Source: Eledone cirrhosa (lineage: Eukaryota). Taken from it: a DNA stretch of 64,000 nucleotides. Under the pieces are notes generated by a model that saw only the letters and a list, made by a program, of their open reading frames with translations, did not search any database and was not told the origin of the DNA. The stretch spans positions 8,308,001 to 8,372,000 of the forward strand of contig OZ024750.1 in NCBI GenBank assembly GCA_964016885.1, read 5' to 3'. This document shows, piece by piece, positions 1-64,000 of the stretch (positions are counted from its first letter, which is position 1; the number at the start of each line of letters is the position of its first letter). Made by a program: the position numbers and the translations under genes.

Positions 1-45
1 CTACTTTAGTTAGAGTGTGAGTATCATTAAATTTGGTTGATATAA

Positions 46-430
46 TCACATCTGTTGACATCATAAGTAGGTTAATATTATCACCTCTGTTGGTATCACC
101 ATGTATACTAATAGCATCACATCTGTTAATATCATCACATATATTGACATCAATTGTATGCTGGTATCACATCTGTTGACATCATAAGTATGTTGATATT
201 ATCACATCTGTTGACATCATAAGTATGTTGATATGATCACATCTGTTGACATCATAAGTATGTTGATATTATCACATCTGTTGACATCATAAGTATGTTG
301 ATATGATCACATCTGTTGACATCATAAGTATGTTGATATGATCACATCTGTTGACATCATAAGTATGTTGATATTATCACATCTGTTGACATCATGCGTA
401 TGTTGATATTATCACATCTGTTGGTATCAC
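46..430. repeat. 35-bp minisatellite
   Basis: Unit atcacatctgttgacatcataagtatgttgatat(t/g); about 7 near-perfect copies plus degenerate flanks. Confidence 0.9.
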
Positions 431-1740
431 CATGTATATTAATTGCATCATGTATGTTAATATCATAACATCTGTTATAATTACATCAGTTGATATCAAA
501 TACAATGATATCACATATGTTGAGAATTGGTTTCTAACATAGGCACATAACTCTTTCATTAGAATTTAATAAAATATGTGAAAAGCCCCAGTTGTCACAA
601 CACCTTTCTAGGAGAGGAAAACTCAGAAAAAAACCCTGTGGTTTCGGAAGCATCCGATGATGTTGACCAGTTCTCCTTTTTGGGTAGTGTTTTCAATGCT
701 CAGAGAGTAAGATTGGTCGAGTGCAAGGCCTGTCCCCACTTAGAAAACCTTCAAAGCACAGGCATTGCTTGTTCAGGATATGTTACAGGTTTGTGTGGCT
801 GGCCGTAGCCTAAAAGTACACCAAACTCTATAATCTGACAAGCGATTGCAATACTCCTAGCAGAGTTTGCAGCCATCATATATATATATTTATATGTGTG
901 TGTGTATAAAACAGTCTTATGAAACAATTGTATAAATATTCCAAGGAAATTGTGCAAATAATTTTTTGCTGACACTTTCATGCATTTTATTTTAATAAAG
1001 TGTTGTTCTGTGAACAGACTCGGAACCAAATTTGGTAATACTGAAAGAGTTACTGTTTTTAAAATTTCCATTATATATTCATATTGAATGAGTATAATTG
1101 ATTGGAATTTTCCAATAAAATCCCACTTGTCACAAATGTCAGTCAATTATTGTGATTAAACAACTTTTAAACCTCTTAATTGCAATTGTTTGCATTTCTA
1201 ATAATATTTGTTTGAACATGTCAAAAAGTGGAAAATATGGTGAAATATTCACATTCTCTGTATAGCAAATCTACATCATCAAAGTCATCATCATCACCAT
1301 CACCATCATCACCATCACCATCATTGTTGTCATCATCATCAGCATCCTCTTAAATATCATCATCAAAGCCATCATCATCATTGTTATCATAATCATCATA
1401 ATCATCACCATCATCATCGTCATCATCATCATCCTCGTCGTCATTGTAATGACCATCATCATCATCACTGTCATCATCATCATCATTGTCATCATCAACT
1501 TCATCATCATTATTATCATCATCTTTTTATGTCAGCTTACCATAATATCATGTGTTAGAAGGTTGTCATGGTGTAAAACTAGACATGTTCTCCTCATACA
1601 TTTCATATTTGGCATAGTTTCTATGACTGGATTATTTTTCCTAATTCTGACCACCTTACAGAGTATGCTCGGTGCATTAAAATTACATTCAAAATTATCT
1701 TCTAGATCATGAATATCTTAGAATGTATACTTAATATAGA

Positions 1741-1930
1741 TAATTGTTTCTACTTTAGGCACAAGGCCAGCAATTACCCAGTGCATTACTGGTACTTTAT
1801 TTTATCGACCCCGTAAGGATGAAAGGCAAAGTCAACCTCGGCGGGATTTGAACTCAGATCGTAAAGGGACGTAACTATGCCGGAAAGCATGGCATCCGAC
1901 TCTCTACCGATACTGCCAATCGACCGCCCT
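1741..1930 (-). mobile_element. SINE family A copy
   Basis: Reverse complement of consensus ggcagtatcggtagag...gagttcaaatccc...aaataaagtaccagtaatg...ggccttgtgcc.aaagtagaaacaatt; B-box-like GAGTTCAAATCC. Confidence 0.85.
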
Positions 1931-3383
1931 TAATATAGATAATGACCTGTATATACATACAAAAACACTTACATACACATAAATACATGCATACAGACAT
2001 ACATATGCAGACACATGCATGCAAATATACACATATAGATAAATCCACTGACCAAACTGACACAAGAACAACAACTATGGCTGTGTGCCACTTACACTAA
2101 AGACATATCTGCTAATAAACCTCATGTTACACATTTGTCTAGTTCTCTAAGACCTGAACAGTTACAATTTTATAAAACTTGGCCAGTTCATTTTTAGTGA
2201 ATGTTTTAATGACACGCTTACACTGAAAATAGAAAGCAATTTCTGGAGATTAACCTACTAACTAAAATGGATATTAGCTTTAAAATCTTCCACCACTTCT
2301 ATCTCTCTCTCTGTCTCAAACTCTAATCCTTCGTCTACTTCTATATCTATTATTACTACATTCCTCACTTTCCACACAGACAATCCACCTCACCATCCCA
2401 TAACCCACTCAAACTTAATATTCAGCTATTTAAACTTCCATTTTCAACATTTTACTGTCTCGTAGTTTCCAACAACCACAATTGCTGATCATCACTATGG
2501 ACAATATGCACTTCTAATTTGAGGGTTCCATCTACAAGCAAGTATATAGACTGTCAATGGTGGGGGAAGCATGTCTGTCAGGCCTAATTGGCCATTACAT
2601 ACATGGACCAGTTGGAGTGTAATGCACTTACCACCTGCCTTGTCTGTGCCTTCTTATTCTGGTGTTTGGATGATATCCCATGCTAACCTCATCCCATAAT
2701 GCTGCTAGCAAAATACATGAAAATTTCAACATTAAGGGCCATATAAACTACAAGGTAGAGTAAACATGAAATCTCTGTCCCTGATCAGTTTCTAATTTGA
2801 AATCACATAGGAGGCCTAATCAACCCCAAATTCTTAAGCAAGGTGCCATGCTGTGGCCTTTTTTGTGCGCTATGATTTAGCTTTACTCACCACAGCTAAA
2901 ATGGCCTATGTCCGGACCAAAGTCTTTCAGATGCCCAACAGATGCTTCATGGTTTAGGATGAAGCCATCACCAACAAAGAGTTTCAAAGAGTCCTGGTAG
3001 AGAACAGCTACCCAACATCCTTCAACAAATTCTAGAATGCCAGTACCCTATCAAGGAGGGAACAGATCTGCCTAAAAGCCTCACACATGAATGAGAGCAC
3101 AACCACTACTGCAATTTGTGAAGTGATTCATAGTGAGAGGCTGAAAATACTACTTTCTTTCTTCAATTTCTCTCTTCAGCTTCAGCCTTCCTCTCTTTAA
3201 TACTTTAATATCTCACAGCTATATTTTTGCACTTTTATTGAATTCGCAGTTTCACACAACATCCATCTCAAAATCTCACACACATTTCCTCGTTTCTGGT
3301 ACATCTCAAAACTCCTTATTCTAACCATATATCTCACAATGTTTTATATAAACTAATAAATTATAATTTTAATAAAATTTCAG

Positions 3384-3633
3384 ATCCGATAAGCTGAAAC
3401 CATTTTGGTTAAATTTGAGTGATAATGAAAGAAGAAGTTTCCAATCATTATCAGAGCTATTATTGCCTGCTGAACCTAGCAGAGAATTTCGGGAAGCAGT
3501 CAACAGGTCCTTAGATATTCCAGACTGTAAAGTAGTGCCTTTTATTGGAGGATTTCTCAGGAATTTACGAGCTGTATTTGTTGGTGTACCAAGCATTGTT
3601 GTATTGGCTTCTGAAGAAAATCAAGCATTGGAG
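3384..3633 (+). CDS. PLCE1: Phospholipase C epsilon exon, RasGEF (CDC25-like) domain C-terminal part
   Basis: tttcag acceptor and GAG|gtaagt donor; encodes (R)SDKLKPFWLNLS...CKVVPFIGGFLRNLRAVFVGVPSIVVLASEENQALE; VVPFxGxFL is typical of the PLC-epsilon RasGEF domain; phase 0 join to the next exon. Confidence 0.9.
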
Positions 3634-6600
3634 GTAAGTTTACTATTAATTGTTATTTCTGTGTTAAGCTGATCTTGAAATATTTATTTCTACTTTTGGC
3701 ACAAGACCATCAATTTGAAGGAAATGGTAAAAGTAAATCAACCCCAGTGTATTACTAGTACTTTATTTTATCAACTCTGTAAATATGAAAGGCTAGGCTA
3801 ACCTAGGCAGGATTTGAACCATAACTACATGCCACAGAGCATGTTTTCTAATACTCTGACTTTGCCAATCTATAAAATATTAACAGATAAATTATCTATC
3901 TCTGTATATGCATAGACATGTGAACCCTTAACGTAATTCTCAGGGAGATTCAGTGTGACTAGGCTGAACCTTAAAATTACAAATACAGTCAACCTAACGA
4001 GCTTCCAAACAGTTCCTTTCTACCAAAATTTCCCTCACAAGACATGGGTCAATCCATGGCTATGGTAAATGATACTTGCTCAAGAGGCCATGCAATGGAC
4101 TTGAACCCATGACCCCACGATTACAAAACAAATTCTTTAACCATTTAACCCTGCTGTGTCTGTTGTCAATTGATTACAGTCCATACACAAACAGAAATAC
4201 AGATGTATATTATCATTAATATATACCCTCCTCATAAACATACATACATAGGCAATCATATAAAGACTGTCTTTCTGTGTGCTCTATTATCAAAAAAATA
4301 AAAAGATATTGATTTGGTGTTTAATGACAATTTATTAGAAAAGGTAAACAAAATCCTACCTACTAATATGGTGTAAAAATGTTGTTATATTCATCAGGGC
4401 CTTTCTTTCTAAATAACTCTCACCACATAAATTCACTTGAGACAAAGAAATGACTTTTTAATAGTCTTGTGTAAGGGACAATATCTATAATCTTGGGAAA
4501 ATGTTGTTTAACCAATGTAATTTAATGGAGATAAATATGGCATGTAGGAATTTCATTTTCTAAATTACTTTTCACATTAAATAATAGTCAAATGATGATT
4601 CAAAGTTTTATGCTTTAGACATTAAAGTCAACAGCAATATTGTAGATTAGAATAGGATAAAACGTAGTTTAAATAATGAAACAAAAGAGGCATTAAAACC
4701 AGTGGCAATATTTCCGATAGTGAAACCAAAAATAGTGTGGCTGGGAGTAGATTCCCTACTGCCCAGAAACCAATTCTTTATTATGTAATTTATGAAATGT
4801 TTGTTCAGTTAGGTTTAGTAAAAAGAATCTACTGTTCGATTCAAAGTAAAATTTTCAATCAAAATACACAAACTTAATTTAAAACTAAAAGTATCTCAAA
4901 GTAATAAGTATATATATATATATTGTATAAACACACACACACGCACGCATATATAGACATATATATATAATACACATTGAACACTGATATATGATTTTAG
5001 TAAAAGTCAACAACTGATACAATGTAAATTATAATGTTCACAGCTTTTGTTTTTACTATAGGTTGACTTTTTTGTGCTATTTTTCAGCAGACGTTACACA
5101 TCTTAATTGCACTTAAGAACAAGCAATCTATTTTTAATTAACTTTTCAAAAAACAATGTTTGTTTTTTTTCTAAAAAGTACAATTTAACCCCTGTTTCCA
5201 AAATGTCTTTTTTGTATATTTACTTGTTCCTTATGTTTCCCAGAGCAGTGGACACAGCAAGCAATCATTTAGTCTCAGGTTCAATTCCACTGTGTAAAAT
5301 CAATCTTGACCAAGTGTCATTTATCATATCCTAAAGTGAAGCCATGTGTTGAAGAAGCCTATTACTTTGACTGTACCTGTAATACAAAAGGCCAACCTTG
5401 TCACACTGTGTCACACTGAATCTCCCTGAGAATTGCTTTAAGAATGAGCAGGATGTTCCATTGACTGAGCAGCTGGAACACTCATCATCGACATTTAAAT
5501 GCTAAATGGGTTTTTCCTCATTTACAGTTTCCTTCTACCTTCAATAAAGGTAGAAGGAAATTGTAAATGAGGGAAAACCCATAAAGATTGATTCCAGGAT
5601 GTTGAACTTCAGAAATGAGATGACAAAGTAGAGAGATGCTTTATTTAAACAAAACTGTCCAATCCATGCTATCTTGGAAAAGCGGATGCAACATGTGATG
5701 TTGAATGTGTTTTTTATTGTTATTGTTATTACTCTTGTTAATATTGTGTAAAGAGAAAGATGGCACCAAGTCTCTGCAAATTAATCTTTTCATTGAATGA
5801 TGCTGTTTATGATTTTCATATAGTTCTGAAAATAATCAATAATTTGGAGGAATTTAGTCAAATAAGTAACTTTTGTGTAATAAAGTTGGTGTTTGGAAGA
5901 TAGCTTAACAAAGGTTCTTATTCATAATTATGATAGAAAGCTTTGTGATAAATATGAATACTTTAAATTAAATAGCTTTATATATTGAAACGAGAAGTAA
6001 TTTATGTTAGTTTGGTATCAAAAGAATTAATAAACTATTCACAAATAATGCAATGTTTCGCTACTGAAAGTTTACACTACTCAACTGAGTTCTACACTGG
6101 AGTATTTTTTAAGGTTTCCCTTGGAAGAAGAGTCCATGTTTCTGTTGCCAACACTGATGTGCTAAACTCTGTTCAAAATAAGTTTGCTTCACTAACTGGC
6201 TATGATCCATTTACCAATATACTTCAAGCAATAGCTCACAAATTGAAAGCTTCTATTTTCCTCTTCTAAACCTACTTCAGAATTAGTTAACTTCTTACCT
6301 CTCCACCTAAACCCACCTTATCTAACCATCACTCTTCCTCTTTTCACTTCTGGAGGAAACATTTCATCCAGTCCTTCCTTACTCAAGATTTCAACCAATT
6401 GAAATTTAAACTTCGCTTACATCCTACAGATGTTCAAGCAAAACATATTCAGCATCACACTTATCTGTCTGGGAGGTCATTTTAAGGCAAAGATGGCTGA
6501 GGTAGGGTTTTCTTTTTAATCTGAAGAGAAATTTTTAGCTAAAATAAAAAAAGGGGGGAGAAAAAATAGAGGTCACCAGAACAGCATAATCTATTATAAA

Positions 6601-6932
6601 CAAAGATACATACAAGAAAACAAGAATTTAGCCTTTTTCTTATTCAATGAGACTTTGGCTTTGAAGCTTATCTGAAATTTCTTCAATGTCAGCGTCAAAA
6701 GTTGTAGCTTTATTTTAATGGAAAATTTGTAGATTCAGTAAAATAAAATATAAAATAAAGGCACCAAAGATTCATTCAGCTCTAGAACTGCAGATTGCTG
6801 AGACCCCACCCCATAGACAGGATTTCTCTTCCCCTTTAGCTTATTAGAATAGTATTCTTACTTGTTACAGTGGTAAGCTTTATATATATAACATATTACA
6901 TATTTATATTATATACAGTGGACCGAGAGTGA

Positions 6933-7225
6933 TGGATTGGCAGTATCAGTAGAGCATCGGACAATCTGCTTTGCTGCGTTCAAATCCCACCGAAGTTAGC
7001 TTTGCCTTTCATCCTTATGGGGTTGATAAATAAAGCACCAGTAATGTACTTTGCAGCACAAAGTTATGGCCATTTATGTTCTGAATTCAAATCCTACCGT
7101 GGTTACTTTTACCTTTCATCCTTATGGGGTCGATAAATAAAGTACCAGTAATGCACTGGGGTTGATTTAATTGACTTTCCTCTACCCCCAAAATTGTTGG
7201 CCTTGTACCTAAATCAGAAACCAAT
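6933..7225 (+). mobile_element. SINE family A, internally duplicated
   Basis: Two tandem central blocks ttcaaatcc...tttcatccttatgggg...aaataaag.accagtaatg. Confidence 0.8.
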
Positions 7226-7832
7226 ATTCTTATTTCTTACAGTGGTAAGCTTTATATATAACATATTACATATTCATATTATATACAATGGACCAGTAAG
7301 ATATATAATGTTTTTGCCTTATATATAATCTGGGCTAACTTAAGAATTTCATTCATTTATTCTTTACTGTGTGACAATTAGTAGAAGCATCGTATTTTCT
7401 ATATAAAGCTATGTCAAATTATAGGAAATATTAATACAATGAATTTATATAATTATTCTATTATTGAAGGTTTCTTCCGACTGGGAAAAAAAAAATCTTA
7501 TCAGTCAATATGTGAATTTATTGATAAACTCCAGAGTTTTTGCTAAGTGGTATAAATTATACAGGAAATGAAACAAACGAAATATAGAATCAATAAGGTA
7601 GCCCACATGTACATACATATACATATACATATACATATATACTTGAATCGAGACATAAAATCACACATGCACACACACACAATATATATATATCATCATA
7701 TCATCATCATTTTACGTCCGCTATATATATATATATATATAATATATAATAATATATATATAAATCAGGATAGAACCAGTTTAAAACTAGTTAAACCATT
7801 ACTCACCAGAGTAATTGATACTTGGAGTAGTA

Positions 7833-7886
<54 letters not shown>

Positions 7887-7953
7887 AAGGTTTAGCAAAT
7901 AATGAAAAAGTTTCAAAATAAATTTAAAAAAATTGACTTTACCTACTATAGTT

Positions 7954-8037
7954 ACCTTTACCGATCGGTTTCGAATCCCAAAAATAAAACGGAGACCATA
8001 CGGCCTTCGTTGCAAAGAAAGATTCTCGTCAGAAGGT
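7954..8037 (-). ncRNA. Type I hammerhead ribozyme motif, complete core
   Basis: Minus strand reads ACCTT-CTGACGA-GAATCTT...GGGATTC-GAAA-CCGATCGG-TA/AAGGT: 5-bp stem I, stem II closed by G-C, palindromic stem III, GUA triplet. Confidence 0.85.
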
Positions 8038-8362
8038 TCTTTTCATTCAAAGAATATAAAATTCCTGAATTTAAATCACAAACTAGCGCTATCAAAACTG
8101 TTCCTGGGATGAGAGTGGATGAAGAAACAGGTTTATCAAGGGCCGTAGCAAAGATAGAGGCAAAAGGAGGTAGGTCAAACTAGCCACAGCTAAGGTAACT
8201 ATAGTAGGTAAAGTCAATTTTTTAACATTTATTTTGAAACTTTTTCATTATTTGCTAAACCTTGTTTATATTTGTTCTGGCTCGTTAATTTATGAACCAC
8301 ACTGGCATTTGGTTGGACAATACATGCGTACCTTGGCGCCTTGTGCGTGAAGGAACGTATTT

Positions 8363-8419
<57 letters not shown>

Positions 8420-9238
8420 AGTCAGGACTCTGACGGCTGAGCACCAGCCATTTTGACAGTTAGATCTGAACTGTTCGGATCTAGCTGTTGAAACGGCCAG
8501 AGCTCAGCCATCAGGGTCCCAACTCTTTTTCTATTACCCACTCTACTGCCCTAAGTATTGAGTACTCTGGTGCATTATGGTCCATCTGGTTCCTTACCAC
8601 ACCTTCTTTATTTGTTATATATATATATATATATAACAATATATATATATATAGTACTCAGTAGAGTACTCGATATTTGGGTAGTAGAGTATGGCTATAT
8701 TATAAAGAATCAAGACCCGATGGCTGAGCTCTTGCCATTTCAACACTGCTTTGGAAGTATGTAAAGAGTACACATATCTGTGGAATACTTAACCATATAC
8801 ACTGTAATACAATAAGTAAGTTAATGGAACAATTGGAATACAAATGTCAAACTTAATGAAAGACAAACTAACAAGATATTTTCTATATAAGCAGTTCACC
8901 TGCTAAATCTAGCTGCCAAATGCTTCTCCAAACACGACTTATCTTAAAGAAAGAATGGTTGACCTGCTAAACCTAACAACCAAATGCTCCTCAGATGAAT
9001 CCCATTTCAGCTGCTTTTATTCGCGATTGTATTCTTTTGGTCATTACCCAAGATTCATGACCATAGGTAAGAGTTGGCATGAATACTGAATTGAAGATAA
9101 TGAGTTTGGCTTTTATACCTACCTACCTTCTTCTGTTGTCTCATTTGCATAACATTTTTGAAATTCTGATCCATGTCTCTCTCTTCCTTGTCTTTCTGTT
9201 TCTTTCTCCCTTTCTTTTCTTTCTCAATATTATTGTAG

Positions 9239-9429
9239 TTTGCTCCTGATTATAATGGGGAAGATCGATATATGACCAGAATAGGCGTTGGTGGACTTAT
9301 GAACCTCCACAAGTTAAAAGAAGCTCATACAATCATGAATGACATTTGCCTTTTCCATCATCATGCAATCGTACAAAAAGCACAAAACCAAATTCCCAGT
9401 GATCATAAGTCAAATGTTATGAATAACAC
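9239..9429 (+). CDS. PLCE1: PLC epsilon exon (end of RasGEF region); not in the ORF track
   Basis: Long pyrimidine tract + tgtag acceptor, AC|gtaagt donor; my translation is FAPDYNGEDRYMTRIGVGGLMNLHKLKEAHTIMNDICLFHHH...NNT, resembling the FVxDYxGxD..RVG..GL segment of PLC-epsilon; phases 0/2 match both neighbours. Confidence 0.88.
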
Positions 9430-9988
9430 GTAAGTATGTTTCTCACATATTTAACATAGTATAGGAAAAATATCTAATTAATAGACATTTAATTTAACTT
9501 TTAGTTCTTGTAAGTCTATCTCCTATCAATTTCTAAAGATGGGTATGTTGTATTACTGTTCCAAACTTGATGTGTTGGGGTATGTGTACATGTACAAAGT
9601 TCAAGAATTTTTTGTTTTTTCTAATTTTTTATAAGTTAAAAAGTTTAAAAAGTTTTATTAATAAAAATTTTTTTTAAATCATAAAGAAATCTATTTCAAA
9701 TAACAACAACACTACAGATATTTAAAAGCAGAAAAGGAAGGGATAGGGAAGGGCTCCGGGTTCACAGAAGGATGGGTGGGGGAATAGGGAGGGTGATGGG
9801 CTCTAAGCCTAATGCACGGTGGTGTTGTGGTATGCCTCATGGACGAGACTACAAAAGCATTTCCACGGACAATGGCCAGGAACACCCGCTAAATCTAAAG
9901 TCTGTCATGAACTCTGAGCCTCATCAAGCCGGCGTTTATCCCGGTGCCTGTGGCATGAAGTGACCGAGAGTACAAGACTACCTCGTTA

Positions 9989-10020
<32 letters not shown>

Positions 10021-11011
10021 TCAGATTTTTTTCCATTTCTGGTAAAATGGACACAGTGTGTGATCTCCTATGACCCTTTCTCACAGGTCTATGTGAGGTT
10101 TTACTTGGAGTTCATCATCACCCAGCCTTCAGGTAACACTGTGTGTGTGTGTTTTTGTGCATGTGTGTGTGTGTTTTTGTGCATGTGTGTGCATGATGTT
10201 ATATCAGTATACATAAAAACAGTAAAACATTAATAGAAAAGTACTCAATACTTGCATGCACAATGTAGTATGAATTCTAACAAATAAAATAATTACAGTG
10301 TCTCTAATTGTCATATTTATCAGCACACAATCTACACAGTTGCTGGTGTTAGGTATAGATTTAAAGCTAGTGTATATTTGAAGTATAATGACTAACATAT
10401 GGGTGAAGAATATATCTATTTGTTAAGATGTTTTTGAATTGCATAATTCTAAAGTTATCATATATAATTAATTAGGAATAGAATTTATGTCTGAGAAGTT
10501 AAGGTATCTGAGTGAAGTGAGAATGAAGTAAGACAGGAAGAATTGGTAAAGAGATTTTAGAATAAACCAAAATAGCTTTGTAGTTTATGTTCTCAGACAA
10601 TTATTAGAAGAAGGAGGAGGGGGAGGAGAAGAAGAAGACAATTGCTGTTTACAAATGCATACATAATTTATGAATTGCTTACGATTAATCAATCAACGTT
10701 ATTTTAACTTTTCAAGAATCTTTTGATTATCAGACCACACTTTTAAAATTCTGTTAGCTGTAATATCAAGGCAGTTAAAACTATAAAGATCTTTTTTTTT
10801 CAAAGTATGTATAAATTATGATATAGAACCTATACGTCTGGATATTTTGTTAGGTATATATTGATTTTTAGAGAGGATGGATTTCAAGTAAAAATTGTGA
10901 TATTTTTGTTTATTCAAACAACTCACATTAAATTATGTTAATTTGAAAGACTGGGTATAGAAAAATATATAAATAAATCTAGTAAAGAAGAAATTGATGA
11001 TATATAGCCAT

Positions 11012-11365
11012 GGAGGCACATGGCTTAGTGGTTAGAGCATTGGCCTTCCTTGCAATCGATAGGTTGTGAGTTCAATTCTCAGACCGGGGGATGTGTTGTT
11101 TCCTTGAGAAAGACATTTTATTTCACATTGCTCCAGTTTACTCAGCTGTAGAAATGAGATGATAGGGACTGGGATCCCTATCATTCCACTGCAAAGTGGT
11201 TGTGTAGGTGCCACGGAAAAAAGCACCCAGCACTCACTGTAAATGAGGTTGGTGTTAGGAAGAGCATCCAACTGTAGAAATCAAGCCAGAATCAGTTCCT
11301 GTCCCACCCTTTCAAGTAGGGAAAAGCGGACGTAAAATGATGATGATGATGATGATGATGATGAT
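11012..11365 (+). mobile_element. tRNA-derived SINE family B with RTE-like 3' tail
   Basis: A box TGGCTTAGTGG, B box GAGTTCAATTC; tail ...gttggtgttagga..gcatcca.ctgtagaaa...ggacgt..(GAT)n shared with the LINE 3' UTR. Confidence 0.85.
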
Positions 11366-11911
11366 AGCCAGCCTATTGAGTCTGTCTATAAAGTCTACAA
11401 AGAAACTTCATGCTACCAATTCATGTTCAACTATCATGTGAAGATTTGTAATCTTGTGTTTAAAGAGTTCTGTGAGTTTTATGAGTACTGCAAATTTAAG
11501 CAAAGTGCCTGCATGAAGTTTGCATGAAGCTTGGCAGGCAAATCTGCTATCAAAATCCTCAAATTACCTAATGCCATGTCAGGTTTTTGGTAAATATTCT
11601 TTGGATCAAACACAAGGTTTTAGTAGTACATGTATATTAAGGTCAGTGAAGAATCAGTGAAAGATAGTGAATGTTCAGGGCAACTAATAACCAGTAAAAT
11701 GTCAGAAAGTCTTTTCGAAATTCATGAAACCATCCATGCATACCATTATGAAACACTTATCTACATGGTTTGTAAATGAACTTCAAACAGAATCATGGTG
11801 GTAATAGATGGTCTTCAAGAATAGGACTTCCACAGTGCTTATGAGTCATGTCAGATGCACTGGGATCATTGTGTATTTTCCAATTGCCAGAATGGAAAAC
11901 ATGTAAATTGT

Positions 11912-11958
<47 letters not shown>

Positions 11959-13036
11959 GTCATGGTGGTGGTCATCATCGAGGTTGTGTTGGTGGTATTG
12001 GTGATAATGATGATGAGTGAGAAAATAGTAATGGTATTATTAAACCTATTACATTTGTCATACTCGATAGAATATAATGTAAAATCTTTTAAACTATTGT
12101 CAGAATTTTTAAACAGGCAATTCTTTATAAAATCTTACTTTCTCTCTTACGACTCATATTTCCATGTGTCGGAATGATTGACTGCAAATATGAAAAATAA
12201 AGTCAGAATTTGTTGATGATATATGAACAAATAAGAAGTAAATTTCACAGAAAAATTGATATCATAGACCAAATATGTCAAGCACATATGCTGCAACAAT
12301 TTCATCTTATTTGTATGACTGGTTTATAGATGAAGTCTTCAGCTATTGACCTCTGTGTTAGGTTAACATTTTTTCCTCATCTATTACCTTGAAAATTTAT
12401 GTAAAGAATCTTAATCTTCTTTCATTCATCTGTCTAGTTGGAAAATAACAATCAGTTCTATTTCATAACTGTATGGTTGGTATTAAAACAGTCTTGCATT
12501 AGTTAAATATCAAAATTTCTAAAGGTAACTACCAAATTTAGAAAAATGTCTGGCCGAAATAGAATGTAACTATTATTAAGAAAAACACAAATTGTATAAT
12601 CATACATATTTGACAAACTATTTTAAAGATAAATTTAGGATAAGCTTTTAGAATATCAAAACAACATTTTCTTATTATTTAAAATCAGTTCATTTTACTT
12701 AAACTCATAATTTTCTTCAGGAATATATAAATGTCACATATGTTTATTTTTGGATACAACTATTTCACTTCATTTATGTTGCTAACTCATTTCAGAAATG
12801 CATGAACATCACAACTACATGTGTACCATTGTGAATGTCACTAGGTTTAAATCACATATTCAAATCACTCCTATCCTCAATAAAATATTTAACTTTATGT
12901 CAAAATTACAGAGTTTGAGACACAGTTTTAATTCTTGGGTACAGTTATTTCATTTATTTACATTGCTACTCTACAGAAATGCATGAACATCACAACTCTT
13001 GTATGATTCTTATATTTGTTTTACTTTAATTTTCAG

Positions 13037-13850
13037 TGCAAATTTAACAAAAAAAAACAGCGTTGATGAAACAGAAGAGAAAGTTGTCGAAGAGAAATAT
13101 GAGGTTTCCAATGAATTCAATCATGGAAATGAAGAAGATGAAGACAGTGACAGTGATTATGACCTCGATCTTGATTCCTACCAACCAATCTGTCCCATTA
13201 ATAATGAACACGAGGTCAATTTACTGACACCGAAAATCTCCAAAGTCAGTCTACATCATTTACAGTGTATGCATCATGGAAGTACAATGGTGAGGCATGA
13301 ACTTGATACAAACCGTTCTGTTGTTGTTTGTCTCAAACTTGAAAGTGATAACAGAACACTAACTTGGCAGAAACCATCATGGAGTGCTCTGAGGGGTAGC
13401 CCTTCCCCACCAGACTATACACTGAAATCTGACTTTGATTTATCTTCATCTAACACGATATCATTACGTTATAATACAGATGATGATGTGATGGAAGGAC
13501 TTGAAGAAGGTTTCATTGATATAAATATTATAAAAGATGTGTATTTGGGTGCTGATATATCTGATTTTGCAGCAATTGGTAAACGATATGGTTTAGGTAA
13601 TTTTATGCCGGAGAAAAATTGCCTTTGCCTTGTATATGGTTATAATATAACAGAAAATAAATTAATGTATTTCTTAGCACCAGATATGGTGGCTAAAATA
13701 TGGTTTCAAGGTTTGCAGAGTCTTGTAAAAGCAGCAACTAAAGTTAAGAACCAAACTGACAAAAGGAGTCATTGGTTAAAGACGCAGTACCTTCAGCTGT
13801 ATTATGAGAATGATAAATGTCAGGGGCCAACTCCAGCAGAAGCAATAAGG
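13037..13850 (+). CDS. PLCE1: PLC epsilon exon encoding the PH domain
   Basis: Within ORF 12999-13907; tttcag acceptor (phase 2), AGG|gtaagt donor; motifs LKLESDNRTLTWQKPSW, WFQGL and WLKTQYLQLY...GPTPAEAIR. Confidence 0.93.
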
Positions 13851-13920
13851 GTAAGTTATATATTTATGATAAAAAATGTTGAGGGTTATTATAATGATTC
13901 TTATTGATATTATTATATTA

Positions 13921-14112
13921 GGTGGATTGGCAGTATCGGTAGAGGGTAAGACGCCATGCTTTGCAGCAAAGAGTTACGGCCCTTTATGGTCTGAGTTCAA
14001 ATCCCACCAAGGTTAACTTTGCTTTCATCCTTAGGGGGTCAATAAAATAAAGCACCAGTAATACACTGGGATAATTGCTGGCCTTGTGCCAAAAGTAGAA
14101 ACAATTATTATA
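13921..14112 (+). mobile_element. SINE family A copy
   Basis: Matches the consensus; (ATT)n tail. Confidence 0.85.
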
Positions 14113-15207
14113 TTATTACTGATGTTGGTTGGGCCAGATTTAATAAGGGACAAAGGGGTGCAATTTCCCTGGGAATCCTACAGTAGGGGGGGGGCACAAC
14201 AGTGACGCCCATAGCAATTTATTTGTGCCCACAGCTGGGCTTTTTAGTTTTAGAATGGTTAGATTTTTTAAAACTTAATATCTGTATGTATAACTTTTCA
14301 ATTCCAATTACTTGTGACAAGCTAACTTTGATATGTAAAATTGTGTTCTATTTTTTTTTGTTTGTGTGTGTGTATGAGGGGCTCCCTAAACCTGAAGTGC
14401 CCCGGGCCGAACAAGGTCTAAATTCAACCTTGGTATTTAGATGATGGTTATGATGACGATTGTTATTGATATTATTAGTATTATAACTATTGTTGATGTA
14501 ATGGATTAATAACAATATTAAAGCATTGTACAAAAACCACTTATGGTATTTAGTTTCAGCCCTTTACATCCTCCTACAATTGATCAAATAATTTTCCATT
14601 CAAATTGTCCATACAATGTCTTTCCACATACTGCTGATACAGGGTTAGTATAAAGTCGTTGAAACCACAAAGTACACTGAGTTTTTTGTTTCATAGCTGC
14701 CATTTTGTTATTGAAATTTACAACTACTTCCTGTAGAAGATAAAATGTAAAACATATTCAGAAAAACTTTAAACTTGAAATTTATAAATTAAAACAATGA
14801 AGAAGTAAAATCTCAAATAGTATCTGAGATATGGTATTTTATAATCAGGGGAAGACTTTATACTCACTCTGTATTTTTCCACAGAGTCACATCTCTTAAA
14901 CCCTTCTTCTTTACAATCCATCTTCATCTTTTCTAGGCCTATTAATGCGGAGTTATTTCTAACAGCTTTTAATTAAAGACTTGTCTCTAATTCGCAAAAC
15001 ATCTTGTTTCATTAATCAGCCCACATCCTCCAACTGTGCAGTTCATATGCTGCCAATTTACACATGATTTGGGATGTAAGGCCTTATGCTTGGTTATCAT
15101 CATCATCATCATCATTATATTTAGCATCATTATCATTATTATCATCATTGGATTATCATCGTTGGATTATCATCATCATCATCATTATCATCACTATCAT
15201 TATTATC

Positions 15208-15392
15208 ATTGGCAGTATCGGTAGAGGGTCGGACGCCATGCTTTGCAGCAAAGAGTTACGGCCCTTTATGGTCTGAGTTCATATCCTGCCGAGGTTAACT
15301 TTGCCTTTCATCATTACCGGGTCAATAAAATAAAGTACCAGTAATGAACTGGATAATTGCTGGCCTTGTGCCAAAAGTAGAAACAATTATTA
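15208..15392 (+). mobile_element. SINE family A copy
   Basis: Matches the consensus; embedded in (ATC/ATT)n. Confidence 0.85.
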
Positions 15393-17169
15393 TCATTATT
15401 ATCATTATTATCATCATCATCATCTTGATATTTGTTTACATCAAATGGACCAGCAATTTTCTCATGGACATTGTCACCTATTATCTGTTTTCTGATACAT
15501 TAATTTTCAAAATAATTATCAAATATTGCGAATAAGGTCATAGACATTCTACATAAAGGGAAACAAACCTTGTGCCATTGACCTTAAGGGGCAACTGCAT
15601 ATTTTAAAATCTTTGATTTTCCATTGTTCTGTCAAGCCATTACAAAATTTGGTACCAAAAAAATGAACAGTATGGAGGAGGAGAGTTGTTATCAAATCTC
15701 CTCCTTCTTCTCTCTTTCCTTCAATAACAGAAATCTTCCAGCACTGGCATCCAGTCACCATTTCCACCACCACCACCACCACTACCAAAACAACGACCTG
15801 TATCACCACCTCCACCAATACTGCTACAACAAAAGAACTAGTACTAACACTACATACATCACTAATAACTGATATGAAAGTTTAAATCCCCAAAGCAACA
15901 TAATTTTGTTAAATAACAGTCAGAAAAATACTACAACTAAAAATAACAATGTCGATAATAGAAACGACAACACTAATGGCATAAACAACAACAATAACAT
16001 CAACAATAACAAGAAATACTATAAGAGAGAACACCAACAACAATGACAACATCAACTGCAACAACAACAACACCTTCATCATTACTATAACAGAGAACAC
16101 CAACAACAATGATAACAGAAATAGTAACAACCACACTATTATGATCAAGACAGCAGATAACAATATGTATCACAAAAACATTAACAAGCAGGATTCTTTC
16201 ACATTCATGACAACCAAAACAATGGAGGTCTTCTTCAGAATCTTTCTACTCAACAAACTCTTGTGGCTCACACAGGGAGTCAAATTAATATAAATAGAGG
16301 GCATAAAATCCCAATTGGTCATTGGCAATTTCATCAGAGGTAATGGCAGTAACTACCAGAAAAAAAAACTGTGTTGTACTGTCGTGCATCAATAAAAAGC
16401 AAATGTCCAGAATCGGCACAACATACTGAAGTTAAGATAGTCTTGAAAAAAGTATGGGCAGATATAGAATATGTCACCCAGGCAAAGCAGTTTGGAGGTG
16501 TGGAAGACTCACAATCTAAAACATACTATGGTCTCTTATTACAGGAATGATTACTTTCTTTTACACTCTTATTTGCGGAGACACAAGATAAACAACAAAA
16601 CACATCATATTGTATCGATTTATCTTTATATAACCCCCCGTACAACAGCAAAATATAAGCCCTCATCATCATCGATTAATGTCCATCTTCCCTGCTAGCA
16701 TGGGTTAGATGGGTCCTATTTTAAGGCAAGTTGTGTCGGGTGACCGTGCCTCGCTCAGATAGGGGGTGTTTCTGGCTGGTTTTTTATGACTGGATGCCCT
16801 TCTTAACACGAACCACATTTACAGCCAAAACACACCACACAAAATACAATTAACCATCAACTGTCAATCACACTAACCATCAATAGTCAATCACACTGCC
16901 CTTTAATATTAAAATTAAAGCCACTACAAAAAAAAACCTTTGTACTGAAGACCTAGCAAAATTTTAACACAATCGGCTACTTTGAAATGAAAAAAAAACT
17001 GTGCTACTTTTTATGAAATTCATGTAAATATTCTTGCCTCAAACATAACGAGAATTAATATTTTCAAAATATAAGGTCAACACTGTTTAAGGGAAGTAAC
17101 TCTTGTAGCCTCCCAGACTAAAGTGCTTGAGCCATAGTGAAAATGTTGACAGCTCTATAAATTTTCACT

Positions 17170-17376
17170 TAAACTAAACTCCACCAGAAGTTAACTAAAC
17201 TCATTTATATTCCAACTTGTATTTGTTTTGTTTTGTTTTGTTTTTCCCCTTTACCTGCAATGTATTAATGAGTTAACTAAACTTCACCAGAAGTTAACTA
17301 AACTCATTTATATTCCAACTTGTATTTATTTTGTTTTGTTTTCTTTTTCCCCTTTACCTGCAATGTATTAATGAGT
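17170..17376. repeat. Tandem duplication of ~103 bp
   Basis: aactaaact.caccagaagttaactaaactcatttatattcc...gcaatgtattaatgagt occurs twice. Confidence 0.85.
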
Positions 17377-17729
17377 AGAATTTACAAGTGTTTGACAAGT
17401 TGGGCAAGCACCCAATTTTCTGCATAGTGACAGAACTCATAATAATATATGTTAAGTAAAATTTATCTGATATTTCTTGGAACATTACTTAACTCTTTCA
17501 TTACCATACTTCTTCTATATTGAAAATAATCAAGAATTTGAAAAAATTTAGTTTTTTTTACTAACTTTTACATCATTTTATTTTGAAACATAACTAAGTT
17601 TCTTATAAAAAATATATGATAGAATGATTGTATGTGATGATAGGTGGCATATTGGTAGAATCATTAGAATGTCAGATAAAATGCTTTGCAATATTGTTTC
17701 AGCTCTCTGCTCTCTGGTCTTGCTGTCTG

Positions 17730-18345
17730 GAATATAGCTACACACTAGGGTTTGAGAAAAAAAAGTAGGCAGCATTTAGTTCTTGTGTATAATTACACCC
17801 CTATATAGGATTTATTAATTCCTCATCCTCAAATATAACTACATACTAGGTTTTGAGAAAAAAAGTAGGCAGCATCTAGTTTTTGTGTATAATTACACCC
17901 TACATAGGATTTGTTGATACACATTAGTTAAGAATTCTGGCCTGGTATGGCCGGTTTAAATGCTAAAGGGTTAAGGAAAAATGTAGGCAGCATTAAGTTC
18001 TTGGTGTATAATTACTCCTATATAGGATTTATTAATACTTCATCCTCAAATATAGCAACACTTGTGTTTGAGGAAAAATGTTGACAGCATTAAGTTCTTG
18101 TGTATAATCACATGCCTATATAGGATTTGTTAATACACTGGCCACTAAATATAGATACAGACTAGGATTTGAGGAAAATTTTAGATAGCATTATGTTCTT
18201 GTGTAAAATACCCACCTATATAGGATTTATTAATACGCTAACCACTAAATATAGCTACAGACTAGGGTTTGAGGAAAAATGTAGATAGCATTAAGTTCTT
18301 GTGTATAACACACACCTATACTGGATTTGTTAATACTGCAACCAT
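17730..18345. repeat. Degenerate ~100-bp tandem repeat, about 6 copies
   Basis: Recurrent aaatatagctacacactagggtttgag.aaaa.gtaggcagcatt.agttcttgtgtataa...tataggattt. Confidence 0.8.
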
Positions 18346-18962
18346 CCTTATAACTATAATCCTATCCAATGTCCGTGCTTTAATCTTAGCATTAAAATTC
18401 CTTCAGAGCAAGACTGGATATATATCCATACACCAAACTCTATTAATATTGTATTTCATTATTCCCTGTTTAAATCAATTAGTCAATTTAATGAAATAGC
18501 TATTTTCTTGTGGATTTAGTTATTAAACAGAACACAGGTGATAAAATATCTGAGAGATATTGTTAGATTAATTATAATGATTTAAATCTAATGTATATTA
18601 CATGAAATCATTTATTAGCAATCTCATTAGCAATCAACAAGCTGTGTTATTCAATCATCTACACACAATTATTTTAGAAACTGACAGATAATTGTATTTT
18701 TCATCAAATCACACTCTCATTAAACATGAAAAGACAGCCATCATCATCATCATGTTTCTGTAAGTGGTACAGCCAGAGTTGGGCTGTCACACTAGACATG
18801 TTCATGGTCAACTGTGACCACTGGTTTCTGTTCCCTGTTATGCACATGAAATGCTTAGCAGCCTTGTGTTTGAATGGTGAGATTCTTCATTGAATATTAG
18901 CTGTTGAAATCCAATTCCCACATCCAAACAGTGATTATGTTCCCATATCATCACGTTCATGA

Positions 18963-19008
<46 letters not shown>

Positions 19009-19266
19009 TCATCATCATCGTTTAACTTCCATCTTCCACACTAGCATGGGTTAGCATATATATATGTGTAAAAGGTAAACAGAAATAACAACACAATCAG
19101 TACAGTATATGGAAGGAATATATTAGGTTAACGCTTGAAATAACAGGAAAAGGGTCTTAACGTTTTGGACGCAATTCCTTCATTAGAAAAAAGGAGAAAT
19201 TAGAAAAATTGAAGGGACAGGCAGGGCGGAATTTGAAAAATGATTTTTAGAGAAAAATAAAAGATC

Positions 19267-19320
<54 letters not shown>

Positions 19321-19486
19321 TATATATATAAATAAATATATAAATAAATATAATATATATAATATATATATAAATAAATATATATATATAAATAAATATA
19401 TATATATATATAAATATATATATATATAAATATATATATATAAATATATATATAAATATATATATATAAATATATATATATAAATA

Positions 19487-19532
<46 letters not shown>

Positions 19533-19568
19533 TATATATATAAATATATATATAAATATATATATATA

Positions 19569-19600
<32 letters not shown>

Positions 19601-19671
19601 AATATATATATATACATGAGATTCTACAGGACTAGAACTGTTTCATTCATTAGAAATCATCAGGAATCTGT

Positions 19672-19720
19672 GATTCCTGATGATTTCTAATGAATGAAAC
19701 AGTTCTAGTCCTGTAGAATC
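19672..19720 (+). ncRNA. Type I hammerhead ribozyme motif (mirror copy on - strand at 19620-19668)
   Basis: GATTC-CTGATGA-TTTCTAATGAAT-GAAA-CAG-TTCTAGTC-CTG-TA/GAATC; stems I and III pair, stem II is short with a U-U closing position. Confidence 0.75.
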
Positions 19721-19806
19721 TCATCTATATTAAAACTGTTATACTCTGCTATGTATTGAGTACCTTACTTACTGTGGTTACCTCCGATTCAACCCGGAAT
19801 AACGTA

Positions 19807-19925
<119 letters not shown>

Positions 19926-20040
19926 ATATGTTATATCAATTTATTCCACTTCCCATATATCTATTCAATTCTACCAGGAAGTTAAAGTAAATTTTTTTTT
20001 ACAATAATTGAAAATTATTTTTATTTTTCCCTTTGTTTAG

Positions 20041-20187
20041 ACATTTGGTGGCAGGCGATGGTCTAGTGGTGCCCAGAATCTTAACAATTCTGTTGAAACT
20101 CAAGTAACCTCAAAGAAGGGAACTCAAGGATTTGGTGGACCAATAATCTTCAAAAAAAAACACAGTTCAGGAATTGCTTCCTCCAAA
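20041..20187 (+). CDS. PLCE1: PLC epsilon exon (post-PH region)
   Basis: ctttgtttag acceptor, AAA|gtgagg donor, 147 nt in frame; TFGGRRWSSG... continues the conserved AI-x-x-FGGRRW motif of PLC-epsilon. Confidence 0.88.
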
Positions 20188-21406
20188 GTGAGGTTCTGAA
20201 CATTAAAAACTTTTTCACACTCTCTCTTTCTATCCTACTCTCTCTCTCTTATCTCTTTCCTATTCTTCTTTCTCTCTCTCTATCTCTCTCTCCCCTACTC
20301 TCTCTCTTTCTCTCTCTGTGCTGTGTCTATAGCCAATAGCTAGTATGTAATCTTTTATTCTTTGACATTACTATAGGAGCAAACCATGTGTAAACCTCTA
20401 ATTCCATGTCAATACACCTGACATTGGCATGAAACTATGTCTGTCAGTTACACCTGTAATAAACTCAATGTACAAAAGAAAATGTAAAATACTCTGCATT
20501 TTTGTATGTATGTATGTATATATGGTCACATGGTCGGGTCGTTGGCGACTAAACTGGCAACCCCACCAAGGTTTCTTGGTGAGGAGGGTGACTTTGGACA
20601 TCCTGCAGGACTAAAAACAAAACCTGTCAAAGGGCAAAGGAGCTCTTAAGAGTCAATGGCCATCCAAAATCACAGGGAGAGATGACCCCTTAGCCTTTAT
20701 CAAGGCAGAATTCTAAGAGAAGGAAAACTCTGATATAACACCTGCAACACTGATGGTATCCAATGATGTTGACTTGTTCTTCTTTTTGGTAAATATCATC
20801 TTGGTTAAGAGAGTGGGACTGGCTTTGTGCAGTGCCTTTGCTCACTATAAAAGCTTCACAGCACAGGCTTTGCTTTATATCTGGAGATCTCTCTGCACTT
20901 GTCATCACATGGTACCATGGGCCCAGCACTATGTGTCAACAATTGTCACAGGTGTAGTGTTTGTACCGGAGTTTTCAAGTTGCTGGCTGGACTAAAAAGT
21001 CACACTCGTTCAGGGCATCGGTAGGGGTTCTCCTACATGGATATAAAGTAGTGGCCGTACTCGAAAACGAGTTGGCAGCCACCATGTATGTATATATATC
21101 TGGTACTTTCTCAAACCTGCAAAGTTTGCCTCAAAATGTGCCCAATTTTTGCTTTTAGTCTTTCTTAGATCAGCCTTGAGCAAGCAAACATGTGATCATT
21201 CCAGGTGAAACCATGCTCTCTTTCTTTCATAAAGAGTGAATCCATGAGTAAATTATCAAATACATCCTTCCTATTTTGAAGGTTATGATTCAAGAGGGAA
21301 GTGACTATTATTTCTAACAGGTGAGATGACAGTGGCTAGCAACACTTGTTGTTTTGTCTTTACAGAAATGTTGCAGCTGTTGTGTATTGATGCAGTTGTT
21401 GCTTGC

Positions 21407-22150
21407 AGTGGTATATACCACTCTTGGTACATACTTACAGCTAGGTAGACTGGGCCATTGCAGGCAATGGTCTCGATACACTTATGTAGCTCACAGTGGT
21501 ATATACCACCCTTGGTACATACTTACAGCTAGGTAGACTGGGCCATTGCAGGCAATGGTCTCGATACACTTATGTAGCTCACAGTGGTATATACCACCCT
21601 TGGTACATACTTACAGCTAGGTAGACTGGGCCATTGCAGGCAATGGTCTCGATACACTTATGTAGCTCACAGTGGTATATACCACCCTTGGTACATACTT
21701 ACAGCTAGGTAGACTGGGCCATTGCAGGCAATGGTCTCGATACACTTATGTAGCTCACAGTGGTATATACCACCCTTGGTACATACTTACAGCTAGGTAG
21801 ACTGGGCCATTGCAGGCAATGGTCTCGATACACTTATGTAGCCCACAGTGGTATATACCACTCTTGGTACATACTTACAGCTAGGTAGACTGGGCCATTG
21901 CAGGCAATGGTCTCGATACACTTATGTAGCTCACAGTGGTATACACCACCCTTGGTACATACTTACAGCTAGGTAGACTGGGCCATTGCAGGCAATGGTC
22001 TCGATACACTTATGTAGCTCACAGTGGTATATACCACCCTTGGTACATACTTACAGCTAGGTAGACTGGGCCATTGCAGGCAATGGTCTCGATACACTTA
22101 TGTAGCTCACAGTGGTATATACAACCCTTGGTACATACTTACAGCTAGGT
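21407..22150. repeat. 88-bp minisatellite, ~8.5 near-identical copies
   Basis: Unit agtggtatataccacccttggtacatacttacagctaggtagactgggccattgcaggcaatggtctcgatacacttatgtagctcac. Confidence 0.95.
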
Positions 22151-22720
22151 CTCACTACACTGCTGGTTATGAAATGTAAACTGTTGAGCTCTGGAATAAA
22201 TATTTCATGTATTATCAATTCCCTCATCTACAGTTTCTAAATTAAATTTCATGTCTTTATCTATTAATTCATTTCTAACGTTATTTTCTTAATGGAACTA
22301 ACACCCTATCAATTTTAATTCTGAATTAAATTCGAAACTGATGAATAATATAGAAGCTAAATAAAAATATGTAGCTGTGTTGTTGTGTTGTTGTACTGGG
22401 AAAAAACAAACTAAAACATATTAAAATTACTTAATTATTAAATTATTCCATTAATTGCTAAAGTAAATTTAATTTAAAAATGCATTATATATTCATATAT
22501 ATGTCTATACATACATATATATATATATATATATATGTACATACATACATATATATGTGTGTGTATATATGTACGTACGTATATATATATATATATATAT
22601 AGTTTTTTTATGATGTCTTTTTTTTCCATTATTTAAAAAAAATACTTTTATTGTTTATACAATGAAGTTTGTATTTAAACATACAAATTTATGTACATAA
22701 ATGTCTAAATCTCCTTTACC

Positions 22721-22753
<33 letters not shown>

Positions 22754-24775
22754 GTATTCATTCATTATTATTAAGGCTAAAATGCGAGTCTCGTTTTAGA
22801 TTGCTTTTAGTCATTGAACATATGTTTACTGCATAAGTCATTGCTGATACAATACACTGGTCAGACACTTAACACTTCAGACATTCTGGCATCTATCTTC
22901 TCATGATGTCATTTAATTTACCAACAGCACACTATCCAGTCTGGATTCATCTCTTTACTTCCTCTATATGTTTGTATTCCACATTTACCAACTGTCCGAG
23001 ATATAAACATTTGTCAGATGTTATCAGGGTTGACTTTGATTACTCCTCTTACTGCAATGCTGTTGAACAAGACTTCAGTTTTCTTCATATTTATTTATAG
23101 TCCTACCTTGTTGATTTCTCTGTTCAGTCCATTTAACAATTGTTCCACTTCATGAACATCAGTTAAGAAGAGGACTACGTTGCCAGCTAAAAATACACCA
23201 TTTATGTTTATTTTTTAATCATCCTATTTAAGCTTTTGAAAGATGCCTTCCAGTGCTGTGTTTGCAGCATTTGGATGACAGTAGGAACAATAGATAACAA
23301 AATTGTCATTCACCAAGTTACATTGTCACTCGAAGTTTGTTTTCAATAATCCACAAATATGAAAACACAAGAGAGTTCCAATCAGTTGGTGATCAATACA
23401 ATCCAACAACTTCAAGTTGCTGTCAATTTATATGAGCATGCACATTAAGCTGTGAACAGGTTCCATCTTTGGGTTTTCATATTTTGTTTGGCATTGTCAC
23501 CTTTTTATTCAGGTTCTTTACATATTTCCTTTGAATATTTATTTTGTTTAGCAAAAGTTTTATAACCATCTTAATACTCAAAATTCAATATTGTCCACCA
23601 AAATTTCCAGTTGCCCACCATTTTCAGTCCAATTGCTCATCGCCCAACCAAGAGTTGAAATTGCCCACCAGTGGGTGATATCACCCAGGTTTGGCAGTAA
23701 CCCTGCATTAGAGGGATAGCTTGTGCCAGTCTGAAAGGCGGCTGGTGTGGCTGTAGTTTTAAAGATCTCTAGTGTCACATTTCTTGTATAAAAGTATATT
23801 GATAGCATTGTTCCAGTTACTGGAAAGGTTTATCAGCTACGTGCCTTCAAAACCGCCTCCCCTCCTGTCTCCTATGTTGGGGAGCTTGATGAGCATTTTA
23901 TGTTAACGTGGAACCTTTATGATTATTTTTTAATACATTCCTAATTTTACCACTTAATATATTTGCTACTTTATCTGCATAAACTATACTAATTGCTGTG
24001 GCTATTAAATGTTTCTTCATAAACTTCTTCTATACTATAAATTATCTTTTCTCTCTAATTCATGAATGGTCCATTACAAGACTTCAGAGCAATGATGTCT
24101 AACTTCCTTAAAACAAGATTTTTTTTAGTTCTTTTGAAACTTTTATTTGTTTGTATTATTTGCTAAATTTTGAGCATATGAATTTTTTGTCTTTTCTCTT
24201 TTATCCATTTCCTAATAGTTTTACAACTTTTTCATATTCCATATGATCATCACCACCATCATTATCATCGTTTAACGTCTATTTTTCCATGCTAACATGG
24301 GTTTCTGAATAATTTTTTTCTCATCCTCTTCTTCTCTTTATCCATTTCCTAATAATTTTACAACTTTCTACATATTCCACCTTCTGAATAATTTTTTTCT
24401 CTTTTATACTCTCCTTCTTTTTATCAGCTTAACCATTTCTTAATACAAATTTTCCTTTTAAGTGTATTACTTTCTTCCTGCTCCTGCAACTACAATTTGA
24501 TAATGTCAATCATCTTTTCATGTTATGAATCTAGATTTTGGTTTTCCAGTTTATCATTTAACACATTCAAATTTATTTTATATTTTTGTTTGATATTCCT
24601 TTGAACATCTTGTATATATACTTGTGCTTTCTTTCTCAAACAAATTTAACTCTTTCTAGTCTCATATTAATCTTAACTTTGCCCTTCCTGGTGCCAACAC
24701 TTTTAGTTGTCTCTTAACTTATGCAGGGATACAGTGTACTTATTTTAAACTGAGTATGCACAATATATATATATT

Positions 24776-24855
<80 letters not shown>

Positions 24856-25416
24856 TTTAACATAGAAAGGGCTTTTACAGGACTAGAACTGTTTCATACA
24901 AATGAAACAGTTCTAGTCCTGTAAAAGCCATTTCTATGTTAAATGATAATGCTTACACACTTCTAATGTATTGAGTACTTTTTTAACTGTGGTTACACCC
25001 AGATATTACTCAGGATCTCTGTCTATATATATACGTATGTAAACAGAAATAATGAAAATAACAAAACAAACGGCACAGTACATGGTAGAAATATATTAAT
25101 TTGACGCTTGAAATAGCAGGAAGAGAGTCTTACCATTTCAAACACTAGTCCATCAGAAGAAGATAGAGTTAGAAATAAAAGATAAACAGAAAGTAAAGAG
25201 TGATGAGAGGAAGGAATGGGAAAGAAAATTGGGGAGAAAAAAAACACACGTGTGTATTCAGTCAGCTATCTTATTTATATAATTAATACTAAGTTAATTA
25301 TGGTATTAAAACTGACATAAATCAATTGCAAGATTTGAAAAAATTTGAAAAAATTTGAAAAAATTCTGATTTTGTTTGTTTGTTTCTTTTTCTCGGTTTC
25401 CATTCTGTTCTAGCAG

Positions 25417-25897
25417 GATATCAGTCCAAAAGGTTCAAGTAGCTCAAGTACATTTAGTAGTTGTGAGTCAACATCAAAAGCTACATACAGTCATCAACAG
25501 ACTCCCAGTCCAACCCGTAAAACTAAAACAGAACCAAGTAAGAACTATATGAATGATCCAGTGATAAACCAAATTCAAACTACCAACTATTTACCAGGCT
25601 TTAGATCAAGGAATATAACATACAGCTTCACAGAGCATTACCATTCCAGGCGACGGAAACGATCGCTCAGTGCTGGCAGATGTCTTCCCTCTTCCGAAAG
25701 TAGATCAACTGCTATCACACATTCAACACAACTGTCTTTCTTGGATTTTGTGGATCTATTCAAAGCATTTGAGTTACGCTGTCGAAAGGATTTGAAAGAT
25801 TTGTTTGAACAGTTTGCCATTACTAAAACACTTGCAGAGATTGAAGAAACAGTTTCCTATGATTTTCATTTATATAAACCATCAAGTAAAGACATGG
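25417..25897 (+). CDS. PLCE1: PLC epsilon exon (Ser-rich region and EF-hand-like segment); alternative start 25414
   Basis: TAGCAG tandem acceptor, G|gtaaga donor (phase 1); DISPKGSS...QLSFLDFVDLFKAFELRCRKDLKDLFEQFA. Confidence 0.9.
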
Positions 25898-26927
25898 GTA
25901 AGATTTTATTTACCTTATTTTTTCTTTTGTATTTTCTAACTCAAACCTAAAGAGTTGAGCACTATAGAGAATCTGCTGCTAGTGTAGTTATTGTTGAACC
26001 TCAGCTCAAATCTGATCAAACAGAACTAAAAATGAAAGACATCCCAGCAATGACCATACAGTTATTTGAATGGTTTTTAATGTTTTTCTCTTTTTAAGAT
26101 GGTGTGAATGTGATTTGGCTACTATTTCTTAAAGGTCAAGCTGCATAAAGCCTTTCAAAAGGAGGGTTGGAATCAAGAAGGGTACCCAGCATAGAAACTG
26201 CATCAGCTCTGATTAAGTATTGACTTGGTCTAGGTTGATCTGTCCAAATCTTGCTAGTAGGGAAAATGGATGAAAAATGACAATGATGATGATATTGGTG
26301 ATGAAAGCCAGGCAGACTCTGCAATATGTTAAACCACCTATTTGCTTTAAGGAGTAGTAGAGTGGGTAATATGAAAAGATCAGTACCCCGATGGCTGAGC
26401 CCCGGCCGTTTTGACAGCTAGATCCCGGCTGGAGCTCAGCCGTCAGGGTCCTGAATTTGTTTATATATATATATACACACATACTAAATACTGCAGAAAA
26501 TTGTGAGAAGCCTACTAGTCAGAGATTGTTTTTCACAAGGGACTAAATCGGGAAAAAAAAGCTAACCACGTACTGTTCATCATTTTGAAGTGTTAGAAAT
26601 GTAGCAACAAATACTTAACATTAGTGAGCAGTCTCACACCACATTGCCAATTTATAGCTGAGCAAGGGAATGATAAGTATTTTTACCAAGAACATATGCA
26701 ATGTTTGTTGTTTTTTTGTCTGAAGGTTTGCATTCTAATGAATTGGCCATCTGTGACTATCATCCATCATCTCATTTAATGTGGTATGCTATAATACGAT
26801 TTACATAAAGAAGCTTTGTCAGTGTCAAGGGAAATAAAACTAAAGAGTTTGACATATTTATCAGAGCTGACAGGAAATGGCTATATTGTAGGTCCTGTAT
26901 ATACTGTTAAGCTGATTATATGTAAAA

Positions 26928-26974
<47 letters not shown>

Positions 26975-27012
26975 TAAATAGGAGACCCATTCTAACCCAT
27001 GCTAAATAGATG

Positions 27013-27046
<34 letters not shown>

Positions 27047-27139
27047 CATCATCATTGTTTAACATCTATTTTCCATGCTAGTATGGCTTAGAATAGTTGT
27101 CCTATTTAGAAGCAAGTTGGGTCAGGTGACCATGTCTTG

Positions 27140-27176
<37 letters not shown>

Positions 27177-27198
27177 ATAATAATATTTAATATAGAAT

Positions 27199-27249
27199 GG
27201 CTTCTACAGGACTAGAACTGTTTCATTTGGGAGAAATCATCAGGAAGCC
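27199..27249 (-). ncRNA. Type I hammerhead ribozyme motif, same family as 19672
   Basis: Minus strand reads GGCTTC-CTGATGA-TTTCTCCCAAAT-GAAA-CAG-TTCTAGTC-CTG-TA/GAAGCC; 6-bp stem I. Confidence 0.72.
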
Positions 27250-27689
27250 CTGTATTGAGTACCTTACTTACTGTGGTTACCCCCGATTGAACCCAGGATA
27301 AACTTATCTATATATATATATATATATATATATATGCATGTATATGTGTGTGTGTTTGTGTGTGTATGCATGCATTTAGCCTGAAATATGTGCAGCCCAG
27401 CACAAATGACAAAAACAATAGGTAATCATTATAAATAATACTTGAGAAATTTGGGCAAATGTCCCCTCCCCACCTCGTAATGGACTAAAAGTGGACAAAA
27501 GGGTGTCTCTCTGTTCACTATTATCTATCATCATTTTCCATTTGCTTTTTCATGCCTGCATGTTTTGGATGGGTCCTTTCTAGCACAGCTTCACTTCACT
27601 CACTGCGTTCCAGCTCCATCTCCTCTCTTACACACTACATGTTATTCCTCTTATACCTAGTTTTTTTTCTCTAAGATCCTTTATGCTCC

Positions 27690-27915
27690 ATCATAAATGT
27701 GCACTGATAATACATATCCAGTAGAGTATGCTTGCTTCATATTGTTCCTGTTCTCACACATCCCTACATTTGATACCCATACTCTGCTATCATGCAGTAT
27801 CACACTTCCTACAAAGTATCAAATTATATGTGCCCTTTAATCAGAGAGTCAGTCGCCCCTTAAAACTGTTTCATTCTGTTCTTACTCTGGTTGCTATGCT
27901 TACTGAACACCTTAT
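27690..27915 (-). mobile_element. Decayed RTE LINE C-terminal fragment
   Basis: Minus strand gives GCSVSIATRVRT, similar to GCSESTVARVRT in the intact copy. Confidence 0.5.
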
Positions 27916-28659
27916 ATGAGGAATTGTTGTGGTTGTGTAGCTTATCCCAGCTTCAATGTAGCCTACATATAATCAAATGTGTTTAAGCTATGAATATCTT
28001 ATCAAACATTTCCCAATGTATCCTTCTTTATTTGAGATACTAGGTTGTTATATGAAGGAAGTTAGGCTACTATCACTAGCAAGTCAAATAGCCATTTAGA
28101 TGGTTATTTTACTATTCTGTGGGCTAATGGTCAAATTGTGTGACATGAAGTTTCCACCAAAAACCATTATTGTTATAAGTAAAGTACATTGAATTCAGTC
28201 AGTAATTAAACTGTCACAGAAACTCGGCTTAATAAAAGCTGGAATCTTATTTGTAGCCAGCCATATCTTTGTAAAGTTCCTCATCATCTTTAATCTATCA
28301 AATAATGGTGTCATAGACAGAAATGCCAAGTTTTATATAGAAGGAAGGATATTGTCATTTGTAAAGTCATTTGTGTAGTCACCTGTATAATCACAATATA
28401 TTGATAATAATTATTTTATCTATAGACAAACAGATGGAAGACAATGCTTGTCCCAGCAGGATTTAAACTGAATCCATAAAGAGACAAAACTAAATAGTAG
28501 TTTAGTGCTCCACTAGTATTGATAATCTATCAAATTGTGCTATTTACTTGACATAAAGTTATAGTGTTCATACCTTTCCCTTAAATTATAACAAGGGATG
28601 TACATATAAATTTTTTTTGCTGTTCTTATATATATAAACACACACACATATATATGTAT

Positions 28660-28693
<34 letters not shown>

Positions 28694-28712
28694 TTCATTT
28701 CATTTCATTTCA

Positions 28713-28978
28713 TTTTACGTCCGCTTCTCCCCTGCTTGCAAGGGTGGGACGGGAACTGATTCTGGCTTGATTTACAGTGAGTGCTGGGTGCTTTTTTGCC
28801 GTGGCACCTCCACGACCACTTTGCAGTGGAATGATCTCATTTCTACAGCTGAGGAAACTGGAGCAATGTGAAATAAAGTGTCTTGCTCAAGGAAACAACA
28901 TATCACCCGGTCTGAGAATTGAACTCACAACTTTTCGATTGCAAGGCCAATGCTCTAACCACTAAGCCATGTGCCTCC
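28713..28978 (-). mobile_element. SINE family B copy (internally deleted)
   Basis: Reverse complement similarity to 11012-11340. Confidence 0.8.
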
Positions 28979-29218
28979 ATATATATATATATAATATATA
29001 TATATGTCAGGGATAAGCGGACATAAAATGATGAAAAAAAAAATGACGTGTGTGTGTACATATATATGTGTGTATATATATATATATATATACGTGTGTA
29101 TATATATATATATAGTGTGTGTGTGTGTATATATATAGTGTGTGTATATATATAGTGTGTGTATATATATAGTGTGTGTATATATATAGTGTGTGTGTAT
29201 ATATAGTGTGTATATATG

Positions 29219-29296
<78 letters not shown>

Positions 29297-29314
29297 TATG
29301 TGTGTATATATATA

Positions 29315-29368
<54 letters not shown>

Positions 29369-30289
29369 TCTATATATATGTGTATATATATACATACATA
29401 TGAATGTGTTGCTATGTTTCAATGATATGTTCTTATTTGATTGCTAGCTTTTTTTTCTTTTCTTTTATAACTAGTGTACTCTACTCTCTTGATGCTTTCA
29501 TTCCTGTGATAAATTGATTGCTGTCAAGAGATATTTTGTATTCTAAGTTGGTGAAGCACAGATTAGATTCTTATATCACCTGGTTAAAGTTAGAGTAAGT
29601 GACCACCATTGACTTTCTGTCACCAAACATAGTAACACCTATTGATAAATAATTAGTAAATGATTTAGATTTATATCAGGTCAATGTTTGAAATCAATGG
29701 CGTAAATTATTTATTCTCAATATTCTAGGCAGAACTACAAATAAATTAGTGTTATAAGTAAATTTATAACATTATTCAGGCTTTTCTCAATCAATCATCT
29801 CTACTACTTTCTTCACTCCTATTGTGTCTTCTTCTCCAAGGCTCAATATTAAATCATTCAGTCCTTCTTCTCTAGAAGGCCTCCACTCCACCCCTCTGGA
29901 GTGTCCGCCATATACATGAGTTACTTGCAGTGTACAACTTCCAACTGTTCAAGAGGAACATCAACCACAATACAGAGAGTCTGCAAATGACATGAGCTGA
30001 GCTCAACATATTTCACCAGACTAAACTATTTTAAAACATTTCTTTTAAATGTTAAATAATTAAAGATTACGATAATTAATTTTTCTTATCATTATCATCA
30101 ACATCATGATCATCATTTAGCAGCCATTTTTCCCTACTAACAAGAGCTGACTGGGTTATCAAGAGTTAAGTCAGTATTTACTCAGTGCTACTGACCTCTT
30201 GGATGGGCTGGTGGGAGCTGTATCTTTCTTACATACATTCCTACCCTCTACAGAGTGCATCAGGTGCATTTTAGCTTTCTCTAGAACCA

Positions 30290-30737
30290 CAAATACCAGA
30301 TGACGAGTCTTCTGCAGTGGTTTCACAAGGAAGAAGGTATCAACACTCCTATCTTGCATAAAGTTGAACTGCATCTCAACTAACTCGATCTGTGTTGTGC
30401 TATATCCTTTTCAGTAGCTTTCATGACCATTAACTTAATGTCTCTCTAGTTAGCTCTTTTTAGTATACCCTCTTTGACCTTGTATTAGTTTACAAGGATA
30501 CTGTTCCACCAGTCATTTGGTATTACTTGTTTAATTAAGCATCTGATTAGCTCATAACCTACCAATATTGTATGCTTTTAGCATCTCGGCTACCATACTA
30601 GATGGTCCAGCTGCTTTCCTTACTTTCATATCTTTAATCGCTTTGTCTATCACACTGCTCTCAACTCTTATGGCTGGTCCTTCAGTTGGGTCTACATGTA
30701 ATAAGCCATCACTCTCCCATTTATATGTGGAGGGCAT
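30290..30737 (-). mobile_element. Decayed RTE LINE reverse transcriptase fragment
   Basis: VDPTEGPAIRVESSVIDKAIKDMKVRKAAGPSSMVAEMLKA aligns by eye with [41 protein letters not shown] of the intact copy; MQFNF...VFVVLEKA further downstream; frameshifted. Confidence 0.8.
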
Positions 30738-32321
30738 AACTGAGTCATTCTATTTAGTTTGTATAAATGGTTTAAGTATATTTATATGTATGAACAACCA
30801 GCTACAAGGCAAAAGGGAAGGCCAGTAACATTTGTGTGGAGTTAATTTAGCCCGTAGGTATTATCTTTACAGTTAATTTGGTAAATAAATATATACATAT
30901 ATACTAGGTCAGATCACAATGGAACCGAACTCCCACTGTCACTGCCTCCATCTCTCCCTATTATAAGCAAATGGAGGCCCACACGCTGGTCGCCCAGCAG
31001 CCCAGCGGACAGAATAGAGAAGCTGGTTTAAGTTGTTATTTACATTCTTTATTGTTTGAATTTAGTTCTGAATCTGAATGATCCAGACTTTAAGACAATT
31101 GAAATAGGAATGTTGAGATCATTAGATAGGGGTCTGATCATGGTCACTTATGGAGGTTTCAGGTACCGAATACTTTATTTTTGTGTGTGTTGTGAGGTTT
31201 TCAATATTGCATGTTCAGAAGTATCAGTCATTGATATAATTTCTATGTTCATGCTATAATATAGGAATAACAATAACTAAGCTTTTCATTTTACCATGAC
31301 TCCAATTTCTAATATACAACAAATCCATTATGTAGCCAAACTTTTACCTTGATCTCCTAATTTCATTGTGAAGTAAGCACAATAAACTCTTTCAACAAAG
31401 TCTTTTATATCAGTTCTTTGCTTTTTAGCAATATATACAACACCTATATAGTAAAATATGTCTTACCTATTGATGCAGTCTTTTGAAGCTATTATTAAAA
31501 CTATAAAGTGAATTTATGATTTATAGATATAAATCATTCACTTTTACCTGAAAAATAAAATAAAACATAAATTATATTATCTGAAGTTGGTATTATATAT
31601 GGCATTTTAAGTTGACAAAATATACATTAAAAATCATTTATTACATGTTATCAGTTAATGGGATGAGTGTTCAAAGAATATATCAACAATGGAAAAATAT
31701 GGAAAAGAATCGTTTATTAATAGCTTTACAAATGTGGATGATAAGGGAAAATGGATATTATTTTTGAATTTGGCTCATAATATAGTTGTTGATTCACTTC
31801 TCTAAATTGATGTAGTCTAGTTTTCTTCATCCTTAGTTCACCAGAACTTCAAATAAATTGGTGTAATAGAAATGTAAATGTACCGCATTATTATATATAT
31901 ATGTATCGCATTATTATATATGTGCCAAAAGTAGAAACAATTATATATATAGAATAATAATTGTTTTTACTTTTTGGCACAAGGCCAGCAAATACCCAGT
32001 GCATTACTGGTACTTTATTTTACTTCTAGCAGGTCCTATCAGAAGTAACTGTCCCGAACTTGTCCGGCTGGATCCCCCAAGCGAGACCAGCCAAGCTCCT
32101 GGATGTTATCCAGCCATCTTGCTCGGGGTCTACCCCTGGGTCTCCTGCCTGTTGGTTTTGTCATGGGTTGGATGGGGTCGGAATATTGTTAGCAGAAACA
32201 TTTGTATATAAAGTAAATGAGGTAGTTAGCAAAAATGCTAAAACAAATGATTGTCAATTATCAGAGTCTATTTAAAATATTTACAGTGAATATTATGATT
32301 AATTTGCACTTTTCTTGATAG

Positions 32322-32536
32322 GTCTTGTTACGAGGGTAAATACATTTGACCTGGGTATAGAACAACAACAGCGCCGAAAAATTTGTGATGCAATTGCAGC
32401 AGCTAGCATTGTGCATAATTGTGCAGGTGTTGATACAACTCAGAACCGGTTCATGGGAGTTCAACAGTTTCAACACTTCTTGGAAGACTATCAAGAAGAA
32501 AGCATTGATAATGAAAGAATTTATCAGTTGATTCAG
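32322..32536 (+). CDS. PLCE1: PLC epsilon exon (EF-hand region)
   Basis: gatag acceptor (phase 1, matches previous exon), CAG|gtctgt donor; RKICDAIAAASIVHNCAGVD...FLEDYQEE. Confidence 0.9.
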
Positions 32537-33065
32537 GTCTGTAAATTTATTGAGATTTTTTATTCTTATTGTCATAAATTTCTTTTTCTACTTTTTCTTT
32601 GCCTACTTATTCCTGAGAGGGTCATGGGGGCAGAGTCCTCAAACAGTCCTTCCATAGAAGAAAAAAACCTGGCTCAAAATTGAAAAGTTAGATTTGGAAG
32701 AATAGCTCATGATAGTATTACCTTCTATGTGATAATTAAACATTACCTGTTCTCAACAGATTGAATACCCTGAACCACTAATGCTAACCAAGGTTAACTA
32801 TGGGTGCATACATACATTATAGGAATCAAATCCATTTCATGGTGGCTGCTAGACAATAGAAAGATCTGAATGCAGAACACAACAAGCCAGAACCAATATT
32901 GCAAGGCAGCTCATCTAGCAGTCTAATTAATACATCAACCTACCACCTTAGATATGTACTTGATTTATCAACCCTGAAAGGATGAAAGATAAACTTGACT
33001 TGACCAAGATTTGAACTTAAAGTGTAAAGACCCAGACAAAATATCACAAAGAATTTAAATAAATA

Positions 33066-33165
33066 CAGTGTGTCCCAAAAATATATATACACACTTTGAT
33101 CACCTGTACAGGCAATATTTATTAGAATACTGTTGAAGTGTGTATACATTTTGGGGGACACCCTG
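33066..33165. mobile_element. Tc1/mariner-type MITE, 100 bp
   Basis: TA|CAGTGTGTCCCAAAAATATATATACACACTT ... AAGTGTGTATACATTTTGGGGGACACCCTG|TA: imperfect ~30-bp terminal inverted repeats with TA target duplication. Confidence 0.75.
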
Positions 33166-33313
33166 TACATGAACTACATAAATAGATATATAAAATTTAA
33201 AGTAAAAACATATGCCAGAAAAACTTTTCAAAATATGTTGTATAACTTGAAAAATGGTTATTTTAAGGAAGAAAAAGCTTTTGTATAATTTTTTTTTTAC
33301 TTCTCATTAAAAG

Positions 33314-33436
33314 CTGCATGAACCTAATCCAATTCCACGAGAACATGGATATCTCTCATTTGAAGGCTTTGCCAGGTACCTCATGGATAAAGAGAACTAT
33401 GCATATATAAATGAAAAATTAAAGTGCCGAAAAGAG
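33314..33436 (+). CDS. PLCE1: PLC epsilon exon (last EF-hand)
   Basis: aaag acceptor, GAG|gtaaga donor, 123 nt; LHEPNPIPREHGYLSFEGFARYLMDKENYAY, the classic PLC LSFEGFxxYL motif. Confidence 0.92.
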
Positions 33437-33565
33437 GTAAGATTCAATAAATCATGTTTCATAATTAAGAAAATATTTCTTTTTTTTACAATCTGGTGTA
33501 GTTTATATGAAAAATTGTGATGTATGCTATAGTGAATGCATAAAGACAGCCAACGAAAGAAAGCC

Positions 33566-33646
<81 letters not shown>

Positions 33647-33924
33647 GAGTCAGGACCCTGACGGCTGAGCTCCGGCCATTTCGACAACTAGATCCAAACA
33701 GTTTGGATCTAGCTGTTGAAATGGCCGGAGCTCAGCCATCAGGGTCCTGACTCTTTTCATATTACCCACTCTACTACCCTAAGTCTCAAGTACTCTGAAG
33801 CATTATGGTCCACCTGATTTCTTACCACACTTTCTTTGTTTTATATATATATATATGGCAATACATAATGTTCAACTTGCTATGAGCAAAAAATACCTGA
33901 TGATAGTGGTATAGGTCCTTCAAT

Positions 33925-34243
33925 TATTGTCACTCCATCGGTTACGACGAAGTGTTCCAGGTGATCCAATCAACAGAACAGCCTGCTAATTAATGTGCAA
34001 GTAGCTGAGCATTCCAAAGATACACGTACCCTTAACATAGTTCTCAGGGAGATTCAGCAAGGCGCAGAATGTGACAAGGCTGGCCCTTCAAATTATAAGT
34101 ACAAAACATTTTTCCCAGCTGAGTGGACTGAACTAATCTGAAATAAAGTGTCTTGCTCAAGGACACAATGCACTGCCAGGAATCAAACTCATCATAACCT
34201 TACAATTATGAACCAAATACCCTAACCACTAAGCCACACACCT
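33925..34243 (-). mobile_element. tRNA-headed SINE, related family
   Basis: Ends in ctaaccactaagccaca (reverse complement of the A box) and shares gaaataaagtgtcttgctcaagga; decayed relatives near 3920-4150, 5400-5490, 48940-49070 and 49280-49390. Confidence 0.65.
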
Positions 34244-34351
34244 TCTCATGTCCTTCAATAATCTATATGAAAATATTATTCTTTAACTTGATCGTATATA
34301 ACAGTTGAAGTTGAACTAATTCTAAATTATTTCTGTTTGAATCTGTCCCAG

Positions 34352-34456
34352 GATATGGATCATCCATTGTCACATTACTATATAGCATCTTCTCATAACA
34401 CATACCTAACTGGTCACCAACTCAAAGGAGAATCTTCAGTGGAACTCTATAGTCAA
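34352..34456 (+). CDS. PLCE1: PLC epsilon exon, start of PI-PLC X box
   Basis: cccag acceptor, CAA|gtaaga donor; [35 protein letters not shown] contains the catalytic SSHNTYL motif. Confidence 0.97.
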
Positions 34457-34829
34457 GTAAGAAAACATTGCTTTCTTTCCTGTCTATTATTTAATTACTC
34501 TATTATGTGTTTCAGCTAGATATAAGAGAAGTATATCAAGGATGAAGAGTGAGATTTGAGGATGTCTCTCTCTCACACATACACACACATGTCATCCTCA
34601 TCATCATCATCATCACCCTTTTATGTCCATTCTTCCATGCTAGCGTGGGCTTAGACGGGTTGTCTTGTTGTGGGCAATGCCAGGTCGGGTGACCATGAAT
34701 TGTGGGCAATGCCAGGTCGGGTGACCAAGCCAGAATTAGCTCATACAGAGCTAATTCTGGCTTGATTTCTACAGCTGGATGCATTTCATAACACCAACCT
34801 CATTTACAGTGAGTGCTGGGTGATTTATA

Positions 34830-34860
<31 letters not shown>

Positions 34861-35027
34861 CATCATCATCATCATTGATTAATGTCCAATTTCCACACAC
34901 ACACACACATATATATATATATCATCATCATCATCAATTAACGGTCATTTTCCATGCTAGCATTGGTGGGATGGGCTGTCACTTTGTGAGAGATCAGGTC
35001 AGATAGTATAATAGATGCACAAACACA

Positions 35028-35227
35028 TCAGTAGAGGGTTGGATGCCATACTTTCTAGCATAGTTACCTCCCTTTACGGTCTGAGTTCAAATCCCGTCGA
35101 GGTTAACTTTGCCTCTCATCCTTACGGGGTCGATAAAATAAAGTACCAGTAATGTACTGGGTGATTGCTGACCTTGTGCCAAAAGTAGAAACAATTATCA
35201 TTTCATGTCAACTTTTTTTTCCACCAT

Positions 35228-35265
<38 letters not shown>

Positions 35266-35349
35266 TATATATATTATATATATATCTACAGTAATATATA
35301 TAGATATAGTAATAATAAATATACAAAGACCAGAGAGGACTTGATAAGG

Positions 35350-35393
<44 letters not shown>

Positions 35394-35714
35394 TATATAT
35401 AAACTCAAAGATCAAATGTTTATTATTAGCACAGATGAAAAATTTAAGCAAACAATTTCTACCTTTGCACTAAATTGTTTGCTTAAACTTTTAATCTCTG
35501 TTAATAATAAATGAATATAATTATTATCATCTGGCAGTATCGGTAGAGGGTCGGACGCCTTGCTTTGATGCATAGAGTTACGGCCCTTGCCATTCTGAGT
35601 TCAAATCCCTCCGAGGTTAACTTTGCCTTTCATCTTTACGTGGTCGATAAAATAAAGTACCAGTAATGAACTGGGTAATTGCTGGCCTTGTGCCAATAGT
35701 AGAAACAATTATTA
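35028..35714 (+). mobile_element. Two SINE family A copies (35028-35198 and 35531-35714)
   Basis: Both match the consensus. Confidence 0.8.
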
Positions 35715-35757
35715 TCATGATCATCACCAGTTAATGTCCATTTTCCTTGATTATATG

Positions 35758-35795
<38 letters not shown>

Positions 35796-36216
35796 AAAGA
35801 ATAGAGGTGTAACACACAAGTTATTATATATTGGTAAACGGAATAGAAAATGCTGACAAATTGTTCACAGTTGAAAAATGGTTTAATTAGGAATAAAAGA
35901 GTATTAGTGATTGTATGGGTTAGTATTCAGTTGTGGTTTTAAGTTTTTAAGTTTTTACCGGTTGCGCATTTCTAAATGCTTTTCAAAAATAATTTTGAGA
36001 TAGAGTGTCCGTGCTGTTTGCTCTGATCTGAGCAAAACCACAACTGAATACTAACCCATACAATCACTAATACTCTTTTATTCCTAATTAAACCATTTTT
36101 CAACTGTGAACAATTTGTCAGCATTTTCTATTCCGTTTACCAATATATATATATATATATAGTTAAGGGTGAAAACAGCGGTTCTTTGCTTCAACTTTAA
36201 TCTGTTATTTTGATAA

Positions 36217-36256
<40 letters not shown>

Positions 36257-36847
36257 GGTATATATTAAGTGAGAAACTCAAAATAGTCGCTTACAATTAA
36301 ATAGCTCAAGGAAAATATTTTTCTGGGCGGTGTAATATAATTGAATATAAAAGAGAGATAAACACAGATATATACATATATGTGTTCGCTAGGGTGGAAA
36401 AAATACTATGAACAATAGGGTTTACCAGAACCAATTTAAAAGAATAAATTAAGAAAAAGAATACAAACCGAAATGATGACAACTATCAAACACCCAGACA
36501 TCTTTTGGTAATGCTGTTTCGCAATTTAGTAAAAGGGAATTACTAATTCTATTGCTCTTCAGTGGGTGTGGAATTAGTAAACCCTTCACCTCTAAGTATC
36601 TCAGAAGACTGAATGGTGTGCGTATATAAAATAACGTACATGGCATCCAGAGCCCAGCGTGTCTCGTAAACCATATGCTACTAAAAATAGGAGCCAAGTT
36701 CACTCGACATTTAAAGTAGCTCTACAAATTCAAGGAGCCAAATTTATCAAAGGTATATATTGAGTTAGAAACTCAACATAGTCTCTTACAAGCGAATCTG
36801 GTCCCCTACGATTTAAACACATATATGTATATATCAGTGTTTATCTC

Positions 36848-36878
<31 letters not shown>

Positions 36879-37603
36879 ATGATTGTGATGATGATGATGA
36901 TTATGGTGATGTATATCATCATCATCATCATTATTATCATCATTTTAAGTTTGTTTTTTCATACTGGCATGTGTTGGAATAAGTCAGCACTTAATTGGAG
37001 TCACCAATTCTTTGTTAGTTTTAACTTGGTTTCAAGACAATCAGAAACTGAAAAGTACACTCCTAACATCACATGTTGTATGAGTTTGCAAATTCAGTTT
37101 TGGCATTTTCATAAAACAAAGCCACTTGCCTACTACTTATAGCTTTGAATATAGCCACCCTGGAGAAGTATAACATAAGTGACTTTCAACAAGGAACGAG
37201 GACAAACAAATGTCACATCCTTAAGGTATAGGTTCAAAATTGTTAGGATTCTCAGATGAGAATTCTGTTTCATAATTGCTAACCTTTCACTGACAAATTC
37301 AATTATTTTCAATGGTTTATATATATATATATATATATATAATATAATAATACAAGGCCAATTTGTTAAGCCTTCATTACGTTTATTGATTGGTGATGCG
37401 CGTTTCGCTATTGATCAGCTCAAGGTTTGATCTGTATCAATCTGGCCCAACTCTGGAATCAAAAGCTCATTGGACCTCTGCTGTTGTAATGACAGAATGA
37501 GCTTACAGTAACTTCATGTTACACTCCCTGGATATATATATATATATTTTCATTGTTTTGAAATGAACATATGATTGCATTCACGAGTTTTGTTTTAAAT
37601 AAT

Positions 37604-37790
37604 AATTGTATCTACTTTTGGCACAAGGCCAGCAATTATCCCACCGCATTTCTGGTCCTTTATTTTGTCGACCCCATAAGGATGAAAGGCAAAGTTAACC
37701 TCAGTGGGATTTGTACTCAGAATGGCAAGGGCCGTAACTCTATGTGTCAAAGCATGGCATCCGACCCTCTACCGATACTGCCAATCCTCC
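37604..37790 (-). mobile_element. SINE family A copy
   Basis: Reverse complement of the consensus. Confidence 0.85.
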
Positions 37791-37927
37791 GTTTTTGTTT
37801 TAAATAATAATAATATTCGATTTATTTGCATCGATATAAAGCTCACGAATGCATTTACATATCCACTATGTTAGAGCTAAAAACCAAATTCTTATTTTAA
37901 ATGTATGGTTATTTTCTCTTTCTTCAG

Positions 37928-38035
37928 ATACTCCTAATGGGTTGCCGTTGTGTAGAACTTGACTGTTGGGATGGAGATGATGGCATGCCTATTATATATC
38001 ATGGACACACACTCACTACAAAGATCTCATTTAAG
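37928..38035 (+). CDS. PLCE1: PLC epsilon exon, X box
   Basis: cttcag acceptor, AAG|gtatta donor, 108 nt; [36 protein letters not shown]. Confidence 0.97.
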
Positions 38036-41000
38036 GTATTATTTTTTTGAAAAAACACAAAATCAAAAATTCTACAAACTGGACATAATTTGTTCTTGTA
38101 TTATTTTATCTTTATTATGTGGAAAGTAATATATATATAAGAAGGCTAAACAATGCAAAATGGAAGGTAAGATGAAGGCAACAAAAAAGTTAGTTACCTG
38201 GTTATTTATTTTTTTTTTTTTTGGTTGTTTCTTTCCTTTTTTTCTTTATTATAAAGCATATCCATTAATGTTATAGATTTAATGTAATGTGGTCAGAGTA
38301 AAGGTAGAATATCGGATTATAGATTATGTTTTTAAGTCAATGCTAAAATACTTAATGTCCTGAACCAAAATATCTTAATTAGTTATACATAAACTGGCAG
38401 CAAGGAGAATAAAAGAGAAAGGATTAGTTTAATGAGTAATTCTGGTCAAGAATGACAGGGGAGACAATTGTAGCTATGTGAATATATAAATAATTTAATT
38501 CTTTTGATACAAACTTGCCCCAAAATAAGTGATTGTTGTATGAAACAAAACCACATGTTTTAAAACGTTCCAAATAAAATTAATATCTTTCAGCATAATT
38601 ATATATGATAACCTTTTATTAAATTATGTTACAAATAACATCTTAATAATGAATAAATTAATAATTTTAGCAAATCCTTCCTAAGTCTTCATTAACTAAT
38701 TGAAATACAGAGTATTATATTAGAAATATGATCACAAAAGGGGTTAATTATAGTGCAGGATTAAATACAGTGCAGTATATATTTACATCTCTTTACATTC
38801 TGAATATGTATTTTCTCTCAGAGTCAATCATGTTTTTAATTATTCCAGACTTAATGAAAGAAGTGCCATTCATATGCTGGTGTTATTTTTTTTTACAAAT
38901 ATGTCACTTTATGTCAAATTTAAGAAACAATGATTTTAAATTAGTGTATTGTGATTAAGTCTTTTGGAGTGAGCAGCTATGTAGAAGCTTTCTCATTTAA
39001 TCTTGCCATCTGAGGCCTTACCTATTTCTCATTGGCTAAAGCGTAACAAAAGAGAAAGTCTCTTGAGATGTTGAAACTGCATCTTTGTCTTAACCCTTTA
39101 TTATTTAAGCTGGCCATATCTGATCAAACTTCTCTCACTTCTTTCTGTTCAAAATGGAACTGGGCTGGACATGTGGTACAAACAAATTTCAACAGATGGC
39201 TTTTCTATACATAGTTATGTATAAAATAGCGACTAAGGTTTACCATAATCGAGGAAGATAAAGAATAATAGTGTGTGTGTGTCTGCTCACACCTATGCAG
39301 GTTTAGCTGGTCTCCTGCAAGGTATATCTCATTGGAGGTGACTTGGGTAATTTAATGATAGGGACCCCAGTCCTATCATCTCATTTCTACAGCTGAGTAA
39401 ACTGGAGCAATGTGAAATAAAGTGTCTTGCTCAAATAATAATAGGACGAGGTAAAATCAATATGTCTATGGATGCCACCTGAATGAGAGCAGCAGATGAT
39501 ATGGGAGTTTTTTTACTTAGCATTGGACAGATAATGGCTGAGAAAAATGCAAATTATACACAAACACAAACACACAACACATACATACTAGTGTGTTATG
39601 TCTTCTTATATTCCATAACCAAGCAGTTTGTCTATTACATAATAACAGATGTTTAAAATAGAAATTCTCTGATATCTTAATTCAATTTTTCTCATTTCCT
39701 TAAGTTGTAGGTCGGAAATTTCCCCAGGATACTAAACTACATTTAAATATATCTACTACTGTTGCCTTTAATTTGATTTGACCATTTTTCTGCTTTATGA
39801 TAATTTCTAGGCTTATCCTTAGGTGATACATTTTAAAGTTATTCTCAAGAAATTGTAAAATCGTCTTGCAAATACAAAGTAATTTTCCATTAATATGAAA
39901 AAGTTTTGTTAAACAAACATATCTAGTATTAAATTAGATTTATTTTCTGCTTTATTTATCTAAGCAGTGAAATCTTTGTATTTAATAGGTTTTGTATAAA
40001 ATACATATAATAAACGCATGTTCATTAATAAAGCACAGATAAATTATATATAATTCAGATATTGCAATGAATTATGTTCAAATTCACAATACTAAAAATC
40101 TATATATTTTTCAATATATGGAAATTTTGTTTGGTGTCAAATATTTTTATGTGATACTACACTGATTGATTAGAGTGATCAATGTTTAAAACTAACTTCT
40201 ATTATTGAATTTCATAGTAATAGAAATATTTCTATTATAACTATTTATAACTTTCTTTATATTTATGACTTAGTCAGTCAACATGCTTTGCAGCATAGAG
40301 TTTATGCCCCTTTATGTTGTCGTCAAATCCCCACCAAGGTTAGCTTTGTCTTTCATCCTTATTGGGTTGATAAAATAAAGTACCAGTCATGTACTGGGGT
40401 CAATTTAATCGATTTTCCCCTCCCCAAAATTGCTAGCCTTGTGCCTATATAAGAAACCATTATTTTATAACAGCAATTATTGTGTGAGCTTTCTTTTAAT
40501 GTATCTATCTGTTGAAATATATTTTTAAATACTGTCTTCAGTGAATTTCATTTCACAAATATAAATGTGAAAATCATCAATTTTTACTTATTGATCATGT
40601 TTTTCTATCTATAACCATAGGCAGCTGCAGAACTTTATATATATCATTATTTAATCATTAATTATTCTAATACTTTAGTAGTTAGTAATAAATATGTATT
40701 TTCTTAAAAGTAGTTCTGCTATTTAGAGACATATTGGCTGAAAGGCATTAAGATTTCATATCATACTTGAAGATTTCATATCACACTTTCAGTTATACAC
40801 TTTGTATTTTGGAAAATACATTTAATTCTGCTTGCTCAGTGATTTTTATCCTAATTATAATTTTATAGACAAAATGAAATGAGATATTCTTAATAATTTA
40901 ATCATGGAGAAAAAAGTAATGCCTCCAAAGACGTGGCCAATATGCTTGCAATGAAGTGGCCTCTGATGAAAGTCCTGAAAGACCATTTGGTGGTGTTAAA

Positions 41001-41983
41001 CCAGGCAACATATTATGTCTACCACCCAAGGCTTTTCATCACTGCATTTCTAACGAAAGACATTGCTTTTGATTTTCAAATAATTTTGAAAATAATCAAG
41101 AATTTGGAATGATTTAGTAATATGAATAACTTTCTTATTATTAAGTTGCTGTTTGGAACACAACTTAAAGAATTTCACATAAAATTATGATTGAATATTT
41201 TGAGAAATAGAAACACTTTAAAATAAATAGCTTTATATCATAGAACAAGGGACAGTTTCAGGCAGTTGACTATCGAAAGGGTTAGCATTCAAAGAGCTGG
41301 AATAAATACCTCAAGCCATCTTGTCCAATGCTCTAACAATTCTGACATTTTGTTGTCGTGGAGTTGTGCTTAGTTTATCAGCTCCCAAAGAATGTAAGAC
41401 AAAGTTGACCTTGGTAGGATTTTAACTCATGGCAGAGAGAGCCAGAAAAAATATCTCATGGCTGCCAGTTTGCTAACTAAAAAATAAATAGTTTTTTAAT
41501 GTTAATTTTTATAAATAAATGACATCTTAACATTCTGATTGTTGTTTAATTAATAAATATTTGGAGTTGATTATTTACAGTATCTAGCTTGGTTTAAGTG
41601 AACATTTTCACTGGTGTATGATACATAACTTAAGAAAGCTTCTTACATAAAATTATGATGGAAGAGTTTTAGATAAATATATAAACTTTAAAATACATTT
41701 GAAGAGGTTTCAGGTTGTTTGGTATGAAAAGGGTTAAATCAAAAGCATTCCATCATAATTTCCTGTAAGAACATTTTGTTCAGTAACATTCCTAACACCA
41801 GCTTAATAATAAATTATTTTATTAAATCACTTCAAACTCTTAATTGGTTTCAAATATGGTTCAAATATGGTTCAAATATATAAGTGAATCTCTTTAGAAA
41901 TATAGTAACAAAAGTGTTAAATTAAATTCTACAAATACTAAAATGATAAATGAGTCTTCTATTCTTTTTCTCACTTTATACAG

Positions 41984-42100
41984 GCAGTTGTAGAAGCTAT
42001 CAACAGAGCAGCATTTGTTAATTCCCCATATCCAATAATCTTGTCCATAGAAAACCATTGCTCAATACCACAACAACAAAAGATGGCACAAATATTTGTT
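41984..42100 (+). CDS. PLCE1: PLC epsilon exon, X box
   Basis: tacag acceptor, GTT|gtaagt donor, 117 nt; [39 protein letters not shown]. Confidence 0.97.
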
Positions 42101-42139
42101 GTAAGTATTTTATAGCAACTACAATGGATGAGTATTCAT

Positions 42140-42270
42140 TTCGTTCTATTTTCTCATTCATTTTGTCCTATTTTCTCATTCATTTTGTCCTATTTTCTCA
42201 TTCATTTTGTCCTATTTTCTCATTCATTTTGTTCTATTTCCTCATTCATTTCGTCCTATATTCTCATTTA
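42140..42270. repeat. 22-bp tandem repeat
   Basis: tattttctcattcattttgtcc, about 5-6 copies. Confidence 0.85.
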
Positions 42271-42337
42271 TTTGTTTTTATTTCTATTGTTTTTGTTTTT
42301 TTTTACATTGATTGTGGTTTTGAAAACTTAACCTAAA

Positions 42338-42520
42338 TAGAGGAGGCCAAACTCTCCAAGTACTGGTAGATCTCCAACAGGTTTGCGGTTGTGCCCTTGG
42401 CAGTGGAGACTTCTAGTGTTCTTGGCCCTAGGGCTACCTCCCTACTCACCTCCGTAGGCACTGAGCTGGCCAGCCACAGGTGTGAGCCTCGCGAGATGGT
42501 ATGGCTCTTCCAGCTCTTAC
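42338..42520 (+). mobile_element. Fragment of a restriction-like endonuclease non-LTR retrotransposon (CRE-like C-terminus)
   Basis: GC-rich island; EEAKLSKYW*ISNRFAVVPLAVETSSVLGPRATSLLTSVGTELASHRCEPREMVWLFQ resembles the K..KY / PxAVET.G..G / PRE..WLFQ pattern recalled for CRE-type elements. Confidence 0.6.
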
Positions 42521-43657
42521 TATCCTCTGGGGAAACGCCTTCCCCGTTCTGTCTGCTGGGGCTGTGGAGAGGCCAGCACGTGGGACCCCATTTGCTCACC
42601 ATACAAAGAGATGGGGAGGGTGAGAGAGATGGAGGTGATGACAATGGGAGTTCAGCTCTTCCACGTTCGGACCATATCTTTGTGGTTGTGTTCATTAAGC
42701 ATGTACAAACCGAGGTGTGATATGGCTGTGCACAATTGACATGATTGCTAGAAAACTGCTAAATATCAAAGTTGAGTATGTTTAACATTGTGAATAGATT
42801 TCATTCCTATGTATAGTGGCAGGAGCTCACTTCAGAATATTTAATAAACAAGTTTTTCATGATAATAATTCAATGACAATGTAATCTTTAGAAAATGTCA
42901 GTTTTCAGTTTAGTAATCTATCATAGGAAGATGTTTGCATGAATGTTTATGTGTCACTGTTTGTATGTTTATATGTATACATCCTTTAGTAGGCCATAAG
43001 AACTCTTTTTTTTTTTTGAGAACTGAAACAAGAAAAAACTGGGGGGGGGGGACTACTACTTTCTGCCCCACAAATCATTATTTTCTTTATTGGTAAATTT
43101 CCTTATGTTTTTTTAATTTCTTTTTATTAAAAGCATATGTCTAAATCATTCATATATGTCCATTGCTTCTTTCATTTGTAAAGATGGGTCAGCAAATACT
43201 TAAAAGCTCTTCTATATATATTTGTTTCTTTTCTAGTGTTAAAATCCATTGCTCCTTTATATTTAATATTATCTAAATAGATAGGTGGTATTATAGAACA
43301 TTCAACACAGAACACAATGCTCCAGTATGACCTTTTTCATGACAGATAAAACAAATTCAAGAACTAAAGAACATAATGTAGTCTTTCTTCTGTAGAGGCA
43401 CATGCATGTTTGTAGAGTTAAAGAGTTTATTTTGCAGCCATGTGGTTTCAGGTTCAGCCCCATTGTGTGGTACCTTGAGCATGTGTCTTCTACTATGGCA
43501 TTGGTGTGGACAATACTTTCTGAGTGGAATTAGATGATGGAATATGTGTGGAAGCTCATCATACACAGGCACACATACACACACACACACATATATATAT
43601 ATATGAGAGAGAGGGAGAGAAATAGAGAGAGAGATGTGTGTATGTACCTTATGTACC

Positions 43658-44165
43658 TTACCTAAATACAAAGTAAAACCTACTACAGTCAGTAGGCATC
43701 TCTAACAAAATACACCCCCGTCCCACCACCCCACCCCATCCACACCGCCCCTTCCAATGTAAAGTTATGTTGGTGCCACAACATCCAGGCCGAAACAAAT
43801 GAGATTGTGTAGGTGTCATGACAAAAAAAGACACAGTCCACGCTGTAATGTGGCCGTGTAGGCAACACGGTAAAAACCTCCCAGTCCCACACTGTAAATG
43901 TGGTTGGTGTTAGGAAGGGCATCCAGCTGTAGAAAACCCGCCAGACAGTCCACGCTGTAATGTGGCCATGTAGGCAACACGGTAAAAACCTCCCAGTCCA
44001 TACTGTAAATGTGGTTGGTGTTAGGAAGGGCATCCAGCTGTAGAAAACCCGCCAGACAGTCCTATGCGAGCAAGACAACCACCCTTGCCTCAAGTGGGAA
44101 AACTCCCGTCCAAACCCATGCAAGCGTGGAACATGGACGTTAAACGATGATGATGATGATGATGA
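43658..44165 (+). mobile_element. 3' UTR copy of the same RTE LINE, with an internal ~120-bp tandem duplication
   Basis: Reverse complement of 56940-57335; block cagtccacgctgtaatg...ccgccagacagtcc occurs twice; (GAT)n tail. Confidence 0.88.
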
Positions 44166-44618
44166 CACACACACATATATATATATATGTGTGTGTGTAG
44201 TCGGGTGTGTGTGATGATGGACTAAAATCTCGTCAGCATTATGCCCCAACATGGCCGCAGTATAATGACTGAAACCAAAATAAAAACTAATAAGAAAATA
44301 AAAACATGTACAATTCTGTTGAGATGATAGCAAATATACTGTCCACAGAACGTTTTATGGGATTTTTAATGAGAATTGAGATAATCTGAGAGATTATAAA
44401 GCACTGAACTAAATTCTCTGTTATAGTTAGATTTCTGCTTCATGCTTTAGAGTGTTGCATAAAATTGGCCTAGCTTAGCTTTGCATTTATATGGAGTTAA
44501 TAAATAAGGACCAGTGCAACTGGGCAACCACCTAGGTCCCATACCATGAATAGGTAAATTACTGAACTGTAACTGATCACAGTTTTATACAAATTTATAT
44601 ATATTTAATTAAATATAT

Positions 44619-45282
44619 GATAATTGTTTCTACATTTTTGGCACAAGGCCAGCAATTATCCCAGTGTATTACTGATACTTTATTCTATCAACCCCGTAAG
44701 GATGAAAGGCAAAGTTAACCTCAGTGGGATTTGAACTCTGAACGTAAAGGGCCGTAACTCTATGTTGCAAAGCATGGTGTCAGACCCTCTACCGATACTG
44801 CTAATCCACCAATTAAATATATAATAATGAGCCGGCCCTAACCTGTAGGTTGTTTTGTTGATCAAACAACTGGATCAATTGTCATAGCAACCTTCAGAGA
44901 CCCATTTACTAATGCATTCATTAATATGGTATTTTGTTATAGAGAACATACAATACTTTTTTTTTATAATTTGATATGTTGTTTAATATTCATGTTATTA
45001 TTATTATTTTAAGAGCGATGGATTGGCAGTATTGGTAGAAGGTCAGACGCCATGCTTTGTAGCAAGAGTTACAGTCCTTTATGATCTGAGTTCAAATCCT
45101 GCCAAGGTTAACTTTGCCTTTCATCCTTACGGGGTCGATAAAATAAAGTACCAGTCATGCACTGGGGTCGATTTAATCGACTTTCCCCTCCCCCAAAATT
45201 GCTGGCCTTGTGCCTATATAAGAAACCATTATTATTATTTTTTTTTTGCTGGCCTTGTGTCAAAAGTAGAAACAATTATTAT
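44619..45282. mobile_element. Head-to-head pair of SINE family A copies (44619-44811 minus, 45017-45282 plus)
   Basis: Oppositely oriented copies ~200 bp apart, directly upstream of exon 45310; further copies near 3686-3870, 40275-40463, 46817-47032, 53203-53312 and 53742-53813. Confidence 0.8.
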
Positions 45283-45309
45283 TACTATTTTTTGTTTTCT
45301 AATTTCTAG

Positions 45310-45462
45310 TCGACATTTGGTGACAAACTGGTGACAAAATACCTGTTCGACAGTGACTTCAGCGATGACCCTCAACTACCTTCTCCAAATCAACTCAAGT
45401 ATAAAATTTTAATTAAAAATAAAAAATTAAAAGATTTTGATAACCAAACTACAATTAAAAAG
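45310..45462 (+). CDS. PLCE1: PLC epsilon exon, end of X box
   Basis: ttctag acceptor, AAG|gtgagt donor, 153 nt; [39 protein letters not shown]. Confidence 0.96.
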
Positions 45463-45814
45463 GTGAGTTCTTTCTCCTTCTTCTTTTTCTTCTTCTTTTT
45501 CTTCACCCACTTATTCCTGAGAGTTGTGGAAGGTGAATTCCTCAAATGAAAATTTATCAAAATACTGATAATACTGATAATAAAGTACCAGTAATGCACT
45601 GGGGTCAATTTAATCGACTTTCCTCTCCCAAAATAATCGTTAGCTTTGTGCTTAAATCTTTATTTATTATTATTAAATCTTTATTTATTATTTATTATTA
45701 CTTTTTCTTTGGTTTCCTCATAATTTCATTGTTGTTCTGTCAATATTGGGTTGCTACATATAAACCTGCCTTCCGCAACATTAGGTATTTAGCATCTGTC
45801 ATATGGTCTATGTA

Positions 45815-46052
45815 AGGCACATGGCTTAGTGGTTAGATCATTGGGCTTAAAATCGAAAGGTTGTGAGTTCAATTCTCGGACCGGGTGATGTGTTGTTTCC
45901 TTGAGCAAGACACTTTATTTCACGTTGCTCCAGTTTACTCAGCTGTAAAAATGAGATGATAGGACTGGGGTCCCTATCATTAAATCACCCAAGACACCTC
46001 CAGCGAGATATACCTTGGAGGAGGCCAGCTAAACCTGCATAGGTGTGAGCTA
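45815..46052 (+). mobile_element. SINE family B head with a different 3' part
   Basis: Same A/B-box head and core up to gggtccctatcatt, then a distinct tail also present inverted at 39287-39433. Confidence 0.8.
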
Positions 46053-46587
46053 TCACACACACACATATGGTCTATGCTGTGCCAAGCAAACAACGTTTCT
46101 GTAAAGTCAAGAAATTCAATTCAATATCAAACATTTTAAACAAACTAATTAAACTTCAACCCACTCTCCCTAAGACTCCTAATATAATTGAGACAACAAC
46201 TTTATGGAAATTCCAAATTCTCTAACTTTGTTACATTAGTTCATGGTATTTTTCTATTTTGTTGCATAACAATGCTCTCTTTTTTTTTATTGGGTATAAC
46301 ACTATCTGGGCACGAATGTTCAATTTGGCTGTCGGTTTGAATCTTCATATCCCATTAGTATCAGGGACATGGTCTGTTTTATAATCTCTGTCTTCCATGT
46401 TTTATTATCCATGCTTTTAATCTCCTCTTTGTTTCATTTGATAACTCCGCCACCATCACCAACACCGCCACCACCATCACAACCACCAACATCACCACCA
46501 CCACCTCCATACTTTATCAGATCATTGAAACATGTTTTTCTGCCATTTTCCACTGACCAGTAATTATTATTGTATGTTTTAAACACA

Positions 46588-46625
<38 letters not shown>

Positions 46626-47884
46626 GAGTAATAGTGGGTAAGAGGCCAGACTAAAGGTCTCTGAATATTGGCCTTGTCCGTTTAGAAATACTATCCTCGT
46701 ATGATTTCACTTTTCTGGTGTTGGGAGCAAAATATACCAATATTGTTCTAGAATTGATTCTATTAATTATAGCTTTTCTTAAATCGGAAACCATTAATTA
46801 TCTTTTTTCTTAGTGGGGGGTTGGCAGCATCAGTAGAGCGTTAGACACCATGCTTCGCAGCATAGAGTTACGGCCCTTTATGTACTGAGTTCAAATACCG
46901 TTGAGATTAGCTTTGCCTTTCATCTTTATGGGGGCGATAAAATAAAGAACCAGTCACACACTAGGGTCGTTTTAATTGAATGTTCCCGCTCCGTCAAATT
47001 GCTGGCCTTGTGCTTAAAGTAGAAACCATTAATTATAATTTTTGTTTCCTTCCTACAAAATCTAGTTTGGTGAACTTTTGGTGTTGGAATAAAACAAAAA
47101 AAAAACAAAAAAAAACACCAATAATATGCTGGAGTTGATTCTATTGACTTTAGCTTCTCTCTTCCTAGAAAATTAGTCTGTTGTCCAGGCAAATGAAATC
47201 ATTACACATATAAATATTGTTTCTTTGGGGTTGTTAGACAATGCTAGTAACATAAAGATGAATAACCTAAGGTGAAGGTCATCAGATATATACTGTTATA
47301 TAACAACATTTACAAAAGGCTGTTCTAATCAAAACAGTCTTTTGGAAATATTCCATCCCAATTTAACAAGTTCTAGCTATTTTTAAGAATTTCATATTTC
47401 CTTGGAGATTTTTGTTAAATAATTCCTAAGAACCCCCAATTTTCACTGAAATAATTTTCACACTTTTCAGAGACCAAATTTTCAGTAGTGATGTAGTAGT
47501 ATTCTGATCTTCAAAAATGTCATCACCACCATTTATCATCATCATCATCACCATCATCATAACTATCACTATCATCACCATCACCACCATTATCATCATC
47601 ACCATCACTGTCATCACCATCACCACCACCATCACCATCATCATTATCATCATATTGATAGATGGATAGATGGATAGATAGATAGATAGATAGGTGTCTT
47701 TATTTTCCATAGAGAGATACATACATAGGTAGATAACTACAGATAGCTGTTGGTGGACCACTGATCATCTAATCACAACTGTGTGACCATTTCTCAAACA
47801 TATCTAGCACAAAGCAGTTCTCTTGTGGAAGTTGTTTTATTATAAAGATAATATATATATATTATTATATATATTATTATAAAG

Positions 47885-47922
<38 letters not shown>

Positions 47923-48037
47923 ATATATGCGTGTATATATATATATATATGTGTGCGGGCGGGGTATGTATGTGTGTGTAAAAGAAATTAGTTTCTTTCG
48001 TAAAATGTTCCTAATAAAAATATTATTTCCTTGACAG

Positions 48038-48146
48038 GTCTGTACCCACTCACGAACAAGTAGTATGATCTCTTCTGAAAGTGCTTCAATTAATTTTGAA
48101 GAGGACGATGATGAAGACGATGATGAAGATGATGATGTTGCAGATG
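48038..48146 (+). CDS. PLCE1: PLC epsilon exon, acidic X-Y linker (end 48146 if GC donor, 48150 if GT donor)
   Basis: ttgacag acceptor in phase 0; VCTHSRTSSMISSESASINFEEDDDEDDDEDDDVAD, an acidic run typical of the PLC autoinhibitory X-Y linker; donor ambiguous. Confidence 0.8.
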
Positions 48147-49519
48147 GCAAGTAATTTTTATTATTGTTGTTATGTTATTTTATTCATGTTTTTTTTTTTT
48201 TTCTTTCAGTTTATCATTCATTAGATGAATTTTGTTTGAATTACTAAAATGAAGAATTATTTATCTATTATAAAGCAGACCCCTGATCTCCCTGCCAGGG
48301 AGATCAGGGGTCTGCTTTAGTACTGACTTGGTCTATGTAAACTTGTCCCACTCTTTCACCTTGCCCTGCCTGGGTGATTAGTGGCTCAGCTTCAGTACTG
48401 ACTTAGTTGATATAGATCCATCCAAGCCTTTTTCCCAGGCCTGCCTGGGAGATCAGTGGCTCCGCCTCAGTACTGACTTGGACTATATAGACCCATCCAA
48501 TCATTACTAATAGGGAAATCAGACATTAAAATGCCAACTTCATACTGATTTATATTGACTAGTGTCCTAATCTTTGTTTTTATTGTCCCAGTGTTTATAG
48601 TCATTGTACTTTCATTCTCTTCTGATGCCCGTCATAATTGGTAACATTTTAGGGATTTCAAACTAAACCCATGAGAGGTAGATGGTTACTGTTCCATTGT
48701 CCATACCCATGATACCCTTGTACAAGATTAGTTATTGTGATACTACTTGCTCATTTTGTTAAAGTCGTTAGCATTTAAACCAGCCGTATCCAGCCAGAAT
48801 TCTGGCTGCTCATTTTTATGTTAAGGTATTGTCCTCATTTCCATAGAACACCTGAAAGTTGTCTAAGATTGGACTGATTACAAATTAGGGTTAAATACAA
48901 AAATACAAACGTTGAGGTTAAAAATCTGTAAATATTTTCAGCTGAGTATATTGGAACAATGTGAAATAAAGTGTTTTGTTTAAGAACACAACACATAACC
49001 CAGCCCAGGAATCAAACTCATAACATTATGATGGTATGTCCAACACTCTTACCACTAGGCCACTCACCACCACATGGTGATTGAAGATGACTATGATTGA
49101 AGATGGTTAAGATGTTCTCTTCACAATCACTAAGTTTCAGGTTTAATACCACTGTGCATCTTGGCCAAATGTCATTTAACATAGCTATAGGTCAACCTGT
49201 GACCCATGAGTGAAATTGGGCAGTCAGAAACTGTTTGGAAGCCTGTTGGATGTACTGTGTGTGCATCACGCTACATCTCCTTGAGAATTACATAACTGGT
49301 ACACGTGTCTGTGGAATGCTCAGCCACTTGCATGTTAATTTCATGAGCAGACTGTTCCATGGACTGAACAACTGTAACACTCATCATGGATTCTGACGGA
49401 GATCCATTCCACATTAGGGTGTGGTTTACTGATCTGTTGCTAGTAGGGTTGTTTTAGGGTTCACTGTTAGTGAGAGAGACAGAGAGTAATGGTGGTTGTG
49501 AGAGTGGCGGAGGTATTGG

Positions 49520-52500
49520 TTGGTACTGCAGGTGTTGGTGGTGATGGTAGTAGTGATGGTGGTGCTGGTGTTAGTGGTGGTAATGGTAATAGTGTTGGTG
49601 GCAGTGGTGGTAGTAGTGATAGTGCTGGTGTTGGTGCTGTTATTGGTAATATGTAGTAGTAGTAGTGGTAGTGCTGGTGGTAGTATAGATGGTGGTGGTA
49701 ATGCTGGTGCTGGTGTGTGGTAATAGTGTTGGTGGCAGTGGTGGTGTTGGTAATAGTGTTGGTAATAGTGTTGGTGGCAGTGGTGGTGTTGGTAATAGTG
49801 TTGGTGGCAGTGGTGGTGTTGGTAATAGTGTTGGTAATAGTGTTGGTGGCAGTGGTGGTGTTGGTAATAGTGTTGGTGGCAGTGGTGGTGTTGGTAATAG
49901 TGTTGGTAATAGTGTTGGTGGCAGTGGTGGTGTTGGTAATAGTGTTGGTAATAGTGTTGGTGGCAGTGGTGGTGTTGGTAATAGTGTTGGTAATAGTGTT
50001 GGTGGCAGTGGTGGTGTTGGTAATAGTGTTGGTAATAGTGTTGGTGGCAGTGGTGGTGTTGGTAATAGTGTTGGTAATAGTGTTGGTGGCAGTGGTGGTG
50101 TTGGTAATAGTGTTGGTGGCAGTGGTGGTGTTGGTAATAGTGTTGGTAATAGTGTTGGTGGCAGTGGTGGTGTTGGTAATAGTGTTGGTGGCAGTGGTGG
50201 TGTTGGTAATAGTGTTGGTAATAGTGTTGGTGGCAGTGGTGGTGTTGGTAATAGTGTTGGTAATAGTGTTGGTGGCAGTGGTGGTGTTGGTAATAGTGTT
50301 GGTGGCAGTGGTGGTGTTGGTAATAGTGTTGGTAATAGTGTTGGTGGCAGTGGTGGTGTTGGTAATAGTGTTGGTGGCAGTGGTGGTGTTGGTAATAGTG
50401 TTGGTAATAGTGTTGGTGGCAGTGGTGGTGTTGGTAATAGTGTTGGTAATAGTGTTGGTGGCAGTGGTGGTGTTGGTAATAGTGTTGGTGGCAGTGGTGG
50501 TGTTGGTAATAGTGTTGGTAATAGTGTTGGTGGCAGTGGTGGTGTTGGTAATAGTGTTGGTGGCAGTGGTGGTGTTGGTAATAGTGTTGGTAATAGTGTT
50601 GGTGGCAGTGGTGGTGTTGGTAATAGTGTTGGTAATAGTGTTGGTGGCAGTGGTGGTGTTGGTAATAGTGTTGGTAATAGTGTTGGTGGCAGTGGTGGTG
50701 TTGGTAATAGTGTTGGTAATAGTGTTGGTGGCAGTGGTGGTGTTGGTAATAGTGTTGGTAATAGTGTTGGTGGCAGTGGTGGTGTTGGTAATAGTGTTGG
50801 TGGCAGTGGTGGTGTTGGTAATAGTGTTGGTGGCAGTGGTGGTGTTGGTAATAGTGTTGGTAATAGTGTTGGTGGCAGTGGTGGTGTTGGTAATAGTGTT
50901 GGTGGCAGTGGTGGTGTTGGTAATAGTGTTGGTAATAGTGTTGGTGGCAGTGGTGGTGTTGGTAATAGTGTTGGTGGCAGTGGTGGTGTTGGTAATAGTG
51001 TTGGTGGCAGTGGTGGTGTTGGTAATAGTGTTGGTGGCAGTGGTGGTGTTGGTAATAGTGTTGGTGGCAGTGGTGGTGTTGGTAATAGTGTTGGTGGCAG
51101 TGGTGGTGTTGGTAATAGTGTTGGTGGCAGTGGTGGTGTTGGTAATAGTGTTGGTGGCAGTGGTGGTAGCAGCAATAGTGCTGGTTCTGGTAATAATGAT
51201 GATGGCCGTGGTAGTAGTGGTGGTGTTGTTGATAATGGTAATATTGGTAGCGATAGTACTGCTGGTAGTAGTGGTGGTGGTGGTGGTGGTGGTGGTGGTG
51301 GTGGTAGAAGTTGCTATGTGTTGTTGCTATGGAAACAGTCAATTTATTGCTCCTATACATCTCCTGTGATACATATTGACATATCGATGTCGTTGGGTGT
51401 GTCTCAGTACACTGTTGGATTTAATGTGACTAATAGCTTGGAGAGAAGACTAGATATAGTAATGATGGTGGTGGTGATGGGGTGATGGTGATGGTTGTGG
51501 TGGTGATGGGGGGATGATGGTGATGGTTGTGGTGGTGACAGTGGTGGTGGTGACAGTGACACTGGTTGTGTTGGTAGTGGTGTTGGTGGTGACAGTGGTG
51601 GTTGTGGTGACAGTGGTGGTGGTGGTGGTGATGGCTGTGGTAAAAGTGACACTGGTTGTGTTGTTGGTGGTGACAGTGGTGGTTGTGGTGGTGGTGGTAG
51701 TGACAGTGGTGGTGGTGGTGGTGGTGATGGCTGTGGTAAAAGTGACACTGGTTGTGTTGGTAGGGGTGGTGGTGGTGACAGTGTTGGTTGTGGTAGTGAC
51801 AGTGGTGGTGGTGGTGGTGGTGATGGCTGTGGTAAAAGTGACACTGGTTGTGTTGGTAGTGGTGACAGTGGTGGTGACAGTGGTGGTGGTGGTGGTGACA
51901 GTGGTGGTGGTGGTGGTGGTGACAGTGGTGGTGGTGGTGACAGTGGTGGTGGTGGTGGTGGTGATGGCTGTGGTAAAAGTGACACTGGTTGTGTTGGTGG
52001 TGGTGGTGACAGTGGTGGTTGTGGTGGTGGTGGTGGTGGTGGTGACAGTGGTGACAGTGGTGGCGGTGGTGTTGGTGGTGACAGTGGTGGCGGTGGTGAC
52101 AGTGGTGACAGTGACACTGGATGTGATTGTGGTGGTGGTGATGTTTGTGGTAGTAGTACCAATAGTGGTGGTAGTGGTACCAAAAGTGGTGGTAGTGGTA
52201 CCAATAGTGGTGGTAGTGGTACCAATAGTGGTGGTAGTGGTACCAAAAGTGGTGGTAGTGGTACCAATAGTGGTGGTAGTGGTACCAATAGTGGTGGTAG
52301 TGGTACCAAAAGTGGTGGTAGTGGTACCAATAGTGGTGGTAGTGGTACCAAAAGTGGTGGTAGTGGTACCAAAAGTGGTGGTAGTGGTACCAAAAGTGGT
52401 GGTAGTGGTACCAATAGTGGTGGTAGTGGTACCAATAGTGGTGGTAGTGGTACCAAAAGTGGTGGTAGTGGTACCAATAGTGGTGGTAGTGGTACCAATA

Positions 52501-53710
52501 GTGGTGGTAGTGGTACCAATAGTGGTGGTAGTGGTACCAATAGTGGTGGTAGTGGTACCAATAGTGGTGGTAGTGGTACCAAAAGTGGTGGTAGTGGTAC
52601 CAATAGTGGTGGTAGTGGTACCAATAGTGGTGGTATTGGTACCAATAGTGGTGGTAGTGGTACCAAAAGTGGTGGTAGTGGTACCAATAGTGGTGGTAGT
52701 GGTACCAAAAGTGGTGGTAGTGGTACCAATAGTGGTGGTAGTGGTACCAATAGTGGTGGTAGTGGTACCAATAGTGGTGGTAGTGGTACCAATAGTGATA
52801 GTGGTAACCATGGTAATACAGCTGATGGTGGCAGTGGTGTTTTAAGTGAAAGTAGTTGTAGAGTTGTCATTGTCTATAGTGGTGGTGGTAGTGGTGGTGG
52901 TAGTGGTGGTGGTGGTAGTGGTGGTAGTGGTGGTGGTGGTGGTGGTGGTAGTGGTGGTGGTAGTGGTGGTGGTGGTAGTGGTGGTAGTGGTGGTGGTGGT
53001 GGTAGTGGTGGTGGTGGTGGTGGTGGTGGTGGTAGTGGTGGTGGTAGTGGTGGTGGTGGTGGTGGTGGTGGTGGTGGTGGTGGTGGTGGTGGTGGTGGTG
53101 GTGGTGGTGGTGGTGGTGGTGGTGGTGGTAGTGGTGGTGGTGGTGGTGGTGGTGGTGGTGGTGGTGGTAGTGGTGGTGGTGGTGGTGGTAATGGTAATGT
53201 TGATAATTGTTTCTACTTTAGCCACAAGGCCAGCAATTAACCAGTGCATTACTGGTACTTTATTTTATTGACCCCGTAAGGATGAAAGGCAAAGTCAACC
53301 TCAGCGGGATTTGTGAATAAATGCAGTGTGAGTAAAGATGAAGAGTGGTGGTAGTGAGAGTAGTGGTGGTAGTAGTGAGAGTAGAGGTGGTAGTAAGAGT
53401 AGTAGTGGTAGTAGTGAGAGTAGTAGTGGTAGTAATGAGAGTAGTAGTGGTAGTGAGACTAGAGGTGGTAGTGAGAGTAGTGGTAATAGTGAGAGTAATG
53501 GTGGTAGTAGTGAGAGTAGTGGTGGTATTGGGAGTAGTGGTGGTAGTAGTGAGAGTAGTGGTGGTAGTGGGAGTAGTGGTGGTAGTAGTGAGAGTAGTGG
53601 TGGTATTGGGAGTAGTGGTGGTAGTAGTGAGAGTAGTGGTGGTAGTGGGAGTAGTGGTGGTAGTAGTGAGAGTAGTGGTGGTAGTAGTGAGACTAGAGGT
53701 GGTAGTGGCA
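49520..53710. repeat. Compound G/T-rich triplet-derived satellite block
   Basis: 12/24-bp units (gtgttggtaata, gtgttggtggcagtggtg) at 49715-51165; gtgaca/gtg units at 51520-52140; 21-bp gtagtggtaccaa(t/a)agtggtg at 52150-52795; (GTG)n at 52878-53190; gagagtagtggt units at 53345-53705. Confidence 0.95.
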
Positions 53711-54200
53711 TATGTGAAGAGACATGTTTTTTATGGTAATATTTGTTTCTACTTTTGGCACAAGGCCAGCAATTATTCCAGTGTATTACTGGTACTTTAT
53801 TTTATCGACCCCGATAGGTTTCATGAAATTGTTACAGGTGGTATTGTTTAGCCCTAGGTCAACATTGATAGAGTAGGCCTTTGGTCTTGTTGTTTAGCCC
53901 TAGGTCAATGTTGCTAGAGTAGGCCTCTGGGTCTTGTTGTTTAGCCCTTGGCAGAGGCATAACTAGGAAAAATAGCATCTATGGCAAGCAATGATTTTCC
54001 GCCCCTGCCCGGTACCGTATTTTTACCTATGAGTCCCCTTCATATATATATATATATATATATGTCAGTGGCTAGTTGAGAGAGAGTCGTATCGGTTGCC
54101 AGTTGCTAATCGCTTTACCGTGTCGGTTGTCACAAACAGTCATGACCGGCATGGGCCGGTGTTTGGATTCTGTCGATCGATTGGTTATTGATTAGGCGTT

Positions 54201-54300
54201 ACCCGCTGATGAAGCCGCATAAGCTGATTGTGCATTGTTGCATAATATATGCAGACAGATGGTGCAGTGCACCTTAGTGCTGCAGAAACTCGAGTCCGTG
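54201..54300 (+). ncRNA. Hammerhead-like motif with long stem II insertion, partly degenerate
   Basis: acccg-CTGATGA-agccgca...tgctgca-GAAAC-TCGA-GTC/cgtg; palindromic ACTCGAGT stem III; only 2 contiguous bp in stem I. Confidence 0.55.
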
Positions 54301-54599
54301 AACCTTATAGGCACCCGTTTTACGTGTTGTGTTGAGGCAAATAACTATGTGTATACTCTGGTAGTGTATCTTACATTGCCCATTGAGTGCGCTGAGATAC
54401 AACCGGTACTGGCATTGATAAATATGCTGGGTCCGTCAACCCTTATTATTATATATATATATATATATATATATATTAATATAACTGATTAAAGTTTAAG
54501 CAAAGAATCGCTGCTTTCACCCTTAATATATTTGATATATATTTATCTTTATCAAGCCCTCTTTGGATTTTAGTCTTCACATTTATTATTATTACTATA

Positions 54600-55083
54600 T
54601 CATCATCATCATCATCATCAACGTTTAACGTCCGTGTTCCACGCTTGCATGGGTTTGGACGGGGGTTTCCCACTTGAGGCAAGTGTGATTATCTTGCTCG
54701 CATAGGACTATCTGGCGGGTTTTCTACAGCTGGATGCCCTTCCTAACACCAACCACATTTACAGTGTGGGGCTGGGAGGTTTTTACCGTGTTGCCTACAC
54801 GGCCACATTACAGCGTGAACTGTGTGTTTTTTTGACGTGACACCTACACGATCTCATTTGTTTCGGCCTGGATGTTGTGGCACCAACATAACATTACATT
54901 GAAAGGGGCGGTGTGTATGGGGTGGGAGTGGTGGGACGGGGTGTATTTTGTTAGAGATGCCTACTGACTGTAGTAGGTTTTACTTTGTATTTAGGTAAGG
55001 CGGGTATTCTCTATTACTGAGTACCGCCAAAGGTCTCGGTCCAGTGACATTGTCTTGGAGAGGTGTAAGTGTGTGAGGTCGGA
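54600..55083 (-). mobile_element. Short 3'-end copy of the same RTE LINE
   Basis: Highly similar to 56939-57423 (last ~30 codons, 3' UTR, (CAT)n tail). Confidence 0.9.
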
Positions 55084-55368
55084 ATTATATATATATATAT
55101 AAGTATGTACTTATATATATATATAAGTATGTACACGTACATACATATATGTATGTACGTCTGTATACATATATGTATGTACGTGTACATACTTATATTT
55201 AAGTAACAGCCGTACTAAGAGTGGGAAATGAAATTTTGTTTCATTTTTTCCGTTTATCGTTTTCGGTGCACCCGGCCGATTAAACCACTCGATCTCCAAA
55301 TTGGGCTACTCAGCCGTTAATATGCATAAGTTAAATATATACGTTCAACAATCTGGCAGGATGGTATA

Positions 55369-55409
55369 CATTGCTGACAATAGATAATAAGCTTGAAACT
55401 AGTACAGCG
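55369..55409 (+). ncRNA. Degenerate minimal hammerhead motif (core G8 to A)
   Basis: cattg-CTGACAA-tagataataagctt-GAAAC-TA-GTA/cagcg; palindromic ACTAGT; imperfect stem I. Confidence 0.45.
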
Positions 55410-55981
55410 TTCCTTTGTCAGTGTTGAACAAACGAGCAACGATGGTTGCTGGACACTACGGCTTAGTATGGGATGTTTGTTTACAAACACACCGAGCATT
55501 ATAATAAATGTTCGGTGAATCCATACGTACATATATATATGTGTGCATGTATGTATATAAATATACATACTACTGTACGTCTGTATACATATATGTATGT
55601 ACGTGTACATACTTATATTTAAGTAACAGCCGTACTAAGAGTGGGAAATGAAATTTCGTTTCATTTTTTCCGTTTATAATATATATATATATATATATAA
55701 TATATATATATTATATATATATATATATATTTAATATATATATATATATAATATATTTAATATATATATATATATAATATATATATAATATATATATATA
55801 TATAATATATATATAATATATTTAATATATATATATATATATAATATATATATAATATATATATATATATAATATATATATAATATATTTAATATATATA
55901 TAATATATATATATATATAATATATATATAATATATATATATATATAATATATATATATATATAATATATATATAATATAT

Positions 55982-56013
<32 letters not shown>

Positions 56014-56119
56014 ATATATATATATGTTTCTTATTGGCAACATGACCCTCCCAAAGCATAACAATATATATATATATATATATATGTTTCTTATTGGCAA
56101 CATGACCCTCCCAAAGCAT

Positions 56120-56189
<70 letters not shown>

Positions 56190-56195
56190 TATATA

Positions 56196-56433
56196 GACAC
56201 TTTATTTCACATTGCTCCAGTTTACTCAGCTGCAGAAATGAGATGATAGGACTGGGGTCCCTATCATTCCACTGCAAAGTGGTCGTGGAGGTGCCACGGC
56301 AAAAAAGCACCCAGCACTCACTGTAAATGAGGTTGATATTCGGAAGGGCATCCAGCTGTAGAAATCAAGCCAGAATCAGTTCCCATCCCACCCTTGCAAG
56401 CAGTAAAAAGCGGACGTAAAATGATGATGATGA
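56196..56433 (+). mobile_element. 5'-truncated SINE family B copy
   Basis: Matches 11110-11350; (ATG)n tail. Confidence 0.8.
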
Positions 56434-56784
56434 TATATAGATATATATATATATATATATATATGTAGGAGGTGAGTTTTATTGTAGTACAATAAAGCGA
56501 TGCAGATATCGGATAAGAAGCACTCTACAGTTTGTGGGACTGGAGTATGCATAATATAAGATCAAAAGATGGTTAAAGGAGTTCAATATATTTTATTATG
56601 CGCATTTCAAAAACAAACATCATCAAACAATAATATTTGTGTTTTCATCAGATAAAACAGGAGAACATGATATGAAGGCTAAAAAAACACTTGTTGATAG
56701 TGCAGTTTTAAATCAACATAACATATGTTGATTTAAAACTGCACTATCAACAAGTGTTTTTTTAGCCTTCATATCATGTTCTCC

Positions 56785-56855
56785 TGTTTTATCTGATGAA
56801 AACACAAATATTATTGTTTGATGATGTTTGTTTTTGAAATGCGCATAATAAAATA
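56785..56855 (+). ncRNA. Type I hammerhead ribozyme motif (mirror copy on - strand at 56589-56659)
   Basis: TGTTTTAT-CTGATGA-[~15-bp stem II with one mismatch and two G-U pairs]-GAAA-T-GCGC-ATA/ATAAAATA; 8-bp stem I, palindromic ATGCGCAT, AUA triplet. Confidence 0.8.
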
Positions 56856-56885
56856 TATTGAACTCCTTTAACCATCTTTTGATCT

Positions 56886-56938
<53 letters not shown>

Positions 56939-56941
<3 letters not shown>

Positions 56942-59016
56942 TCATCATCATCATCATCAGCGTTTAACGTCCGTGTTCCACGCTTGCATGGGTTTGGACG
57001 GGGGTAGTCCCACTTGAGGCAAGAGTGATTGTCTTGCTCGCATAGGACTGTCTGGCAGGTTTTCTACAGTTGGATGCCCTTCCTAACACCAACCACATTT
57101 ACAGTGTGGGTCTGGGAGGTTTTTACCGTGTTGCCTACACGGCCACATTACAGCGTGGACTGTGTGTTTTTTTGTCGTGACACCTACACGATCTCATTTG
57201 TTTCGGCCTCGATGGCGCGGCACCAACATAACTTTACATAGAACGGGGTGGTGTGGATCGGGTGGGGGTGGTGGGACGGGGTGTATTTGTTAGAGATGCC
57301 TACTGGCTGGAGTAGGTTTTACTATATATTTAGGTAAGGCGGGTCTTCTCTGTTACTGAGTACCGCCAAAGGTCTCGGTCCAGTGACATTGTCTTGGAGA
57401 GGTGTAAGTGTGTGATGTCGGAGTTTATCAGCTCGTCCCAGGTTTTTCTAGGTCTGCCTATTCCGTGACTACCGTCTATCTTTATTGCCCTGCACTTTGT
57501 TATACAGCTATCGACTTTCATGCGCATCACGTGTCCATACCAACGTAGCCTTCTCTCGAGTAAACAACATCTGATCCCTCTTATCTCTAATTTATTCCTT
57601 AGTTCGTTTATGCTTTGCCGTTCACGTATATTACTGTTACACATCCAGCGGAGCATGCAAGCTTCGTTCCTCTCTAGTCTGCGTATATCCTCTGCACACA
57701 ATGCCCAGGTCTCACTGCCATGCAGCATTGCTGTTCGTATGCAGGCATCGTACAACCTGCCTTTCATTTTTAGTGAGAACCCTTTAGCAGCTAATAGTGG
57801 TATAAGCTCTCTGAACTTTTTCCAACCAGTTCTGACTCTAGCTACAGTACTTTCAGAGCACCCTCCCCCACTGCTGATTTTATCGCCCAGGTAACGGAAG
57901 CTGTCCACTATTTCTATAGAACCCTCTGCGCAATTGAAAGAGCTAGTAGTTTGTGGGCACTTGCTGCTACTTATTGCACCAGAGCACCGGCCACATGTAA
58001 AATCTATGTTCTTAGTTAGCCTACCTGTGATCCCACTACATCTTTTATGCACCCATACTTTGCATTTAGGACATAAAATGGAGTTTCTACCTACGCCTTT
58101 CCTACACACCGAGCACGACCATTTCCCAGAAGGGACCGCCGCCTTGTTTTCTTTCCTACAAACTAGTACTTTGGTCTTAGCCAGGTTAATTTTAAGTCCT
58201 TTTGACTCTAGGCCGTGCTTCCATGTTTGGAATTTCTTCTCTAGCTCGGCCATTGATTCCGCTATGAGTGTCAGGTCGTCTGCGTATAGGAGTTCCCATG
58301 GGCAGCCTGTCTTGAACTCCTCTGTTATGGCCTGAAGGGCAATAATAAATAGTAGTGGACTGAGAACAGAGCCCTGATGGACGCCGACTTTTACGCTAAA
58401 CTCTTCACTATATTCGTTGTTAATTCTAACCTTGCTGACTGTTTCTTTATACATGGCTTGTATAGCCCTCACAAGCCATTCGTCAACGCCTAGTTTTCTA
58501 AGAGCCCACCAGATAATGGAGCGGGGGACTCTGTCGAAGGCTTTCTCCAAGTCGACAAAAGCTAAGTAGAGGGGTTTACCTTTAGCTAGGTACTTCTCTT
58601 GTAGTTGTCGTACTATGAAAAGAGCGTCTGTGGTACTTTTGCCTGACACAAACCCGAACTGCATTTCATCTAGGTCAATTCTCTCTCTGATTAGCTGCGC
58701 TATTACTCTTTCCGTGACCTTCATGACCTGGTCGATTAATTTAATGCCTCTATAGTTACTCCTATCTAGGGCGTCTCCTTTACCCTTATAACAGTTAACG
58801 ATGATGCTGCTATGCCAGTCCTTCGGAACAACCCCGTTTTGTACGACTTGGTTAACTATGCGGGTGACCATGGTGTGTCCCACCGTGCCAGATGCCTTCA
58901 GCATCTCAGCAACTATTTCCGAAGGCCCAGCCGCCTTACCAGTCTTCATATCCTTGATTGCCTTACTTATTATACTCCCCTCGACTAACACTGCTGGTCC
59001 CTCTATTGGGTCGATA
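56939..59016 (-). mobile_element. 5'-truncated RTE-type LINE: uninterrupted ~560-aa reverse transcriptase region, 3' UTR and (ATG)n tail
   Basis: ORF 57330-59015 has NYRGIKL, QFGF, AFVDLEKAFDRV, GVHQGSVLSPLLF, YADD, FRYLG, RLRWYGHVMR and GRPRKTW; no endonuclease domain; the first ~46 aa of the tracked ORF are (TA)n; flanked by (TA)n tracts. Confidence 0.95.
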
Positions 59017-59060
59017 TAAAATATATATACATACACACACACATATATATATATATACAC

Positions 59061-59128
<68 letters not shown>

Positions 59129-59458
59129 TATATATACACACACACACAGACACATATATATATATATATATAATAGTGTATAAAAGTTAGAATCTCATCT
59201 ATATATATATCTATATATATATATATATATGGTGGGGTGTCTGACTGAACACACTAATGTTTTTTCTCCTCCAAAACTCGTTTCTGTTTCTTTCTCTGCT
59301 CACTCACCTCCATCTTTCTTGTTCTGTCGTTTGATGAAAGACTGGCATCCAAAACATGAAAATTCTTTGCCTACTGTATCAAGCATTAAACTAATATATA
59401 TTTTCATTGTACTGTATTGTTTACCGTATTGTTATCTGTTTATGTTTCACATACATAT

Positions 59459-59518
<60 letters not shown>

Positions 59519-60476
59519 GTGTTACATATGTTCTTTCATCACTTCTGTATCTAATTTCTATAAATATTTCATAAAAAACATGCTTCTTTTATTTCCATAA
59601 GGTCCGAAGGTCACGAGTTTGATTCTTAGATAATGTGGTTCATTGTATCCAGGAGCAAAGCACTTCTTTTCATATTGCTCCAGTTTAAATTACTACCAGC
59701 ATCAGCTGAATGTGGGCTTGTAGTGGACTTTAGACTTTTTAAACTTTTAACACAACACTGATCTAGATTCTAAGTAATTACTATGTATAAATCCAGGTTG
59801 ATCAGATTTGAAACCAATTAAAAGACAGTATATATATAAATATTAATACATGTTCTATCTTTAAGAAAATGGTTAATAGCCTAGATAATTATCATCATAT
59901 TAACAATTCATTCCAGGTGTTTAGACACATAAACAACTTGAAATATTTCATGAAAACTTTAAACTTTTCTAAATGAATCGATCTTACCCAACCTCACAGT
60001 CTTTTCACTTGCCTACTGGCAGATCTACAACTACATTACAGTAACATAATGATAGAAGTGATAAATAACAATTAATAAAAAGAAGAAATTTTAGAGATAC
60101 GATAAATTTATAATTAATTATTGGAGCAGAGAACAAAGTGAGTGAAAGAAACCCTGATGATGTCAATGAGTAGTTTTGTACATTTGGCATGTATAGAATA
60201 AAGCAAAATATATGGTAATGAGAATGACGGAATAAACAACAATAGATTTCCTTTCTTAGCTTCGGGAATCAGACATTAATGAAATCCTAATAAATATATA
60301 ATTATGATAGCATTTAAAACTACCATTGCAAAATAATTTGTTGTTAAATGTGTTTACTTTAGAAAATATCCAACATATTATTCCATATTTCTTGTCTTCC
60401 TTCTTTGTCTATTTGCCTCTAGAAATATACAATGTGATATTGTTATATTTTCTTTTAAATTCTCTCCTTCTGTCAG

Positions 60477-60503
60477 GCTGCCAACTCTATCGGAAACAAT
60501 TTG
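60477..60503 (+). CDS. Candidate 27-nt frame-preserving microexon in the X-Y linker intron
   Basis: Strong pyrimidine tract (tttcttttaaattctctccttctgtcag), 27 nt without stops in phase 0 or 1, TTG|gtaatt donor; no homology support. Confidence 0.35.
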
Positions 60504-62902
60504 GTAATTAAATTTGTGTGATTTGTTGTTATTTTTTTCCCCACCCAATTTCTTTCTGAATTGATTCCTATCTCTATTGTACTATTGTACCAATGTTTTA
60601 AATTGTGTCTTACCTTTTTGCCTGCTTGGTTTACATAACTTTGTATAGCTTTCTCTTAATTTCCCTTCAGTCTTTTTTTCTTTTTGTCTGCATGTTTTTC
60701 TCCCCACCTCACCATCTCATTTGTTTGGCTTTCTGTTAATTGTTCCTGTAGGACAAACTGGTAAAAATTCAGTAGGATCTCCCGATAAGAATTTAGCAGC
60801 ATATTGGATATTACTTTATTGTTCGTCATTTTCCTGTGTGGTATCATATCATCATTTATTCATTTTGACTTAAAGAATATATTGATTTCGTGAGTGAATA
60901 ATAATATTATAATAATAGTATTAATATAATAATAATATTATTAATATAATAATATCATTAATATTTTATTCGTTTGCAAGCAAACAGCCTCATAACGCCT
61001 TGTGTTGTAGATGGCTAACGTCATCCTTTTGTTCCAGGAGTAGCAGAGGGAAAAACAATCTACAATTGTTGGGGGGTTATTGCCCCTTATCTAGATTGTG
61101 TATTCCTCCCTTTTCTGCTACACACTGAAACATATTGTTTGTTTTCCCAATTAAATCTTGTTTTCTTTGGTATCTTTTCAATATATGTTGTTTTATGAAA
61201 TATATGTTTGACTAACTAACTAAACTTATTTGTTGACAAATAGTAATCATATCTTCATTTTATGATCTATATTTTGATGGGATATTGATATCTTGATAAA
61301 GTTGTATTGATGTAAGAATAAAATATTTCAACACTTTAGTAGTAAAATGATTCAATATATTTGTTATTGAACCCTCATATCACAGGTCTTCATTTCAAAT
61401 TCTTTTCTGCATTTGGTCATCTCAGTTTACCTACATTTTAGGAGCAGGAACCATATTGTTTGGTATCAACTGGAATTTATTCTTCACCTGGGTAGATTTT
61501 TCACTCATCTGCTTAACACCATAAAATACTTGACCTTAATTGTTTTTTAGATCTTTGGAGAAAATTTCAAACCATGAGTTCTGATTCCAATTGGAATTAT
61601 TAACTGAAGTTTTTTTCTAAATATAATTTTAGATTATTGTAAAATAATCATGAAAGTTGTTAGTTATGATCTCTCCACCACAATCACTAAATAAAAGCCC
61701 CTTTCGGTCAGGAATGACCATGGGATTTGTACCTAGAAAATCCCCCTCTGAAGCACAAGTCTGGGCAAGCTTGTTTGTGGAAGACCAGAAGTCGCCCATG
61801 CATGCCAGTCTCCTCTCTCCATGTCACCAATGTTACCCAAGTGAAAGGAGGCAAAGGTCAATATAGTTTTTGAAAAACGAAAATAAAATAAAAAGAAAAG
61901 ATAAGTTCTTAATTAGTTCATTGTTTTATGATCGTTTCAGAGGATTGATTGATCATGATAAATCGATATATTGACTAATAGAGGGTGGTTATGTAACCAC
62001 CTATTTCTAATCTTGATATCCTAAATCCATCTTACTGTCATCCCCAGAAACAATCATTTCAGAAATGAGATGCAACCATTATCTATGTATGTAGTTATAT
62101 AGATATATAGTTATTTATATATATATATATATATATGTTTGTATGTGTGCATAGAGAAGGAGAAAAGGAGAGAGATGGAGTGAGAGCTATATATGAAAGC
62201 ATATACAATATGTTTATGTATAATAAATATATATGTCTCACTATAGATATTTTAAAGTGTGATCATGTCACAGCTTCGTCAGTAAACACATGACTACATG
62301 ATATATATATATAATATATAATATTTCAGGATATATTTATCAATCATTAGTTATGTTTATTCATGTGGTACTCGGGCAAATATAATGATTCAAGCTATTC
62401 TGCAAGATAAATGAATATTGTATCTAAACCTTGGGACATACAACTACATATGTAGTGAATGGTAAAACTTATAATGCATGGATTGGATATATCATATATT
62501 ACCCATTGAACTTGATATCAATATCACTGAGTTGTTTCATCTGTTTCCATTTATATCCATTTTCATGTGTGATGAAATAAAAGAAGATATTATGTAAATT
62601 TTGAGATTTGCATATTTTTCTCTAGAGTAAATATTCTTTTATAGATAAATGCCTCTCTTTACCATTAATCATCCAGCCATATACTAGAGGAAGGGTGCCC
62701 ATTGGCAGCATGCTAGTGTGAGGCTAATAGACATATTATGTGTCTTCCCTAGGGTCACAACATATTGGCTATAGAAATGTTGAATATATTGACAATACAA
62801 TCAGAAATCCAAAACCTTATCATCACACTCATGTCATAAATATTGAACTGCTCCTGAGGGTGAAGAGAAATTCCAACAATATAGAATATTAAAAAAATAT
62901 CA

Positions 62903-63982
<1,080 letters not shown>

Positions 63983-64000
63983 TGTTATACTTTGGGAGGG

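Follow-up and report, generated by a model that had tools for sequence, protein, structure and literature searches.

A perfect hammerhead-bearing palindrome in the Eledone cirrhosa genome, a likely head-to-head insertion of a Penelope-like element end

The 343-bp palindrome at positions 56551-56893 of a 64,000-nucleotide stretch of Eledone cirrhosa DNA (contig OZ024750.1; the whole of this 64-kb stretch is referred to as the window) is a young, near-maximal-length copy of an abundant repeat that carries a hammerhead ribozyme motif. Its architecture marks it as a likely stub of the Penelope-like element (PLE) family. On this reading, the 3' end (pseudo-LTR) of such an element entered a (TA)n tract in two copies joined head to head, with the mirror half likely made during insertion from the template sequence that also gave its partner. 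That the unit is built like a PLE insertion is well supported by the features described below, and descent from a PLE is the likely explanation of them. Taken alone, the locus is unremarkable, being a recently inserted repeat with the known PLE layout; the fixed tail-less arm, the variable tail-bearing arm and the 2:1 depth of arm ends to tails seen in its family bear on how the inverted structures of PLEs form.

The two arms are complementary at 170 of 170 positions around a loop of ACA, exactly the perfect 343-bp palindrome with a 3-nt loop that an initial annotation of this DNA had described, and the first mismatch going outward falls at 56550/56894. With 0 mismatches in 170 pairs, the divergence of the arms is bounded below 1.7%. 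The insertion is wider than the palindrome alone, as the palindrome and the adjoining 56465-56550 together occupy the gap between two (TA)n tracts, and the whole unit is composed of (TA)n, an 86-nt tail on the left only, the palindrome and (TA)n. Read on the minus strand, the unit begins with (TA)n and the inverted arm, passes through the loop into the sense arm that bears the hammerhead, and closes with the 86-nt tail and (TA)n. A short self-complementary motif, CATATG (56722-56727), is found at the palindrome centre. The features of the unit are:

56441-56464, no strand: (TA)n tract, left part of the putative target microsatellite, from sequence
56465-56550, minus strand: one-sided tail of 86 nt, the 3' end of the element on this strand and not unique flank, as judged by contig depth and by contigs that run from tail into arm
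56551-56720, minus strand: tail-bearing arm with the hammerhead motif in sense, variably truncated in other copies
56589-56659, minus strand: mirror copy of the type I hammerhead motif, core at 56651-56645, predicted cut between 56597 and 56596
56721-56723, no strand: head-to-head junction with the loop ACA; 3 or 5 nt are missing here in other copies
56724-56893, plus strand: tail-less arm, with a near-fixed start at 56720-56725 across family copies and its end in (TA)n
56785-56855, plus strand: type I hammerhead motif (stem I, CUGAUGA, stem II, GAAA, UGCGCA, AUA), predicted cut after 56847
56891-56939, no strand: (TA)n tract, right part of the putative target microsatellite, from sequence

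No open reading frame is present in the 426-bp unit, and no target-site duplication is readable at the locus, where TA tracts lie on both sides. The 64-kb window holds no second copy of the arm or tail, and a direct pLTR or partial tandem is absent at the locus. A tRNA scan returned 0 matches, as did Rfam at gathering score across the 64-kb window; when relaxed to E<=10, the Rfam search of 56400-57000 gave 46 matches, none of them to a hammerhead family. Matches to miRNA families in this interval were rejected, as all lie below gathering score and reflect the perfect hairpin only.

The family to which the palindrome belongs was followed in the contigs of public sequencing runs (X1, X6, X4 and X5, out of 24 listed) over the stretch 56466-56770, which included only 47 nt of the right arm; for this reason, and with 15 of the 35 joints listed, truncated tail-less arms may be under-counted. 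Part of this stretch is contained in 20 run entries from 16 studies, only 3 of these entries containing half or more of it, and no RNA runs are among the listed runs that contain it. The entries carry 17 organism labels, and the evidence used here comes from the four runs named. In X1, which may be the sample from which the window was assembled, 3,473 contigs match the stretch, 967 of them at 99% identity or more, and the summed depth reaches 1.75 million compared to 23-171 for the single joint contigs listed, a figure that is not a copy number but implies that the family is very abundant. The tail is likewise multi-copy, with a summed depth of 0.4-0.9 million in X1, and contigs in X1, X4, X5 and X6 continue from tail into arm; X4 and X5 each provide one contig at a depth of about 3 with 0-1 differences, which could be trace DNA and is not taken as a sign of spread across species. 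The ratio of arm-end to tail depth in X1 is 2.03, as for two arm ends per tail. A 25-nt motif compared with metagenomes gave 0 matches.

The joints between arms are asymmetric. All of the 15 joints listed (of 35) lead from a variable position within 56494-56673 to the narrow interval 56720-56725; 10 of these 15 land at 56723 and seven begin within the tail. The centres of X1 copies lack 5 nt in 22 contigs and 3 nt in 7, each resulting in a loop-less palindrome, and loose ends at 56551 abut TA repeats in both X1 and X6. Minority family letters at 56585, 56588, 56626, 56627 and 56695 are present in both arms of the palindrome, the other letter accounting for 74-95% of depth; a single template for both arms would predict this sharing. 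The initial annotation had attributed the perfect arm identity to a very recent origin or to gene conversion; the lack of mismatches agrees with the former, and the latter is not needed, since the construction of both arms at insertion from one template would explain their identity by itself. Nor does the tail call for gene conversion, as a single near-private change there (56499), compared with no difference separating the two arms, would be insufficient evidence for it.

Insertions of endonuclease-bearing (EN+) PLEs typically target microsatellites, have a tail on one side only and carry, at their 5' end, a truncated copy in inverted orientation (PMC8557442), and the layout of the present unit follows this plan closely. 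An inverted truncated copy lies head to head at the 5' end in each of the 15 joints listed (of 35), a multi-copy tail continuous with the arm (56465-56550) occurs at one end only, a type I hammerhead motif is located near the 3' end, and the target is a (TA)n tract on both sides. The head-to-head inverted copy, the junction palindrome, the one-end tail, the (TA)n or AT-rich target and the hammerhead near the end are all shared with the units described in PMC3846280, PMC8557442 and PMC11167929. Unlike EN+ PLE units, the one described here has no open reading frame, spans only 426 bp in its entirety and has no driver element that was found; its tail of 86 nt compares with the 30-40 bp of published PLE tails, and here it is the tail-less arm whose start is near-fixed, the tail-bearing arm being the one that varies.

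The unit also resembles the Hydra-clade PLEs, which include Hydra-1_Obim of Octopus bimaculoides, a (TA)n-targeting, hammerhead-bearing PLE (PMC8557442 supplement); recently active Penelope-like families are also reported from octopus (PMC13282606). The preference for (TA)n and a hammerhead approximately 100 nt from the 3' end are common to both, and in several Hydra-clade entries, as in the palindrome, the core is followed by an additional base and GAAA is preceded by a U, but the stems listed for them are unlike those of the palindrome (PMC8557442). Six motifs drawn from the hammerhead families of the window, including two from the palindrome element, gave 0 matches in the Craig et al. supplement (PMC8557442). 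No PLE reverse transcriptase or GIY-YIG endonuclease could be tied to the family through the open reading frames of the unit or the loose ends listed, and no endonuclease C-terminus was recognised by eye in a six-frame reading of nine elements.

The same plan recurs within the window. A palindrome with a tail is found at 7883-8364, 8417-8615, 19614-19807, 24852-25023 and 33643-33841, with arm identities of 77-97%, and 27174-27308 holds an inverted arm and tail only. These identities make the palindrome at 56551-56893 the youngest-looking example, and the occurrence of several unrelated hammerhead families with one plan was counted in favour of a PLE insertion layout.

The mechanism proposed here is in line with the behaviour of the PLE protein of the anole, which cuts AT-rich DNA on both strands and extends each of them (Frangieh et al. 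2024; PMC11167929) and begins reverse transcription at two RNA sites that bracket the tail (PMC11167929). The TA target would be nicked on both strands by a PLE reverse transcriptase/GIY-YIG endonuclease provided in trans; one cDNA would start at the distal site of the element RNA and include the tail, the other would start at the proximal site and exclude it, and the two growing ends would become joined. The tail-less cDNA would usually reach a fixed point at CATATG, and the tail-bearing cDNA would stop at variable points. At the palindrome locus both cDNAs would have reached the fixed point, with one template sequence giving rise to both 170-bp arms. Within a host read-through transcript, these arms would anneal to each other, and the resulting long duplex would likely be edited by ADAR. 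Junction palindromes in PLEs have also been interpreted as products of self-priming (Arkhipova et al. 2013; PMC3846280), and a fold-back of this kind would account for the loop-less centres as well as the joining of two cDNAs does.

The alternative that fares best shares this insertion mechanism and so overlaps with the reading as a PLE stub. It holds that the family is a short non-autonomous element (a mini-PLE or a retrozyme-like SINE), approximately 255 nt long and possessing a fixed 5' end of its own, that is mobilised by PLE proteins, rather than the truncated stub of a long PLE, and we consider it a serious possibility while leaning somewhat against it. The near-fixed start at 56720-56725 is what such an element would display, no consistent body upstream of 56722 emerges among the loose ends listed (12 of 100), contigs running on into unlike sequence have a share of 0-0.01, and non-autonomous PLE derivatives are on record (PMC8557442; bioRxiv 10.64898/2026.07.22.740005). 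However, these contigs, fragments of a tangled repeat, are short and seldom reach far, a single diverged X6 contig of 328 nt (record 15) runs on for 214 nt beyond 56720, the start does not coincide with the hammerhead cut site, and the locus lacks a tandem array. A bolder form of this idea, which we regard as speculative and rather unlikely, is that the family constitutes a self-contained, non-autonomous mini-Penelope, roughly 255 nt long, whose 5' end is fixed at the short palindrome, the perfect hairpin of each insertion being formed from one full-length and one variably truncated cDNA. If true, thousands of intronic hairpins would constitute a main source of the long-dsRNA load and hyper-editing of octopus, and the junction spectrum would serve as a natural dataset for weighing two-cDNA joining against self-priming.

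Two further alternatives are far less credible. A captured hammerhead within a palindromic DNA transposon of the MITE or foldback type, mobile as one unit, would suit the perfect inverted arms and the TA target context, but it is very hard to reconcile with a one-sided tail, variable and asymmetric junctions, centres that differ among copies, the 2:1 arm-to-tail depth and the plan shared by unrelated hammerhead families of the window; instead of fixed symmetric termini, variable truncation of one arm is seen in every one of the 15 joints listed (of 35). An artefact of assembly or library fold-back is comparably improbable. The arms are 100% identical, X1 may be the source sample, and the exact centre is bridged by no listed contig, none of those listed combining the centre of this very locus with its unique flank; yet the loop is asymmetric, the tail is one-sided, and older, diverged palindromes of the same plan populate the window. 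Moreover, contigs of related copies do cross the palindromic centre, as exemplified by record 8 (56682-56762), which spans it with approximately 39 nt on each side, and by the 22 and 7 contigs with shorter centres.

Each arm contains the conserved core and stems I and II of a type I hammerhead motif along with a minimal helix III, and the full hammerhead per arm of the initial annotation holds for stem I, stem II, the core and the AUA triplet but not for helix III. On the plus strand, stem I pairs 56785-56792 with 56848-56855 (8 bp, one G-U), and the core CUGAUGA and the GAAA occupy 56793-56799 and 56836-56839, respectively. Stem II (56800-56835) is AU/GU-rich, with 15 of 16 positions paired (four G-U), one C-U mismatch and a 4-nt loop. 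The helix III segment UGCGCA (56840-56845) is followed by the AUA triplet and would provide one or two A-U pairs at most, capped by the palindrome GCGC; AUGCGCAU is self-complementary and forms a duplex of -10.5 kcal/mol. A strict hammerhead descriptor found 7 matches in the window compared to a mean of 0.015 and a maximum of 2 in 200 block shuffles, and a relaxed descriptor demanded the closing pair of stem II and so missed the family at 19.6/27.2 kb.

Fold prediction gives the active monomer a probability of 3e-5. In the full hairpin (-268.6 kcal/mol), every core base is predicted to pair with its own mirror at P of at least 0.997, which bears out the earlier suggestion of burial in long dsRNA; a transcript of either strand does, as had been stated, hold the antisense arm first and the sense arm second. 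The fold of the single arm is no more stable than that of shuffled sequences (z = -0.64), and the invariance of the core among shared family variants is not significant (0/13, p=0.21). Read by eye, one variant loose end changes two stem II U-G pairs to C-G, and a 29% variant changes one stem I G-U to A-U.

PLE hammerheads whose helix III is palindromic are believed to work in dimeric form (Cervera & De la Pena 2014; PMC4209133), and PLEs are known to contain opposite-strand hammerhead pairs 100-700 bp apart (PMC4209133). A one-pair helix III with a palindromic tetraloop has also been described in axolotl retrozymes (HHR_Amex1; 2020, PMC7229834). Compared with PLE and retrozyme type I hammerheads as presented in PMC4209133 and PMC7229834, the motif shares the CUGANGA and GAAA core, the long helix II, the one-pair helix III with palindromic tetraloop and the opposite-strand pairs, whereas its AU/GU-rich helix II, of 16 positions, exceeds theirs in length and has A-U as its first pair in place of the usual G10.1-C11.1, and its copies are inverted and not tandem, so that no cis dimer is possible. 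A non-LTR retrozyme was rejected, as the locus has a single inverted pair and not head-to-tail tandem repeats.

Because helix III offers only the GCGC palindrome and a dimer would be needed, the monomer is likely inactive, and because the two motifs lie on opposite strands, one transcript never carries two sense copies for a dimer in cis. A single minimal Schistosoma PLE hammerhead was inactive in vitro (PMC4209133), a precedent from which the motif would likely be off even without the antisense arm. On these models the hammerhead is predicted to be a dimer-type passenger, inactive here and off for two independent reasons, with the antisense lock as a predicted by-product. In the anole, the PLE hammerhead showed no cleavage without protein and was dispensable for insertion in vitro (PMC11167929).

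Variation among family copies carries a signature that resembles RNA editing. Sites were called X6-specific at a frequency of at least 3% in X6 and below 0.1% in X1, a threshold set after the table was seen, and 10 of the 27 variable sites listed qualify (3.5-10% in X6, <0.1% in X1); site 56634 (35% vs 7.6%) was left out of this count. All 10 are A>G or T>C, compared to 4 of the 17 others (Fisher p=1.5e-4). The arm contains every one of them and the tail none (p=0.03), and each is preceded by a 5' U or A (p=0.011). ADARs prefer a 5' U or A. The editing-like sites map into stems I and II, and editing of both arms of a hairpin would produce the combined A>G and T>C pattern that is seen. X6 is a run of unrecorded type, not on record as RNA, from a different sample than X1, and its signal may instead reflect alleles or a subfamily. 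On balance, the palindrome hairpin is probably edited; the proposal in the initial annotation that it is an ADAR substrate gains from the A>G/T>C excess at the level of the family, a signal that is not tied to this locus.

In lizard and X. tropicalis, Penelope elements rank with the most heavily edited repeats, and octopus bears an exceptional dsRNA load (PMC5625713, PMC10636886). The Harbinger elements of Xenopus and the Penelope elements of lizard and Xenopus are likewise self-folding repeats with long dsRNA and an A-to-G signature; unlike those hyper-edited repeats, the signal described here comes from the contigs of one run of unrecorded type. Hairpins of this kind may feed the high hyper-editing of octopus; Porath et al. 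2017 were unable to annotate the repeats from which it stems, and octopus lies outside the repeat-level analysis of that study (PMC5625713). A literature search, mostly without subscription papers, returned no paper on this repeat family or its editing.

The plus strand of the window bears a PLC-epsilon-like gene with RasGEF, weak PH and PI-PLC-X exons, whose best protein matches are molluscan at 48-50% identity. The last exon detected ends at approximately 45402, and no later-domain PLCE1 exons were found in 45401-64000. The palindrome is probably intronic; the PLCE1 pre-mRNA context given in the initial annotation is consistent with the PLC-epsilon-like exons on the plus strand, and the intronic position is what we infer beyond the last of them. 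No link of the palindrome to PLCE1 function was found. The suggested self-silenced ribozyme, taken as a device, is not supported by the low predicted probability of the monomer fold, the minimal helix III or the high-copy form of the insertion. A selected regulatory device in PLCE1 pre-mRNA, namely an antisense-locked ribozyme freed by editing or unwinding, is the least credible reading of all: although the duplex is predicted to bury the motif and the editing-like sites of the family fall in stems I and II, the palindrome is a young insertion of a high-copy family without conservation evidence at the locus, the monomer is predicted to be inactive regardless, and editing at stem I adenosines turns A-U into weaker I-U pairs.

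Several other elements of the window merit description. A second hammerhead family with a short stem II and a longer helix III is located between TA tracts at 19614-19807, 24852-25023 and 27174-27308, with one tail sequence common to all three; the first is a palindrome with 53-bp arms and two back-to-back hammerheads, and the second is a half-motif palindrome. In the element at 7883-8364, the inverted arm bears a hammerhead (core at 8032, minus strand) and the tail-bearing arm (8192-8271) begins exactly at the predicted hammerhead cut site, which hints at self-cleaved RNA as the template, contrary to the in vitro result in the anole. A hammerhead element at 36253-36852 (core CUGAAGA at 36562, minus strand) combines a 47-bp direct repeat with a 42-bp inverted repeat and resembles a partial tandem. 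A third palindrome-plus-tail family is found beside TA tracts at 8417-8615, 33643-33841, 26354-26483 and 8663-8745, and contains only the GAAA...UC half of a hammerhead-like motif. Inverted repeats at or around TA tracts, without a hammerhead core, occur at 35392-35759, 35792-36142, 63387-63504 and 48271-48319, and long G-rich tandem arrays of 9-27-nt units, with a GC skew of up to 0.81, extend over 49650-53250.

Adjacent to the palindrome, a 5'-truncated non-LTR retrotransposon occupies 56940-59186 on the minus strand, with an open frame of 618 codons that includes RVT_1 and a PHD finger, and terminates in a CAT repeat that adjoins the TA tract of the palindrome. Inverted copies of its 3' end (43656-44165 vs 54705-55000 and 56942-57288) are 91-94% identical; they flank the PLC-X exon near 45300-45400 and could pair over a long range in the pre-mRNA.
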